The position numbers and the translations under genes are program-made. A model generated the notes under the pieces. It was not told the origin of the DNA, did no database searches, and worked only from the letters and a program-made list of their open reading frames with translations. From assembly GCA_964534745.1 (NCBI GenBank), contig CAZHQW010000006.1:15233-79232 (forward strand): DNA of 64,000 bases, read 5' to 3'. How positions within the stretch are numbered: position 1 is the stretch's first letter; each line of letters begins with the position of its first letter. Below are positions 1-64,000 of this stretch, piece by piece. The DNA is from an uncultured Bacteroidales bacterium. GTDB lineage: Bacteria > Bacteroidota > Bacteroidia > Bacteroidales > UBA10428.

Positions 1-885
1 TGGGATGAATATGAGAAACAGGAAAAGTCCGACAGGGATGCTTATTTGCAGTCATTAAGAGATCAGGGCTACACAGTGATTGAAGAAGACGGCATCTACT
101 ACGTAAAAATTACTGAGGGTACAGGTATCTCACCTACAGCGACCGATTATGTTGCCATAGACTTTACAGGAAGAAAAACAGACAATACAATTATAGAAAC
201 CACTGACAGCAATCTTATAGATGAATGGACGAACTATCAGTATCTTGATCATTATATTTTCGGTCCGAAAAAAATATATCTGGGAAACAGTATTGAGGGA
301 TTTTACAGGGGTGTTTCAAAAATGCGCGAAGGGGCAAGATACATAATAGTAATTCCAGCGGATTTGGCTTTCAAGGACTATGTAACCCTGGTATATGATG
401 TTGAACTGCTGAAAGTAATTCCCGACCCTGAAGCATATGATTCAATCCAGCTAAATACCGTGATTGAGGAGCAGAGCATGGACAATGGAACTATTATTGA
501 CAATGTGTACTACTATGAACTGGAATCTTCTATCCTGGATCATATGACTACGGTTGAAACAAATGATTCGGTATATGTTCTGTTCGACAGTTACTATATT
601 ATTGAAAATTCGCTGATATTATTTGAGTCTAACCGGACTGAAGGGAGTGCGCTGAAATTCAAATATTCCAATTCGGCATCTGCACCTGAAGGATACCTGC
701 CTTTCACGGACGGATTTCTTGCAGCCATAGATACGATGAGCATAGGGACCCAGGCAAGGGTTATTGTACCCTATGATTACGGTTACGAGGAATCAGGATA
801 CAAGCACCCCTATTACGGTTATATAATAGTTCCTGCGTATACTTCCCTGGTTTATGATATAGAAATTGAAGATATAATAAATTAG
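1..885 (+). CDS. FKBP-type peptidyl-prolyl isomerase-like protein (two degenerate FKBP-like modules), 5' end off-window
   Basis: Frame 1 is open from nt 1 (WDEYEKQEKSDRDAYLQSL...), so the ATG at 46 is probably internal. Two modules (DYVAIDFTGRK...VIPADLAF and SVYVLFDSYY...VIVPYDYGYEESG) resemble FKBP_C repeats. Confidence 0.45.
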   Translation, partial: WDEYEKQEKSDRDAYLQSLRDQGYTVIEEDGIYYVKITEGTGISPTATDYVAIDFTGRKTDNTIIETTDSNLIDEWTNYQYLDHYIFGPKKIYLGNSIEGFYRGVSKMREGARYIIVIPADLAFKDYVTLVYDVELLKVIPDPEAYDSIQLNTVIEEQSMDNGTIIDNVYYYELESSILDHMTTVETNDSVYVLFDSYYIIENSLILFESNRTEGSALKFKYSNSASAPEGYLPFTDGFLAAIDTMSIGTQARVIVPYDYGYEESGYKHPYYGYIIVPAYTSLVYDIEIEDIIN

Positions 886-900
886 TATATTTATTAGTGT

Positions 901-1626
901 TTATTGGTTCCGAGGCCCGCACTTTATTTTTTGGATAATAAATACCGCGGGTTTCCTGTTTATATCCACCTGCTTCTTTCTCCACTCGGAAATAGTGAGA
1001 GTCCTTACGGATTCATCAGCCAGCGTAAGGCTCGATGCAATACAAAGATATGTTTCAGGAGCACAGTAATTTATAAGATCATTAAAAACCTGGTTATTAC
1101 GGTAAGGTGTCTCAATAAATATCTGTGCCTGGCCCTCCTCAAATGAGCGCTTCTCGGCCTGTTTTATTTTCATTATCCTCTCTTTTTTTTGTATTGGGAG
1201 GTAACCGATAAACGCAAAATTCTGTCCGTTTAATCCGGATGCCATCAATGCAAGCAGGAGCGATGAAGGTCCCACAAGCGGAATAATACTTATGTTCTTC
1301 ATATGTGCCAGTCTCACAATCTCAGAGCCCGGATCCGCAACACAAGGAGCGCCGGCCTCGGAAATGATGCCGACATCGGCTTCTGACAGGGGATCAAGAA
1401 ACCGGGGGATCTCATCCTGTGATGTATATTTGTTGAGAGTAAAAAAAACAATATCATCAAAAGGAGCCTTTATCCCGAGCTGGATCAGGAACCTCCTTGC
1501 TGTCCTTACATTCTCAACAATAAAATATTTGATAGTGCGCACGATTTCAACTGTTCCTGCCGGTATTACCGTGCCGGCTGTGTCGGGCCCCAGCGTTGAA
1601 GGGATCAAATATAGTCTGCCTTTCAT
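901..1626 (-). CDS. SAM-dependent methyltransferase, tetrapyrrole-methylase (RsmI-like) superfamily
   Basis: 241 aa. LYLIPSTLG N-terminus, GIISEAGAPCVADPGSEIV and IPLVGPSSLLLALMASGL blocks are typical of the TP_methylase fold. Confidence 0.65.
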   Translation of the reverse strand: MKGRLYLIPSTLGPDTAGTVIPAGTVEIVRTIKYFIVENVRTARRFLIQLGIKAPFDDIVFFTLNKYTSQDEIPRFLDPLSEADVGIISEAGAPCVADPGSEIVRLAHMKNISIIPLVGPSSLLLALMASGLNGQNFAFIGYLPIQKKERIMKIKQAEKRSFEEGQAQIFIETPYRNNQVFNDLINYCAPETYLCIASSLTLADESVRTLTISEWRKKQVDINRKPAVFIIQKIKCGPRNQ

Positions 1627-1729
1627 TATTATTCTGTATATATTAAAACACAGCCACTAATTTAACGATGTTCCGGTTAAGTTAACATAAACTTAATATT
1701 AAAAAAATCACTGTTTAAAATGTGAAATG

Positions 1730-1737
1730 TAAATTTG
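1730..1737 (+). promoter_or_regulatory. Bacteroidota -7 promoter box (TAAATTTG)
   Basis: Exact match to TAnnTTTG, about 24 nt upstream of the PiT start codon. Confidence 0.4.
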
Positions 1738-1760
1738 CGTGATTTTTTAATTAATTAGCG

Positions 1761-4010
1761 GTGACTATTTATGTGATCATTGTAGTAGTATTATTTACAC
1801 TGGCCGTATCAGACCTGATCGTTGGTGTAAGCAATGATGCCGTAAATTTTCTTAATTCAGCCATTGGCTCCAAAGCAGCTCCTTTCAGGGTAATTATGAT
1901 TATCGCGGCGCTGGGTATCCTGTTGGGTGTTACTTTCTCAAGCGGCATGATGGAAGTTGCAAGAAAAGGCATCTTTCATCCCGACCAGTTTTATTTCTCG
2001 GAAATTATGATCATCTTTCTCGCCGTAATGATCACAGATGTAATCCTGCTTGATTTTTTCAATACATTCGGACTCCCGACGTCAACAACTGTTTCCATAG
2101 TATTCGAGCTGCTGGGCGGCGCCGTTGCCATTTCACTGATAAAAATCAGCAATTCTGCTGAAGGTATCACCAGTATGGGAACCTATATCAATTCGGGCAG
2201 GGCCCTGCTGATTATATCCGGAATATTGCTTTCGGTATTCGTAGCATTTACTGTTGGTGCTGTAGTGCAATATATTACAAGATTTATATTCTCTTTTAAC
2301 TATAAAAAAACACTGAAGTACTTCGGTTCAGTCTGGGGAGGTTTTGCCGTCACAGCTATTGTATATTTCATCCTGATAAAGGGAGCAAAAGGCTCTTCAT
2401 TTATAACAGGAGCAAGCCTGGACTGGATTATGGAGAATACTATGCTTATTCTTGTATTAAGCTTTGCCGGCTTTACGGTACTTATGCAGCTGCTTATATG
2501 GCTGTTCAGGCTTGATGTACTGAAGTTTATTGTCCTGATAGGCACTTTTGCCCTGGCAATGGCCTTTGCAGGGAATGACCTTGTTAATTTTATTGGAGTC
2601 CCCCTGGCAGGATTTGAGTCTTTTAAAACATTTGCAGCTCAAAATGCACAGGGTCCGGGTTCCTTCCTGATGAGCGCCCTTAAAGGCCAGGTATCCACCC
2701 CCACAATGTTTCTCCTTATCGCCGGATTAATAATGGTTATAACCTTATGGGTATCAAGGAAGGCGCGGACAGTTGTTAAAACGCAACTGAAGTTAAGTAA
2801 CCAGGACAAGGTGAATGAAAGGTTCGGATCCACAATGCTTGCACGAGTGCTGGTAAGGCAATCGATACAATTTGGCAAATTCATTAAAGGAATAATACCA
2901 AAACCGGTTTTAAAAGCTATAAACCGCAGATTTAATGACAAGTATTTCAGGAAAACAGTAAAAAAAGATAAATCCATATCCTTTGATCTGTTAAGGGCTT
3001 CGGTAAACCTGGTCATAGCAAGTATACTTATAGCATTTGGAACATCCCAAAAACTGCCCCTGTCAACCACTTATGTAACATTTATGGTAGCTATGGGAAC
3101 ATCCCTGGCTGACGGTGCGTGGAACAGGGAAAGTGCAGTATATAGAATTACAGGGGTAATGACAGTGATTGGCGGCTGGTTCTTTACTGCCCTTAGTGCT
3201 TTCTCCGTTTCCTTTATTATTGCCCTGTTTATCAGCTGGCTGAACATATATGCTATCTTTATCATGATTGGAATAACGATTTTCTTTATTTATAAAACCC
3301 ATATACTCTATTCTTCCAAAGAAAAAGCAGAAAAAAAGGCCGACACTATACTCAGCGAAAGCCTTTCTCTTAAAGGCGAAACGATTTTTGAAAAGTGTAA
3401 TTCAAATATTATTTCCACCCTTCTTGCTGTTTCTGAATTGTACGACATGATAGTAACCGGACTGACAGGGGAGAAAAGGAAAAAACTTAAAAGAGCATTG
3501 AAAGAATCCCGTAAACTCAATAAAGAAATTAAGTTCATAAAAAGCAATATAAATGTTACTATCAATAAACTTGAAGATAAAACAGCTGAAAGCGGATATC
3601 ATTATGTGCAGGTTCTCGATCAACTGAGTGATATCACTCATTGCTTGCTAAATATGGCCATACCTGTTTTTAAACATGTGGACAATAATCACGCTCCCCT
3701 TAAAAACAGGCAAATAAAAAACCTGGGCAGCTTTCAGAAAGGCACCGCCAGGTTCTTCAGGCAGGTAATAAAGATTATCACCGATAATTCATATAAAGAC
3801 ATAAGTAAGGTTGTTTTATACCAGAAAAAATTAGCGGACAAGGCGGTCAGGCTGCGTAAGGATCAGCTTAATATTTTTAAAAGCGATAATATTGGCACTC
3901 GAATAGGATTACTTTACCTTGACCTGCTGGCAGAAAGCAATAACCTCATGTCTTTTACAATAGACCTTCTAAAAACCTCAAAAGAATTTACACGCCATTT
4001 CAAACCCTGA
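1761..4010 (+). CDS. PiT-family inorganic phosphate transporter with long C-terminal helical (PhoU-like) tail
   Basis: Duplicated PHO4/PiT signature (GVSNDAVNFLNSAIGS and AGNDLVNFIGVPLAG), many TM helices, and a soluble charged helical C-terminus of about 230 aa. GTG start per the ORF track. Confidence 0.8.
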   Translation: MTIYVIIVVVLFTLAVSDLIVGVSNDAVNFLNSAIGSKAAPFRVIMIIAALGILLGVTFSSGMMEVARKGIFHPDQFYFSEIMIIFLAVMITDVILLDFFNTFGLPTSTTVSIVFELLGGAVAISLIKISNSAEGITSMGTYINSGRALLIISGILLSVFVAFTVGAVVQYITRFIFSFNYKKTLKYFGSVWGGFAVTAIVYFILIKGAKGSSFITGASLDWIMENTMLILVLSFAGFTVLMQLLIWLFRLDVLKFIVLIGTFALAMAFAGNDLVNFIGVPLAGFESFKTFAAQNAQGPGSFLMSALKGQVSTPTMFLLIAGLIMVITLWVSRKARTVVKTQLKLSNQDKVNERFGSTMLARVLVRQSIQFGKFIKGIIPKPVLKAINRRFNDKYFRKTVKKDKSISFDLLRASVNLVIASILIAFGTSQKLPLSTTYVTFMVAMGTSLADGAWNRESAVYRITGVMTVIGGWFFTALSAFSVSFIIALFISWLNIYAIFIMIGITIFFIYKTHILYSSKEKAEKKADTILSESLSLKGETIFEKCNSNIISTLLAVSELYDMIVTGLTGEKRKKLKRALKESRKLNKEIKFIKSNINVTINKLEDKTAESGYHYVQVLDQLSDITHCLLNMAIPVFKHVDNNHAPLKNRQIKNLGSFQKGTARFFRQVIKIITDNSYKDISKVVLYQKKLADKAVRLRKDQLNIFKSDNIGTRIGLLYLDLLAESNNLMSFTIDLLKTSKEFTRHFKP

Positions 4011-4065
4011 CCACTGGCTGGCACATTTTTTGAGAAATTTTACCTGTATATTTATTTTAATAGTA

Positions 4066-4073
4066 TAAATTTG
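4066..4073 (+). promoter_or_regulatory. Bacteroidota -7 promoter box (TAAATTTG)
   Basis: Exact TAnnTTTG match 14 nt upstream of the ATG at 4087. Confidence 0.4.
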
Positions 4074-4086
4074 ACAACCGTTAATA

Positions 4087-5529
4087 ATGCGGCCATCATC
4101 AATGCCTGTTAATAAGCAACTCCTGAATATATTACTTTTTTTGCTCTGCATAAGAGGAATCGGACAGGATTCAGTAAAGGTTGATACCACCGTCATTGAT
4201 ACTTCGTTTTATGTCACAGGTAACATGGATTATAACCTCATCCTGGCTACAGATAAAGGCTATACAGATGAAGTACTGCGGCTCTTGAATAAAGGCGCCG
4301 ATATTAACACAACAACATGGGACGGCATAACTCCCCTGATGTATGCTATTCAGAACCAGGACACAAACCTGGTAAAAATACTTGTACTGAACGGCGCGGA
4401 TATAGATAAGAATCCTGATAACGGCATAACGGGCCTTATAAGTGCAGTTGTGGCTGACAACCTCGATATTGCTGAATACCTTATAAGAAAGGGCGCCTAT
4501 ATAGATATTACTGACAATTACGGAAATACCCCACTGATGTATGCTGCCGCATACGGATACCCGGTTATGGCGGATATGCTCCTGTATTATGAAGCCGGCA
4601 TAAACAAAAAGAACGTATCCGGAACAGATGCATTAATGATAGCATCTTTTTACGGAGATTATGACCTGACAAACATACTTATCCGTGGAGGGGCAGCAGT
4701 AAATTCACAGGATAATAATGGCTATAGTGCACTGCATTGCGCCATACAGAATGGCTATGCCGATATTGCAGATTTGCTTATAGACCATGGTGCCGATATA
4801 AGCTGCAAAACAAATAATAACTTTTCTCCAATAGCTATCGCTGTGGCAAATAATGACATGGTATTGTCAAAACATCTCACTGAAAAGGGAGCCAACGTAA
4901 ATGAAAGAATATCATTAGCTGAAAATCCCTTATCACTGGCCCGCAGCAACAGAAACAAGGCAATTAAAAAATACCTGCTGGAGAATGGAGGAAAAAGAAA
5001 TCTATGGCCTTCATTCAGCCAGTACAACTTCGGACTCAATTTCAACTGGAATCTTGACGACTTAATGACAGGAATTGAAATGGGCGTGCTTGACACCAAA
5101 TTCAATATTGCTTTAAAAGGCGGACTGGCATTCAGGCCCTGGTCGATGAGGGTCCTGGAAAAAGTAACTCCGGAATTATTATATCAATACCGCGAAAGGA
5201 GGACAGCCCTTTTCCTTGGCATATATAAAAGGATTAACCTCGTAAAGCTAAATAACAGGCTCAGCACCGGGATTATGCTTGGGGCTAAAGAAGTATATAC
5301 CTCCGGCAGTTACAGGGGCTCCCTGGAAAAGCCCGATAATAAAATGATACTGGCTCCGGGAGGGGGTATTTACTGGAATAACAACTTTTTCGGAGTAAAT
5401 CTGATGTATGAATACCTTGATTATGGCCTTTATAAAATAAGTCCCGGAAGAATAGATATATCATTCACCTTTAATATAGGCAGTAGAACAAAAAGATACC
5501 TGCCAAAGGATATTACAGATTTTAATTAA
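4087..5529 (+). CDS. Secreted ankyrin-repeat protein fused to a C-terminal beta-barrel-like domain
   Basis: Signal peptide (LLNILLFLLCIRGIGQ). About 7-8 ANK repeats (GITPLMYAIQNQDTNLVKILVLNGADID, GNTPLMYAAAYGYPVMADMLLYYEAGIN, GYSALHCAIQNGYADIADLLIDHGADIS and others). The last ~175 aa show an alternating hydrophobic beta-strand pattern ending ...RIDISFTFNI. Confidence 0.8.
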   Translation: MRPSSMPVNKQLLNILLFLLCIRGIGQDSVKVDTTVIDTSFYVTGNMDYNLILATDKGYTDEVLRLLNKGADINTTTWDGITPLMYAIQNQDTNLVKILVLNGADIDKNPDNGITGLISAVVADNLDIAEYLIRKGAYIDITDNYGNTPLMYAAAYGYPVMADMLLYYEAGINKKNVSGTDALMIASFYGDYDLTNILIRGGAAVNSQDNNGYSALHCAIQNGYADIADLLIDHGADISCKTNNNFSPIAIAVANNDMVLSKHLTEKGANVNERISLAENPLSLARSNRNKAIKKYLLENGGKRNLWPSFSQYNFGLNFNWNLDDLMTGIEMGVLDTKFNIALKGGLAFRPWSMRVLEKVTPELLYQYRERRTALFLGIYKRINLVKLNNRLSTGIMLGAKEVYTSGSYRGSLEKPDNKMILAPGGGIYWNNNFFGVNLMYEYLDYGLYKISPGRIDISFTFNIGSRTKRYLPKDITDFN

Positions 5530-5540
5530 AAGTCATAGAA

Positions 5541-5954
5541 ATGTACAGGTTAATATTAGCAGACTTCCTTATTTTGCTCGTATGTTCATGCAGCGAAAAG
5601 ATATTTACAGCAGGTGTGGATTGTGAGGAGTGCTACCGGATAAAGCCTGACAGTGCCTATCTGACACTGGAACTTACAATAAATGACACCTATGAATCAA
5701 TACCGCTTATTGTATACAGAAATGAGGTTGAGAAAAGGGATACGGAATATGTTGACACAGCATATGAGAGTACATATTACCTGCTTGTTCCTGTAAACAG
5801 TGAATACTCGGTTGAAGCTGAGTATATAAAGGGTAACAGTAAAATAATAGCTATTGACGGTACAAGGATCAAGACAAGACATTTAAGCAGCGAGTGTGAT
5901 GAGGAATGCTGGATCATCGAAGGAGATGAACTGAATATGGAACTTAAGTACTGA
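5541..5954 (+). CDS. Hypothetical lipoprotein, Cys-rich termini
   Basis: Lipobox-like LLVCSCS. Paired motifs CEEC (N-terminal) and CDEEC (C-terminal). No family recognised. Confidence 0.5.
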   Translation: MYRLILADFLILLVCSCSEKIFTAGVDCEECYRIKPDSAYLTLELTINDTYESIPLIVYRNEVEKRDTEYVDTAYESTYYLLVPVNSEYSVEAEYIKGNSKIIAIDGTRIKTRHLSSECDEECWIIEGDELNMELKY

Positions 5955-5960
5955 TAATGC

Positions 5961-6353
5961 CTATTGAACAAGTTTAATTTCTACAACAGAATTGCCAGGT
6001 TTATTATTCTTAAAACGGATAAGTATATCATAAAATCCGGTCTTGTTGCAGGCAAAACTAAAAGCATCAAAATATTTGTCTTCCACCACATTTGTCAGCA
6101 CAAGCTTGTCTGCATCCAATAACTCAAAAACGGCTTCCCCTGCATAGTTATCAAGATGATTTGTGACTTTAAACTTATAGGTAGACCCTTTATTAAACTT
6201 AATTGTCATGAAATACTCATTCTCATAATCCTGTTCACTTATTTCATCAAGCCTGAACTCAATAAGTTTGATAAAGATCTCCTTTTGAGCAAATATGTTT
6301 TTAGCACAGAGATGTAATAATACCGTTAAAATTATTAAGATTTTTAACCTCAT
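5961..6353 (-). CDS. Hypothetical secreted protein (small beta-sandwich, PPC-domain-like pattern)
   Basis: Signal peptide ending FAQ. GSTYKFKVTN...AVFELLDADKLVL...NKTGFYDILIRF loosely resembles a pre-peptidase C-terminal domain. Confidence 0.4.
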   Translation of the reverse strand: MRLKILIILTVLLHLCAKNIFAQKEIFIKLIEFRLDEISEQDYENEYFMTIKFNKGSTYKFKVTNHLDNYAGEAVFELLDADKLVLTNVVEDKYFDAFSFACNKTGFYDILIRFKNNKPGNSVVEIKLVQ

Positions 6354-6378
6354 AATTTTTATTTATTTGTTTATAAAA

Positions 6379-7155
6379 TCACATCTGTTTCATCTTTAAC
6401 CAGTCATAATTTGTATCCAGCAAAATCAGCTTTGCATGCTCAGATACTCTTTTTGTCTGCACTTTTGATAATTCAACAACTATACTCTGAATGTTGGCTT
6501 CATAATATTCTTTTGTGAGTCCGGTGCAGCGTGTCTTACCATTACGCAAATAAAACAATGCCTTAACCTGTCTTTTCTCATCATCGCTTTTAAGTGCGCT
6601 GACAAGAGCGTCCAGCCTGTTCCAGCCGGCCGACTCACGGCTCCACCATTCCCTGGCTTCACTGATGCTAAGGTCTTTTATTAACTTGCGCTTTTCCGCA
6701 ACCGAACATTTATCTACCTTTTTTCTGTTACTGTTGCTATCATAATAGTCAGGATAATTTACTTTAATAAAGTTAACAAGCCTGTCCTCCTGGATATGGA
6801 TACCACTGAATCCGAAGTTCTGAAAAGTAAGTTCCTCAAGAAGCCATCCTGCGCGGATAATCACATCATCAATATCATATTCGATTATTTGTCCCCGCCC
6901 GTAAAACTTCTCAGCACCCGGGTAAATAAGATCCCCGGTATTGACGAGTTTAATACATGATTTAACACCCAGCATATCTATGAGGTAAGGAATAGATTTT
7001 TCCTCCATGTTTTCAAGCTTCTCCTTGGCATTCAGCACCGTTGGCCAATCATCAGACTTAAAATCCTTTAGAAGAGCATCAATTGACATCTCCTGAGTAT
7101 ACCCGGCCAGCATATACATCCAAATCATAATAAAAACCAATAATTTCTTTTTCAT
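6379..7155 (-). CDS. Hypothetical secreted protein with HEAT-like helical repeats
   Basis: Signal peptide. DDWPTVLNAKEKLENMEEKSIPYLIDML and ALKSDDEKRQVKALFYLRNG resemble HEAT repeats. Confidence 0.4.
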   Translation of the reverse strand: MKKKLLVFIMIWMYMLAGYTQEMSIDALLKDFKSDDWPTVLNAKEKLENMEEKSIPYLIDMLGVKSCIKLVNTGDLIYPGAEKFYGRGQIIEYDIDDVIIRAGWLLEELTFQNFGFSGIHIQEDRLVNFIKVNYPDYYDSNSNRKKVDKCSVAEKRKLIKDLSISEAREWWSRESAGWNRLDALVSALKSDDEKRQVKALFYLRNGKTRCTGLTKEYYEANIQSIVVELSKVQTKRVSEHAKLILLDTNYDWLKMKQM

Positions 7156-7227
7156 AGATATTTTATTATTTAAGTTTCCTGATTTCTATATAAAGTTACA
7201 ATAATTTTCATATTTTCAAATTTCTAG

Positions 7228-8928
7228 TCAGACCATTAAATCAAATACATTAAGCGCGTAATAGCCAAGGTTAATAATCTCGCTGTACATATCCGAATAT
7301 ATAACTCCTGTTGAGCACTTGTACCTGCCCTTTCTCAGGTTCTTGAAATGCTCTTCTTTCAGAGCCTTTTCAATTTTTTGCAATTCTTTTCTATGAGCCC
7401 TGTTCCTGTCTGAGAATGCCAGGGATTCATCCCTGGCAAATCCTTCATTTATCTCCTTTAAAATCTGGTCAATAACTGTAAAAAGCTTTCCGATATTCTT
7501 ATCCATCTCTTTTGTGAATCCTGCTTTGGCTGAATTCTTCCTTTCTATAGTATCTGCCAGCTTGTTATTTGAATCAGCCATGCTTTCGATGTTACTTACC
7601 ATATTTAGCATGCTTGTAATATTCTCGGAGCTTAAACTGCTGAACGACTCCTCAGTTATCCTTGTCAGGTAAGAGGCAATCTCCACCTCCATCCTGTCAG
7701 AGATATCTTCATACTTCCTGATTTTCGACATGTACTTATCGTACTTTTTCCCTGTCTTTGTATAATAGGATTCCTTTGCCAGCTCAAACATCTTTGTGAC
7801 ACGCTGCAAATAAAGCTGTATTTCTTTTCTTGCCTGCAGTATTGATAACTCACCCGTTGACAGCAGGCCGGTGTTAATATACCTCAGGCTGAATTCCTCA
7901 TCTTCATCCCTGCTGGGTACAATTACGCTGACAATCTTTATAATAAACGAAGCAAACCATATTAAAACCAACGTGTTTAATATATTAAACACCGAATGAA
8001 AAATTGACAATGCAACAGGCATGGCCTGTGCTGTCTCAGAAGCTGTTTGTCCTTCCACCATATAGGGCGAATTCAATCCGATTTTAAGTATAAACCAGTT
8101 TATGCCTTTCAGAAAAGGATGAAAAACAAGGAGCATAAGAAGGACTCCTGTAATATTAAAAACAAGATGTGCTCTTGCGGCACGCTTGGCTGATGTGTTG
8201 GCAATAATTGCCGCCAGGTTTGCAGTAATCGTCGTTCCTATGTTCTGTCCGAGGACCATTGCCGCTGCCAGATCAAAAGATATCCATCCGTTATAGCACA
8301 TTACCAGCGTGAGCGCCATTGCTGCACTCGATGACTGGATAACCATCGTAACGACTGCGCCAATGATTATAAAAATCAATACCGATATAAATCTGGCATC
8401 CGAATACTTCTTCAGGAATTCAAGAAAGCCCGGATTGTTGTTAATGTCTGGTGTATATTCCTTCAGAAAATGCAACCCGAGGAATATCAACGAGAACCCT
8501 ATTATCACTTCACCCCAGGAACTTCTCCTTTTATCTTTTGAGAACATAATCGGCAATCCCAGTCCGATTAATATAAAAGTAAAAGTAAATATGTCGAATT
8601 GAAAGCCAAGGATGGAAATCATCCATGCGGTAACTGTTGTACCAATATTTGCACCCATAATTACACCTATCGACTCTGCCAGCGACAAGAGTCCCGCATT
8701 TACAAAACTTACCACCATAACCGTTGTTGCAGATGAAGACTGGATAATCCCTGTAATAAGAAACCCTGTAAATACTCCCATAAACCTGTTTGAAGTCATT
8801 GCAGAAAGGATACTTCTTAATTTTGAACCCGCCACTTTTTGCAGGGACTCGCTCATAAGCTTCATCCCAAAAATAAAAAGTCCGAGAGCCCCGAGCAGCT
8901 TAAGGAAATCGAGGAATCCGTAATTCAT
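7228..8928 (-). CDS. Na/Pi-cotransporter II-related protein (NptA/YjbB family) with C-terminal PhoU-like domain
   Basis: Duplicated QSSSA motif (GIIQSSSATTVMV and VIQSSSAAMALT), a multi-TM N-terminal half and a helical C-terminal half. Confidence 0.85.
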   Translation of the reverse strand: MNYGFLDFLKLLGALGLFIFGMKLMSESLQKVAGSKLRSILSAMTSNRFMGVFTGFLITGIIQSSSATTVMVVSFVNAGLLSLAESIGVIMGANIGTTVTAWMISILGFQFDIFTFTFILIGLGLPIMFSKDKRRSSWGEVIIGFSLIFLGLHFLKEYTPDINNNPGFLEFLKKYSDARFISVLIFIIIGAVVTMVIQSSSAAMALTLVMCYNGWISFDLAAAMVLGQNIGTTITANLAAIIANTSAKRAARAHLVFNITGVLLMLLVFHPFLKGINWFILKIGLNSPYMVEGQTASETAQAMPVALSIFHSVFNILNTLVLIWFASFIIKIVSVIVPSRDEDEEFSLRYINTGLLSTGELSILQARKEIQLYLQRVTKMFELAKESYYTKTGKKYDKYMSKIRKYEDISDRMEVEIASYLTRITEESFSSLSSENITSMLNMVSNIESMADSNNKLADTIERKNSAKAGFTKEMDKNIGKLFTVIDQILKEINEGFARDESLAFSDRNRAHRKELQKIEKALKEEHFKNLRKGRYKCSTGVIYSDMYSEIINLGYYALNVFDLMV

Positions 8929-9097
8929 AGTAACCTCTGTATAAAATAGTATGTTAGTTGCTAAAAAATTTTGTTATAAATATATTCAATAATTAATTAA
9001 CAAACCATCCTGATTGCCTGTTTTGCATTGTTATTTAAAATCATTAAAAATAATTGCAAAACAATGTATAAACTGAAACTATAAGTAAACTTTTCCT

Positions 9098-9105
9098 TAT
9101 ATTTG
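9098..9105 (+). promoter_or_regulatory. Candidate -7 promoter box (TATATTTG) for the V-ATPase operon
   Basis: Exact TAnnTTTG match about 100 nt upstream of 9207, which implies a leader of about 95 nt. Confidence 0.3.
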
Positions 9106-9206
9106 GGCTTTTGAGAAAGCTAAATCCTCTGGTTATTAAAAGATTGCAAACAAAATAGTAGTTTGCTGAATTTCATTTTTTTATACTATTTTATATCTGA
9201 ACAAAA

Positions 9207-9824
9207 ATGCAAAATAAATTACAGAAACTTACTGATAAAATATTTAAGGAGGGTATTTCAAAGGGAAATGCTGAAGCTGAAAAAATAATAAGCAGCTCAA
9301 AAAAAGAAGCTGAAGATATTGTCAGCAAGGCAAAAAAAGATGCTGACAAAATCATTAAGGATGCTAAAAAGAAATCTGATGAGATAAAAAAGAGTTCGGA
9401 AGCCGAATTCAGGCTATCTTCAAGACAATCTATAAATGCACTGAAACAGCAAATTACAGAACTTATAAATGGAGAGATTGTGAAAGTGCCTGTAAAAAAG
9501 ACTTTTGAAGATAAGGACTTTATCAAAAAGCTTATCGAAACAATAATTAAAAATTGGAATCCCCGGTCAGATCAGGGAGCCAACATTTCTATCCTCCTTC
9601 CTGAAAAAGAAGAAAAAGAAATGCAGCAGTATTTTACCAAAGCTTTGAAAGACCTGTTAAAAAAGGGAGTTGAAATGAGGTATGACGAAAATATAAAGTC
9701 AGGTTTTCAGATCGGACCAGGAAACGGAGGTTATAAAATAAGTTTTACTGATGAGGATTTTATTAACTTTTTCAAGCAATATTTAAGGCCAAGACTAATT
9801 AAATTACTATTTGCAGAAGAGTAA
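9207..9824 (+). CDS. ntpE: V-type ATP synthase subunit E
   Basis: Lys/Glu/Ala-rich coiled-coil N-terminus (KGNAEAEKIISSSKKEAEDIVSKAKKDADKII). First gene of the V-ATPase operon. Confidence 0.7.
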   Translation: MQNKLQKLTDKIFKEGISKGNAEAEKIISSSKKEAEDIVSKAKKDADKIIKDAKKKSDEIKKSSEAEFRLSSRQSINALKQQITELINGEIVKVPVKKTFEDKDFIKKLIETIIKNWNPRSDQGANISILLPEKEEKEMQQYFTKALKDLLKKGVEMRYDENIKSGFQIGPGNGGYKISFTDEDFINFFKQYLRPRLIKLLFAEE

Positions 9825-9827
9825 GAT

Positions 9828-10682
9828 ATGAGGCGTGAATACCATTGTTTTATTGCAGGACTTCCTGAGTTATTCCCGGATGCAAAAAAAATTGACTTTA
9901 TTCTGATAAATTTCAGGGAGCAACTCAGGGAAGTGCTTCATTCTGATGATTTCAGGTTAATTGAGTCATTATTCTGGAAATATGATAATACAAATATTAT
10001 CAGTCTTTTGAAAGACCCGAAATCAGAAGTAGACGGACTGGGAAATCTATCCGGGCAGGATATTGAAGAGATATTTTACCTTGTTAAAGACGATGCATTA
10101 TCTGAATACAGAAGAAAGATCCCCCCATATTTAGGAAAATTTATTAATGCATATAAGAACGAGGCTCCTTTATTCAAAGGTAAAGGGTGGGAAAATCAAA
10201 TCACGCAGCTTTATTATGAATTTGCGATAAATATTGATAATCATTTTGCCAGAAACTGGCTTGAATTTGAGATGAACCTGACCAACATTTTAACAGCCGC
10301 CAGCTGCAGAAAATATAAAATGGATATTGAAAGTGAACTTATTGGAAACAATGAAATAACAGAAAAACTTATAAAAAGCAGTGCACGCGACTTTGGCATA
10401 AGCAGCGAATTCCCGATGCTGGAATCAATCATAAGGGCAACCGAGGAAGATAATATCATTGAAAAGGAAAAGAAAATAGATATGGTAATATGGAATCTGC
10501 TGAATGAATGGACTTTCTTTCACTATTTTACTATAGAAAAGATATTTGCCTATACCATACAGGTTGGTATTATCGAAAGATGGATGAAAATGGACAAAGA
10601 TAAGGGAAATGAATTGTTTAAAGATCTGCTGGGGAGGCTTGAGAATAGCTACGAGTTCCCAAAGGAGTATACAATATATTAA
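9828..10682 (+). CDS. DUF2764-like protein (Bacteroidota V-ATPase subunit C/d surrogate)
   Basis: The YHCFIAGLPEL start motif and the position between E and A match the Bacteroidota V-ATPase operon organisation. Confidence 0.6.
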   Translation: MRREYHCFIAGLPELFPDAKKIDFILINFREQLREVLHSDDFRLIESLFWKYDNTNIISLLKDPKSEVDGLGNLSGQDIEEIFYLVKDDALSEYRRKIPPYLGKFINAYKNEAPLFKGKGWENQITQLYYEFAINIDNHFARNWLEFEMNLTNILTAASCRKYKMDIESELIGNNEITEKLIKSSARDFGISSEFPMLESIIRATEEDNIIEKEKKIDMVIWNLLNEWTFFHYFTIEKIFAYTIQVGIIERWMKMDKDKGNELFKDLLGRLENSYEFPKEYTIY

Positions 10683-10692
10683 GTGATCAAAG

Positions 10693-12447
10693 ATGGCAAC
10701 AAAAGGAACAGTAAAAGGAATTATTTCAAACCTGGTAATTGTCGAGGTTGAAGGTCCGGTATCTCAGAATGAGATATGTTATATACTATTTAGACAGGTC
10801 CGTTTAATGGCCGAAGTAATAAAAGTCTACGGTAAAAATGCTTATGTGCAGGTATTTGAGAACACAAGGGGATTATTAACAGGTGACAAGGTTGAATTTT
10901 CAGGTCATATGCTCGAAGTTGTGATGGGGCCCGGACTGCTGTCAAAGAATTATGACGGGTTGCAAAATGACCTGAATAAGATGAAGGGTATATTCCTTAA
11001 AAAAGGACAGTACACAAATGCGCTGGACGAAGATAAAATGTGGCATTTCAAGCCGGCAGCATCAAAAGGCGATGCGGTAACAGCAGGGGACTGGCTGGGT
11101 GAAGTTGAAGAAAATGCAATGCCTCACAAGATAATGGTCCCTTTTAGCTTTAAAGGGACATATACGATAAAAAGCATACTGAAAGCCGGTGATTATAAGA
11201 TAAACGATACAATAGCCGTCCTCACAGACAGCAATAAGAAAGATTTACCTGTAACAATGGTACAAAGATGGCCGGTGAAGGTTGCCATCAAGGCCTATAA
11301 AGATAAACCAAGGCCCTACAAGCTGCTCGAAACGGGAATAAGAATTATTGATACTCTTAATCCTATTGTAGAGGGAGGTACGGGATTTATTCCAGGACCT
11401 TTTGGATGCGGGAAGACCGTTCTGCAGCATGCCATCTCAAGGCAGGCAGAGGCCGATATTGTGATTATTGCAGCATGCGGTGAAAGGGCGAACGAAGTTG
11501 TTGAATTTTTTAAGGAGTTCCCTGAGCTTGAAGATTTCAGAACAGGAAGAAAGCTAATGGAAAGAACCATCATTGTGGCCAATACATCAAATATGCCTGT
11601 TGCGGCCAGGGAAGCATCGGTCTACACAGCCATGACTATCGCCGAGTATTACAGGGCTATGGGACTGCGCGTGCTGATGCTTGCCGATTCAACATCACGA
11701 TGGGCACAGGCACTGAGAGAAATGTCAAACAGGCTTGAGGAACTGCCTGGACCGGACGCCTTCCCGATGGATTTACCGGCAGTAATATCAAATTTTTACT
11801 CACGCGCCGGCTATACTAACTTGAATAATGGCGAAACAGGTTCAATAACCTTTATAGGGACAGTTTCTCCTGCCGGTGGTAACCTGAAAGAGCCGGTAAC
11901 GGAATCGACAAAAAAAGTCGCGAGGTGCTTCTATGCACTTGCCCAGCACAGGGCTGACAGCAAGCGCTATCCTGCCGTTGATCCTATAGACAGCTACTCA
12001 AAATATCTTGAATATCCTGAATTTGCAGAATATGTTGAAAGCAAAATATCAGATACATGGATAGACAATGTTAATGAGGCCAAAACCATTTTCCAGAGAG
12101 GCAAAGAGACCTATGAACAGATAAATATCCTTGGAGACGACGGCGTGCCCGTTAATTACCACGTCACCTATTGGAAATCAGAGATTATAGATTTTGTAAT
12201 CCTGCAGCAGGATGCATTCGATAAAGTTGACCGGTCCACCCCTGTGGAAAGGCAGAAATACATGCTTGAACATGTTCTCAAGGTGTGCAATACAGAGTTT
12301 GATTTCGAGTCTTTTACTGAAGTGGACATCTATTTCAAAAGGATCATAAACCATTACAAACAGATGAATTACTCCGAATTTAAATCAGAGAAATTTCTCA
12401 ACTATGAAAAGGAGTTATTGAAAATTATTGATGAACGAAAGGCATAA
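10693..12447 (+). CDS. ntpA: V-type ATP synthase catalytic subunit A
   Basis: Walker A GPFGCGKTV, AACGERANEV, LMADSTSRWAQALREMS. 584 aa. Confidence 0.95.
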   Translation: MATKGTVKGIISNLVIVEVEGPVSQNEICYILFRQVRLMAEVIKVYGKNAYVQVFENTRGLLTGDKVEFSGHMLEVVMGPGLLSKNYDGLQNDLNKMKGIFLKKGQYTNALDEDKMWHFKPAASKGDAVTAGDWLGEVEENAMPHKIMVPFSFKGTYTIKSILKAGDYKINDTIAVLTDSNKKDLPVTMVQRWPVKVAIKAYKDKPRPYKLLETGIRIIDTLNPIVEGGTGFIPGPFGCGKTVLQHAISRQAEADIVIIAACGERANEVVEFFKEFPELEDFRTGRKLMERTIIVANTSNMPVAAREASVYTAMTIAEYYRAMGLRVLMLADSTSRWAQALREMSNRLEELPGPDAFPMDLPAVISNFYSRAGYTNLNNGETGSITFIGTVSPAGGNLKEPVTESTKKVARCFYALAQHRADSKRYPAVDPIDSYSKYLEYPEFAEYVESKISDTWIDNVNEAKTIFQRGKETYEQINILGDDGVPVNYHVTYWKSEIIDFVILQQDAFDKVDRSTPVERQKYMLEHVLKVCNTEFDFESFTEVDIYFKRIINHYKQMNYSEFKSEKFLNYEKELLKIIDERKA

Positions 12448-13772
12448 TGATGGAGACCAGAGCATTTCAAAAAATATATACTAAAATAAACCAGATCACC
12501 AAGGCAACGTGTTCGTTGCAGGCTGCAGGCATAGGTTATGAAGAGCTGGCTATTGTTCACGGCAAGCTGGCCCAGATTGTAAAAGTTATTGAAGATAACG
12601 TTACCCTCCAGGTGTTTGGCGGCACTGAAGGGATACCGACAAATGCTGAAGTTACATTCCTTGGCAAGCCACCCACGCTGAAAGTAAGTGATGACCTTGC
12701 AGGAAGGTTCTTTAATGCCTATGGCATGCCTATTGACGGTGGTCCTGCTATCGAAGGCGAAGAACGTGAGATAGGAGGCCCCTCGGTGAACCCCGTAAGA
12801 AGAGAGCAGCCCTCCGAATTGATAGCAACGGGTATCGCAGGTATAGACCTGAATAACACACTGGTAAGCGGACAAAAAATACCGTTTTTTGCAGATCCTG
12901 ACCAACCCTATAACCAGGTTATGGCCATGGTGGCATTAAGGGCAAAGGCTGACAAGATAATACTTGGTGGAATGGGACTTACCAACGACGATTACCTCTT
13001 TTATAAGAATGTCTTTGATAATGCCGGTGCCCTTGACCGCATAATAAGCTTTGTCAACACTACCGATAATCCTCCTGTGGAGAGGCTGCTGGTGCCGGAA
13101 ATGGCACTTACTGCCGCTGAATATTTTGCCGTTGACAGAAACCAGAGCGTTGTCGTGCTTCTTACCGATATGACATTGTTTGCCGACGCACTAAGCATAG
13201 TATCAAACCGTATGGACCAGATTCCATCCAAGGATAGTATGCCCGGTTCACTTTACAGTGACCTGGCAAAAATATATGAAAAGGCAGTCCAGTTTCCAGA
13301 CGGCGGTTCAATTACAATAATTGCCGTAACGACATTATCAGGCGGGGACATAACCCATGCCATACCCGACAATACAGGATATATCACCGAGGGACAGCTC
13401 TTCCTGAGAAAAGACTCGGATATAGGTAAGGTTATTGTCGATCCCTTCAGAAGCCTGTCAAGGCTAAAACAACTGGTTATAGGTAAAAAGACCAGGGAAG
13501 ATCATCCCCAGGTTATGAATGCTGCAATAAGGCTTTATGCGGATGCAGCAAATGCAAAAACCAAGCTTGAAAACGGCTTTGACCTGACAGACTATGATGA
13601 GCGAAGCCTTAAGTTTGCCAGGGCGTATTCTGAAAAACTGCTGGCTATAGATGTTAATATCGACATTGATGAAATGCTGAACACAGGTTGGCAATTATTC
13701 AGTGAATATTTTAAGCCTGAAGAAGTCGGGGCAAAAAAGGAACTTGTGGATAAGTACTGGCCTAAAAAGTAA
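12447..13772 (+). CDS. ntpB: V-type ATP synthase subunit B
   Basis: TAATG overlap with A. LLTDMTLFADALSIVS and PGSLYSDLAKIYEKA blocks. 441 aa. Confidence 0.95.
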   Translation: MMETRAFQKIYTKINQITKATCSLQAAGIGYEELAIVHGKLAQIVKVIEDNVTLQVFGGTEGIPTNAEVTFLGKPPTLKVSDDLAGRFFNAYGMPIDGGPAIEGEEREIGGPSVNPVRREQPSELIATGIAGIDLNNTLVSGQKIPFFADPDQPYNQVMAMVALRAKADKIILGGMGLTNDDYLFYKNVFDNAGALDRIISFVNTTDNPPVERLLVPEMALTAAEYFAVDRNQSVVVLLTDMTLFADALSIVSNRMDQIPSKDSMPGSLYSDLAKIYEKAVQFPDGGSITIIAVTTLSGGDITHAIPDNTGYITEGQLFLRKDSDIGKVIVDPFRSLSRLKQLVIGKKTREDHPQVMNAAIRLYADAANAKTKLENGFDLTDYDERSLKFARAYSEKLLAIDVNIDIDEMLNTGWQLFSEYFKPEEVGAKKELVDKYWPKK

Positions 13773-13774
13773 CA

Positions 13775-14377
13775 ATGGCAATAAAATTCCAATATAACAA
13801 AACGGCATTACAGCAGCTTTATAAGCAGCTCGAGATAAGGGTGAGAGCCCTGCCGACAATTAAAAACAAGGAGTCGGCACTCAGGGTTGAAGTGAAAAAA
13901 GCCAGGGACAGGATGCTCGAGCTGGAAAAAAAGCTGAAGGAAAAAATCAGTCAATACGACTATATGAGCAGGTTATGGGTTGAATTTGACGCAAGCATTG
14001 TGGGCATAGACAACGTGAGATTATCGGTAAAAAAAATTGCCGGAGTCAAGACCCCCGTGCTTGACGGAATAGACTTTTACACAGGGAAGTTCAGTATCTT
14101 CAACAAGCCCAAATGGTATCTTGATGGCGTTGCACTAATTAAGGAGATTGCTTCAATAGCTATCGAAAAAGAAATATTCAATAAAAGAACACAGCTTGTT
14201 GACCGTGCCAGAAAGAAAACTACCCAAAAGGTTAACCTGTATGAGAAAGTGCAGATTCCCGGATTTGAAGAGGCTATACTTAAAATAAAAAGATTTATGG
14301 AAGATGAGGAGAACCTTTCCAAATCTGCACAGAAGATAGTAAAAAACCGTCAGCAGCAACTTGAGCTTGTGCAATGA
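13775..14377 (+). CDS. ntpD: V-type ATP synthase subunit D
   Basis: 200-aa coiled-coil protein (ALPTIKNKESALRVEVKKA) at the expected operon position. Confidence 0.85.
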   Translation: MAIKFQYNKTALQQLYKQLEIRVRALPTIKNKESALRVEVKKARDRMLELEKKLKEKISQYDYMSRLWVEFDASIVGIDNVRLSVKKIAGVKTPVLDGIDFYTGKFSIFNKPKWYLDGVALIKEIASIAIEKEIFNKRTQLVDRARKKTTQKVNLYEKVQIPGFEEAILKIKRFMEDEENLSKSAQKIVKNRQQQLELVQ

Positions 14378-16182
14378 TAATACCGATGAAGAAATACTCT
14401 TTCCTTATCTATCATAAGGAATATGCCGGGTTCCTGAACGAGCTTCAGAAGACAGGAATATTGCATGTCATTGAAAAGCAATCTGGTGAGCTGGCTGATG
14501 AGAAACTCAGGGAACAGTATTACCTTATTAATCAATACAACTCAGTCATTAAATTTCTCCAGAAAAGGGCTCCTGAAGATAAGTCAGAGTCTGTTGCACC
14601 AGCTGACGCACATAAAATCCTGCAGGAAATTCAAAATATGCAGTCCGAAGTTGAGAATAAAACCCAGCAACTCTCCTCATTGAAAAAAGATATTGAGCTG
14701 GTCAGACCATGGGGAGATTTTTCATTTGAAGATATCAACAAACTAAGTGAACACGGTTTTAATATCAGGTTCTTTATATGCACTGCCAGAAAATTCAATG
14801 AGCAGTGGAAAGTAAAATACAACACAGAAGTTATAAATCACTACGGCGGTAATATTTATTTTGTTGTTATCCAGGAAGGTCAGGAAGATATGGATGTTGA
14901 CGCCGAAGAAATAAAACTGCCTGGGAATTCACTTTCAAGACTCCTGAAAAAGCAGAAGGATATAGAAAATATACTTACAAAATCCGAAGAAATATTTGAT
15001 CTGTATGCAAAAAAATATATCCCTCTTCTTATTTCAGAAAGGGACAGGCTGCAGGAACAGTTTGAATTTGAAAATGTAGTTTTTAATACCGAAAAGCAGG
15101 TTGAGGAAAAGCTTATGTTGCTTGAGGGATGGGTGCCGGTGGACAAGCAGCAGGAAATAGATCTGTTCCTTAACAAATCGGGTATATTTTTCATTACATC
15201 AGAACCTGGCATTGAAGATAAAATACCCATAAAGCTTACGAATAGCAAGTATTCAAAATTATTCGAACCCATAGCAAAACTGTATTCGTTACCTGACTAT
15301 AAAGAGCTTGATCTGACACCCTTCTTTGCACCTTTCTTTATGATGTTTTTCGGATTCTGCCTGGGAGATGCGGGGTACGGACTCTTATTTATTATAGCTG
15401 CCAGTATAGTTAAGCTGCGTGCAAAAAGCAATATGAAGCCTTTGCTTACCCTGATTCAAATCCTGGGAGGTTCAACTGTTATATTCGGATTTTTATCAGG
15501 CACTTTTTTCGGTGTTGATCTGCTGAAAGCTGACATTGCATTCCTCGAATCATTCAGGGATATTTTCCTCAAGCCTGAAGAAATGTTTTATTTCGCTCTT
15601 ATCCTGGGTGGCGTTCAGATAATCTTTGGCATGTTTGTAAAAATACTGAACATAACCAAGCAGCTTGGATTTAAATATTCATTGTCTATCCTTGGCTGGA
15701 TAATATTGATTACCAGCACTGTATTATTTATGTTACTGAAGAATAAAATCGGTCCGGAATTGGAGATCCTGAAATATTTATATTTCCTTATACTGGCCTC
15801 AAGCCTGGTGATGATATTATTCATGAATAATCCCGGCAAAGGAATACTGGGAAATTTTGGCAAGGGTCTGGGAGATATATATTTTACAGCTACCGGGGTG
15901 TTTGGTGATGTCTTATCATATATCAGGCTTTTTGCACTGGGTATCTCAAGTGCCATACTTGGATACGTATTTAATTACCTTGCCCTTGAAATGAGCGGCG
16001 ATACAATTATAGTCAGCCAGGTTATTTTTCTGCTGATACTGGTTGTAGGACACTCACTTAATATCTTTATGGCAACCCTGGGTGCTTTTGTACATCCACT
16101 GCGTCTTACGTTTGTTGAGTTTTACAAAAATGCGGGATTTATGGGCGGAGGTAAGGAATATAAACCATTTAAAAAGAATTGA
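14374..16182 (+). CDS. ntpI: V-type ATP synthase subunit I (a)
   Basis: ATGA overlap with D. Soluble N-terminal half plus multi-TM C-terminal half with LSYIRLFALG (essential Arg helix). Confidence 0.85.
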   Translation: MIIPMKKYSFLIYHKEYAGFLNELQKTGILHVIEKQSGELADEKLREQYYLINQYNSVIKFLQKRAPEDKSESVAPADAHKILQEIQNMQSEVENKTQQLSSLKKDIELVRPWGDFSFEDINKLSEHGFNIRFFICTARKFNEQWKVKYNTEVINHYGGNIYFVVIQEGQEDMDVDAEEIKLPGNSLSRLLKKQKDIENILTKSEEIFDLYAKKYIPLLISERDRLQEQFEFENVVFNTEKQVEEKLMLLEGWVPVDKQQEIDLFLNKSGIFFITSEPGIEDKIPIKLTNSKYSKLFEPIAKLYSLPDYKELDLTPFFAPFFMMFFGFCLGDAGYGLLFIIAASIVKLRAKSNMKPLLTLIQILGGSTVIFGFLSGTFFGVDLLKADIAFLESFRDIFLKPEEMFYFALILGGVQIIFGMFVKILNITKQLGFKYSLSILGWIILITSTVLFMLLKNKIGPELEILKYLYFLILASSLVMILFMNNPGKGILGNFGKGLGDIYFTATGVFGDVLSYIRLFALGISSAILGYVFNYLALEMSGDTIIVSQVIFLLILVVGHSLNIFMATLGAFVHPLRLTFVEFYKNAGFMGGGKEYKPFKKN

Positions 16183-16208
16183 ATACAATTTTAATTTAAT
16201 AAACTTAA

Positions 16209-16688
<480 letters not shown>

Positions 16689-16703
16689 GATTTTATTTTA
16701 GTT

Positions 16704-17213
16704 ATGCTTGACTATATATTACTTGTACTTTCAGTATTATGTATCATTGTCGGGATAGCCGGCTGCATACTCCCTGTTATTCCCGGTCCGGTTGTTACCT
16801 ATGCCGGCATTGTCATTGTCCATTTTACCAAATTTGCTGATTTTAGCGTTAATACCCTGCTGGTACTGGGAGCCCTTGCAGTAATTATCCAGGCATTCGA
16901 TTATATTGTCCCTGCCTGGGGAGCCAAAAAATTCGGTGGCTCAAGGGCAGGAGTATGGGGAAGCATCATAGGTCTGATAATAGGAATATTCTTTCTCCCC
17001 CTGGGACCTTTTGGCATTATAGGCATACTGGGAGGACCCTTTTGCGGGGCACTTGTGGGCGAATTAATTGCGGGAAAAGAAACAGATAAGGCCCTCAGGG
17101 CTGCATTCGGTACATTTATCGGGTTTATTGCAGGAACATTAATGAAGCTGGCCGTTGCCATTATTATTACTGTTTTCTTTATCAGGGAAATATGGCAGAC
17201 CGCCTTTGGCTGA
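16704..17213 (+). CDS. DUF456-like small membrane protein
   Basis: 169 aa, 4-5 TM, ILPVIPGPVVTYAG motif. Only 15 nt downstream of ntpK. Confidence 0.55.
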   Translation: MLDYILLVLSVLCIIVGIAGCILPVIPGPVVTYAGIVIVHFTKFADFSVNTLLVLGALAVIIQAFDYIVPAWGAKKFGGSRAGVWGSIIGLIIGIFFLPLGPFGIIGILGGPFCGALVGELIAGKETDKALRAAFGTFIGFIAGTLMKLAVAIIITVFFIREIWQTAFG

Positions 17214-17242
17214 TCATTAATAAAATAAAATTGCGGGCTCTT

Positions 17243-17932
17243 ATGAATCAGGTTTTAATTTCGGCAAAATTAATCCTTCTTGCTGCCTGTGGCCTGGCTG
17301 CCCAGCCTTCAGACAGCAAAAATTACTACTCTGAATTAACCCTGAGGAATTTCAGGAAAGAACCTTTGTTCCACGAAGAGATAGATTTCGAAAACATTGA
17401 TTACCCCAGGCTGCATGCGGCAATATTCTTTGTTACCAATGAAGAGAGGGCAAAAAAGAACCTTTCTTTCCTGGAGTATGCGCCGGAGCTGGAAAAAACT
17501 GCTATAATGCATTCGATAGATATGAACAGGGATACTTTTTTCAGCCATTTTAATCCGGTTGACAAAAAGAAAAAAACACCAAATGACAGGGCGGCTCTCG
17601 CAGGAATATTAAATCCGTTTCTTGCTGAAAATATTGCTACCTGCCATGGACTGCAATATAAATCGGGAACCAACGTATATATAAGGGGTGACGGACAGTT
17701 CAGCTATAAAATAGACGGTGAATTAATACCTCCCCACACCTACCTGTCCCTTGCCGAAGCAGTAGTAGATGACTGGATGAACTCAAAAGGACACAGGAAA
17801 AATATATTAATGGATAGTGCCCTTCAGTTAGGATGTGGTTCAGATTTTTATCGTGACAGGCATTTTAACAATATGCCCTCTTTCAAGGTAACACAGAATT
17901 TTCAGCTGTACGTGAAAATAAAATCAAAATAA
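17243..17932 (+). CDS. CAP/SCP (PR-1-like) domain secreted protein
   Basis: VVDDWMNSKGHRKNILMDSALQLGCG is the CAP-domain signature. The ATG at 17243 gives the signal peptide MNQVLISAKLILLAACGLAAQ. The ORF-track start at 17192 overlaps the upstream gene. Confidence 0.65.
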   Translation: MNQVLISAKLILLAACGLAAQPSDSKNYYSELTLRNFRKEPLFHEEIDFENIDYPRLHAAIFFVTNEERAKKNLSFLEYAPELEKTAIMHSIDMNRDTFFSHFNPVDKKKKTPNDRAALAGILNPFLAENIATCHGLQYKSGTNVYIRGDGQFSYKIDGELIPPHTYLSLAEAVVDDWMNSKGHRKNILMDSALQLGCGSDFYRDRHFNNMPSFKVTQNFQLYVKIKSK

Positions 17933-17936
17933 TACC

Positions 17937-18209
17937 TTATTCTTCAGATACCTTTTCTTTTACTTTCTTTGTGGAATGAGCTTTTAAAACCCTGAGGTTT
18001 CTGCCTGCAACCTCTTTACCGTCAAGTGTCTTTATCGCCTCCATAGCCTCCTTTTTGTCAGGCATCTCTATGAATGCAAATCCCTTTGATCTTCCTGTTC
18101 TTTTATCCCTTATAATCTTAACGGATTCAACTGTCCCAAGAACCTCGAATATTTTTTGAATATCAGCTTCTCCTAAAGAGTAATTAATGTTACCAACATA
18201 AATAGTCAT
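17937..18209 (-). CDS. RRM-type RNA-binding protein
   Basis: RNP2 IYVGNI and RNP1 KGFAFIEM motifs. 90 aa. Confidence 0.85.
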   Translation of the reverse strand: MTIYVGNINYSLGEADIQKIFEVLGTVESVKIIRDKRTGRSKGFAFIEMPDKKEAMEAIKTLDGKEVAGRNLRVLKAHSTKKVKEKVSEE

Positions 18210-18311
18210 AATGCGAATAGTTGAGATAGTTAGTAGTAAAATAATATATACAAGTTAACAAATATTTTTTTTAAAAAGCAATTTTAAAACAACAAAAAAT
18301 ATATTTTTTAA

Positions 18312-19322
18312 TTAACGGTATATGCCCCCCAACGTTGCAACCATTACAGCCTTAATTGTATGAATGCGGTTCCCGGACTCGTCAAATACCACAGACATGT
18401 CTGACTCAAAGACCTCTTCCGTAACCTCCATTGAATTTAACCCGTATTTCCTGTATATCTCCTCTCCTATTTTTGTATCCCTGTTATGAAAAGCAGGCAG
18501 GCAGTGCAAAAACTTAACATCAGGATTCCCGGTCATTTTAACAACATCCATATTAACCTGGTAAGCTTTTAATAACTTTATCCTTTTTCCCCATGCCGAG
18601 GGAGGTTCTCCCATGGATACCCATACATCGGTATACAGAAAATCAACATCCCTCACGGCATCTTCAATTTTGCCGGTAATATTCAATTTAGCTCCTGATT
18701 TGTCAGCAATGGCCCTGCATCTTTCAACCAGTTCCTTTTTGGGATGACAATTTGCCGGCGCAGCCGCCCTGAAGTCCATTCCCATTATTGCAGCTCCTGC
18801 CATCAGGGAGTTGCCCATATTGTTCCTCGCATCGCCCAGGTAACAAAACTTAATTTTTCCCAACGGCTTGTCTGTATGCTCCAGCATTGTAAAAAAATCA
18901 GCAAGTACCTGGGTAGGATGGAATTCATCCGTAAGTCCGTTCCAAACAGGGACTCCTGCATATTTTGCAAGCTCTTCCACTGTATCCTGGCTGAATCCCC
19001 TGTATTCAATGCCATCGTACATTCTTCCCAGCACCCGTGCAGTATCTTTCATAGACTCCTTATGCCCTATCTGGGATCCGCCGCTGTCAAGATATGTGAC
19101 ATTGGCTCCCTGATCATATGCTGCCACTTCAAAAGCACATCTTGTTCTTGTTGATGTTTTTTCAAAAACCAGTGCAATGTTCTTGCCCCTGAGAAATTGT
19201 TTTTCTTTGCCCTTGTATTTTGCCTTTTTTAATCTTGCTGATAATTCCAGCAGGGAATTAATTTCATCCCGCGAAAAGTCAAGGAGTTTTACAAAACTTC
19301 TTCTTCCAAGATTTATATCCAT
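18312..19322 (-). CDS. argF: Ornithine carbamoyltransferase (classical OTC type)
   Basis: [25 protein letters not shown] and HCLPAFHN motifs. 336 aa. An anabolic versus catabolic role cannot be told from sequence. Confidence 0.9.
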
Positions 19323-19438
19323 ATGTATAAATATTTATTTAAAATTTATAAATATAATATTTTATTTGTCCGTAACACTTAATCCGATATATATAGCATC
19401 AACAGGCAATAATGTTATAAAAGAGTTAAATCAGATAT

Positions 19439-19446
19439 CAAAGATA
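19439..19446 (-). promoter_or_regulatory. Candidate -7 box (TATCTTTG on the minus strand) upstream of the OTC gene
   Basis: CAAAGATA on the plus strand is TAnnTTTG on the minus strand, about 115 nt upstream of the start at 19322. Confidence 0.3.
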
Positions 19447-19684
19447 CATAATATTTATCAACTATTATAATGAAACTGAACTATCCTGTTGTATATTTAT
19501 ACAATTTTAAATTATATGACTAATATTCAAAAAAATACTATATTAGATTATTCTTAATCAAGATAAATATAAGATTAGTATTATTATTTTATAATATACA
19601 TCAAAACATAAAAGCAAGAATCTAACAAAGAGATTAATTAAACGTATATTGTCGAAAATTATTTAACTTCCCTAAATTTAAGAA

Positions 19685-20365
19685 ATGAAATATTTGCTGG
19701 CAGCAGTGCCTCTTTTGTTAATCCTTACCACATGCAAAAAAGGTGCTTATGAAGAAAAGTACAATAACGGTCTTATCGAATACAGAATAAACTACCTTGA
19801 AAACGAAATGACGCAGATATCACCAAGCTTGTTGCCTAAAAAGATGAAGCTTGAATTCAGTCCCAATTATTCCACAAATACTATTGAAGGATTTATGGGC
19901 TTTTTCAAACTCAGCAACCACACAAATTTTAAGCATAAGAAGTGCATTACCCTGCTGGAAGTCCTGAATAAGAAATACATTTTTAAAGGCAGGAAAGGTG
20001 AATCAATGTGCTGCTTTAATGAACATCCGGATATGGAGATAGAATACACTGACGAGGTTAAGGAAATAGCCGGACTGTTATGCAAAAAGGCGATTGTTAC
20101 CCTTCCCGGCCAGAATGACACATTCAGTATTTATTATACCGATGAGATATCAATATCAAAACCCAATTCAACCAACCCCTATAATCAGATTGACGGTGTA
20201 CTGATGGAATTTCAGCTAAAGCTTGCTTATTTGAAGATGCAGTTTACTGCAGAAAAATTTGTGCCAAGCCAGAATAACAAAACCAGGGAATTCAAAGTGC
20301 CGGATAATTGCCTTGAAGTTAACAGGGAGCAGATGACCTATATTATTAAAAGGCTTATGGAATGA
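19685..20365 (+). CDS. Hypothetical lipoprotein
   Basis: Lipobox LILTTCKK. No recognised family. Confidence 0.45.
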   Translation: MKYLLAAVPLLLILTTCKKGAYEEKYNNGLIEYRINYLENEMTQISPSLLPKKMKLEFSPNYSTNTIEGFMGFFKLSNHTNFKHKKCITLLEVLNKKYIFKGRKGESMCCFNEHPDMEIEYTDEVKEIAGLLCKKAIVTLPGQNDTFSIYYTDEISISKPNSTNPYNQIDGVLMEFQLKLAYLKMQFTAEKFVPSQNNKTREFKVPDNCLEVNREQMTYIIKRLME

Positions 20366-20488
20366 CCGCCATGTAACTTATTAACCGCTACCTGTTATTA
20401 ACTTTAGTAATTAACCCTTTTATTATTTTAATTTAAATCAAACACTTATTAATTTTAAGGCATATTTGTAATGCTTTAAAGTTAATCA

Positions 20489-22867
20489 ATGGGCAGAAAG
20501 AAAAATCAGAACGGCAATTTAAAAAAGAGAGGTCTGGTTGCACTAATAAAGGATGAAAGATTCGGATTTACTGTCGGATTAATAATCACATGTTTTGCAA
20601 TCCTTGTTTTTCTTTCGTTGCTATCGTATCTTTTTACATGGACAAAAGATTCTGAATTTAGGTGCAGCGAGGTTTTTTCGGATGGACAGGTTTTTAACTG
20701 GGCAGGAAAGGTTGGAGCCTGTCTTGCCACATTGCTTATAGAACGATGGTTCGGCATTGTATCATTCTCAATTCCTTTTATGATTCTTATTCTGGGCCTC
20801 TCACTGCTTAATGTTAAAGTCCTTCCCCTTGGCAAGACAATAAGGATTTCAATTATAGGCACAATAATCCTTTCTGTATGGCTTGCATTTATACTGAAGG
20901 AATATGATACCTCGGAAGGGCAGTTTATACTGTTCAGGTACGGACTGGGAGGTGGACATGGGTCTTTTGTGAGTGGATGGCTTATCGGATTCATTGGCAA
21001 AATAGGAACTGCATTTTTACTCCTTATTGCCACTTTTGCACTGGTTATTTTCTCATTCAGGAACTCATTCGGACTTCTGAAATCATTTTTTAAATATATA
21101 ATTAATAAAATATCAAAAATATATTCAGGAGCAACAGCAGAAAATGAAACTGGCACAGTTGAAATAGAGCTCGATACAGGCAATAAGTCCGAAGACCTTG
21201 TGTTTGAGACCGAATTTCCGCTGAGAGAACCCCCTGATAGCAGTAATAAAGAAGATGAGATAACCGGACTTGCTGAAGAGGAAGATGAGACTATAACAGC
21301 AGGGAGTAATGATAATAAAGATGAAGCCGACGATATGCTGGATATCGAGGAGCTTGAGGATTATGATCCTACACTCGAGCTCAGCAAGTTCAAGCTTCCT
21401 ACGCTTGATCTGCTTGAAAAATACGAAAATCCCGACTCAAGTGTTACCAACGAAGAGCTGATAAGCAATAAGAACAAGATCGTTGAAACCCTGGCCCACT
21501 ACAAAATAAAAATTAACAAGATCAAGGCGACTATAGGTCCGGCAGTTACTCTCTACGAGATAGTTCCTGCTCCGGGTGTCCGTATTTCAAGGATTAAGAG
21601 CCTCGAAGACGACATAGCATTAAATCTTGCTGCGCTGGGCATAAGGATAATAGCACCGATACCGGGGAGGGGGACCATAGGAATAGAGGTGCCCAATCAA
21701 AATCCTGAGATAGTATCCATCAGATCTATCTTAAGTTCCAGAAAGTTCCAGGAATCTGATTATGACCTGACTATTGCACTCGGTAAGACAATATCAAACG
21801 AAACCTATGTCTTTGACCTCACAAAAATGCCGCATCTGCTTGTAGCCGGGGCAACCGGACAAGGGAAGTCGGTGGGACTGAATACCATAATTGCCTCACT
21901 TCTGTTTAAAAATCACCCGGCCAAACTGAAACTCGTTCTGATTGACCCCAAGAAAGTTGAGCTTACACTATACTCAAGGATAGAAAAGCATTACCTTGCC
22001 AAAGTTCCCGATATCGAGGATGCTATTATTAACGGTACGCAGAATGTGATATACACTCTGAACTCACTGACCATTGAAATGGATCAGCGTTATGACCTGC
22101 TGAAGAAAGCCCAGGTGAGAAATATTAAAGAATACAACCAGAAATTCATCAAGCGCAGGCTTAATCCTGAAAAGGGACACCGCTATATGCCATATATAGT
22201 GGTAATAATAGATGAGTTTGCCGATCTTATCATGATAGCAGGCAAGGAAGTGGAAATGCCCCTGGCCCGTCTGGCTCAACTGGCAAGAGCCATTGGAATT
22301 CATCTGGTTATAGCCACACAGAGGCCCACTACAAATATAATCACGGGTATTATTAAAGCAAACTTCCCTGCAAGGATGGCCTTCAGGGTAACATCAATGA
22401 TTGATTCAAGGACCATACTTGACAGTCCGGGAGCCAACCAGCTGGTTGGGAGAGGTGATATGCTATTCGCCCAGGGGAATGATATGATCAGGCTGCAGTG
22501 TGCATTTATTGACATACCCGAAATTGAAAAGATAACTGAATATATAGGTTCGCAGCAAGCCTTTGCAACAGCAATGTATCTGCCTGAATATGCAGATGAC
22601 AGTTCATTTGAAACAGCTGAGGTCGACCTGTCAAAACGAGACAACCTTTTTAACGAAGCTGCAAGGCTGGTTGTCATTCACCAGCAAGGCTCAACATCAC
22701 TGATACAAAGAAAATTTTCCATAGGTTACAACCGGGCGGGACGTATCATTGACCAGCTCGAGGCAGCAGGTATAGTCGGACCCTTTGAAGGAAGCAAAGC
22801 CCGCCAGGTTATGTTCTCTGACGAATACTCCCTGGAACAGTTTTTGAATTCCCTGAATAATAAATAA
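20489..22867 (+). CDS. ftsK: DNA translocase FtsK
   Basis: N-terminal TM helices, acidic linker, Walker A GATGQGKSV, IDEFADL, ATQRP, C-terminal gamma domain (QRKFSIGYNRAGRIIDQLE). Confidence 0.95.
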   Translation: MGRKKNQNGNLKKRGLVALIKDERFGFTVGLIITCFAILVFLSLLSYLFTWTKDSEFRCSEVFSDGQVFNWAGKVGACLATLLIERWFGIVSFSIPFMILILGLSLLNVKVLPLGKTIRISIIGTIILSVWLAFILKEYDTSEGQFILFRYGLGGGHGSFVSGWLIGFIGKIGTAFLLLIATFALVIFSFRNSFGLLKSFFKYIINKISKIYSGATAENETGTVEIELDTGNKSEDLVFETEFPLREPPDSSNKEDEITGLAEEEDETITAGSNDNKDEADDMLDIEELEDYDPTLELSKFKLPTLDLLEKYENPDSSVTNEELISNKNKIVETLAHYKIKINKIKATIGPAVTLYEIVPAPGVRISRIKSLEDDIALNLAALGIRIIAPIPGRGTIGIEVPNQNPEIVSIRSILSSRKFQESDYDLTIALGKTISNETYVFDLTKMPHLLVAGATGQGKSVGLNTIIASLLFKNHPAKLKLVLIDPKKVELTLYSRIEKHYLAKVPDIEDAIINGTQNVIYTLNSLTIEMDQRYDLLKKAQVRNIKEYNQKFIKRRLNPEKGHRYMPYIVVIIDEFADLIMIAGKEVEMPLARLAQLARAIGIHLVIATQRPTTNIITGIIKANFPARMAFRVTSMIDSRTILDSPGANQLVGRGDMLFAQGNDMIRLQCAFIDIPEIEKITEYIGSQQAFATAMYLPEYADDSSFETAEVDLSKRDNLFNEAARLVVIHQQGSTSLIQRKFSIGYNRAGRIIDQLEAAGIVGPFEGSKARQVMFSDEYSLEQFLNSLNNK

Positions 22868-22876
22868 TAATTAGCC

Positions 22877-23524
22877 ATGCAAAAATATATTCTTGTCTTT
22901 ACGATGCTGCTTATTGCACAGTATTCCCTGTGCCAGCAGGATTCTGAAGCCCGTGAGATACTGGACAGGGTGGCTGAGAAATCAAAATCCTTTAAATCGA
23001 TCCGGGCTGACTATGAACTGGTAATTGAAGACCGTAAAGAAGAGGTGCAAACAGAAAGCAAGGGAAGGATAATCATTAAGAAAAACAAATATAAACTGGA
23101 ATCCGATGAATCAACAATATATTATGACGGCAGGACTATGTGGACCTATACCCCGGATAACCATGAAGTAGTAATATCGGAACCCGATACCCTTGATGAA
23201 AATTTCCTCGTTAACCCGGCAAGCATATTTGATATCTATAACAGGGATTTCAAATACAGGTATGACGGCGAAATTGATGTTGGCAACATTAAGATGCATG
23301 AGATACACATGTTTCCAAAAAACCTGGAACAGCCGTATTCAAGAATTATTTTACATATAAATGCAGGCAAAAACCTGTTGTCGGGTATAAAGATAGTTGG
23401 CAAGGACGGGGTTGATTATACCATTTCTCTTGATAATTATATCACAGATGAAGATATCGATGATTCTGTATTTACTTTCAACAGCTCAAAATATAAGAAA
23501 GCGGAGATAATAGACCTCAGGTAA
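22877..23524 (+). CDS. lolA: LolA-like outer-membrane lipoprotein carrier protein
   Basis: Signal peptide. SFKSIRADYELVIEDRK...KGRIIIKKNKYKLE pattern. ftsK-lolA synteny is conserved. Confidence 0.65.
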   Translation: MQKYILVFTMLLIAQYSLCQQDSEAREILDRVAEKSKSFKSIRADYELVIEDRKEEVQTESKGRIIIKKNKYKLESDESTIYYDGRTMWTYTPDNHEVVISEPDTLDENFLVNPASIFDIYNRDFKYRYDGEIDVGNIKMHEIHMFPKNLEQPYSRIILHINAGKNLLSGIKIVGKDGVDYTISLDNYITDEDIDDSVFTFNSSKYKKAEIIDLR

Positions 23525-23544
23525 GACGTGAGCTGCCACTCCTC

Positions 23545-25698
23545 CTACTGCGGATATACAATCCTTGCATGATATATGTTCTTCAGTCTTTTTATGAATA
23601 CCTCCTTAATAGTAGTAATATCCCTGAAGGTAATATTCGCATTATTATACTGCTCTTCCTTTTGCTGGTAGCTGATAATATTTTCCACGGTCTTTTCGAG
23701 TGTCTTTTCATTAATTGTCTTAAGGCTCCTTGAGGCGGCTTCAACTGCATCAGCCATCATCATTATTGCCGTTTCTTTTGAAAAAGGTTTTGGCCCCGGG
23801 TACGAGAACTTCCTCACATCCACTTCTTCCTCAGGATACTTTTTAATATAGGAACGGTAAAAATACTGCACAGTGGTCGTGCCGTGGTGAGTTCTTATAA
23901 AATCAACTATAGCCTGGGGCAGATTGTGCTTCCGGGCCGTTTCAACGCCGTTTTCAACATGGCTTATTATTATTTTTGCACTCTCTTCAAACTCAAGGTT
24001 ATCATGGGGATTAATATCGGAAGACTGGTTTTCAATATAGTATATAGGTTTGGCCATTTTACCTATGTCGTGATACAAAGCGGCTGTCCGCACCAGTAAA
24101 GGATTTCCGCCAACCTTTATTGTGGCCTCCTCGGCCAGGTTGGCAACCTGCAGCGAATGCTGAAAAGTGCCGGGTGCAGTCTCTGCCAGTTTTCTTAATA
24201 AAGGCTGGTTGGTATCGGACAATTCAAACAGCGTGGCATCGGAAAGGAAACCGAAAGTTTTTTCGAATATGTACATTAAAGGATAGGCAATAAGAACAAG
24301 TATTCCATTTATGCCGAACCAGGCAAATATAGTCAGATCCTCGGAGGTCATATTTGTTACGTTACCTTCCTTGACGATCATAATGCCGAAATAAAGTGCA
24401 CAATAGGTGATAAAGACCAGCAGTGCTGTAATAACCAGCTTCGATCTCCTGTAAAGGTTTGTCAGGCTGAAAATTGCTACCATACCTGCTATGGAGCTCA
24501 GAAAGACAAACTCAAAGCTATTGGGTGCAAAAAAGCCTATTAACAATATCGCTATGAAATGAATAAACAATGCCAGGCGTTCGTCGTAAAATGTTTTCAG
24601 AATTATCGGGAGGATAACAAAAGGTATAACATAGATGTTTACGCTATTCAGCCTGGTGATCAGGCTTGCAATCAGAATAATCAGGATAAAAAGGAAAAGT
24701 ATAAATCCGGTCTTCTTGGTATCATTTAATACTTCTTTCCTGAAGTTATACAGGAAAAGGAATATAACCAGCATTGACAGAAACACGAGGATACTTTTAC
24801 CAAGTTTGACCAGCTGGTCGGTCATGAAGCCTAACTGCTGTTCATATTCCATTTTTAATGACTCCAGAACCCTGAATTTATCATTCGTAACAACCTCCCC
24901 GTTTGAAATTACTAGCTGCCCCTTCTGTATCATGCCATGAGTAAGTGATATTTTATCTATAATTTCTTTCTGTGCCTTCATTGACTTGCTCTCGTCATAG
25001 TTGACATTAACCTTAATGAAGGTATTAAGGTCAAACTGCTTGAAAAAACTGCGGTACCTTTTGGTATAATATGTATTGTTATCAGTAAGGTATTGATTCA
25101 GGCTCATTTTCAGGTATTCATATGCAGACTTTGTTGTGAACATATCTTCAAGCTCCAGTTCCTCACTTATGTTCCCTTTTATAACATGTACAGAAGTTAT
25201 TTTCCTGTTAAGTTTTTCCTCCAGATCACCTATTTCAATTATACCTTTCAAATATATTTTTTGCAGCTGCTCTGTTATGTAATCCCTTATTTGTGCACCC
25301 ATTTCAATAAGGCTGTTGTAATTGCCGCTGTTTAAATATTCCTTTTCACTTCTGATTCTGAATTCGGCCATTGTATACTCTGACCACTTTCGGTCAAATG
25401 TTTCTTCAAACTTCTCCAGCTGGTCCGTAACTATATAAGCATCATAAGCAAAATAAGGTTTGAAAAACCTCATAACCGAGTCTCTTTCTTTAGCAAGCAT
25501 CGACTCCGATTTATAAATAGGAAAGTCAAAAGGAGCTTTCAGGTCATCGTGCTTCCATACCTCCATCTTCCTGAATTCGTATTTGAATTTGCCCTGTCTC
25601 GGGAATAAGTATACTATTATAAATGCACTGATAATGAATAAAAAAACTACAGTTATCAGTTTTAAATTTTCCCTTATATATTTAAAAAACCTGCTCAA
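23545..25698 (-). CDS. 7TM-receptor HD/HDIG phosphohydrolase (PgpH-like)
   Basis: Extracellular N-domain, 7 TM helices, HSLQVANLAE and LYHDIGKM (HDIG) motifs. 717 aa. Confidence 0.85.
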   Translation of the reverse strand: MSRFFKYIRENLKLITVVFLFIISAFIIVYLFPRQGKFKYEFRKMEVWKHDDLKAPFDFPIYKSESMLAKERDSVMRFFKPYFAYDAYIVTDQLEKFEETFDRKWSEYTMAEFRIRSEKEYLNSGNYNSLIEMGAQIRDYITEQLQKIYLKGIIEIGDLEEKLNRKITSVHVIKGNISEELELEDMFTTKSAYEYLKMSLNQYLTDNNTYYTKRYRSFFKQFDLNTFIKVNVNYDESKSMKAQKEIIDKISLTHGMIQKGQLVISNGEVVTNDKFRVLESLKMEYEQQLGFMTDQLVKLGKSILVFLSMLVIFLFLYNFRKEVLNDTKKTGFILFLFILIILIASLITRLNSVNIYVIPFVILPIILKTFYDERLALFIHFIAILLIGFFAPNSFEFVFLSSIAGMVAIFSLTNLYRRSKLVITALLVFITYCALYFGIMIVKEGNVTNMTSEDLTIFAWFGINGILVLIAYPLMYIFEKTFGFLSDATLFELSDTNQPLLRKLAETAPGTFQHSLQVANLAEEATIKVGGNPLLVRTAALYHDIGKMAKPIYYIENQSSDINPHDNLEFEESAKIIISHVENGVETARKHNLPQAIVDFIRTHHGTTTVQYFYRSYIKKYPEEEVDVRKFSYPGPKPFSKETAIMMMADAVEAASRSLKTINEKTLEKTVENIISYQQKEEQYNNANITFRDITTIKEVFIKRLKNIYHARIVYPQ

Positions 25699-25837
25699 CG
25701 GATGAATATTTGGATTTTATTAATACAAATTTTATTAATACAAAATAAATAAAAATTTACGCTTATTTATTTGATAAACAGCAAATATTTATATAAGTTC
25801 ATTCTTTCGCTGTTATAAATTCTTAAATTTTCCTGCA

Positions 25838-26626
25838 ATGGAATACGGAATAGCGCTTTTAAGTATCACGCCTGTAAGAAGAGAAAGCAGCGAGAAAAGT
25901 GAAATGACGAGCCAGCTGCTTTTTGGAGAGTGCTTCAAAATACTGGAGATGAAAAATAATTGGGTTCTGATTGAATCACTATATGATAGACACCAGGGAT
26001 GGGCAGATGAAATAATGATCACCGAGATCAGTATGGACACGTACAATTTGCTGTCTTCCGGAGCTTCTCTGACGGTCAGGCAGAAAACGCTGGATTTAAT
26101 TCTGGCGGACAATTCGACACAGACTATTTTTGCGGGCAGCACCCTGCCGTTTTTTAATATAAATGCCGGAGGATTTGAGATTGAAGGCAGGCAATACAGG
26201 ACAAAGGAAAAGCCTCATTGTCCGGATATTAAAAATATAAGGCAGGAATTAGAGAATATTGTAGTAATGTATTCTAATGCGCCCTACCTGTGGGGAGGCC
26301 GTTCACCGTTTGGTATTGACTGTTCGGGATTAACACAGGTAGTATGCAGGATATGCGGGATCATGCTCCCCAGGAATGCATCACAGCAATCGGCCTGCGG
26401 TAAACCTGTAGCTGACCTCAGGCAGTCAAAAAAGGGTGATCTTGCCTTCTTTGCAAAAGGCAGTCCGGATAACATCACCCATACCGGTATATTGCTTCAG
26501 CAAGACAGGATTATTCATGCCTCCGGCAGTGTAAGAACAGATATGATTGATGAAAAAGGAATTTTCAATGAAGCTCTCGATGTCTATACACACAGACTTG
26601 TGAGTATCAGAAATGTTATTGACTGA
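25838..26626 (+). CDS. NlpC/P60 (C40) peptidase with N-terminal SH3-like domain
   Basis: YLWGGRSPFGIDCSGLTQVV (catalytic Cys) and ITHTGILL (His). Confidence 0.8.
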   Translation: MEYGIALLSITPVRRESSEKSEMTSQLLFGECFKILEMKNNWVLIESLYDRHQGWADEIMITEISMDTYNLLSSGASLTVRQKTLDLILADNSTQTIFAGSTLPFFNINAGGFEIEGRQYRTKEKPHCPDIKNIRQELENIVVMYSNAPYLWGGRSPFGIDCSGLTQVVCRICGIMLPRNASQQSACGKPVADLRQSKKGDLAFFAKGSPDNITHTGILLQQDRIIHASGSVRTDMIDEKGIFNEALDVYTHRLVSIRNVID

Positions 26627-26632
26627 CAATAA

Positions 26633-27208
26633 TTAACAGTATAGGACTATCTCATCAAGACTCCTTTTGGGCACATGATGAACATCATTCTTATCTCTCC
26701 AGTACTGAATGTTACCTGTTTCATCAACCTGTTCAAGTATTATTTCCTCGCCAGGTTCACCCAGGGCTATGACCAGAGGAATCTGGTACTTCATGGGAAT
26801 CTTCAGATCCTTCCTTAATCCCGGCCTGTTCAGTGATCCAATCATGCAGCCGCCAAGTCCCCTTTCAACGGCACCAAGAAGTATGCTCTGGGCAGCAATG
26901 CCAACGTCAACTTCAATAGTGGAATGTATTTCAGTATCCCCCAGTATTATTATATAACCTGCGGGCCTCTCCCCTTCCCCCGGTCCGTCCCAGTTTTTAA
27001 GATAATATGCCCACTTAAGGTGTTTGAATATCTTCGAATTTTTCTGCGTGTCAACAGACAGTAAAAACTTCAGCCCCTGTATATTGCCGCTGGATGCCGA
27101 TAACCTCGCAAAATCCACCAGTTCCTTCAGTGTATCCATATCAATCATATGATCCTGCCTGAACCTTCTGTAGCTTCTGTTCCTTTTAATCAGATCCTTA
27201 AATTCCAT
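26633..27208 (-). CDS. Nitroreductase family protein
   Basis: RNRSYRRF FMN-binding motif. I prefer the ATG at 27208 over the ORF-track TTG at 27235, because a -7 box overlaps the TTG. Confidence 0.75.
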   Translation of the reverse strand: MEFKDLIKRNRSYRRFRQDHMIDMDTLKELVDFARLSASSGNIQGLKFLLSVDTQKNSKIFKHLKWAYYLKNWDGPGEGERPAGYIIILGDTEIHSTIEVDVGIAAQSILLGAVERGLGGCMIGSLNRPGLRKDLKIPMKYQIPLVIALGEPGEEIILEQVDETGNIQYWRDKNDVHHVPKRSLDEIVLYC

Positions 27209-27232
27209 AAAAGTTTTAAGTGTTTGTTTAAT

Positions 27233-27240
27233 CAAATATA
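27233..27240 (-). promoter_or_regulatory. -7 promoter box (TATATTTG on the minus strand) for the nitroreductase gene
   Basis: CAAATATA on the plus strand, 25 nt upstream of the ATG at 27208. Confidence 0.4.
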
Positions 27241-27306
27241 ATTTATTTTTGTTTACTATTATTAATTATATTTATTACATAAAATAAGCTGAAAAAAAGA
27301 AATAAA

Positions 27307-28311
27307 ATGAGCCTTTTTAAGCCAATTGAAAATCTTGATAATGATAGAAAAGAAAAAGACTCTGCAGCAGGGTCAGAAAGAGTAAGGTGCCTGATTATAG
27401 GTTCGGGTCCGGCAGGCTACACTGCTGCCATATATGCAGCAAGGGCAAACATAAAACCAGTTTTGTATGAGGGACTGGAGCCAGGTGGACAATTAACGAC
27501 AACCACTGATGTCGAAAATTACCCGGGTTACCCCGGGGGGGTAAGCGGACCAAAAATGATGGAGGATTTTAAGAAACAGGCAGAAAAGTTTGGTGCCGAT
27601 TGCCGCAGGGGCATTGCCACAGCCGCTGATCTGTCATCTGCCCCGTATAAAGTTACATTTGACAGTAACCATGTCCTTCTGTGCGATGCCTTAATTATAG
27701 CTACAGGGGCGACAGCCCGCTACCTGGGACTGGAATCCGAAACTAAATTCAAAGGTTCGGGGGTATCTGCATGCGCAACCTGCGACGGCTTTTTTTACAA
27801 AGGAAGGGATATTGCAGTTGTCGGGGGTGGTGACTCTGCATGCGAAGAGGCACTATACCTGTCAGGCTTATGCAATAAAGTGTATATGATCATAAGGAAA
27901 AACTATATGAGAGCCAGCAAGATTATGCAGGAAAGAGTGATGAAAACACCTAATATTGAAATACTTTTTGAAAGAAACACCAGGGAACTGCGGGGAAAAG
28001 ACGTGCTGGAGGAAGCAGTGCTCATAAAAAGAATGGGGCAGCCTGATGAAGAGGAAGAAAGAATAAAGATTGACGGATTCTTCCTGGCAATAGGACATGT
28101 GCCAAACTCACATCTTTTCAGGGACTATCTTGAAACTGATGAAACCGGGTATATAAAAACGCTTCCCGGTACTTCAAAAACAAAAATTCCCGGTGTTTTT
28201 GCGTGCGGTGATGTCCAGGATCCGGTATACAGGCAGGCTGTGACAGCTGCAGGCTCAGGATGCCGGGCAGCTATCGATGCCGAAAGGTATCTTTCTGAAA
28301 AAGGGATCTAG
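27307..28311 (+). CDS. trxB: Thioredoxin-disulfide reductase
   Basis: GSGPAGYTAA, redox-active CATCDG, GGGDSACEEA, GVFACGD. Confidence 0.9.
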   Translation: MSLFKPIENLDNDRKEKDSAAGSERVRCLIIGSGPAGYTAAIYAARANIKPVLYEGLEPGGQLTTTTDVENYPGYPGGVSGPKMMEDFKKQAEKFGADCRRGIATAADLSSAPYKVTFDSNHVLLCDALIIATGATARYLGLESETKFKGSGVSACATCDGFFYKGRDIAVVGGGDSACEEALYLSGLCNKVYMIIRKNYMRASKIMQERVMKTPNIEILFERNTRELRGKDVLEEAVLIKRMGQPDEEEERIKIDGFFLAIGHVPNSHLFRDYLETDETGYIKTLPGTSKTKIPGVFACGDVQDPVYRQAVTAAGSGCRAAIDAERYLSEKGI

Positions 28312-28312
28312 A

Positions 28313-29563
28313 TCATTTATTAAAGAAAGATCCTACTTTGTCTGACTTATAAGTACCGGCTACCAGCTTTTTATAAACCTCCCCGAAAGCCCTTATTGTC
28401 TCCTCCACATCTTTAAGGGTATGAACGGCCGTAGGAATAATTCTCAGCATTATAACATCCCTGGGCACTACCGGATACAATACAATTGAGCAGAATATCC
28501 TGTAATTCTCCCTGAGATCAATAACCATATTGCTGGCCTCAACTACTGAGCCCGAGAGAAATACGGGAGTTACCGGGGATTCGGTGTTTCCCAGGTTGAA
28601 TCCCTTTTCTTTGAGACCGCTCTGAAGGGCCCTGACAATCTTCCAGAGATCCTCCCTTAAAGCGGACTGGGTCCTGAGCAATTCCAGACGTTTCAATGCA
28701 CCCACAACCATCGGCATGGGTAATGCTTTGGCAAATACCTGCGAACGCATATTATATCTCAGATAGTTTATAATATCTTCATTACCTGCAACAAAAGCCC
28801 CAATGCCGGCCATTGACTTTGCAAAAGTGGAGAAATAAAGATCAATCTTATCCTGCACGCCGAAGTGTTCACCGGTACCTGCCCCTGTCTTGCCCATAGT
28901 CCCGAAGCCGTGAGCATCGTCAACAAGGATCCTGAAATTAAACTTCTTTTTCAGTGCAGTTATTTTATCGAGCTTAGCCAGATCACCTGCCATACCATAT
29001 ACTCCTTCAGTAACTACAAGTATCCCGCCACCCGTCTGATCAACAAGCCTGGCAGCCCTCTCCAGCTGCTTCTCACAACTCTCAATATTATTATGCGGAA
29101 ACATGAATCTCTTTCCCAGGTGAAGACGCACACCGTCAAAAATACATGCATGAGCTTCAGAATCATATACAACGACATCATTCCTGCCCAGGAGCGCATC
29201 AATAATTGAAACAACACCCTGGTATCCATAGTTAAGAAGAAATGCATCTTCCTTACCCACAAATTCTGCAAGCTGGTCTTCCAGCTCCTCATGCTTGCCT
29301 GTCTGTCCCGTTAACAACCTTGAGCCCATAGGATAGGCCAATCCCCACTCCTTAGCTGCTTCAGCATCGGCCTTCCTCACTTCAGGATGGTTTGCCAGTC
29401 CGATATAATTGTTTAGACTCCATACCAGTACTTCCTTACCCCTGAAAGTCATCCGCGGGCCCAGTTCACCCTCCAGCTTCGGAAATATAAAATATCCGTG
29501 GCCTACCTGCTGATATTGTCCAAGAGGCCCTTTATTCCTGTAAATTTTATCAAATATATCCAC
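28313..29563 (-). CDS. PLP-dependent alpha-oxoamine synthase family acyltransferase (Kbl/BioF/serine palmitoyltransferase/cysteate-acyltransferase-like)
   Basis: NNYIGLANHPEV, LVDDAHGFG and PLP-lysine block STFAKSMAG. The substrate cannot be assigned by eye. Confidence 0.8.
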   Translation of the reverse strand: MDIFDKIYRNKGPLGQYQQVGHGYFIFPKLEGELGPRMTFRGKEVLVWSLNNYIGLANHPEVRKADAEAAKEWGLAYPMGSRLLTGQTGKHEELEDQLAEFVGKEDAFLLNYGYQGVVSIIDALLGRNDVVVYDSEAHACIFDGVRLHLGKRFMFPHNNIESCEKQLERAARLVDQTGGGILVVTEGVYGMAGDLAKLDKITALKKKFNFRILVDDAHGFGTMGKTGAGTGEHFGVQDKIDLYFSTFAKSMAGIGAFVAGNEDIINYLRYNMRSQVFAKALPMPMVVGALKRLELLRTQSALREDLWKIVRALQSGLKEKGFNLGNTESPVTPVFLSGSVVEASNMVIDLRENYRIFCSIVLYPVVPRDVIMLRIIPTAVHTLKDVEETIRAFGEVYKKLVAGTYKSDKVGSFFNK

Positions 29564-29612
29564 AGTTATTAATTTTATTTGTTATTAATTTTTGGCGCTG
29601 TAATTTTCAGCA

Positions 29613-29620
29613 CAAAAGTA
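29613..29620 (-). promoter_or_regulatory. -7 box (TACTTTTG on the minus strand) upstream of the alpha-oxoamine synthase gene
   Basis: CAAAAGTA on the plus strand, about 50 nt upstream of the start at 29563. Confidence 0.35.
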
Positions 29621-29744
29621 ATTTTTTTTGAAATTAAGACAAACTTAATAGACTATTCATATAACAATTATGAAAATAAATTTTCAACATGTACCGTTAC
29701 ATATTTATCAATTAATATTTTGTATTTTATTTAAATAAAAATTG

Positions 29745-29752
29745 TAATTTTG
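29745..29752 (+). promoter_or_regulatory. -7 box (TAATTTTG) upstream of bamD
   Basis: Exact TAnnTTTG match 17 nt upstream of the ATG at 29769. Confidence 0.4.
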
Positions 29753-29768
29753 CGCGATATTTTAAAAT

Positions 29769-30590
29769 ATGGGTAAAAACATAATAATTACAACATTACT
29801 GGCTCTCCTGATTATCTCCTGTTCACGGTACGAAAGATTGTTGAAGAGTACTGACTATAACCTGAAATATAAAAAGGCATTTGAATATTACTATAAGGGC
29901 GAATATGTCAGGGCTTCAACACTGTTTGACCAGATTTCATCAATTTTCAGGGGTACCAATAAGGCTGACTCAGTTTATTTTTTCCAGGCAATGAGTTATT
30001 TTCACCAGAATGATTTTATTCTGGCTACACACTACCTTGAAACCTTTGTTAAAACATACGGCAACAGCAGGTTTGCAGAAGATGCAAGCTACTATAAAGC
30101 AATATGTTATTACAAGACATCACCAAGACCCAGCCTGGACCAGGCAAATACTATACAGGCCATTCAGTCGTTTCAGTTGTTTATTATAAAATACCCTGAC
30201 AGTCCGAGAGTTGATGAATGTAAAAACTTAATTATTGAACTGAGAGAAAAGCTTGTTGAGAAATCCTTTATGAGTGCCAGGTTATATTTTGACCTCGAAG
30301 ACTATAAGGCATCTATTGTAGCCCTGAATACCAGCCTGGGTGAATTTCCCGACAGCAAGTTCAGGGAGGATATCATGTTCCTTATTCTCAAATCAAGTTA
30401 TTTATTGGCTTACAACAGCGTGGAAAAGAAAAAGAAAGAAAGATACCAGTCATCTGTTGACGAATATTACTCGTTTATAGCAGAGTTCCCTGATAGCAAG
30501 TACAGGAAGGACGCGGACAAAATGTATGAAAATTCTTCAAAAATATTAAAATTAAATAACGGTTTAAATCAAACGGAAGATGGATTATAA
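29769..30590 (+). CDS. bamD: Outer membrane protein assembly factor BamD (TPR lipoprotein)
   Basis: Lipobox LLIISCS and TPR-like helices (YYYKGEYVRASTLFDQ...). Conserved bamD-rpoZ-coaBC neighbourhood. Confidence 0.75.
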   Translation: MGKNIIITTLLALLIISCSRYERLLKSTDYNLKYKKAFEYYYKGEYVRASTLFDQISSIFRGTNKADSVYFFQAMSYFHQNDFILATHYLETFVKTYGNSRFAEDASYYKAICYYKTSPRPSLDQANTIQAIQSFQLFIIKYPDSPRVDECKNLIIELREKLVEKSFMSARLYFDLEDYKASIVALNTSLGEFPDSKFREDIMFLILKSSYLLAYNSVEKKKKERYQSSVDEYYSFIAEFPDSKYRKDADKMYENSSKILKLNNGLNQTEDGL

Positions 30591-30906
30591 AAAGACAAAA
30601 GCATCTGCAACAACAACAACCAGAAACCTTGACAAGCTTGAAAAGGACACGGGCAACATATACGAGACTGTTATTATATGTGCCAAAAGGGCAAACCAGA
30701 TAGGTATTGAAATTAAGGAAGAGCTCAACCGTAAACTTGAAGAGTTTGCCTATTATACTGATAACCTTGAAGAGGTTTTTGAGAACAGGGAGCAGATAGA
30801 GATTTCCAAGTTTTATGAGCGCATGCCCAAGCAGACACTTATTGCCCTTGATGAATATGAGAATAGTAAAATATATATCAGAAGAGTAGAAAACGAAGAA
30901 AGCTGA
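30580..30906 (+). CDS. rpoZ: DNA-directed RNA polymerase subunit omega
   Basis: 108 aa. NIYETVIICAKRANQI core. 11-nt overlap with bamD. Confidence 0.6.
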   Translation: MDYKKTKASATTTTRNLDKLEKDTGNIYETVIICAKRANQIGIEIKEELNRKLEEFAYYTDNLEEVFENREQIEISKFYERMPKQTLIALDEYENSKIYIRRVENEES

Positions 30907-32123
30907 TGTTAAAAGGCAAGAAAATAATCCTTGGTGTCACGGGAAGCATTGCGGCGTATAAGGCTGCCTTGCTCGTCAGGCTGCTTGTCAGGGAAGGAGC
31001 GGAAGTAAAGGTGATAATGACCGGCCTGGCCAGGGAATTTATTACACCCTTAACTATGGCAACTCTTTCCAGGAATCCTGTTATGGTTGAATTCTTTAAT
31101 CCGGAGAACGGGGAATGGAACAATCATGTAAGGCTCGGCCTGTGGGCAGATGCACTGGTGATTGCACCGGCAACAGCAAACACTATAGCCAAGATGGCAA
31201 ACGGTATTGCCGATAACCTGCTTTGTACAACCTATCTCTCTGCCAGATGTCCGGTTTTCATAGTGCCGGCAATGGATGAAGATATGTATAACCATAAAGC
31301 TACACAAAGAAACATACAAAACCTGCAGGCTGACGGAAATATTATCCTTGAAGCTGCTGCAGGAGAACTGGCGAGCGGACTGGAAGGTAAAGGCAGGATG
31401 GAAGAGCCTGAAGAGATAGTACGCCAGCTTAAAAAGTATCTTAAAGACAATACATTTAAAAAAAAACTCAGCGAAAGCCTGATAAATAAAAAAATACTCG
31501 TTACTGCGGGTCCGACCATCGAAAATATTGATCCTGTAAGGTATATCAGCAACTATTCATCAGGCAGAATGGGCTATGCCCTGGCTGAAGAACTGGCAAA
31601 TGCAGGTGCCAGGGTGACACTTATCAGCGGTCCGGTCAGCCTTTCAATAAACCATCCTGATATTGAGATTATCAATGTGGTAAGTGCTGATGACATGTAC
31701 AGGCAGGCGGTGAAAAGGTTCGGAGGCATGCACGGGGCAGTTCTTGCAGCGGCCGTAGCGGACTATAAGCCTGAAAATGTATCGCAAAAAAAAATCAGAA
31801 GCTCTGAAAAACATCTCGTGATAAAACTTGAACCTACTATCGATATTGCCGGGGAGCTGGGTAAGAGAAAAAAGAAAGGCCAGTTTCTTGTGGGCTTCGC
31901 CCTCGAGGTGGAGGATGAAATTGAAAATGCAAGACTCAAACTCAGAAAGAAGAACTTTGATTTTATTATCCTTAACTCCCTCAAAACAAAGGGAGCCGGT
32001 TTTCAGCATGACACCAACAAAATAACAATAATAGACAAAGACAATAAAATAGCTGATTTCAAGTTAAAGCATAAAAAAGATGTTGCAAGGGATATTGTTG
32101 AAAAGATTGCGGAATTAATATGA
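30906..32123 (+). CDS. coaBC: Bifunctional phosphopantothenoylcysteine decarboxylase / phosphopantothenate-cysteine ligase
   Basis: GVTGSIAAYKA, PATANTIAKMANGIADNLL, ISNYSSGRMGYALAEE, AAAVADYKP. Confidence 0.92.
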   Translation: MLKGKKIILGVTGSIAAYKAALLVRLLVREGAEVKVIMTGLAREFITPLTMATLSRNPVMVEFFNPENGEWNNHVRLGLWADALVIAPATANTIAKMANGIADNLLCTTYLSARCPVFIVPAMDEDMYNHKATQRNIQNLQADGNIILEAAAGELASGLEGKGRMEEPEEIVRQLKKYLKDNTFKKKLSESLINKKILVTAGPTIENIDPVRYISNYSSGRMGYALAEELANAGARVTLISGPVSLSINHPDIEIINVVSADDMYRQAVKRFGGMHGAVLAAAVADYKPENVSQKKIRSSEKHLVIKLEPTIDIAGELGKRKKKGQFLVGFALEVEDEIENARLKLRKKNFDFIILNSLKTKGAGFQHDTNKITIIDKDNKIADFKLKHKKDVARDIVEKIAELI

Positions 32124-32130
32124 TCAAGCC

Positions 32131-33036
32131 ATGAAAAAAACCATTCTTGCACTTTCTTTGTTTGGATGCGGCATTAACTTATTCCCGCAGGAGCTGAACT
32201 GTAATATCCAGATAGTAACACAGCAGATCCAGGGAACAAATAAGCAGATATTCGAGACAATGCAGGGAGCTATATATGAGTTTATGAACAATACCAGCTG
32301 GACTTCCCATGTGTTTGAGCTTAATGAAAGGATAGAATGCAATATGCTGTTCAACCTTCAGGAGCAGGTAAGTGACGAAGAGTTTAAGGGCACCCTGCAA
32401 ATACAGGTGCGCCGTCCGGTTTACAACAGCTCGTATAATACGGTATTGTTTAATTATGTGGATAATGACCTGAATTTCAAGTATGTCGAATACCAGCCCT
32501 TGCAGTTCAGTGAGAACACCCATTTATTAAACCTTACTTCAATTCTGGCCTATTATGCTTATATAATACTGGGACTGGACTACGATTCGTATTCATATGA
32601 AGGAGGAACCGAGTTTTTCCAGAAAGCGGAAAAGATCGTGAATAATGCACAAAATGCCCCTGAAAAAGGATGGAGATCCATTGACAGCCAGAGCCGCAAA
32701 AACAGGTACTGGCTCATTGACAATATACTGAACGAAGATTTCAGTCCGGCCCGCGAATTCATGTACAGGTATCACCGGCTGGGACTTGATATGATGTATG
32801 AAAAGGTAAATGAGGCCAGGGCCGAGATAGCGGAAAGCCTGAAACTGCTGCAGCAGGTATACAGAAATAAACCTGATCCGTTCATGCATTTTTTACAGGT
32901 TATCTACGATGCAAAATCAGACGAGTTTGTGAATATTTTCAGGGAGTCTTTCCTGGATGAAAAAACCCGCGTTTTCTCGCTTCTCAATGAAATTGACCCG
33001 GCCAATACAAACAAATACGAAGCTATACTCAAGTAG
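32131..33036 (+). CDS. Conserved Bacteroidota secreted protein (DUF4835-like) in the coaBC-recN block
   Basis: Signal peptide. Its position between coaBC and recN matches a block I recall as conserved in Bacteroidota. The family name is from memory only. Confidence 0.45.
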   Translation: MKKTILALSLFGCGINLFPQELNCNIQIVTQQIQGTNKQIFETMQGAIYEFMNNTSWTSHVFELNERIECNMLFNLQEQVSDEEFKGTLQIQVRRPVYNSSYNTVLFNYVDNDLNFKYVEYQPLQFSENTHLLNLTSILAYYAYIILGLDYDSYSYEGGTEFFQKAEKIVNNAQNAPEKGWRSIDSQSRKNRYWLIDNILNEDFSPAREFMYRYHRLGLDMMYEKVNEARAEIAESLKLLQQVYRNKPDPFMHFLQVIYDAKSDEFVNIFRESFLDEKTRVFSLLNEIDPANTNKYEAILK

Positions 33037-33152
33037 CTTGTCCTCCTGTTTAATATCCTGTTGAAAAGCTTTTAATATTAAATATTCTAATTTTAATTTA
33101 GAATTATTCTTTTTGCTTAATTTTAACCTGTCCGCTCATATAAGCAAGAATA

Positions 33153-34808
33153 ATGATCCAGTCTCTGTCAATAGAAAACTATGCAATAATAAACAGTCTT
33201 GAAATAAACTTTAACAGGGGCCTTTCAATAATAACCGGTGAAACGGGCGCCGGAAAGTCAATACTGCTGGGTGCCCTTTCTTTAATACTGGGGAAAAGGG
33301 CAGATATTTCCATCCTCAAGGACAAGACAAAAAAATGTATAGTTGAGGGTACTTTTGATATAAGAGACTACGGATTTCAGGATTTCTTTATTGAAAATGA
33401 TATTGATTATGAAGATTCTACTATTCTCAGAAGAGAGATATCCCCGAACGGTAAATCGAGGGCCTTTATCAATGATACTCCCGTAAACCTGAACCTGCTC
33501 ACCGAGACAGGTATTAGATTTATCGATATACACTCCCAGCACCAGAATCTTAATCTTGGCAACAGCCAGTTCCAGTTAAAGGTTATAGACAGTTTCTCAC
33601 ATACAGAGGAGCTGCTTAAACAATACCAGGATGTATATGATTTTTACAGGAAACTGCTCAAGGAGTATAATGAACTGCAGGAAAAATCCCGACAGTCACA
33701 GTCTGATCTGGACTATTACCAGTACCAGTATGAACAGCTTGATGTTGCCAGATTAAAACCAGGGGAGCAGGACGAGCTGGAACAGGAACTGGAAACTCTA
33801 AGTCATGCAGAGGAGATAAGGAACAGCCTTGACAGCTCTTCGGGCATGCTCGGTGGCCATGATAATTCCATACTGAGCCAGCTTAAAGAAGTATATACCA
33901 TTATAAATAAAATTATCAAATTTTTACCCGGTGTCGCAGGTTACGGAAAAAGGCTCGAGAGTGCCTATATTGAACTGAAGGATATAGGAAATGAACTTGA
34001 AGCCATAAAGGAAAAAATAGAACTTGATCCCGGAAAACTGGAATATATAAATGAAAGACTTGACCTTATTTATTCGCTTGAGCAAAAGCATAAAGCAAGC
34101 AATATAAAAGAACTCCTGGATATAAAAGAATCATTAAGGTGTAAAATTGATGAGGTCACCTCCTATGAATCCAGGCTTGAAGAGCTGAGAAAAAAAAGAG
34201 ATGACGGTGAGCAGAAACTGAATGAACTGGCCCGGAAGCTTTCACAGCGAAGACAGGAATCCTTAAAAAGCATAGAAAAAGAGGTTTCCCTGCTTCTTGT
34301 TGATTTGGGCATTCCTAACGGCAGGTTCGAAATAAAGCATAGCACTGTAGCTGATTACACAATAAACGGCATTGACAGGGTCCAGTTCCTGTTTTCAGCA
34401 AACAAGAATATTGAGTTGCAGGATATCTCAAGAATTGCTTCCGGGGGAGAGCTGTCGAGACTAATGCTCAGCATCAAATCGCTTTTATCCGATTCAAGCG
34501 GACTGCCGGCAATAATTTTTGATGAAATAGATATGGGTGTTTCAGGAGAGATTGCAGATAAGGTTGGCAATATAATTAAAAGGATGTCTGCAGGTATGCA
34601 GATAATCAACATTACTCACCTTCCCCAGGTTGCATGCAAGGGTGATTTCCACTACCTCGTTTATAAGTCAGATGAAGGTGAGTCAACAACAGCACATATC
34701 AAACTTCTCAGCAATGAGGAAAGGCATATAGAAATTGCACGAATGCTGAGCGGCGAAGAGCTTACTGAAGCCGCCATGCAAAATGCGAGGGAGCTTCTGA
34801 AAAACTGA
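33153..34808 (+). CDS. recN: DNA repair protein RecN
   Basis: Walker A GETGAGKS, long coiled coil, ASGGELSRLML signature, IFDEIDMGVSG. Confidence 0.92.
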   Translation: MIQSLSIENYAIINSLEINFNRGLSIITGETGAGKSILLGALSLILGKRADISILKDKTKKCIVEGTFDIRDYGFQDFFIENDIDYEDSTILRREISPNGKSRAFINDTPVNLNLLTETGIRFIDIHSQHQNLNLGNSQFQLKVIDSFSHTEELLKQYQDVYDFYRKLLKEYNELQEKSRQSQSDLDYYQYQYEQLDVARLKPGEQDELEQELETLSHAEEIRNSLDSSSGMLGGHDNSILSQLKEVYTIINKIIKFLPGVAGYGKRLESAYIELKDIGNELEAIKEKIELDPGKLEYINERLDLIYSLEQKHKASNIKELLDIKESLRCKIDEVTSYESRLEELRKKRDDGEQKLNELARKLSQRRQESLKSIEKEVSLLLVDLGIPNGRFEIKHSTVADYTINGIDRVQFLFSANKNIELQDISRIASGGELSRLMLSIKSLLSDSSGLPAIIFDEIDMGVSGEIADKVGNIIKRMSAGMQIINITHLPQVACKGDFHYLVYKSDEGESTTAHIKLLSNEERHIEIARMLSGEELTEAAMQNARELLKN

Positions 34809-34824
34809 GCTTTACCAAACTAAC

Positions 34825-36417
34825 TTAAAATCCCTTGAGTCTTATTGTTACTGTTGGTATAAGGAGAATAAATCCCAGCAATATGAGTATCGCCATTAAA
34901 GGGGCAATCCACCTTACCCACTTTTCATAGGGGATCCTGGCCACCCCCAGAACCCCTATCAGCACTCCCGATGTCGGAGTGATCATATTGGTAAAGCCGT
35001 CACCGAACTGGTAAGCCATGACTGTTGCCTGCCTTGATATGTTAATCAGATCAGAGAAGGGCGCCATAATGGGCATGGTTAATGCAGCCTTGGCCGATCC
35101 TGAAGGGATTATAAGATTCAAAACAGTCTGTATAACATACATCATACCTACTGATTCCACCTTTCCAAAGCCTTCCATGGACCGTGACAGTCCGTACAAA
35201 ATAGTATCAACTATCTGTCCGCTCCTCAGAATCTCTATAATACCTCCTGCCAGTCCGACTACCAGTGCAGCGGGAAGGATATCCCTCACCCCTTCGAGGA
35301 AAAGTCCCACTATCCTGTTTGCCGGATTGTTCAATGCTACCCCTGATAAAATCCCCATTGCAAAAAACAGGGATGCTATCTCCATTATCTGCCAGCTGTA
35401 GCCAATAACACCTGCTATTAAAAAAAGGATAGTAAAAACCAGTAATGATATAATAAAAAAGTGCACCGATTTTCTTAATGCAAGGAACCCCGTGGCGGCA
35501 AACAGACATGTCAGCGCGGGTACCAGGGGTATGCTGAAGGAGCCGGAATAATTACCTAATTTTAAAGAGGTCAGTGGGTAATAAACACAGAATACTGCCA
35601 GTCCGCCCGTAACCAGTATATAGGTTATCCATGCCGATACAGGCGTATAATATTTAATATCATTTAAATCAGTCTCCCCTCTTTTTCTCCAGTATTTATC
35701 TTCATTATACACAAGCGATTTCTTTGGTAATTTTCTGATCCTGCCTGCATATATTAATATGAAGGTTATTCCCGCAGTGTTAATAACTATCCAGCAGAAC
35801 ATGCGGTATCCTATGCCTGAAAACAATGGCAATCCGGCTATATCCTGGGCTATGCCTATAGTAAAGGGATTCAGAATTGCCCCCGCAAATCCCAGTCCGG
35901 CCCCTACAAATACTATCGCCACTCCGGTGAAAGAATCATAACCCATGGAAATGGCAAGGGGGACCATGATTATTACAAAAGCTATTGTCTCCTCGCTCAT
36001 TCCAAAAACAGCGCCGAATATGCTGAACATAAGCATAATAAATACAAGTATAATATTATTTACGTCCACCGGTTTAAATATCCTGCTGTGTTCAGCCCTT
36101 GCTATAATATTTAGAAATGATTTTATTCCCACATCTATGGCCTTGCTGCTGTTCATGATCCAGAATGCCCCGCCAATCATCAGTATAAAAACAATAATAC
36201 CTGCCTGCTTTTCAAATCCCCTGAAAAGTGCGGCAAAGACCTGCCAGCTTTGTTTTACATTCTGTGTATACTCGAACTCATATACTTTGCTTTCTATCCC
36301 GTTTACCAGCTCTGTCCTCTCAATATAGCGGCCCCCGGGTATTATCCATGTCATCACAGCCGCAATGATTATTATATAAAATATGATAACATATGTATGA
36401 GGTACCTTCCTTAACAT
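34825..36417 (-). CDS. YfcC/DcuC-family membrane transporter
   Basis: 530 aa, more than 10 TM helices, glycine-rich helices (VGAGLGFAGAILNPF) typical of the YfcC family. Confidence 0.7.
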   Translation of the reverse strand: MLRKVPHTYVIIFYIIIIAAVMTWIIPGGRYIERTELVNGIESKVYEFEYTQNVKQSWQVFAALFRGFEKQAGIIVFILMIGGAFWIMNSSKAIDVGIKSFLNIIARAEHSRIFKPVDVNNIILVFIMLMFSIFGAVFGMSEETIAFVIIMVPLAISMGYDSFTGVAIVFVGAGLGFAGAILNPFTIGIAQDIAGLPLFSGIGYRMFCWIVINTAGITFILIYAGRIRKLPKKSLVYNEDKYWRKRGETDLNDIKYYTPVSAWITYILVTGGLAVFCVYYPLTSLKLGNYSGSFSIPLVPALTCLFAATGFLALRKSVHFFIISLLVFTILFLIAGVIGYSWQIMEIASLFFAMGILSGVALNNPANRIVGLFLEGVRDILPAALVVGLAGGIIEILRSGQIVDTILYGLSRSMEGFGKVESVGMMYVIQTVLNLIIPSGSAKAALTMPIMAPFSDLINISRQATVMAYQFGDGFTNMITPTSGVLIGVLGVARIPYEKWVRWIAPLMAILILLGFILLIPTVTIRLKGF

Positions 36418-36471
36418 TTAATATATTTTTAAATTTCCGTCTAAAGTAGTAATTTTTCAATTTCTTAAGTT

Positions 36472-37437
36472 TTGGCTATGGATGAAATCATAGAATGTGT
36501 TCCCAATATCAGTGAAGGCAAAGACCCGGCAATAATAAATTCAATAGCGGGCGAGATAAAGAAGGTTGAAGGAGTAAAGCTCCTGGATGTGGATTCGAAC
36601 ATGTCTGCCAACCGCACTGTAATAACTTTTGCCGGTGCACCCCCAAAAGTGGTTAAGGCAGCTTTTAACATGATTAAAAAAGCGATTGAATTGATTGACA
36701 TGAGTACACATAAAGGGGTTCATCCGCGAATTGGGGCTGTTGACGTATGTCCCCTCGTGCCCCTGAGGGACATATCTATGAAGGAAACCGCAGAATATGC
36801 ACGGCAGCTGGCGATGAAGGTGACCGAAGAACTGGGCATCGCAGTCTATTGTTATGGATACGCAGCATATAGCGAAAAAAGGAAAAACCTGGCCCGGATT
36901 CGTTCGGGCCAGTACGAGGGATTAAAGAAAAAGCTGTCTGTGCCCGAATGGAAACCTGACTTCGGGCCCGCACGGTTCAATCCGAAATCCGGTGCAGTGG
37001 CCATAGGAGCCAGGAATATCATGGTTGCATATAATATTAACCTGGACACCAAGTCACTTGAAACGGCAAAGAGTGTGGCATCGCATATACGCTCTGCGCT
37101 GGACGGAGTAAAAGCTATAGGCTGGTATATCAGCGAATATAACTGTGCACAGGTTTCAACCAATATATATGATACCGGGAAATCACCGCTTTATGTTGTA
37201 TTTGAAGAGGTTTCGAGGAAAGCTGATGAATACTGCGTAAGTGTTACAGGTTCTGAGATTGTGGGACTTGTGCCCCTGGAATCACTGGTAAATACAGGAA
37301 AACATTACTCCGGGCACCCTTACAAAACCGTTCCTGATTATGAACTTATTGAACTTGCAATAGACAAACTGGGACTGAATGATGTAAAAGTTTTCAATCC
37401 CGGGGACAAGGTCATAGAATTTTTGCTGAATTTTTAA
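36472..37437 (+). CDS. ftcD: Glutamate formimidoyltransferase (FtcD N-terminal type, no cyclodeaminase domain)
   Basis: IIECVPNISEGKD start motif, HPRIGAVDVCP. At 321 aa it covers only the formiminotransferase part. Confidence 0.85.
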   Translation: MAMDEIIECVPNISEGKDPAIINSIAGEIKKVEGVKLLDVDSNMSANRTVITFAGAPPKVVKAAFNMIKKAIELIDMSTHKGVHPRIGAVDVCPLVPLRDISMKETAEYARQLAMKVTEELGIAVYCYGYAAYSEKRKNLARIRSGQYEGLKKKLSVPEWKPDFGPARFNPKSGAVAIGARNIMVAYNINLDTKSLETAKSVASHIRSALDGVKAIGWYISEYNCAQVSTNIYDTGKSPLYVVFEEVSRKADEYCVSVTGSEIVGLVPLESLVNTGKHYSGHPYKTVPDYELIELAIDKLGLNDVKVFNPGDKVIEFLLNF

Positions 37438-37764
37438 CCTTTTCAGATGAAATTTAATTTTTGACAGAATAAATAATAATGGTGATGAATTTAACTTTTT
37501 TGATGGTAAAACGCTTAATTTTTATTTTTTTACCCTCTATAACTGTCATAATAATAACAGATTAGCAAAATTGTCGCATATTTATTTATGCTTTTTTCAT
37601 ATTTATTCAGTGTATCGACTTAATAATTAAACAGTTAAAAACACTTCACTATATTTTATTTTTTCAGATTTTTTTATAGATTTACGCCCTTGAAGTATTA
37701 TAGAATGTTGTAACTAGTAATTTTTTTTAATTATTAGCCTATTAAAAACCTAAAATTATTATCT

Positions 37765-40700
37765 ATGAAAAAAATTGCAAGTTTTATTGTATGTTGGGTA
37801 TTTATTGGCTTTGGTGTCATATTCGCCCAGGACATACAAATCTCTGGGACAATCATCAATGCGGATGATGGTACTGCCCTGCCGGGTGTGTCTGTTTTTG
37901 TGAAAGGTACATCCATAGGGACAGCCTCAGACATAAATGGTGATTATTCTCTAACAGTTCCTCCGGACGCAACCCTTGTTTTCAGTTCAGTTGGAATGAA
38001 AACACAGGAGATGCAGGTGGCCGGACAGACTGTTATTGATGTTAGTTTGGAAACAGAGGTACTTGGTTTGGAAGAGGTAATAGTCACGGCTATAGGTATT
38101 TCGAGGGCAGAAAGAGCCCTGGGATACTCGGTAGCCACGATATCATCTGACGAAACCCTCCAGAAATCAGAACCTGACTTGCTGAAATCACTTGAGGGTA
38201 AAATACCCGGAGTGGATATCAGAAGTACCAGTGGTGCACCGGGTTCTGCTACCCGTATCACTATCAGGGGTAATTCATCATTCCTGGGTGATAACCAGCC
38301 GCTGTTTGTTGTAGATGGCATTCCTTACAGCAATGACCAGTATACTACAACAAGCCAGAGCAGTGGTGGTGGAGCTTATGGTACCAGTCTTTCAACACTT
38401 GACCCGAACGACATTGCCTCGGTATCGGTATTAAAGGGAGCCCCTGCTGCCGCCCTGTACGGATCAAGGGCTAAAAACGGGGTAGTTGTTATTACTACAA
38501 AATCAAGAAGCATAAATCCTTCGAAAAAAGGACTTGAGGTTACGGTATCAAGCTCCGTTAACTGGGAGCAAATATCTAACCTTCCGGAATACCAGAACAC
38601 TTATGGAAATGGCGTTGACTTCGTATATGCCAATGCCAATGGTTCATGGGGCCCCAGATTCGACTCCCGTGATTCCATTAAAACATGGGATATGTACAAA
38701 GATGCTTTTCCTGATATGTTTGGTGATAGTGTGCCATGGGTACCTGATCCCAACAATGTTGAAGGCCTTTTCAAAACCGGACTTGTATATGAAAATTCGG
38801 TTAATATTACAGGAGGAGATGAAAAATCAGGATTTAACCTGACGGCTTCCATGCTGAACAATGACGGGTATATTCCTTATTCGAGCTTTGACCGTTACGC
38901 TATCAGCCTCGGCGGCACAACACTGCTGGCAAATAAATTAAGGGCCGGTGGTACTTTCAGCTACACAACAAGCCAGCAGTCAGGTGGTATATTCGGTAAT
39001 AACCAGGCTGACGATGACAATGCCGCTTCCTCATTTGCCCGTGCATTATGGCTGGGCAGGGCATGGGACTACAGCCTTCCCTATACCGATCCTGTCACAG
39101 GAGGACCCATACAGCATAACGGGCCGGGACAGTTTGACAACCCTATGTGGTCATGGGAACACAACAAGGTTATCACTGACATGGACAGGATTGTAGGTAC
39201 AATAAACCTGTCATATAACTTCACAGACTGGCTGAATGCCAGCTATGAGATTGGAGTAAACACTTTTATTCAGAGAAGGCAACAGATAATAGATAAAGAA
39301 TCAAGAGGATACCAGGGACTGGGTGCTATTATTGATGACGATGTATGGCAGCAGGAAATAGAATCGAACTTCCTGTTAACCTTTAACAAGCAGTTTGGTT
39401 CAGGCATAGATTTCAAAGCCATACTGGGTCACAATGTAAACCAGCAGACACTTGACGAGCAGGCCTTCAGGGGTATACAAATTGTTACTCCCGGTATTTA
39501 TGACCTTGACAATACAAACAGTGTAATCCCCTTTGGCGGTATATATGAACGCCAGAGATTAGTGGGAGCATTTGCAGATGTTACGGTAGGTTATAAAAAC
39601 TTCCTTTACCTGAACCTTACAGGCAGAAATGACTGGTCTTCAACATTGCCGGTTGATAACAGATCTTATTTCTATCCTGCTGCTTCAGCATCATTCATGT
39701 TCTCAGAGCTGCTTGATGTGAATGAAAAAATATTGAGCCTCGGTAAGATAAGGGTTGGCTGGGGTAAGGTTGGAATGGACGCTGATCCTTACAGCATCTA
39801 TACTACTTTTATTAGTAAAGCTGCAGAATTTACCGATGTTGAACAAAAAGCCGGCTATAAATATGCTGCGTTCCCGTTCCTCGGGCAGGCTGCTATGACC
39901 ACACCTGATAGAGGTAACGACCCCGAACTTAATCCCGAGTTTAAAAGTGAATATGAAGTCGGTACCAACCTGGGATTCATTAATAACAGGATTAATGTAG
40001 ACTTTACCTATTACTCAAATAAATGTACGGATATGATATATCCTGTGAGTGTTGCAGCTTCATCAGGAATTACCTCACAGTGGACAAATATAGGGGAGAT
40101 GACTAATAAGGGAGTTGAGGTTGCATTAGATCTGGTACCTATCAGGACTGCCAGCGGCTTTACATGGGACATTCATTCCATATTCACAAAGAATGTCAGT
40201 GAAGTTGTCGATGTATTTGAAGGCGAGCCCCAGGAAGGTGAAGTGGAAAGAACATCATTGTACGGATTATTTGGCGATCCATATATTGTTGCACAGGTCG
40301 GACAGCCTTACGGCGCATTCCTGGGTGAAGTTGACGTAAGGGACGATAATGGAAACTTGCTTATAAATCCGGGTAACGGATTTCTGATAAGATCCAGAAC
40401 ACTAGAAATATACGGAGATCCCAATCCCGATTATAAACTCAGTGTTACCAGTACTTTGTCATTCAGGGGATTATCGGTACGTGCACTTATGGATTATACC
40501 AAGGGAGGTGACGTATATTCATATTCTATTGTTTCATTACTGGGCAGAGGTGTTACAAAAGATACGGAAGACAGGGAACACAGCTTCGTGATCCCCGGAT
40601 ATTACGGTGACCCGAATACTGAGGAACCGCTCCTTGATGCTGACGGTAACGAGATACCGAATATAACACAGGTCAGTATGAACGACCTGTACTTTGGTGA

Positions 40701-40998
40701 ATCGTTTGCAATAAACTCAGCAGGTGAATGGAACGTATATGATGCAACCAAATTAAGTTTAAGGGAAATTGCAGTCGGATATGATCTTCCGAAGAAGCTT
40801 CTGAGCAAGACACCTTTCGGCACGATAAATATCAGCCTGACGGGCAGGAATTTGTGGTTCTATGCTCCGAATATTCCCGAATACACCAACTTCGACCCGG
40901 AAGTTAACGCTTACGGCGCTACGAATGTTCAAGGTGTTGAATATACTATTGCACCCTCAGTAAAAAGATATGGTGTTAATCTTAAGATTACTTTCTAA
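37765..40998 (+). CDS. SusC/RagA-family TonB-dependent outer membrane transporter
   Basis: Signal peptide, CarboxypepD_reg-like domain (ISGTIINADDGTALPGVSVFVKGTSIGTASDINGDYSL), plug (ALGYSVATIS...LEGKIPGV...IRGNSS), 22-strand barrel ending in ...YGVNLKITF. No STN domain. Confidence 0.92.
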   Translation: MKKIASFIVCWVFIGFGVIFAQDIQISGTIINADDGTALPGVSVFVKGTSIGTASDINGDYSLTVPPDATLVFSSVGMKTQEMQVAGQTVIDVSLETEVLGLEEVIVTAIGISRAERALGYSVATISSDETLQKSEPDLLKSLEGKIPGVDIRSTSGAPGSATRITIRGNSSFLGDNQPLFVVDGIPYSNDQYTTTSQSSGGGAYGTSLSTLDPNDIASVSVLKGAPAAALYGSRAKNGVVVITTKSRSINPSKKGLEVTVSSSVNWEQISNLPEYQNTYGNGVDFVYANANGSWGPRFDSRDSIKTWDMYKDAFPDMFGDSVPWVPDPNNVEGLFKTGLVYENSVNITGGDEKSGFNLTASMLNNDGYIPYSSFDRYAISLGGTTLLANKLRAGGTFSYTTSQQSGGIFGNNQADDDNAASSFARALWLGRAWDYSLPYTDPVTGGPIQHNGPGQFDNPMWSWEHNKVITDMDRIVGTINLSYNFTDWLNASYEIGVNTFIQRRQQIIDKESRGYQGLGAIIDDDVWQQEIESNFLLTFNKQFGSGIDFKAILGHNVNQQTLDEQAFRGIQIVTPGIYDLDNTNSVIPFGGIYERQRLVGAFADVTVGYKNFLYLNLTGRNDWSSTLPVDNRSYFYPAASASFMFSELLDVNEKILSLGKIRVGWGKVGMDADPYSIYTTFISKAAEFTDVEQKAGYKYAAFPFLGQAAMTTPDRGNDPELNPEFKSEYEVGTNLGFINNRINVDFTYYSNKCTDMIYPVSVAASSGITSQWTNIGEMTNKGVEVALDLVPIRTASGFTWDIHSIFTKNVSEVVDVFEGEPQEGEVERTSLYGLFGDPYIVAQVGQPYGAFLGEVDVRDDNGNLLINPGNGFLIRSRTLEIYGDPNPDYKLSVTSTLSFRGLSVRALMDYTKGGDVYSYSIVSLLGRGVTKDTEDREHSFVIPGYYGDPNTEEPLLDADGNEIPNITQVSMNDLYFGESFAINSAGEWNVYDATKLSLREIAVGYDLPKKLLSKTPFGTINISLTGRNLWFYAPNIPEYTNFDPEVNAYGATNVQGVEYTIAPSVKRYGVNLKITF

Positions 40999-41017
40999 CT
41001 AAATAACATTAAATATT

Positions 41018-42676
41018 ATGGCTATGAAAAAAATAAAAATCTTTCTGCTAGGAACAATACTATTATTAGCAGGGTGTGAAGATTTTCTTGATATAAACCA
41101 CGATCCTAACAGGCCCTCGGAACCTGCAATTGATCAGTTACTCCCGGGAATAATGTATGACATGGCGGACGATATGTCCATAGGATACGGTAAATTGGGT
41201 TATGCATGCGCAGTATATGTACATCAGCTGACAACAAGACAACCTGAATATGATGATTATAACATTTCAGGGTCTTCGTATGCTGTTACCCAGTATTGGA
41301 AAGACCTGTTTGCCGGTCCGGCAGAGGATCTTAAGCTGCTTATTCAAATGGGAGAAGAAAGCGGCAACCTTATATATGCCGGTATTGGAAAAATAATGAA
41401 AGCCTATCTGTTCAGTATGATGGTAGACTTGTGGGGAGATATACCATATGCCGAAGCAAATACAACCGGTATTACCGAGCCGGCTTTTGATGATGATGAA
41501 CAAATATATACAACATTATTTGCATTAATAGATGAAGGTATTGCAGACATCAACAATACTGAAGCTGAAAATATACTTGTTCCGGACGATGACGATCTTA
41601 TCTATGGCGGTGACACAGACCAGTGGATTAAACTGGCAAACACGCTGAAGCTTAAGATGTACAACCAGGTAAGGCTCGTTTCCATGTACAACCAGTCGGC
41701 AGTTGATGCTTTGCTTGCAGGTGACTTAATCGAACCGGGTGATGATTTCATGTTGCCATTCGGTACTTCGGTGGCACCTGAAAATCGTCATCCTGCTTTT
41801 GTTTCAGAATACGGTGGTTCACAGATAAGCAATTATATAAGCCCCTGGTTTTATGAAAAGATGAGTGGCCAGAATCCTGATATTCTTACAGGAATTGTAG
41901 ATCCCAGGATACCTTACTACTGGTGCAACCAGAAGACCACCGGAGAAGCTCCTGAAAATCCGCCTGAATATAAAGACGGCAATTTCAACACGATCTATTT
42001 CGGATCTACCGGTCCGAACCGTGACCATGCAGGCCGCGCAAGTTTCACAATGATGGGAATATATCCCTGCGGAGGCAAATATGATGACGGCAGCGGCGGC
42101 GGACCCCTTGGCTCTACTGATGGAACAGGAGCTGCCCCGCAGAGGTTCATCACTTATGCCGACAGGTTATTCATAGAAGCCGAACTTATGCAGGCCGGAT
42201 TGGTATCGGTCATCGATGGAGACGACGCCAGGGCAAGACTGGAAAAGGCAATGTATGCTTCCTTTGAACAGGTAGATATGGTTGTGGCTATGGTAAATCC
42301 TGCCCAGTTAGTTCCAAGATTTGACACAGCCTCAACAGATACTGCATATGTCATGGCTGTACTTGCCGAGTATGATAATCCGGCAACTGATGCTGAAAAA
42401 CAAATGGAGATTGTTATGACAGAGAAGTGGATTTCCCAGTGGGGTAACGCATTGGATCAGTATACCGATTACAGAAGGACAGGATATCCCGTGAGGTTCG
42501 ATGCCAATTCAAACGACGGTAAACAGTATCAGGGTGATGAAGGTACCGCTCCGGTCCCGACACAAGAAACAAGGGCTTATCCGCTGTCATTCCCCTATGA
42601 TCAAAATGAAGTTATCCTGAATGATAACTGTACTCAAAAAGTTGTCTCTACATCTAATGTATTCTGGGATAATTAA
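41018..42676 (+). CDS. SusD/RagB-family nutrient-binding lipoprotein
   Basis: Lipobox LLAGCEDFLDINHDPNRPSE typical of the SusD-like_2/RagB group. Immediately downstream of SusC. Confidence 0.85.
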   Translation: MAMKKIKIFLLGTILLLAGCEDFLDINHDPNRPSEPAIDQLLPGIMYDMADDMSIGYGKLGYACAVYVHQLTTRQPEYDDYNISGSSYAVTQYWKDLFAGPAEDLKLLIQMGEESGNLIYAGIGKIMKAYLFSMMVDLWGDIPYAEANTTGITEPAFDDDEQIYTTLFALIDEGIADINNTEAENILVPDDDDLIYGGDTDQWIKLANTLKLKMYNQVRLVSMYNQSAVDALLAGDLIEPGDDFMLPFGTSVAPENRHPAFVSEYGGSQISNYISPWFYEKMSGQNPDILTGIVDPRIPYYWCNQKTTGEAPENPPEYKDGNFNTIYFGSTGPNRDHAGRASFTMMGIYPCGGKYDDGSGGGPLGSTDGTGAAPQRFITYADRLFIEAELMQAGLVSVIDGDDARARLEKAMYASFEQVDMVVAMVNPAQLVPRFDTASTDTAYVMAVLAEYDNPATDAEKQMEIVMTEKWISQWGNALDQYTDYRRTGYPVRFDANSNDGKQYQGDEGTAPVPTQETRAYPLSFPYDQNEVILNDNCTQKVVSTSNVFWDN

Positions 42677-42707
42677 TATTATTAATTAATAAATAAATTT
42701 TAAAGAC

Positions 42708-43592
42708 ATGAAGAAAATTATTTATATAATATTTGCTCTGGTCATCGGCGTGCTTACAACCTGTGATAAAGAGCCGGATGTCAGAATGCCAGAAATGCAG
42801 GATGCGGTTGCTGCTTATCTGAAACTGACAGAGAACTCTTCGCTCTCTGTGGACCTGTACGATTTAGCCGGATTTAGTTTTGAAGCAACTGTCGATGTTT
42901 TATTCGACGATCCCTTTCAAAAACTGGCTGTAGTAGTTGTATTTAACGGCGATTTTACCAAGCAGTATGTAATGACAGATAACATTACATCTGTGCCACA
43001 GACAGTGTCATATACGCTTGATGATATTGCGGCTGTTGTTGACGAGCTTAATGCTCCCGCTGATCTGGTATCAGGTGATGCATTCGTCTTCTTTGTAAAT
43101 ACTACATTGCCTGACGGAACCCTGTTGCCCGGCTATACTGAAAATGGTGATATAGCCTTTAGTTCAACCCTGGCCAATGCGCTAACCGGACTTAAGGGAG
43201 CTACATTCGATATTGATATTCCTGTTCCCTGTCCGTTCAGCATAGATGACTGGCCGGGAACATATGACTGCTTTGATCTTGATTATGCGTCGGAAAACAC
43301 AACAGCAGAAGTATTTCTTGACACCGAAGTTGAAAACGGATTGAAAGTATATGGAATGTATTCAAATTACGCTGAACCCGATACATTCAGAATTGTCTTA
43401 AATCCTGCTGACCTTTCAGTCAGTTTTGAATCACAGACAATTTCACAGGATTTGTGGGGATATGGACCTGCTACTGCCGATGCAGGTGGCGGTTCATTCA
43501 ACACATGCGACTTTACAATTAGTTATAATCTTGATGTTTGTGTCGGGGCCGGGTGTTTTTCAACATTTCATGTTCTTCTTGTAAAACAATAA
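42708..43592 (+). CDS. Hypothetical surface lipoprotein (SusE/F-position)
   Basis: Lipobox GVLTTCDKE. Third gene of the SusC/D locus. No family recognised. Confidence 0.5.
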   Translation: MKKIIYIIFALVIGVLTTCDKEPDVRMPEMQDAVAAYLKLTENSSLSVDLYDLAGFSFEATVDVLFDDPFQKLAVVVVFNGDFTKQYVMTDNITSVPQTVSYTLDDIAAVVDELNAPADLVSGDAFVFFVNTTLPDGTLLPGYTENGDIAFSSTLANALTGLKGATFDIDIPVPCPFSIDDWPGTYDCFDLDYASENTTAEVFLDTEVENGLKVYGMYSNYAEPDTFRIVLNPADLSVSFESQTISQDLWGYGPATADAGGGSFNTCDFTISYNLDVCVGAGCFSTFHVLLVKQ

Positions 43593-43610
43593 TAAACTTT
43601 GCAATAACTT

Positions 43611-43638
43611 AAAAAGCGAACCTCCGGGTTCGCTTTTT
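43611..43638 (+). terminator. Rho-independent terminator
   Basis: AAAAAGCGAACC-TCCG-GGTTCGCTTTTT: a perfect 7-bp GC-rich stem (12 bp counting A:T), a tetraloop and a T5 tail. Confidence 0.7.
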
Positions 43639-43685
43639 AAGTATATAGCTAACTGCTATTTTCTCACTTGATTTTACTATTTAGC

Positions 43686-46079
43686 GTGAAGCGGATCGTA
43701 TTGATACCAGTGCTTTTATTTATGCTTGCCGGCACAAAGAATTTAAACGGACAGGTAAGCGGTTCAATTGAGCCATACCTGCCGCCGGTGGATGTTATTG
43801 AGTCAAACGGTCCTGAACCAGGCTATTTCTTTATATCCTCAAGAGTGCTGAATACCCCTGATGCATACCATTTTGTTGCAATAATTGATAATTACGGCAC
43901 CCCCATTTACTACAAGAGAAATTACCTCGGCAACGGGGGCTTTCGTCTGCAGAAAAACGGGTATCTTACTTTCAGGCCCAATTGGCAGGGTTTCGGTTAT
44001 TTTGTTCTTGACAGCTCCTATAACCGCATAGACACGCTGTACATGCTTAACTACGATGCCAACCAGCATGATTTTAAAATATCTGAAGACGGACATGCAC
44101 TATTTATCGGGAACTATTACAGGAACGTTGATATGAGCCAGATTGTCGAAGGCGGAGATCCCGATGCCAGAGCCATGGAAGCTATTATCCAGGAATTTGA
44201 CAGCACAGGGAACCTTGTTCTGGAATGGAGAAGCTGGGAGCATTTTGATATTCTTGATGCCAACGAAGCCTCTGTCAACCTTAAGGCTTCAATTGTTGAT
44301 TATGTTCATCCTAACGGTATCGAGTTTGATTCCGATACAAGTATACTTCTCTCTTCACGCCACCTTGACGAGATTACAAAAATTGACAGGAGAACAGGCG
44401 AAATAATATGGAGGCTCGGGGGCAAGAAAAACCAGTTTGGCTTTATAAACGATACCATAGGGTTTTCAGCACAGCACAGTATTGTTAAACTTGATAACGG
44501 ACATATACTGCTTTTCGATAATGGCACCTATCATACACCACAGTTTTCCAGTGCAGTTGAATATGCTATCAATGAAGATTCGATGGAAGTCACATTAATA
44601 AAAAGATACCGGCCGGACTTTGATGTTTATGCCTCCTTTGGCTGCAACACCCAGAAACTTGAGGGAGGAAACATATTGCTCGGACTGGGAGAGACATCCC
44701 CATCAATTATTGAACTCCGCCCCGATAATTCAGTTGCCCTGATATTGGACTTTTCAGATTATGCCTCATCCCTGCTTATAACGAAGAAACCCTGGAAGAC
44801 AAACCTGTTTACCACAGGTGCCGATACAATCACGTTCCCCAAATATGAATATATGACATATTATTACCTGCTGAAATTGTCCAATAAATCGGACAGGCCT
44901 CTGGATATTACAGGATATTCTACCCATACAGAATCATTTTATATTGATGAAGATTTTCCCTTTACGATTCCTGCCGGTGGTGATACAATTATTGATGTAG
45001 CCTTCAATCCGCTTACCGAAGGCTATATTACAGACATACTTACTATAAATTCCGATATAGTAAGTGACACCCTCATACAGAGGGTTGCTCAACAAGTATA
45101 TCTTTCGGGGACAAGCGACGATTTCAACCCTCCTTTGGTGAATATATCCCCTTCGGATGAAGGCGGGGTGCCGCTTGACACAAAAGTATTTATTGAGTTT
45201 AACGAACCTGTAAGATATATTGATAATTCTGAAATTGACTATACAAATATAAAAACACTGCTTACTTTTAAGAAGACCGATGCCCAGGGTGAGGATATCG
45301 ACTTTATCGTTACGGTTAGTACAGATAAAAAACTGATAACTTTAAAACCTGTATTATCCCTGGAAGAGGAGCAGGTCTATTTTGTGGCTATAGCAAAGGG
45401 ACTGGAAGATTATTCTGACAACCCGGCCGACTCTCTCAGTGCAAGCTTTACGACAGGAGACATAGAGCCCCCCCGGGTGCAGATTTATCCGGCTGACGGA
45501 TCCACAGGTATCCCGACAATACTTGAGGCCACGGCCGTTTTTGATGAGCCGGTAAGGTTAACTGACAACAGGGAAATCGATGATACCAATGCTGACTCGG
45601 TAATCACATTAAAGGAGTCAGCGGGACAGATGAGCCATGTTCCCTTTGATGCAACAATCAACGCCGGGAAGACTGAAATAACAATTGTTCCTGATTCAGA
45701 ATTAGAACCTTACACGGGCTATGAAATAATAATCAGAGATGTGGAAGACTACAGCAATAACGCACTGTCAGGCTATATTGCAAGGTCATATTTTACCACG
45801 GGTCCATCGGAGCAAACACAGGTTATTCCGGATGGTACAGAATCGCAGTATATAATATATCCCAATCCCTGCAAAGGGAAATTTACCATTGATTTTGGCA
45901 GCGTGGATCCAAGGATAATAAAAGTTTACAATTTTTCCGGAAGGTTGATCTGCAAGGAAATCTCTTATGGCATGATGCAAGCCATTGGTTTGAAGGGCCT
46001 GCCCCAAGGCATATACTTTGTTGAAATAATCCTGTCCGATACCCCTGGAAAGGTACTGTTGAAAGTCATTAATGAATAG
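43686..46079 (+). CDS. Arylsulfotransferase (ASST)-like beta-propeller protein with 2 SbsA-Ig/Big_5-like domains and a T9SS C-terminal sorting domain
   Basis: DYVHPNGIEFDSDTSILLSSRHLDEITKIDRRTGEIIWRLGGK and QHSIVKLDNGHILLFDNG match the ASST family pattern. Tandem PP(L/R)V..(S/Y)P.D...(V/I)P...FxEPVR Ig-like domains. CTD YIIYPNPCKGKFTIDF...GIYFVEII at 45846-46076. The GTG at 43686 gives MKRIVLIPVLLFMLAG; the ORF track starts at TTG 43668. Confidence 0.75.
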   Translation: MKRIVLIPVLLFMLAGTKNLNGQVSGSIEPYLPPVDVIESNGPEPGYFFISSRVLNTPDAYHFVAIIDNYGTPIYYKRNYLGNGGFRLQKNGYLTFRPNWQGFGYFVLDSSYNRIDTLYMLNYDANQHDFKISEDGHALFIGNYYRNVDMSQIVEGGDPDARAMEAIIQEFDSTGNLVLEWRSWEHFDILDANEASVNLKASIVDYVHPNGIEFDSDTSILLSSRHLDEITKIDRRTGEIIWRLGGKKNQFGFINDTIGFSAQHSIVKLDNGHILLFDNGTYHTPQFSSAVEYAINEDSMEVTLIKRYRPDFDVYASFGCNTQKLEGGNILLGLGETSPSIIELRPDNSVALILDFSDYASSLLITKKPWKTNLFTTGADTITFPKYEYMTYYYLLKLSNKSDRPLDITGYSTHTESFYIDEDFPFTIPAGGDTIIDVAFNPLTEGYITDILTINSDIVSDTLIQRVAQQVYLSGTSDDFNPPLVNISPSDEGGVPLDTKVFIEFNEPVRYIDNSEIDYTNIKTLLTFKKTDAQGEDIDFIVTVSTDKKLITLKPVLSLEEEQVYFVAIAKGLEDYSDNPADSLSASFTTGDIEPPRVQIYPADGSTGIPTILEATAVFDEPVRLTDNREIDDTNADSVITLKESAGQMSHVPFDATINAGKTEITIVPDSELEPYTGYEIIIRDVEDYSNNALSGYIARSYFTTGPSEQTQVIPDGTESQYIIYPNPCKGKFTIDFGSVDPRIIKVYNFSGRLICKEISYGMMQAIGLKGLPQGIYFVEIILSDTPGKVLLKVINE

Positions 46080-48207
46080 AGAACCTTATAAGTATTTGCG
46101 TGTCTTTTATGCTGCAAGTTTTCCGGTAATCGGATTGTTACTAATCATTACAATAAAAAGTCCGGGCCAGGTTGCTGACGGCAGTGACCTTCTTCAGTAT
46201 ACCAGTCCCATTAACGGTTCAGCATACGTTACCAGGGAAAGTTCCATAATAATAAGGTATTGTAAGCCACTATGCAGAGAATCTGTAACCGATTCAACCA
46301 TAATAGTCACCGGCTCTGTAAAAGGCAGTTACATGGGCAAAATACATTTATGCAGCGATGAAAAAACATTGGTTTTCGAACATCCCGATCCTTTTAAAGT
46401 TTCAGAAAGAATTACTGTAGGCGTACGTGATGGTTTATATACGACAACCATGGATAAGATTCCCGGATTTGAACTTTCCTTCCTTGTTTCGGACAATAAG
46501 AATAATTATAGCCGTATGGATAACGGGAACAAAAATGCAGCTAGTCATGAATATCCGGAAATAAACAGCCATAAATCAACATTTAATGATTATCCCGAAG
46601 TATATTCACTGATAAATGATGAACCTTCGGCCGGATACTACTTCCTTGAAAAAAACTATGTTGGTTATTGTTATATTATGATTATCGACAACTTTGGAAT
46701 CCCAATATTTTACAGGATCCTCGAACATAATGCCCATAACTTTTCCCTTCAGCCTGCCGGATACCTTTCATATTATATCGAGCATGAGAGAAGCTATGCC
46801 ATACTTGACAGCCAGTATAATCATATTGATACGTACAGCATGAAAAACGGGTATGATGCTGACAGCCATGAATTTATATTGCTGGCTAATGGCCATTCAT
46901 TTATGATAGCATACGATCGCCAGCTTATTGAAATGGATAAGGTGGTAGAAGGCGGTGACCCCGATGCAACGGTAGTCGGACTGGTAATACAGGAACTTGA
47001 TGAAGATCAGAATGTTATATTTCAATGGAGAAGCTGGGATCATTTCAGTATACTTGATACTGATGATTCCGTGGTAGACCTGACATCGCAATATGTTGAT
47101 TATGTACACGGGAATTCCCTGGATATTGACTCCGACACATCCCTCCTATTATGTTCCAGGAACCTGAACGAGGTAACAAAAATCAACAGGCAGACAGGCG
47201 ATATAATATGGCGCATGGGCGGCAAACATAACCAGTTCACCTTTATTGATGACAACAGGGGCTTCGCCATGCAGCACTCAGTAAAGAAACTGGAAAACGG
47301 CAATTTAATTCTCTTTGATAACGGAATAATAGGTACGGCTGAGTATTCGAGAGGCGTCGAATATGAACTGGATGAGACAGATTATACTGTACATCTCATT
47401 AAGGAATTTAAGCACGATTCAAATGTTATGTCCCTGGTTATGGGCCATATACAAAGATTACCAAAAGGTAATACTCTCCTGGGGTGGGGCAAGAACCTTG
47501 GAAATTATGTCTGCACAGAGTATAGCTCTGACGGCGCAGTAGTTAATGACATATATTCGGATGATGACGTAAAACCCTACCGGGTGTGTAAATTCGGCTG
47601 GGATCCGGGAATAATAGAACTGGACAGGGATACTCTTTTATTTGATGCCATAAAACCCTATACGAGTGACACCAGGGAAATAAGAATATTCAACAGAACA
47701 GGTGAAAATATAATAATTAACGGCTATTCAAGGGGCAGTGCCCCCTTTTATACGGCAACTACCTTCCCGATAGTGATTCCGCCATATGACAGCCGCGTTC
47801 TGGAGATCAAATTCGTCCCTTTTCAAAGCGGCGAGTATAACGATGTGATAACTATTTACTCGGACGGACTGTCAGCCATTGGCGAGACACAAAGAATTGC
47901 AGTCCAGTTTGCCATAAAGGGAGCCTCTTCCTGGGATGCTTCCCATATAAAAGGCGTATTGTCCGACCAGAATAAAGAATTTCAGCTATACCCCAATCCG
48001 GTCACCGGCAAACTGACAATATACAATACCGGTAACACTGTTTATCTTGCAGTAATGGACCTGCAAGGGAGGGTCCTGATATCAGAAAAAATCCGTAATA
48101 GCGACAAGACTGAAATAGACTGCTCCGACCTTAATCCCGGGGTATATATGCTGGAGTTAACTGAAGGTTCGGGTTCAAAACATTCCGCCAGGTTTATTAA
48201 GAAATAA
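46072..48207 (+). CDS. ASST-like beta-propeller paralog with N-terminal Big_5-like domain and T9SS C-terminal sorting domain
   Basis: DYVHGNSLDIDSDTSLLLCSRNLNEVTKINRQTGDIIWRMGGK and QHSVKKLENGNLILFDNG. CTD FQLYPNPVTGKLTIYN...GVYMLELTEG at 47980-48204. The start overlaps the upstream stop (ATGAATAG). Confidence 0.75.
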   Translation: MNREPYKYLRVFYAASFPVIGLLLIITIKSPGQVADGSDLLQYTSPINGSAYVTRESSIIIRYCKPLCRESVTDSTIIVTGSVKGSYMGKIHLCSDEKTLVFEHPDPFKVSERITVGVRDGLYTTTMDKIPGFELSFLVSDNKNNYSRMDNGNKNAASHEYPEINSHKSTFNDYPEVYSLINDEPSAGYYFLEKNYVGYCYIMIIDNFGIPIFYRILEHNAHNFSLQPAGYLSYYIEHERSYAILDSQYNHIDTYSMKNGYDADSHEFILLANGHSFMIAYDRQLIEMDKVVEGGDPDATVVGLVIQELDEDQNVIFQWRSWDHFSILDTDDSVVDLTSQYVDYVHGNSLDIDSDTSLLLCSRNLNEVTKINRQTGDIIWRMGGKHNQFTFIDDNRGFAMQHSVKKLENGNLILFDNGIIGTAEYSRGVEYELDETDYTVHLIKEFKHDSNVMSLVMGHIQRLPKGNTLLGWGKNLGNYVCTEYSSDGAVVNDIYSDDDVKPYRVCKFGWDPGIIELDRDTLLFDAIKPYTSDTREIRIFNRTGENIIINGYSRGSAPFYTATTFPIVIPPYDSRVLEIKFVPFQSGEYNDVITIYSDGLSAIGETQRIAVQFAIKGASSWDASHIKGVLSDQNKEFQLYPNPVTGKLTIYNTGNTVYLAVMDLQGRVLISEKIRNSDKTEIDCSDLNPGVYMLELTEGSGSKHSARFIKK

Positions 48208-48910
48208 ACACTGTATTTATCAGGGAATTGTAATATTCCACAATCATCTTGAGATCAGGCATCTTATTTATCTTAAGACTATTTGACTTGATAAATGTCA
48301 TTATTGCTGAAGAATAGTCTTCAAAAAACCTCATGAACTTCTTTTTATTGTTGCCAACCAGCATTGTCTTTTTGCCTTCCACCAGGTAGAGGTCTTCCTG
48401 GATATAATTATGATCAATAGCTCCGTATGCCCCATATTTTATATCACTTTCAGGCTTTGGCCTGTAAGAAAAGGTTTTTAACAGTTTCACCTTCCCTTCA
48501 TATAATAGCTGCGCTATACCGAATAACTTCGAGTCTGCTGCAATTAAATTAAGGTTGACATACCTTTGATTCACACCCGCGTCATCAACCCATGAAAATT
48601 CTTTTATCCTGTATAGATCCAAAAGCTTCACCTCTCCGGAAAACTGTATCTCGAGGTTGTTACTTTTAAGATCATACTTGACAGGATAGTTTTTAATTGT
48701 CCGGTCCGATATAAGGGTAAAACTGCCGTTGTGCCACTGATCATCAAGGTAATAGGATTCATTATATCCTGTTTCCTTGGTTTCAAAATTTACAATTACT
48801 TCGTAGGGTGTGCCCAATATAGTAAAATCGTTCGGCGACCATTGTGAAAATATGCCACTGGTAAAAAGAAAAAGCAACAATCCTTGTAAAATCCAATTCT
48901 TCATGCTCAT
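48197..48910 (-). CDS. Hypothetical secreted protein
   Basis: Signal peptide LLLFLFTSGIFSQ. Its 3' end overlaps the convergent ASST-like gene by 11 nt. No family recognised. Confidence 0.45.
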   Translation of the reverse strand: MSMKNWILQGLLLFLFTSGIFSQWSPNDFTILGTPYEVIVNFETKETGYNESYYLDDQWHNGSFTLISDRTIKNYPVKYDLKSNNLEIQFSGEVKLLDLYRIKEFSWVDDAGVNQRYVNLNLIAADSKLFGIAQLLYEGKVKLLKTFSYRPKPESDIKYGAYGAIDHNYIQEDLYLVEGKKTMLVGNNKKKFMRFFEDYSSAIMTFIKSNSLKINKMPDLKMIVEYYNSLINTVFIS

Positions 48911-49043
48911 ATTAATTATTTTAATTTGGTTAAATATTTATAAAAATTATAAAAATATAGTATAAAAATAATGACAATTATTCAATTTTTAAAAAATACA
49001 TCTATATTTAAGCTCCTTTTAAAATATTTTCCCTGATTTTTAA

Positions 49044-49051
49044 TAGTTTTG
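49044..49051 (+). promoter_or_regulatory. -7 box (TAGTTTTG) upstream of the second SusC
   Basis: Exact TAnnTTTG match 36 nt upstream of the ATG at 49087. Confidence 0.4.
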
Positions 49052-49086
49052 AATAATAATAAGATATTTATTATGTTATCCATATC

Positions 49087-52000
49087 ATGAATAAATTCTT
49101 TGTTTGCATATTCATCTTTCTTTTTTTACAGGCTCATATTTTATTTTCCCAGACCCGCGGCATATCAGGAAAAGTTATCAGCTCCGAGGACAGCCTGGGA
49201 CTTCCCGGTGTAACCGTATTAGTAAAGGGCACCGGTATAGGTACTATTACAGATATTGAAGGTAATTACCTGCTTGAAATTTCAGATGAAGCTGACTCCC
49301 TTGTATTCAGCTTCGTAGGCATGCAATCGCGTGTGGTAGGTGTGTCAGGTAAAAACATAATAAATGTTACATTAAGTCCTCAGTTATATGAAGTAAATGA
49401 AGTGGTTGTCACTGCGCTGGGAATAAAACGGGCGAGCAAGGCTCTCGGTTATTCTGCTACAAGTGTTTCAAGCAAGGACCTGACCGAGGGAAGGGACAGA
49501 AGCATGCTTAACTCGCTCCAGGGAAAGGTTGCGGGTGTTAATATCAGCTCCGCTTCGGGTGCTCCCGGTGCTTCGTCAAGGATACTGCTTCGCGGGATAT
49601 CAACTCTGGGAGGTTCGAACCAGCCTCTTTTTATTATTGACGGCGTACCTGTTAACAACAGCTTTACAGGCAGCACCTCCATCAACGGAGGCACTGACTT
49701 CGGCAATAAGATTAACGATCTTAATCCAGATGACATTGAGAACATATCTATACTTAAAGGGGCTTCCGGTTCGGCACTTTATGGGTCAAGGGCCGCCAAC
49801 GGTGTAATAATAATCACTACCAAAAAGGGCGAGCAGCTTAAAGAAAAAAAATCTGAAATTACGGTCTCAAGTTCAGCAAGATTTGAAGAGCCGTTGCGGA
49901 CAGTGAAGTACCAGAACGAATTCGGACAGGGGGTGTACGGAGATGCTGTCAACTACGAAAACATGAGCTGGGGTCCGGCATTCGATGATAAGCTGCACTA
50001 CTGGGGCTACGAGGTAGATAATACGCTCAGGGTCAAACCTTATATCGGACTTGCCAATAATGTCAGGGAATTCTTCGATACAGGCGAAAACTATAGCAAT
50101 TCCATCTCCATATCAGGCGGCAATGAACAGACGACATACTATATATCTTACTCAAATATCATGCATGACGGTATATTTCCGACAAATTCAGACAGCTATA
50201 ACAGGCATACACTCTCAGCCAGGGGCACTCACATAACTTCATCACGGCTGAGCAGCTCCTATTCGATAAACTACATAAAAAAGAACAACAAATCCGTTCC
50301 GACCGGACAGGGTGAAAACTCTGTTTACAACCAGGTAATGCAAACACCAAGGGATATTAGCCTGCTGGAGCTTGAAGATATCGACAGTAAATGGAATAAC
50401 ATTGACAATTATTACTCTTTATATACTGTAAATCCTTATTTTATCCTCAAGAGAAACGGGAATACAAACAACGAAGACAGGGTATACGGAAGCATTGACA
50501 TTGATTACATAATCAGCGGGCCTCTTTCACTTAAGGCGAGGCTGGGAGGAGATGTTTCAAATGAGCAGTTAAAACAATGGCGTGCCGTTATCGAACCGGG
50601 GGGCAATAATGAGTTTTCTGCCATATATGAACCGGGCAGCGTAGGTGAGGGATCAAGTTACGTAATGCAGCTGAACAGCGATATCCTGCTGAACTATAAT
50701 AAGGAATTCGGGGATTTCGCAGTTGATGCCATAATAGGCCATAACCTGAACCAGAGAACAGGAAAAAGCATATCGGCTTCGGTAAATAATCTTACAATAC
50801 CGGGGTTCTTCCAGCTTAAGAACTCGTCCGAAACTCCCTTTGCCAGCGAAAGCTACGTGAAACGCAGACTTATTGGTGTCTTTACCAGCCTCGATTTGTC
50901 CTATAAAAGCATACTGTTTGTCACCACGACGGCAAGAAATGACTGGAGCTCAACCCTGCCCCTTGAAAACAACTCATTCTTCTATCCCGGGATAAGTGCT
51001 TCTCTTATATTTACCGAATTATTTCCTTCGGTCAGGAAACGCTTTCCATACGGCAAGCTTAGGGCTGCACTGACCAGGGTAGGTAACGATGCCCCTGTTT
51101 ACAGTATACACTCCGTATTTGTTACAGGAGGCCACTCGGACGGGTACGGATATTTGAGATATCCTCTGCCAAACGGTGTGAACTCATATGAGGTTAGTAA
51201 TCTTATAGGAAATGAAGAGCTGAAGCCGGAGCTCACTACCGAGTTTGAAGTGGGTACCGACCTGAGATTCTTCAATAACCGAATAGGTATCGATTTATCG
51301 TATTATGATAAAAACACTACAAATCTTATCTGGCCGGCGCCGCTGCCATCTTCGTCGGGATATACATCAAAGACTGTCAACCTGGGCAAGATGACCAACA
51401 AGGGTGTCGAAGCCCTGCTTAACCTCACTCCGGTTCAGCATGGCCGCCTCCAGTGGGATATATCATTTAATTTCACTAAGAACCATAATGAGCTTGTGGA
51501 GCTGACAGAGGGACTGGACAGGATTGAAATAACCGGATTAGGTGTTGAAGGGGGACAGCAGATAAATTTTATTGCCAAGCCGGGACGGACCGTTGGCATA
51601 TTTGAAGGACGTGAAGCAAAACGTGATGATCAGGGCAGGATTGTGGTGGATAATACGGGACTTCCTGTGGCTGCGGATTCACTCGTCGAATACGGGGACA
51701 GGGAGTACGATTTTATTGCCGGTGTCAATACTAAGCTGTCATGGAGAGGCCTGTCAATATCGGGTACAGTCGACATAAGACAGGGAGGAATTATGTATTC
51801 AAAGACAAAGGAGATCTCAGTGTGGGCAGGTACCGTACCCATTACCCTGTATAATATGAGAGAACCTTTTATCATACCCAATTCGGTATATGAAATAAGG
51901 AGAGACGAGAATAATGAACCGGTATACGCCGAGAATACAATTCCCATAGATGCGGTTCACCTGGGTGATTACTGGGATAACGGAGGCACTGAGATGGATG

Positions 52001-52269
52001 GCCATGTTTTCATTGACAAATCATATGTAAAGCTGAGGGAAGTTATTGTATCATATACCTTTCCTGGAAAAATGATGGACAGGCTGCCGATAGAAACATT
52101 GCAGCTTAGTGTAATAGGAAGGAACCTGTTGCTGTGGACACCTGAAGGCCAGTATTATATTGATCCCGAACTTACAACTTTCGGAAATGATCTGGAGGCT
52201 GACTTTGGTGAATTTGGCGCACAGCCTACAGTCAGAAGCGTTACTTTCAGCATCATGTTTACCTTTTGA
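49087..52269 (+). CDS. SusC/RagA-family TonB-dependent outer membrane transporter
   Basis: ISGKVISSEDSLGLPGVTVLVKGTGIGTITDIEGNYLL, plug ALGYSATSVS...LQGKVAGVN...LRGIST, C-terminal ...VTFSIMFTF. No STN domain. Paralogous to 37765-40998. Confidence 0.92.
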   Translation: MNKFFVCIFIFLFLQAHILFSQTRGISGKVISSEDSLGLPGVTVLVKGTGIGTITDIEGNYLLEISDEADSLVFSFVGMQSRVVGVSGKNIINVTLSPQLYEVNEVVVTALGIKRASKALGYSATSVSSKDLTEGRDRSMLNSLQGKVAGVNISSASGAPGASSRILLRGISTLGGSNQPLFIIDGVPVNNSFTGSTSINGGTDFGNKINDLNPDDIENISILKGASGSALYGSRAANGVIIITTKKGEQLKEKKSEITVSSSARFEEPLRTVKYQNEFGQGVYGDAVNYENMSWGPAFDDKLHYWGYEVDNTLRVKPYIGLANNVREFFDTGENYSNSISISGGNEQTTYYISYSNIMHDGIFPTNSDSYNRHTLSARGTHITSSRLSSSYSINYIKKNNKSVPTGQGENSVYNQVMQTPRDISLLELEDIDSKWNNIDNYYSLYTVNPYFILKRNGNTNNEDRVYGSIDIDYIISGPLSLKARLGGDVSNEQLKQWRAVIEPGGNNEFSAIYEPGSVGEGSSYVMQLNSDILLNYNKEFGDFAVDAIIGHNLNQRTGKSISASVNNLTIPGFFQLKNSSETPFASESYVKRRLIGVFTSLDLSYKSILFVTTTARNDWSSTLPLENNSFFYPGISASLIFTELFPSVRKRFPYGKLRAALTRVGNDAPVYSIHSVFVTGGHSDGYGYLRYPLPNGVNSYEVSNLIGNEELKPELTTEFEVGTDLRFFNNRIGIDLSYYDKNTTNLIWPAPLPSSSGYTSKTVNLGKMTNKGVEALLNLTPVQHGRLQWDISFNFTKNHNELVELTEGLDRIEITGLGVEGGQQINFIAKPGRTVGIFEGREAKRDDQGRIVVDNTGLPVAADSLVEYGDREYDFIAGVNTKLSWRGLSISGTVDIRQGGIMYSKTKEISVWAGTVPITLYNMREPFIIPNSVYEIRRDENNEPVYAENTIPIDAVHLGDYWDNGGTEMDGHVFIDKSYVKLREVIVSYTFPGKMMDRLPIETLQLSVIGRNLLLWTPEGQYYIDPELTTFGNDLEADFGEFGAQPTVRSVTFSIMFTF

Positions 52270-52296
52270 TAGTTAAGAGCATTGTTAATAAAAAAT

Positions 52297-53820
52297 ATGA
52301 GAAAATATTTTAAAATACAAAGTGCCGCAGCGCTGCTTATTGCCGCAGGGCTAATTTTCATATCCTGCGAGGACTGGCTTGACATTAACAGGGACCCGAA
52401 TAATCCGGAAGAAGCCAATGAAGAGCTTACACTGGCTGCAGGAATATCATCACTCGCTTATGTATACGGCGGCAGATACCAGGTACTGGGAGCATTATGG
52501 TCACAGCACTGGACCCAGTCCCTCGGCGCCTCACAATATTCCGGACTTGATTCCTATGATATTAATAGCAGCACCTATGATAACAGGCAGTTTGGCGAAC
52601 TTTATTCAGGGGCTCTTATGAACCTCGAATATATCAAAAACCTGGCCCACCGGAACGGGAACTGGAACTACTACCTCGTGGCCACGGTCCTTCAGGCATA
52701 TACATACCAGCTCCTTGCCGACCTGTACGATCAGATACCTTTTTCAGAAGCATTGAAAGGTGATCAGGGAATCGTTGCACCGCACTATGAAAACGGACAG
52801 GATATTTATGACAGCCTTATTGCCAGGATTGACTTTGCCCTGTCCAGGGATTTTGACAGCGACGAACTGGAAGATATAGGAGCCGACGACATACTTTTCG
52901 CAGGTGATATGGGCAGGTGGGAAGAATTTGCCAATTTACTGAAGCTCAAAATATATTTAAGGCAGCTCTATGCAAGGCCGGAAATGGCCAGGGCGGGCAT
53001 CGAAGCATTGTATGATGATCCCGATGTAAAATTCCTGACAACAAGTGCTGCCATGACCCAGTTTACTGACGAGACAGGCCGAAGAAATCCGCTCTATGAA
53101 ACAGAGATAATGTTTCTCGGCAATAACCCGAACCTGGTACTCAGTGAAACACTACTGAGCTTCATGAATGACAAGGGTGACCTGGAGAGGCTTGATGCCC
53201 TGTTCGACTTCCCCGAGAGCGGAGGGGGACATAAGGGCCTGATCCAGGGAAACTACAACGATCCTGATGAACCTACGGGCACCAACAGCTCGAGCTACTC
53301 CAAGCCCATATTTTCTCCCTATGACCCTGTATACCTTATCTCATCGTCAGAAGCATATCTTCTCCAGGCTGAGGCTATAATAAGGTATGATGTCAGACCC
53401 TATACCGATGCAAGGGAAATGTATGAAAATGCTATAGAAGCATCATTTCAGAGGCTGGGACTGGCGAATGGTGAAGAATACTACGAGCCGGGCGACGAGT
53501 ATGAGTTTCCTGCCGAAGGCAGTCCCCTGGAGACATTTATCGAATCCATAATAGTGCAGAAGTGGCTGGCCCTGGCCAACATCCAGAGCCTCGAAACATT
53601 CCTGGAACATAACCGTACCCATTACCCTAAAGTTAGTCCGGTCCCCGCAGATGACGGTGATTACGTGCCGGGAGAATTTACAGTTTCTGTGAATAATGTG
53701 ACCAGCGGACGCTTCCCGAAAAGGCTTATTTTCCCCGAATCAGAATATTCGGGAAATCCGAATACACCGCCAAAAAAGCAGGTGTATGAAAAGGTATGGT
53801 GGGATAAAAAAACTGATTAA
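52297..53820 (+). CDS. SusD/RagB-family nutrient-binding lipoprotein
   Basis: Lipobox LIFISCEDWLDINRDPNNPEE. I prefer the ATG at 52297 over the ORF-track TTG at 52282. Confidence 0.85.
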   Translation: MRKYFKIQSAAALLIAAGLIFISCEDWLDINRDPNNPEEANEELTLAAGISSLAYVYGGRYQVLGALWSQHWTQSLGASQYSGLDSYDINSSTYDNRQFGELYSGALMNLEYIKNLAHRNGNWNYYLVATVLQAYTYQLLADLYDQIPFSEALKGDQGIVAPHYENGQDIYDSLIARIDFALSRDFDSDELEDIGADDILFAGDMGRWEEFANLLKLKIYLRQLYARPEMARAGIEALYDDPDVKFLTTSAAMTQFTDETGRRNPLYETEIMFLGNNPNLVLSETLLSFMNDKGDLERLDALFDFPESGGGHKGLIQGNYNDPDEPTGTNSSSYSKPIFSPYDPVYLISSSEAYLLQAEAIIRYDVRPYTDAREMYENAIEASFQRLGLANGEEYYEPGDEYEFPAEGSPLETFIESIIVQKWLALANIQSLETFLEHNRTHYPKVSPVPADDGDYVPGEFTVSVNNVTSGRFPKRLIFPESEYSGNPNTPPKKQVYEKVWWDKKTD

Positions 53821-53826
53821 AGAAGA

Positions 53827-54492
53827 ATGCCTATGAGACCCTGTATTTATATATACTTGCTTATTACTTCAGTACTCCTGTTAAACAGTTGTGACAGGTG
53901 GGACGAGACAGCCGACATTTCCCACGAGTCTTCCCTGCCGCAGTTTAACATGACCGGAGGCGAATACATATCTTTTATCCGGAGCGACAGCGGGGAGTTT
54001 AAAGATCCGGGCGTAGAGGTTACGGTGCAGGGCAAAAAAGTAAACTGGTACTATTTGTACATTCCCGATATAGACCTTAGCGCTCCCGGAATATATATCA
54101 TTTCCTATTATGCCGAGAACAGTGAAGGTTTCTCCAGGATAGCGGACAGGACAGTTGCCGTTACTTATGAAGATATCAGCGAAAATGACCTGTCCGGCAC
54201 CTATGAAGGAACCCTATGGGAGCCTCTTGTCAGGTCAAAGGTTAAGAAGATAAATGACGAGGGATTCTATAAATGTGAAGATGTGCTGGGATACCCGGGC
54301 TATTCTATGCCGGGAAAATTTGTCGACCTCGGGGAAAATACTCTTATACTCCTGCCCGGCGAGGGTTATTTCGGAAATTATGATGTGTCTGAAGGCAGCT
54401 ATTCGGGACGTATTCTTTCGTGGTCCGTAATTTTCCTGGATCCGCCCAATAAAGGAATAGAAATACCTGTTACATGGAGAAAAATAGAATAA
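53827..54492 (+). CDS. Hypothetical lipoprotein with N-terminal Ig-like module
   Basis: Lipobox LLLNSCDRW. PQFNMTGGEYISFIRSDSGEFKDPGVEV...APGIYIISYYAENSEG resembles an Ig-like (DUF5011-type) module. Confidence 0.45.
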   Translation: MPMRPCIYIYLLITSVLLLNSCDRWDETADISHESSLPQFNMTGGEYISFIRSDSGEFKDPGVEVTVQGKKVNWYYLYIPDIDLSAPGIYIISYYAENSEGFSRIADRTVAVTYEDISENDLSGTYEGTLWEPLVRSKVKKINDEGFYKCEDVLGYPGYSMPGKFVDLGENTLILLPGEGYFGNYDVSEGSYSGRILSWSVIFLDPPNKGIEIPVTWRKIE

Positions 54493-54502
54493 AACGGATA
54501 AA

Positions 54503-55087
54503 ATGAAAAACCGTAACGCTGAACATATACAAAATAACATAATATTAAGGAATGATATTACCAGTTTATTGTCTTCCCTCTTAATACTCTTTACAGTGCT
54601 GGTTTTAAGCTCATGCGAAGATGATAGCTATACTATAGAATATCAGGACGGCTATCCGAATGAGCTGGCAGGCAACTGGAGGGCAATTGAATTTCAGAAT
54701 GCGACAGTAGTAAATGACCTGATAACCGATGCTGATAATATTTCAGATTTTTTTGACCTTGTTACGGCCCTGGACCCTAATAGTGAAGACAGCCTGGTAA
54801 TAGACAATATCTACAACTCAAATATAAGGATCAAGGTTTATTACCAGAATAATACATTCAGTGTAACAAAGGGAAGGCAGCTTGAAGTTATTAACCACGG
54901 ACAATATGATATTTATTATGTTTCGGTAAATGGCAAATATATTATTGACGAAGAATACGGGGATTACATGGCCATGCATATCGGACTCTATGACAAATAT
55001 TCGGCATTGTTCGATACTATGTATGTAGTGGCATTCAGAAAAACAGGATTTGAAGATGTCGACTATGAAAGCCTGCTGGCTTATTAA
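54503..55087 (+). CDS. Hypothetical lipoprotein (lipocalin-like size)
   Basis: Lipobox VLVLSSCEDD. 194 aa. No secure family assignment. Confidence 0.4.
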   Translation: MKNRNAEHIQNNIILRNDITSLLSSLLILFTVLVLSSCEDDSYTIEYQDGYPNELAGNWRAIEFQNATVVNDLITDADNISDFFDLVTALDPNSEDSLVIDNIYNSNIRIKVYYQNNTFSVTKGRQLEVINHGQYDIYYVSVNGKYIIDEEYGDYMAMHIGLYDKYSALFDTMYVVAFRKTGFEDVDYESLLAY

Positions 55088-55126
55088 GACATTATGTTAT
55101 TGAATAAAACTGAAAATTAGTGCCGT

Positions 55127-58100
55127 ATGAAAAAGCTTGTGTTCAAATTATTGATATTCATCCTGTTACCAGCAATGATAATTGGAGCTGCAGTTAAACT
55201 TGCGGTGTACAATTCACGAAAATACATAAGCTCCAGGGAGCTGGGCTTTGATAAGCCGGGAGAATTCTTCAAGTATTACAGCGAGATAACAACCCCCTTT
55301 GGCAAACAAGAGTCCGGTTATTCAACCAGTTACAGGTTCGAGGAGTTTAAAAAAGCTAAAAGGAAATCAAAGAAATTCAAAAGCACACAAGACATCTACC
55401 CGTGGGTTCAGCGCGGCCCAGGAAATGTCGGGGGACGGACAAGGGGACTGGTGGTTGATCCCGATGATGCTACGCACCAAACATGGTACGCGGGCTCAGC
55501 AAGCGGTGGTATATGGAAAACGTCCGATGCAGGAAGTACGTGGGTTAACCTTACTGAGGATCTTCCCAACCTTTCAACTTCCACTATTACAATGGCAGAA
55601 TCAAACCACAATATTATCTATGCAGGAACGGGCGAGGGATTTGCAGGATGGGGCATGGTCGCCGGCAATGGAATATTCAAAAGCACTGACCGGGGAAATA
55701 CATGGGAGCACCTGAGCTCAACAGTTTCCAACAAGGACTTCCAGTATGTTAACAAGATACTTGTAGACCCCGGCGATGCGGATATTGTAATTGCCGGGAC
55801 AAACAGAGGCATTTTAAAATCAACTGACGGCGGCCAAACATGGATTGAGGTTTATAACGAAGGTTATGCCGTGCAGGACCTGGTTGCTGATCCCTACGAC
55901 TTTAACACACTATATGCCGGAGCCAATTCACTGGGGATATTGAAATCGGAAGATGCAGGTGACACATGGTTCCATTCTTACAATGGTATAGGCGAGGGTG
56001 ACAGGTTCCAGCTGGCAATATCAAGGTTAAATCCGAATAAAATATATACCTGTGTTGAGGCATTTGACCGCGAGCAGGTAGGTACAGGAATCTATAAGAC
56101 TCATATCTATGTGTCGGGGGACAAGGGCCAGAGCTGGAGCAGGTACATCTGTCCCTATAATTTCCTGGGAGAACAGGGATGGTTTAATAATATAGTCGAA
56201 GTTCACCCCTTTAACGACAACATAATCTATGTAGGTGGCGTCAACCTGGGCAAAATAGAGATCAAAAGCGGTTTAAGCACAAGTGATCCCCAGGTTATAC
56301 GTGTTGACACATTCGGTACAGCCGGATTTATGAGCTTTGTAAATTTTGGCGGGGACTATTTTGATGGTGCCCTGGCTACAGGTGATAAAGAAGACGGGCA
56401 GGAGATCCTGTCCAGCGACTGGGTACCGGTAGAGATAAGGTTCGGACCGGGAAGATCGCAGAAAGCACACAGGTTTACCGTTCCCGAAGGCGAAGGTGCC
56501 GGAGTACCATATGAAGATTATTCTTACCGGGATTACATAGAGGTCCCTTTTGAAGTGTGGGATACTGAAAATAACAGGCAGCTTATGGTATCATTCCGCG
56601 ACCAGGAAAGGGACGGCGAATTTAACCTTATTGAGAGGGATGCTGATGATGACATATCTGGGCGTGAATATATATTTGTCAATGCAGTTGCCTATAACGA
56701 TGCCACACCGCATTCGAAGATTGCCATTGACGGGGGATATACGTACAAACAGCTCTACTTCTTCTGGCCCTATCTGCCCCTGGATTCGACATGGAATCCC
56801 TCTGCCCTGCCCGAGTCAAAAATAAGAATACAGTACGGGAACTTTTCGCTGGTTAATGAACAGAGTGCTGTTACCGTGCTGGTTGATGACCGAAAAAACA
56901 GTGACCTCCATGTTGACCACCACGAATTCATAATGATAGTTACCGACGAAGAGAATGAGAAATTTACAATACTGGAAGCAAATGACGGGGGACTGGGCAT
57001 CTCGTATGATGAAGGAAAAACATGGGCACAGATTGATAACGGGTATATTACAACACAGTTTTATGGCGTTGCAAAAAAACCGGGTGCCCATGAATATATC
57101 GGGGGCATGCAGGACAACGGGACATGGCAGTCTCCTGCAGGCAAAAGTGCCACCACTGCTTCAGAATATGATGATAAAATAGGAGGCGACGGCTTTGAAG
57201 CATTATGGCACCCCCTGTATCCGCACAGGATTATAGGCAGTGCCTATTACAACAGGTTTTATGTCAGCAACGACGGTGGTGAGACATGGAAAAGAGCCTA
57301 TAACGGCATAAACGAGGACGGACCCTTTATTTCAAAATTATCACACTCAAGAGCCAAACCCGACGTTCTGTTCGCTGTGGGCAGCAAAGGAGTATACAGG
57401 CATAATAACTTCGGGATGGGCCGCTATGACTGGGAGCTTATAAAGATTAAAAAGGGATGGACAATAAATGACATGGTATCAAGTACTCACAATGTTGAGG
57501 TTTCCCTTGCCACCGACTCTATAGTATGGGCCGGATGCGGAATGTATGCCGACCCTGACCTGCATATATTCGTATCGACAGACGGGGGTGACAGCTTTGA
57601 TTCCGTGCCTAACTTCAAGGAAACAGAACTGGGATATATCTCCGGCATCGCCACACATCCTTTTGATCCGCAGACTGCCTATGTATTATTCTCATACCAA
57701 GATAAACCAAAGATACTGAGAACTACCAACCTTGGGAAGGACTGGGAGGACATCAGCGGCTTCGTGGATAAGGACTCAAGTGATAACGGTTTTCCTGATG
57801 TAATGGTCTATTCCCTGCTGGTCATGCCTTTCAATACAGACATAATATGGGCAGGTACAGAAATCGGATTATTTGAATCTGTTGATAACGGTGAAACATG
57901 GTACTATGCTGATAACGGACTCCCTGCTGTTTCGATTTGGCAGATGTTTATCCAGGATAATAATATCATTGTCGCGACCCATGGCCGCGGCATATGGTCG
58001 CTTGACCTTAATATGGTCAATATAAAAGATAATATTGCCGGTGCCAGTGATTTTACTGCCAAAGTATATCCGAATCCCTGTAATGGCATATTTAACATTG

Positions 58101-58303
58101 AAATTGAAAATGATTATACAGGAGAACTCCGGTTTAAATTATTTGATGTCAGCGGCCGGCAGGTTGCCAGCTTCAATAGCAATAAACCAGCGCGCCATTA
58201 TAAATCCTCCTTTAACGCAGGAACCCTGAAAACCGGCACCTATGTGCTCCATACAACAATGGGCAATAAGACTTCAACAAAAAAATTGATTATCAGAAAA
58301 TAA
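55127..58303 (+). CDS. BNR/Asp-box repeat (sortilin/VPS10- or GH74-like) double-propeller protein with T9SS C-terminal sorting domain
   Basis: Repeated Asp-boxes (SDAGSTW, STDRGNTW, STDGGQTW, SGDKGQSW, SYDEGKTW, SNDGGETW, STDGGDSF, SVDNGETW). WVQRGPGNVGGRTRGLVVDP start. CTD KVYPNPCNGIFNIEI...GTYVLHTT at 58061-58300. Confidence 0.8.
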   Translation: MKKLVFKLLIFILLPAMIIGAAVKLAVYNSRKYISSRELGFDKPGEFFKYYSEITTPFGKQESGYSTSYRFEEFKKAKRKSKKFKSTQDIYPWVQRGPGNVGGRTRGLVVDPDDATHQTWYAGSASGGIWKTSDAGSTWVNLTEDLPNLSTSTITMAESNHNIIYAGTGEGFAGWGMVAGNGIFKSTDRGNTWEHLSSTVSNKDFQYVNKILVDPGDADIVIAGTNRGILKSTDGGQTWIEVYNEGYAVQDLVADPYDFNTLYAGANSLGILKSEDAGDTWFHSYNGIGEGDRFQLAISRLNPNKIYTCVEAFDREQVGTGIYKTHIYVSGDKGQSWSRYICPYNFLGEQGWFNNIVEVHPFNDNIIYVGGVNLGKIEIKSGLSTSDPQVIRVDTFGTAGFMSFVNFGGDYFDGALATGDKEDGQEILSSDWVPVEIRFGPGRSQKAHRFTVPEGEGAGVPYEDYSYRDYIEVPFEVWDTENNRQLMVSFRDQERDGEFNLIERDADDDISGREYIFVNAVAYNDATPHSKIAIDGGYTYKQLYFFWPYLPLDSTWNPSALPESKIRIQYGNFSLVNEQSAVTVLVDDRKNSDLHVDHHEFIMIVTDEENEKFTILEANDGGLGISYDEGKTWAQIDNGYITTQFYGVAKKPGAHEYIGGMQDNGTWQSPAGKSATTASEYDDKIGGDGFEALWHPLYPHRIIGSAYYNRFYVSNDGGETWKRAYNGINEDGPFISKLSHSRAKPDVLFAVGSKGVYRHNNFGMGRYDWELIKIKKGWTINDMVSSTHNVEVSLATDSIVWAGCGMYADPDLHIFVSTDGGDSFDSVPNFKETELGYISGIATHPFDPQTAYVLFSYQDKPKILRTTNLGKDWEDISGFVDKDSSDNGFPDVMVYSLLVMPFNTDIIWAGTEIGLFESVDNGETWYYADNGLPAVSIWQMFIQDNNIIVATHGRGIWSLDLNMVNIKDNIAGASDFTAKVYPNPCNGIFNIEIENDYTGELRFKLFDVSGRQVASFNSNKPARHYKSSFNAGTLKTGTYVLHTTMGNKTSTKKLIIRK

Positions 58304-58315
58304 ATCAACAATTAT

Positions 58316-58323
58316 TATATTTG
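58316..58323 (+). promoter_or_regulatory. -7 box (TATATTTG) upstream of cysC
   Basis: Exact TAnnTTTG match. It overlaps the ORF-track TTG start at 58321, which argues for the ATG at 58348. Confidence 0.45.
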
Positions 58324-58347
58324 CAACTCCGGATAATTTGCAACAGA

Positions 58348-58923
58348 ATGATAAATGGGCTGACACAGGATAAGGAAAGGCTTTTAAATCAGCGTGCCAG
58401 GGTTATATGGATGTCGGGACTGTCTGGTGCCGGAAAAACAACAATAGCAAGAGGACTCGAAAAAGAACTGCTGAAAAAGGGTTATTTGTCGCAGGTAATA
58501 GACGGTGATGACCTGAGAGCCGGACTGAATAAAAACCTGGGCTTCTCAAATGAAGACAGGAAAGAGAACCTCAGAAGGATTGCAGAAATTTCCAGGCTTT
58601 TTATAAATTGCGGTGTTATTACTATAAATTCTTTTATCAGTCCGACTCACGAGGTACGCAGCATGGCAAAATCGATAGTCGGCGAAGATTATTATGTTGA
58701 AGTATTTATCAATGCCCCCCTGGAGGTCTGTGAGCAAAGAGACAACAAAGGATTATACAGGAAGGCAAGACAGGGATTGATAAAAGATTTTACAGGCATA
58801 GATTCTCCTTTTGAGCCTCCCCTGAACGCCAATATTGAAATAAAAACAGACAGGCTGACAATAAAGGAAAGTGTTGATAAACTGTTATCTTATATATTAC
58901 CACTTGTTGAGCACAAAAAATAA
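58348..58923 (+). CDS. cysC: Adenylyl-sulfate (APS) kinase
   Basis: P-loop GLSGAGKTT, DGDDLRAGLNKNLGFS, ENLRRIAE. Confidence 0.9.
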   Translation: MINGLTQDKERLLNQRARVIWMSGLSGAGKTTIARGLEKELLKKGYLSQVIDGDDLRAGLNKNLGFSNEDRKENLRRIAEISRLFINCGVITINSFISPTHEVRSMAKSIVGEDYYVEVFINAPLEVCEQRDNKGLYRKARQGLIKDFTGIDSPFEPPLNANIEIKTDRLTIKESVDKLLSYILPLVEHKK

Positions 58924-58926
58924 AAT

Positions 58927-59832
58927 ATGGACGGATATAATATAAACCATTTAAGAGAACTTGAGTCGGAATCAATATATGTTATACGCGAGGTGGCATC
59001 GCAATTCGAGCGTCCTGTCCTCCTTTTTTCAGGAGGAAAGGACTCCATAGTCATGTATCACCTGGCAAGGAAGGCATTCTGGCCGGCCAAGGTGCCCTTT
59101 CCCCTTTTGCATATCGATACGGGACATAATTTTCCTGAAACGCTTGAATTCAGGGATAATCTGATGAAAAAGACAGGCGGAACATGCCTTGTCAGGCTTG
59201 TACAGGACACTATTGATCAGGGAAGGGTAATTGAAGAGACAGGCTATGATGCAAGCAGGAATGTCTTGCAGACAGTGACATTGCTCGATGCCATTGAAGA
59301 ACTGAAAATTGATGCTGCCCTGGGTGGCGGACGCCGCGACGAAGAAAAGGCCAGGGCCAAGGAACGGTTCTTTTCCCACAGGGACGAATTCGGACAATGG
59401 GATCCGAAAAACCAGAGACCCGAATTATGGAACATCTTTAACGGACAAAAAAGAATGGGCGAGCATTTCAGGGTTTTTCCACTGAGCAACTGGACAGAAA
59501 TGGATGTCTGGCAATATATCTATATGGACGATGTTGAAATACCAAGCCTGTATTTCACTCACAAGCGTGAAGTATTTTACCGCGACGGCGTGTGGCTGGC
59601 CAAAGCTCCTTTCATGAAACTAAAAAATAAGGAAAAGGCTGAAATAAAAGACGTCAGGTGCCGCACCATAGGCGATATTACCTGTACAGGCCTTACATTA
59701 TCCAGAGCTAACACACTTGAAGATATTATCAAGGAAGTGGCAGCAACCCGCATTACCGAAAGAGGCGGAAGGTATGATGATAAGCGATCCGATGCGGCTA
59801 TGGAAGACAGAAAAAAAGAAGGATATTTCTAA
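58927..59832 (+). CDS. cysD: Sulfate adenylyltransferase subunit 2
   Basis: PP-loop FSGGKDS, LHIDTGHNFPE, GGGRRDEEKARAKERFFS. Confidence 0.93.
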   Translation: MDGYNINHLRELESESIYVIREVASQFERPVLLFSGGKDSIVMYHLARKAFWPAKVPFPLLHIDTGHNFPETLEFRDNLMKKTGGTCLVRLVQDTIDQGRVIEETGYDASRNVLQTVTLLDAIEELKIDAALGGGRRDEEKARAKERFFSHRDEFGQWDPKNQRPELWNIFNGQKRMGEHFRVFPLSNWTEMDVWQYIYMDDVEIPSLYFTHKREVFYRDGVWLAKAPFMKLKNKEKAEIKDVRCRTIGDITCTGLTLSRANTLEDIIKEVAATRITERGGRYDDKRSDAAMEDRKKEGYF

Positions 59833-59900
59833 GAGGGACAGCGTCCCTTCACAATTAATAATTTGCGATTGAGTTTTGACATAAAATTATCCAAATAGAA

Positions 59901-61184
59901 ATGGCCAAATCTGAGAAAGATTACCAGTCCGCTTACCTGAATATGGAACTGCTAAGGTTCACTACCGCAGGAAGTGTTGATGATGGCAAAAGTACTTTAA
60001 TAGGCAGGCTGCTTTATGATAGCAAGGCAATATTCGAAGATCAGCTTGAGGCTCTTGAGAGGGCCAGCATAAACAAGGGCGGGGCACAGGTCAACCTGGC
60101 TTTGCTGACAGACGGACTCAGGGCGGAGAGAGAGCAGGGCATTACTATCGATGTAGCCTACAGGTATTTTGCAACTCCCAAAAGAAAATTTATCATTGCC
60201 GATACGCCGGGTCATGTCCAGTATACAAGGAACATGGTGACCGGAGCCTCCACGGCAAATGCTGCCGTCATACTTATTGATGCCCGCAACGGTGTTGTTG
60301 AGCAGACCATACGGCACTGCTATATAGCATCCCTGCTGCAGATCCCCCATATCATCGTATGCGTGAACAAGATGGATCTTGTTAGTTTCAGCGAGAATGT
60401 GTTTGAAAAGATACAGAAGGATTTTAACAGTTTTTCGGACAGGCTCGATGTTAAAGATGTGCGTTTTGTCCCTATAAGTGCATTAAAAGGAGACAATGTT
60501 GTTGAGCGTTCCACAAATATGAACTGGTATGACGGACCTACGCTGATGTATCTGCTTGAGCATATACATATAAGCAATGATCAGAACTATGTCGATGCCC
60601 GGTTTCCGGTACAGTATGTTATTCGTCCCCAGTCTGATGATTTTCATGATTACCGCGGATATGCAGGAAGAATTGCGGGCGGTGTCTACAGGCCCGGTGA
60701 AAAAGTGATGGTCCTGCCATCCGGACTGACTTCAAAAATAAAGTCAATAGAGAGCATGAATGAGACACTTGAGCTGGCTTTTCCTCCGCAGTCAGTTACC
60801 CTGACTCTCGAGGATGATCTGGATGTGAGCCGCGGCAACATGATAGTCAAAGAGAATAATTTGACCCAGACCGGACAGGATATCACCATGATGATGTGCT
60901 GGCTTAATGAGAAACCGATGAAGCTGGGAGGTAAATACGGACTGAAACATACTACTAATAATACGAGGTGCATTATAAAAGAGGTTAACTACAAAGTAAA
61001 CATAAACACCCTGGCAAAGAATTATGACGACAATGAAATAGGATTGAACGAAATCGGACAGATAACAATAAGGACCACCCAACCGCTGTTATATGATTCA
61101 TACAGGAAAAACAGGATCACCGGAAGCCTTATTCTTATTGAGGAGGGTACGAATGAGACGGTCTGTGCAGGAATGATAATATAA
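59901..61184 (+). CDS. cysN: Sulfate adenylyltransferase subunit 1 (GTPase)
   Basis: G1 GSVDDGKST, G3 DTPGH, G4 NKMD. 427 aa, with no fused APS-kinase domain. Confidence 0.93.
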   Translation: MAKSEKDYQSAYLNMELLRFTTAGSVDDGKSTLIGRLLYDSKAIFEDQLEALERASINKGGAQVNLALLTDGLRAEREQGITIDVAYRYFATPKRKFIIADTPGHVQYTRNMVTGASTANAAVILIDARNGVVEQTIRHCYIASLLQIPHIIVCVNKMDLVSFSENVFEKIQKDFNSFSDRLDVKDVRFVPISALKGDNVVERSTNMNWYDGPTLMYLLEHIHISNDQNYVDARFPVQYVIRPQSDDFHDYRGYAGRIAGGVYRPGEKVMVLPSGLTSKIKSIESMNETLELAFPPQSVTLTLEDDLDVSRGNMIVKENNLTQTGQDITMMMCWLNEKPMKLGGKYGLKHTTNNTRCIIKEVNYKVNINTLAKNYDDNEIGLNEIGQITIRTTQPLLYDSYRKNRITGSLILIEEGTNETVCAGMII

Positions 61185-61222
61185 AGTCCGGTTTTTAACC
61201 CCGGATATTTGCTAAAAAAATA

Positions 61223-61230
61223 TATCTTTG
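61223..61230 (+). promoter_or_regulatory. -7 box (TATCTTTG) upstream of tRNA-Pro
   Basis: Exact TAnnTTTG match 19 nt upstream of the tRNA 5' end. Confidence 0.4.
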
Positions 61231-61248
61231 AACATATTTATTCAACAT

Positions 61249-61323
61249 CGGGATGTAGCTCAGCCTGGTTAGAGTACGCGTCTGGGGGGCGTGGGGCCGC
61301 GAGTTCAAATCTCGCCATCCCGA
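61249..61323 (+). tRNA. tRNA-Pro (anticodon GGG)
   Basis: Hand-folded cloverleaf. Acceptor CGGGATG/CATCCCG, D-arm GCTC-AGCCTGGTTA-GAGT, anticodon arm CGCGT-CTGGGGG-GCGTG (U33, GGG, G37), T-arm GCGAG-TTCAAAT-CTCGC, discriminator A. CCA is not encoded. Confidence 0.85.
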
Positions 61324-61380
61324 CAAAAAGTTATAGTCTAATTCCGGGCAACTGGAAGGGAAAAGCTGGAATATATATAT

Positions 61381-61414
61381 AAAAAAAGGCTGCCTCAAAA
61401 GGGCAGCCTTTTTT
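61381..61414. terminator. Bidirectional Rho-independent terminator
   Basis: A7-AAGGCTGCC-tcaaaag-GGCAGCCTT-T5: a 9-bp perfect stem flanked by an A-run and a T-run, between the + strand tRNA and the convergent - strand gene. Confidence 0.65.
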
Positions 61415-61437
61415 ATGTTTTGTTAAAATACTACTAA

Positions 61438-62424
61438 CTAACGAACTACAATTTTCTGAGTAGTCTCGTTGTTCAGGCTAATAAAGTAAATACCTGCTTT
61501 TAATTCACTAACATCAATAGTTGCGATGTTATTATCCTTAATTGATAATACAGGTTGTCCAGTAACATTGTATATAGTTGCTGAATTAACTTTACCTGTA
61601 ACGTGAAGTAAATTGTCTACTAATGTCGGGTAAACAGAAACACGATTTACTAAATAACTGGGAACATTACTTTCAGGCATTTCACCCAATATTGCAGTGT
61701 TCAGGTACGATTTATTGTCATAGGCAGCATCTGTACCACTGTCATTCAACAATGATAATTGGTTGTCCCTCAAACTTTCGTCTGCGTCACCAATTGCTAC
61801 ATCAAATCCGAATTTCATACCTTCTGCCGGAGCATAAGTCATGGCGAACATATTCCAGGGCATTATTACTTCAATAGCCCATCCAAAACCGGTTGTCACA
61901 GCCATTGCTTCCATTGAGTCTTGATCAGCGGGACCAAATGGTGCAGCTCCCCAATTACCTTTAAACCTTCCGTCAGAGGTTGTTACATATTCATCAGTTA
62001 GCTGAATACGAATCTGACTGAAAAGGCTATCACCGGCGACAGCAGTAACCTCTGCGTCTGCACCCCATGTTCCTTCTTCACCAAAATAGTAAAAGAACTC
62101 GTCGTTGTCCTGTTCCCAGGTGTTTTCACCTGTAGCAAAGTAATTTTCCATATCATCAATCATATCGAGGAACATCAAAAGGCCAAGCTCGCTCCATGCA
62201 ATTTGTATGGTAGCGTCAATGTCTGCTGCATCGGCCCTTGGATCCTGAAAGCTGTAAGGAAATGGTTGAGGATCAATCTCAGCCCAAAGAGCATCGTCAT
62301 TATACCCGTCAACCACAATTGCCTCATGAGTTCCGGGAATCTCAATTGACAAAGCTGAAGGCTGAGCATAAATTGTAACACACATAGCAACAAGTGCTAA
62401 GAGAAGTAGTAAATTTTTCTTCAT
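61438..62424 (-). CDS. Secreted CBM9/DOMON-like carbohydrate-binding-type protein with T9SS C-terminal sorting domain
   Basis: Signal peptide MKKNLLLLLALVAMCVTIYAQ (ATG at 62424; the ORF-track TTG is at 62433). IVVDGYNDDALWAEI...FGFDVAIGDAD pattern resembles CBM9-like modules. CTD VSVYPTLVDNLLHV...GIYFISL at 61441-61641. Confidence 0.55.
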   Translation of the reverse strand: MKKNLLLLLALVAMCVTIYAQPSALSIEIPGTHEAIVVDGYNDDALWAEIDPQPFPYSFQDPRADAADIDATIQIAWSELGLLMFLDMIDDMENYFATGENTWEQDNDEFFYYFGEEGTWGADAEVTAVAGDSLFSQIRIQLTDEYVTTSDGRFKGNWGAAPFGPADQDSMEAMAVTTGFGWAIEVIMPWNMFAMTYAPAEGMKFGFDVAIGDADESLRDNQLSLLNDSGTDAAYDNKSYLNTAILGEMPESNVPSYLVNRVSVYPTLVDNLLHVTGKVNSATIYNVTGQPVLSIKDNNIATIDVSELKAGIYFISLNNETTQKIVVR

Positions 62425-62679
62425 AGTACTCAAATTTAAGGTTAATAAATACTAAAGCTCAAAAAGAAAGTTTAAAAATATAAAAAATATATTAATATAC
62501 AACTGAAATCGCAAGTTATTTTAATGTTCAATAGCCTACTATAAAATATCAGCCAAACACTTTGAAATTTGTTGCATAATTATTATTTATTTGTGCAAAA
62601 TATGTATATGGCTTTCAATATTTCGTTTTTAATATAAAATGCTTATATTGCTGTTTAATTTATAATAAATACTAATAAA

Positions 62680-62895
62680 GTGACTAAAAAAAAGCATGTT
62701 TATAATAGAATTAAAGCTGTTTTGGCTGAAAATCGTAAAACAAATTTGTGGCTATCAGCTGAACTTCGGGTAAACCGGACTACTGTTTCGAAATGGTGTA
62801 CGAATGAAGTTCAACCTTCAATGGAATCATTGTTCAGAATAGCTGATGCATTGAATGTGAATGTCAGGGATTTGCTGGTTTCAAATATGAAATGA
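62680..62895 (+). CDS. XRE-family helix-turn-helix transcriptional regulator
   Basis: 71 aa. NLWLSAELRVNRTTVSKWCTNEVQPSMESLFRIADALNVNVRDLL is a canonical Cro/CI HTH. GTG start. Confidence 0.8.
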   Translation: MTKKKHVYNRIKAVLAENRKTNLWLSAELRVNRTTVSKWCTNEVQPSMESLFRIADALNVNVRDLLVSNMK

Positions 62896-62903
62896 TACGA
62901 ATT

Positions 62904-64000
62904 ATGAATTCAAACATTAACAAAATTAACATTTTATATATTTTCACCTTATTATCTTTTGCTTCATTTGCAAATGAAAATTGCTTTTCTCAACCGGTAA
63001 AAAGAGATTTAATAGAAAAACCAAGCTATTCAACTGGCAAAAGCACGGTGAATAATATAAATAAAAATCTTATTTTTCAGTCATTACCACCGAATTTTGA
63101 ATACAATGGCGTCACATGCATACTTAAGGACTATAAAGGTTATATGTGGTTTGGCTCTATTGACGGATTAATAAGGTATGATGGCGCTAATCTTTATGTA
63201 TATGAAAACGATCCGGACGATTCGACAAGCCTTAGTCACAGCGCTGTTAATGCTCTGGTAGAGGATAAAAACAATAATTTATGGATTGGCACAGCCGGTG
63301 GTTTAAATCTATACAACAGAGATAAGGATAATTTTATTCATGCAGGCAGTATTAATACGGATATAGATCGTTTGAGTGACAGTTATATCAGTGCCCTTTG
63401 TACAGATAAAAAATCGTTACTGTGGGTGGGTACCTTTGACGGAGTAAATATTTATAATCCTGAAAAAAAAACAATTACTCATTTTTCTTATAATGTAAAT
63501 GATCAAAATGCTATCAGCTCGAGCCGAATTACCTGTATAGCTATTGACAGCGAAGATAATATTTGGCTAGGGACACAAAACGGATTAAACTTGTATTCGG
63601 ATAAAATTAAAGGATTCAGGCACTTTTATACGCAACAGGGTAATGAAGAAAGCTTAAGTAATAATAATATAACTTCCCTGGCAGTTGATTTAAATGGAAA
63701 TATATGGGTTGGGACAAGGGGTGGCGGTTTAAACAAGCTGATAAAGAGAAACGGTGATTATTTATTTAAACGATATTGCAGTAATTCCCAGCCAGGTGGC
63801 TTATCGAATAATTTTGTTCTTTCACTAAATGCAGACAACAGGGGCTATCTGTGGATTGGGACTGAAAACGGAGGTTTAAACCGGTTACAGATAAATACCG
63901 GTTTATTCAATGTATTCAAGGTGGAGGAAGGTAATAATCACAGCTTAAGCAGTAATTCTATCTGGGCCCTCTATAGTGATAATGAAGACAGACTATGGAT
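62904..64000 (+). CDS. Two-component-regulator propeller (Reg_prop repeat) sensor protein, N-terminal part; 3' end off-window
   Basis: Not in the ORF track because there is no stop before the window end; I translated it by hand. Signal peptide, then repeated (D/N)xxGxxW(F/I/V)GTxxGL(N/I)x(Y/L) units (YKGYMWFGSIDGLIRY, NNNLWIGTAGGLNLY, KSLLWVGTFDGVNIY, DNIWLGTQNGLNLY, GNIWVGTRGGGLNKL, GYLWIGTENGGLNRL). Confidence 0.75.
   Translation, partial: MNSNINKINILYIFTLLSFASFANENCFSQPVKRDLIEKPSYSTGKSTVNNINKNLIFQSLPPNFEYNGVTCILKDYKGYMWFGSIDGLIRYDGANLYVYENDPDDSTSLSHSAVNALVEDKNNNLWIGTAGGLNLYNRDKDNFIHAGSINTDIDRLSDSYISALCTDKKSLLWVGTFDGVNIYNPEKKTITHFSYNVNDQNAISSSRITCIAIDSEDNIWLGTQNGLNLYSDKIKGFRHFYTQQGNEESLSNNNITSLAVDLNGNIWVGTRGGGLNKLIKRNGDYLFKRYCSNSQPGGLSNNFVLSLNADNRGYLWIGTENGGLNRLQINTGLFNVFKVEEGNNHSLSSNSIWALYSDNEDRLW

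Follow-up and report, generated by a model that had tools for sequence, protein, structure and literature searches.

A SusC/SusD importer operon and a pair of secreted arylsulfate sulfotransferase (ASST)-like proteins lie next to each other in the window analyzed here, a 64,000-nucleotide stretch of DNA from an uncultured Bacteroidales bacterium. We hold, with somewhat better than even confidence, that these are two separable modules that have been kept side by side in one Bacteroidales lineage. The first (37765–43642) would be a regulator-less importer of the BT2264 superfamily, comprising SusC, SusD and a surface lipoprotein and forming its own transcription unit. The second (43687–48207) would be a Cpz4/AssT-family pair that is exported by the T9SS and then either anchored at the surface or released.

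A preliminary description of the locus had proposed a PUL-like system built around the ASST cargo. That proposal survives in part: the adjacency persists in several diverged Bacteroidales, but the SusC-SusD-lipoprotein triad is autonomous, and approximately 70 of 80 ASST loci lack SusC/D. ASST family membership, the catalytic residues and a gene order that recurs in other Bacteroidales loci, the points on which the proposal could have failed, were all confirmed. Our literature search found no paper describing a SusC/D locus with ASST-like T9SS cargo.

The importer unit

All five ORFs of the locus were found on the + strand where they had been placed. SusC1 (37765–40998, + strand) is a SusC/RagA-type TonB-dependent transporter with an N-terminal carboxypeptidase-regulatory-like domain, a plug and a barrel. 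In profile searches its TIGR04056 score was 583 bits (cut-off 368), and it matched CarbopepD_reg_2 (PF13715) and Plug (PF07715); as previously noted, no STN domain was matched in Pfam/NCBIfam. BT_2264 (5fq6_B) aligned with SusC1 over its full length (E = 3.7e-141). SusD1 (41018–42676, + strand), a SusD-like_2-type lid lipoprotein, matched PF12771 (2.8e-48) and PF12741 (4.5e-35), as well as SusD homologues in the PDB, BT_2263 among them (2e-13). The third gene, Lipo294 (42708–43592, + strand), encodes a predicted surface lipoprotein with the lipobox LTTC and Cys19 followed by DKEPD. It matched no family in a profile search of Pfam and NCBIfam. Two β-sandwich domains in tandem make up its AF2 model (pLDDT 84), in which no enzyme-like fold was seen; Foldseek returned generic FnIII/Ig matches alone, none of them a specific match to a solved structure.

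The window holds a second SusC/SusD locus, whose SusC2 (857 bits; 34% identical to SusC1) begins the order SusC-SusD-221 aa-194 aa, as in BT2261-64. Judged by score and gene order, this second locus is the true BT2261-64 orthologue and SusC1/SusD1/Lipo294 a paralogous three-gene version.

The SusC-SusD-lipoprotein triad is an autonomous, widespread three-gene operon. It is found across Bacteroidota, usually with no adjoining enzyme gene: a lipoprotein of ~290 aa follows SusD in loci L086–L112, and at 17 metagenome loci the same order gives way to tRNA synthetases or other unrelated genes. Sister lineages of equal SusC/D divergence (L086, L087 and L092) are without ASST genes. The importer would take up an oligomeric nutrient by a TonB-powered pedal-bin mechanism and, by analogy with BT2261-64, is probably expressed constitutively.

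The ASST-like pair

ASST-A (43668–46079, + strand) and ASST-B (46072–48207, + strand) each combine an ASST propeller with Ig domains and a T9SS type-A CTD. In ASST-A, a signal peptide is followed by a six-bladed propeller (aa ~38–370), an ASH-like Ig domain, two Big_5 Ig domains and the CTD (aa 730–803). Its true start is probably GTG 43687, since the gene calls of relatives use that start; it gives a protein of 797 aa whose signal peptide begins MKRIVLIPVLLFMLAG. In ASST-B, the signal peptide precedes an Ig domain (aa ~40–140), the six-bladed propeller (aa ~175–512), a further Ig domain (aa ~515–620) and the CTD (aa 639–711). The two share 39% identity over 438 residues and appear to be an anciently duplicated pair.

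Both are ASST-family six-bladed propellers by profile, predicted fold and conserved catalytic residues. The motif blocks from which the family had been recognized, DYVH(P/G)N...SR...IIWR.GGK and QHS...FDNG, occur in the translation of each ORF. Pfam matches were PF05935 (2e-28), PF14269 (1.6e-20) and Big_5 (4e-20) for ASST-A, and PF14269 (2e-22) and PF05935 (3e-22) for ASST-B. The assignment of both as T9SS cargo was likewise borne out, with PF18962 (3e-10 and 7e-14, respectively) and TIGR04183 (33 and 51 bits; cut-off 23) above cut-off. With phmmer, Cpz4 (9kf4) matched ASST-A at E = 6e-27 and ASST-B at 1.4e-33, and it was also the top Foldseek match (9e-25) to the AF2 model of ASST-B (pLDDT 87), followed by E. 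coli AssT (2e-13).

Do these propellers retain the machinery of sulfuryl transfer? A 2026 review lists H252, H356, N358, R374, H436 and T501 as the AssT active site (PMC13426309). Profile alignment placed AssT H356, R374 and Q435-H436 at ASST-B H346, R363 and Q401-H402, and the common DYVHxN motif placed N358 at N348; the equivalents in ASST-A are H214, N216, R231 and H270. Both ORFs retain the sulfo-histidine and three residues that bind the sulfuryl group; for H252 and T501, no counterpart was mapped in either. Across 78 homologues, H346, N348 and H402 are invariant, R363 is at least 90% conserved, and ~20 further positions are invariant.

Most likely, the pair transfers sulfuryl groups by a ping-pong mechanism that is independent of PAPS. 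The conserved histidine (H270 in ASST-A, H402 in ASST-B) would be sulfurylated by a sulfate ester donor, and the sulfuryl group, held by H214/N216/R231 or H346/N348/R363, would then be passed on to a hydroxyl of an acceptor, or possibly to water. The leading candidate substrates are sulfated phenolics, or sugar hydroxyls, on which Cpz4 acts.

The fold might instead serve a different chemistry, either net sulfate-ester hydrolysis for sulfur scavenging or non-catalytic binding, but we judge this improbable. The conserved sulfo-histidine and its H/N/R cradle, together with the ~20 other conserved positions, favor retention of the family's catalysis over a purely binding role. On the other side, sulfate-activation genes lie nearby, an orphan relative (L166) has genes of the Na+/sulfate-symporter family and for phosphosulfolactate synthase within 9 kb, and large tandem arrays suggest that substrate recognition has diversified. 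Net hydrolysis would have a parallel in Campylobacter AstA, which is called an arylsulfatase and is a putative member of the ASST family. The physiological donors of ASSTs are in general unknown (PMC12809581).

A terminator between the modules

A hairpin of the intrinsic-terminator type (43607–43642, + strand) follows Lipo294 and consists of an A-tract, a 16-bp perfect stem, a 4-nt loop and a T-tract. Its earlier description as strong is apt: it folds at -27 kcal/mol (z = -8.1), and none of 200 shuffles folded as well. A hairpin with a differing loop sequence stands at the equivalent position in L001, L002, L081 and L163, and unrelated hairpins do so in L044, L165, L013 and L012. Triads that have no ASST genes (L086, L087, L092, L093, L101 and L112) also carry one downstream. 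Indeed, a hairpin (-18 to -29 kcal/mol) closes every triad examined, and its sequence differs among triads. Because triads end in a strong terminator whether or not ASST genes follow, the hairpin here is the triad's own terminator, predicted to close the SusC1-SusD1-Lipo294 transcription unit.

The start of ASST-A lies only ~45 nt beyond the hairpin, a gap too short for a typical promoter, and a search upstream of ASST-A found no TAnnTTTG -7 box. ASST transcription may thus need read-through from SusC1, and transcription from SusC1 to the ASST genes may be joint. PUL operons often contain internal attenuators.

Conservation of the adjacency

An A-type and B-type ASST pair follows SusC-SusD-lipoprotein in the clade of the window (L001, L002, L081–83 and L163/164). 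The same adjacency occurs in L165, with ASST-B at 50% identity and ASST-A inverted, and in L044, at 32–39% identity. In L012, the accompanying SusD falls in a different clade; in L013, the pair stands with an unrelated SusCD-lipoprotein set that occupies the same site on the chromosome, flanked by DcuC and the SusC2 operon. Despite rearrangements, the pair and SusCD-lipoprotein keep company with the BT2261-64 orthologue and cysDN in several diverged Bacteroidales. The adjacency of ASST and SusCD is more persistent than chance neighbors would give.

The family at large presents a different picture. It comprises 8,244 clusters at 50% identity (E ≤ 1e-3), or 4,741 at 1e-10 and 1,570 at 1e-30, and species genomes contain at least 590 of its loci. 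Seventy-eight loci contain 162 ASST ORFs, mainly as tandem arrays, and no other neighbor family recurs in more than six of these loci. Of the 80 loci examined, approximately 70 hold ASST genes as orphans or in tandem arrays, with SusC/D absent within 10 kb; SusC/D adjoins ASST genes in only five.

These observations bear on the idea of a single PUL-like system, in which surface-anchored ASSTs would desulfate or trans-sulfate an extracellular sulfated aromatic or glycan and SusC1/SusD1/Lipo294 would import the product, the hairpin being a mere attenuator that sets a high ratio of SusCD to enzyme. The same-strand adjacency across diverged Bacteroidales, which has outlasted the ASST inversion in L165 and the apparent SusCD swap in L013, speaks for it, as do the short gap after the hairpin, in which no consensus promoter was found, and the use of a sugar hydroxyl by Cpz4 (PMC13426309). 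We nevertheless regard it as unlikely. In most lineages, the close sisters L086 and L087 included, the triad stands on its own; the terminator is retained in all lineages examined; most family members have no SusCD nearby; a B-type relative (L008) adjoins HTCS-like and tricorn-like genes instead, as named from N-terminal sequences only; and no regulator links the genes. A self-contained importer operon, and ASSTs that usually occur without an importer, suggest that the two may not work together. Functional coupling between them is plausible, but that the ASST product is handed over to the neighboring SusCD seems somewhat doubtful; any such hand-over would most likely proceed via terminator read-through, given the ~45 nt to ASST-A.

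Genes around the locus

In profile searches of ORFs in the window, no glycoside hydrolase, lyase, esterase, sulfatase or peptidase turned up near the locus, nor any other enzyme-like gene beside the ASST pair, and no SusR, HTCS or ECF/anti-sigma genes were seen from ~20 kb to 62 kb of the window, in agreement with the preliminary description. The large ORFs scanned within the first 16 kb are genes for phosphate transporters, an ankyrin-repeat protein and V-type ATPase subunits. Convergent with ASST-B, and overlapping its 3' end by 11 nt, is orf237 (48197–48910, - strand), a secreted protein with a signal-peptide-like N-terminus that matched nothing in Pfam or NCBIfam. In the closer relatives it is found together with the ASST pair, in the equivalent convergent position (L001, at 70% identity; L081/L082; L163/L164; L165).

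A cysC-cysD-cysN cluster (58321–61184) lies 10 kb downstream of the ASST pair. It could belong to an extracytoplasmic sulfation relay, in which cytoplasmic CysDN and CysC would make PAPS for an exported sulfated phenolic carrier and the ASSTs would then sulfate surface or extracellular acceptors, e.g., the cell's own glycans or lipids, much as caprazamycin biosynthesis proceeds in two steps, from Cpz8/Cpz6 to Cpz4. In L044, L045 and L165, cysDN(C) is near ASST and SusCD genes, and L045 has ASST-cysC-cysD-cysN on one strand. Tang et al. reportedly found in 2013 that the natural donor of Cpz4, the closest characterized relative, is a PAPS-derived aryl-type sulfate. Even so, we consider the relay very improbable. 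In L087, cysND adjoins an ASST-less triad, so the cys linkage may be merely inherited gene order; cysC is preceded by a TATATTTG -7 box of its own; the scanned ORFs yielded no PAPS-dependent sulfotransferase, type III PKS or exporter; and cys genes were not seen near most family members in other phyla.

Comparison with known systems

In the chitin utilization locus of F. johnsoniae, a SusC/SusD pair adjoins ChiA, a T9SS-CTD enzyme that works extracellularly, which is a precedent for the single-system reading. The enzyme there is a CAZyme rather than a sulfotransferase-like propeller. That locus is substrate-induced and its coupling is reported to have been shown genetically, whereas at the ASST locus a terminator lies between the genes and coupling is putative. 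The SusC1 unit resembles BT2261-BT2264 (PUL27) of B. thetaiotaomicron, in which small accessory lipoproteins join a SusC/SusD complex; that locus is constitutive, has neither CAZymes nor a regulator, and has an unknown substrate (PMC8121099).

For the ASST pair, BvASST of Bacteroides (Phocaeicola) vulgatus provides a Bacteroidota ASST that is membrane-tethered outside the cytoplasm; it has been shown to form a sulfo-histidine, what it does physiologically is unknown, and a SusCD context is not reported (PMC12809581). Unlike the pair, it is a classical cluster I lipoprotein encoded by a single gene and is not T9SS cargo. AssT of E. coli CFT073 (PDB 3ELQ, 3ETS, 4P04) has the same six-bladed propeller and performs ping-pong sulfuryl transfer through sulfo-His436, and its H356, N358, R374 and H436 have conserved counterparts in the pair. 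It differs in being a DsbL/DsbI-dependent periplasmic homodimer of the PF05935 "cluster I" type with an N-terminal β-sandwich, and its identity is only ~16% (Foldseek).

The best match in both sequence and fold is Cpz4 (PDB 9KF4/9KF6), an ASST-type sulfotransferase with which Streptomyces sp. MK730-62F2 makes caprazamycin; its profile match was 1.7e-55. Identity to Cpz4 is 22–23% over the whole model (Foldseek), phmmer alignments being higher in the propeller core. At 472 aa and from an actinomycete antibiotic cluster, Cpz4 has neither the Ig domains nor the T9SS CTD of the pair, and its donor and acceptor are pathway intermediates. This closest characterized relative sulfates a sugar hydroxyl, not a phenol (PMC13426309), and it has in common with ASST-A and ASST-B the DYVHxN, SxR, IIWRLGGK and QH motifs and a PF14269-type six-bladed propeller.

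The ASST-like protein pair

An ORF scan of the window recovered, position for position, the five plus-strand ORFs that the preliminary description had placed in this region: SusC1, SusD1, Lipo294, and two genes resembling PAPS-independent aryl sulfotransferases (ASSTs), ASST-A (43668–46079) and ASST-B (46072–48207). The start codon of ASST-A is probably the GTG at 43687 (797 aa), which is where the gene calls of its relatives have it. The DYVH… and QHS… motif blocks by which the family had been recognized were found in both translations, and HMM searches corroborated the assignment: both ORFs passed the curated thresholds of PF05935, PF14269, PF18962, and TIGR04183. Against PF05935 (cut-off 24.2) and PF14269 (cut-off 27), respectively, ASST-A scored 99.9 and 74.1 bits and ASST-B 79.6 and 80.3 bits. 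ASST-A contains two Big_5 domains.

By sequence, the best solved relatives of these proteins are PDB entries 9KF4 and 9KF6 (E = 6e-27 for ASST-A, 1.4e-33 for ASST-B, and 1.7e-55 for a 20-sequence profile). According to Foldseek, the two entries are the apo and reaction-intermediate structures of Cpz4, an ASST-type sulfotransferase from the caprazamycin pathway. For ASST-B, an AlphaFold2 model based on 78 homologues (pLDDT 87, pTM 0.77) comprises an N-terminal Ig domain, the propeller, a second Ig domain, and the C-terminal domain (CTD), in that order. The predicted propeller is borne out by this model, which has six blades like Cpz4 and AssT. Its top PDB matches in Foldseek were again Cpz4 (9kf6/9kf4; E = 9e-25, TM to target 0.63–0.66), followed by eight chains of E. 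coli AssT (including 3elq) at ~2e-13; those below were generic propeller or Ig structures. ASST-A, which is 39% identical to ASST-B over 438 residues, would be expected to adopt the same six-bladed fold.

The active site of AssT consists of H252, H356, N358, R374, H436, and T501, which are conserved in all known ASTs (2026 review, PMC13426309). In a profile alignment, AssT H356 and R374 correspond to H346 and R363 of ASST-B, Q435-H436 (H436 being the sulfo-histidine) corresponds to Q401-H402, and N358 falls on N348 within the same DYVHxN motif; the equivalents in ASST-A are H214, N216, R231, and H270. Retention of the catalytic residues is thus borne out in both proteins for H356, N358, R374, and H436, but the regions of His252 and Thr501 lie outside the profile alignment. 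Across 78 aligned sequences, H346, N348, and H402 never vary, and R363 is conserved at 90% or more; ~20 other positions are likewise conserved, among them H266. From its position only, the invariant H266 (H134 in ASST-A) is a candidate counterpart of His252.

As had been described, both proteins end in T9SS type-A sorting domains (TIGR04183, cut-off 23: 33.4 bits for ASST-A and 51.3 bits for ASST-B; PF18962: 40.5 and 52.4 bits), and both begin with hydrophobic leaders. Because no T9SS machinery gene was found in the window, we can only infer that they are secreted by this route. Four CTD proteins are encoded within 18 kb, namely ASST-A, ASST-B, and two more. One of the latter two, with a CBM9-like domain and a Por_Secre_tail, lies at 61438–62433 (minus strand). 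Given that the profiles, the fold, and the catalytic residues (apart from H252 and T501) all agree, we regard ASST-A and ASST-B as enzymes that probably transfer sulfuryl groups without PAPS and leave the cell through the T9SS.

Size and spread of the family

How widespread are such proteins? An exhaustive HMMER search with the propeller only returned 8,244, 4,741, and 1,570 clusters (50% identity) at E ≤ 1e-3, 1e-10, and 1e-30, respectively. Among the matches listed by a word-indexed search were ~700-aa proteins with an architecture of ASST, ASH/Cep192-like Ig, and Por_Secre_tail; the hosts of these listed matches were Bacteroidales, Ignavibacteria, Calditrichia, and others, and the NCBI name was "aryl-sulfate sulfotransferase." A scan of one genome per species yielded at least 590 confirmed relatives; the best 80 loci comprised 162 ASST ORFs in 78 loci, with arrays of up to six. 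Elsewhere, four ASST genes stand in a row (locus L167) or one stands as an orphan (locus L166). A shared partner gene was sought by all-against-all clustering of 832 flanking ORFs from the best 80 loci: nothing recurred beyond close relatives, and no non-ASST gene family was present in more than six of these loci.

Some family members have two ASST propellers in one polypeptide of 1,000–1,560 aa (P0024, P0140, P0141, and P0142), which is consistent with a pairwise mode of action of the propellers.

A self-contained SusC-SusD-lipoprotein operon

Upstream of the ASST pair, SusC1 (37765–40998, plus strand) matches TIGR04056 with 583 bits (cut-off 368) and TIGR04057 with 53.7 bits; it has CarbopepD_reg_2 and Plug domains as well as the SusC plug signature, and the profile search agreed that it has no STN domain. 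After a gap of 19 nt comes SusD1 (41018–42676, plus strand), a SusD-like_2 protein (PF12771, 165 bits, 2.8e-48). By the adjacency of their genes and by these profiles, SusC1 and SusD1 are an outer-membrane importer of the SusC/RagA plus SusD type. Lipo294 (42708–43592, plus strand) has no family match. Its lipobox Cys is followed by DKEPD, which we take to be an acidic segment of the kind typical for Bacteroidota lipoproteins that are exported to the surface. The predicted structure (pLDDT 84) has two beta-sandwich domains, which points to a binding or scaffold protein rather than an enzyme. An identification with BT2261 or BT2262 was rejected: there was no PDB sequence match even at E ≤ 10, and the Foldseek matches were to generic FnIII/Ig domains only.

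SusC1 has a full-length match to BT_2264 (E = 3.7e-141, 475 bits). Because SusC2, from the second SusCD locus of the window, scores higher (857 bits) and sits in the four-gene layout of BT2261-64, and because Lipo294 has no PDB match by sequence and only generic Ig matches by fold, we regard SusC1 as a paralogue of BT_2264 and not its orthologue. The BT2261-64 locus (PUL27) is constitutive, has neither CAZymes nor a defined substrate, and matters in vivo (PMC8121099); these properties fit a SusC1 without a regulator and without an STN domain.

Directly after Lipo294 lies a hairpin (43607–43642) with a perfect 16-bp stem flanked by an A-tract and a T-tract (-27 kcal/mol, z = -8.1). In a reverse test of the linkage, metagenome contigs were scanned with a SusD1 alignment. 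About 20 loci had enough downstream sequence (SusD identity 37–59%), and all carry the triad of SusC, SusD, and a ~290-aa lipoprotein. Only in the near-identical L083 are ASST genes found downstream. Downstream of the other triads lie genes for tRNA synthetases, further housekeeping genes, a second SusCD (L086), cysN/cysD (L087), or DcuC/FtcD (L092). L086 and L087 group in one SusC/D clade with the window and L044, a diverged relative discussed below; close sister lineages therefore do without the ASST pair. Every triad examined, with or without ASST genes, has an A-tract/hairpin/T-tract directly 3' of the lipoprotein gene (-18 to -29 kcal/mol), and the hairpin sequences are unrelated to each other. 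The hairpin, which the preliminary description had listed between the lipoprotein gene and the ASST pair, is therefore real and is a terminator, conserved at the end of an operon of three genes that is autonomous.

Recurrence of the gene order and the question of coupling

When the proteins of the window were compared by tblastn with the best 80 ASST loci, SusC/D genes stood beside ASST genes in only five (L001, L002, L012, L013, and L044). L001 and L002, from uncultured Bacteroidales MAGs, repeat the whole layout at 66–91% identity: SusC1-SusD1-Lipo-ASST-A-ASST-B-orf237(-)-SusC2-SusD2-Ig-orf194-BNR. The JGI contigs L081/L082 and L163/L164 (62% ASST-B identity) have the same layout. The order in L165 (50%) is DcuC-FtcD-SusC-SusD-lipoprotein-ASST-B-orf234(-)-ASST-A(-)-SusC-SusD-cysD-cysN, and that in L044 (32–39%) is FtcD-SusC-SusD-lipoprotein-ASST-A-ASST-B-SusC-SusD-cysN(-)-cysD(-). 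L012 has SusC-SusD-lipoprotein-orf(-), three ASST genes, and SusC. L013 keeps the flanks, with DcuC upstream and the SusC2 operon downstream at 57–73% identity; between them are a quite different SusC-SusD-lipoprotein and then two ASST genes. Rough NJ trees place the B-type ASSTs from these SusCD-linked loci in one clade, each locus having one A-type and one B-type gene; their SusC/D partners fall into three separate lineages. The combination therefore recurs outside this genome, and not trivially.

Two of the contigs in this comparison call for comment. L012 (CAWDTC010000056.1) is labelled Candidatus Aminicenantes; its first ~15 kb carry Bacteroidota-type SusC/SusD/ASST genes, whose type differs from the seemingly GC-rich, unrelated ORFs past ~15.6 kb, and the contig may be chimeric or its bin mislabelled. 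The closest relative of the B-type ASST of L013, at L008 (2296–9895), has no SusCD beside it and adjoins a 1295-aa HTCS-like gene and a 1084-aa tricorn-protease-like gene, both named from their N-terminal sequences only.

Is the ASST pair functionally coupled to the neighbouring SusCD? The adjacency has been kept through divergence to ~35% identity and has survived both an inversion in L165 and, in L013, what looks like the replacement of one SusCD unit by another. Furthermore, only ~45 nt separate the hairpin from the ASST-A start, and no TAnnTTTG -7 box was found in this gap; ASST expression may thus rely on read-through. Set against these points, a terminator stands between the SusCD-lipoprotein genes and the ASST genes, and both the triad and the ASST family are autonomous. 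The linked genomes also share a single Bacteroidales neighbourhood (DcuC and FtcD upstream, the BT2264 orthologue and cysDN downstream), so common ancestry of the gene order explains much of the recurrence. We consider functional coupling a real possibility, albeit a doubtful one. The preliminary description of one SusC/D locus with ASST cargo holds insofar as the order recurs, but is not supported as to a single unit: the triad is autonomous, with its own terminator, and has sister lineages without ASST genes.

Sulfur genes and promoters

The sulfate-activation genes cysC-cysD-cysN (58321–61184) lie just downstream in the window, and cysDN(C) genes are close to SusCD/ASST modules in four diverged relatives, in varied orientations (L044, L045, L087, and L165). 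An ASST gene is directly upstream of cysC-cysD-cysN in L045; in L087, the cys genes are near the triad and there is no ASST gene. This proximity fits either sulfur scavenging or a relay from PAPS to a carrier to the ASST, similar to the Cpz8/Cpz6/Cpz4 route.

A consensus scan for sigma-70 promoters and terminators gave counts near the shuffled expectation, missed the main hairpin, and was uninformative. As the overall count of TAnnTTTG was also at chance level, we used only positions directly upstream of genes. Such boxes are present at 49044 (SusC2) and 58316 (cysC). Co-transcription of cysCDN with the upstream BNR gene (listed gap, 17 nt) was considered and rejected in view of the consensus TATATTTG -7 box at 58316–58323; because of this box, the true cysC start is probably the ATG at 58348 and not the listed TTG at 58321. 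Together, this promoter box and the L087 arrangement suggest that the cys link may be inherited synteny.

In L166 (GCA_030622635.1), an orphan T9SS ASST at 10001 has within 9 kb of it (449–5290) genes for a phosphosulfolactate synthase (ComA) and for a member of the Na+/sulfate symporter family. This is another, independent pointer to a setting in sulfur metabolism.

Directly after cysN is a tRNA-Pro (GGG) gene (61249–61324). A TATCTTTG box precedes it at 61223, and a strong hairpin (AAAAAAAGGCTGCC...GGCAGCCTTTTTT) comes after it at 61378–61415.

Status as a polysaccharide utilization locus

In agreement with the preliminary description, no CAZyme, sulfatase, peptidase, or PUL-type regulator (HTCS, SusR, ECF/anti-sigma) was found between ~20 and 62 kb, and the scanned ORFs of the first 16 kb are housekeeping genes. 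Without CAZymes or a regulator, and with a terminator ahead of its only enzyme-like genes, the region is not a canonical PUL.

Several neighbours merit description. The gene for a 237-aa secreted protein with no family match, orf237 (48197–48910, minus strand), is convergent with ASST-B, the two genes overlapping by 11 nt at the ASST-B stop; L001, L081, L163, and L165 preserve this arrangement, including where ASST-A has changed place. The second SusCD locus (49087–58303) is the true orthologue of B. thetaiotaomicron BT2264-BT2261, whose order it matches (SusC-SusD-221 aa Ig-like-194 aa). It is followed by BNR1058, a 1058-aa T9SS protein with BNR/Sortilin-Vps10 repeats; both SusCD units of the region thus precede T9SS-exported propeller proteins. 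BNR1058 was considered as a GH74 glycosidase, which would make a real PUL there, and was rejected on its weak, repeat-level matches (~1e-6). Toward the start of the window, a 480-aa protein made up almost wholly of ankyrin repeats (4087–5529; Ank_2, 2.5e-56) is encoded beside genes for PiT and Na/Pi transporters and the operon of a V-type ATPase (9207–17932).

Possible function and significance

The region encodes two proteins with Sec signals, T9SS CTDs, and ASST propellers with an intact sulfo-histidine site, next to a separate SusCD-lipoprotein operon. Once exported and relieved of their CTDs, the enzymes would reside on the cell surface or be released. Catalysis would be a ping-pong sulfuryl transfer in which a donor sulfate ester sulfurylates H270 (ASST-A) or H402 (ASST-B), after which the sulfuryl group would pass to an acceptor hydroxyl or to water. 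The kept A/B pairing suggests either that the two form a heterodimer, where AssT forms a homodimer, or that they differ in substrate specificity. The preference of Cpz4 for the hydroxyl of a sugar (PMC13426309) makes carbohydrates no less plausible than phenols as acceptors. A product may be imported by the neighbouring SusCD, although no result here requires such uptake.

An integrated reading, which we judge unlikely, would join these parts into a surface organosulfate module of an uncultured Bacteroidales lineage, with a T9SS-displayed, Cpz4-like heteromeric pair, BT2264-type SusCD importers, and cysDNC. Such a module would either harvest ester-sulfate sulfur or desulfated aromatics/glycans from sediment organic matter, or sulfate extracellular targets via an exported carrier; the ASST pair would work outside the cell, where PAPS is unavailable. 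In wider terms, the same reading would make ~1,500 T9SS-type ASST-like clusters in Bacteroidota, Ignavibacteria, Calditrichia, and related groups an unrecognized class of extracellular sulfur-cycling enzymes.

The window is an entry point to a very large, unstudied, T9SS-exported, Ig-bearing subfamily that is multiplied in tandem arrays and hosted by sediment and soil bacteria of the FCB group. Were they to transfer or strip sulfate on organic matter outside the cell, they would be relevant to how ester sulfate, a major organic-sulfur pool, is turned over; they might also serve as robust biocatalysts for extracellular sulfation. Even for well-studied PAPS-independent sulfotransferases, the physiological donors, acceptors, and roles are unknown (PMC13426309, PMC12809581), and the Bacteroidales arrangement of ASST, SusCD, and cysDNC provides a concrete genetic system for the substrate question. 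A caution for annotation also emerges: SusC/D genes adjoining those for secreted enzymes do not alone make a PUL. The SusC-SusD-lipoprotein triad of this region stands alone as an operon across the phylum.

Comparison with known systems

A literature search found no paper tying ASSTs to the T9SS or to SusC/D, in line with the preliminary description, which was aware of no characterized PUL-like locus of this kind. SusC1-SusD1-Lipo294 is a paralogue of the BT2261-64 type, whose orthologue is the second locus. ASST-A and ASST-B belong to the ASST superfamily, with Cpz4 as their nearest characterized member. They differ from known enzymes in localization, with predicted T9SS export as opposed to the periplasmic AssT and the lipoprotein BvASST. 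Unlike every characterized ASST, they have flanking Ig domains, and the T9SS-type family to which they belong has a genomic habit of its own, the tandem array.
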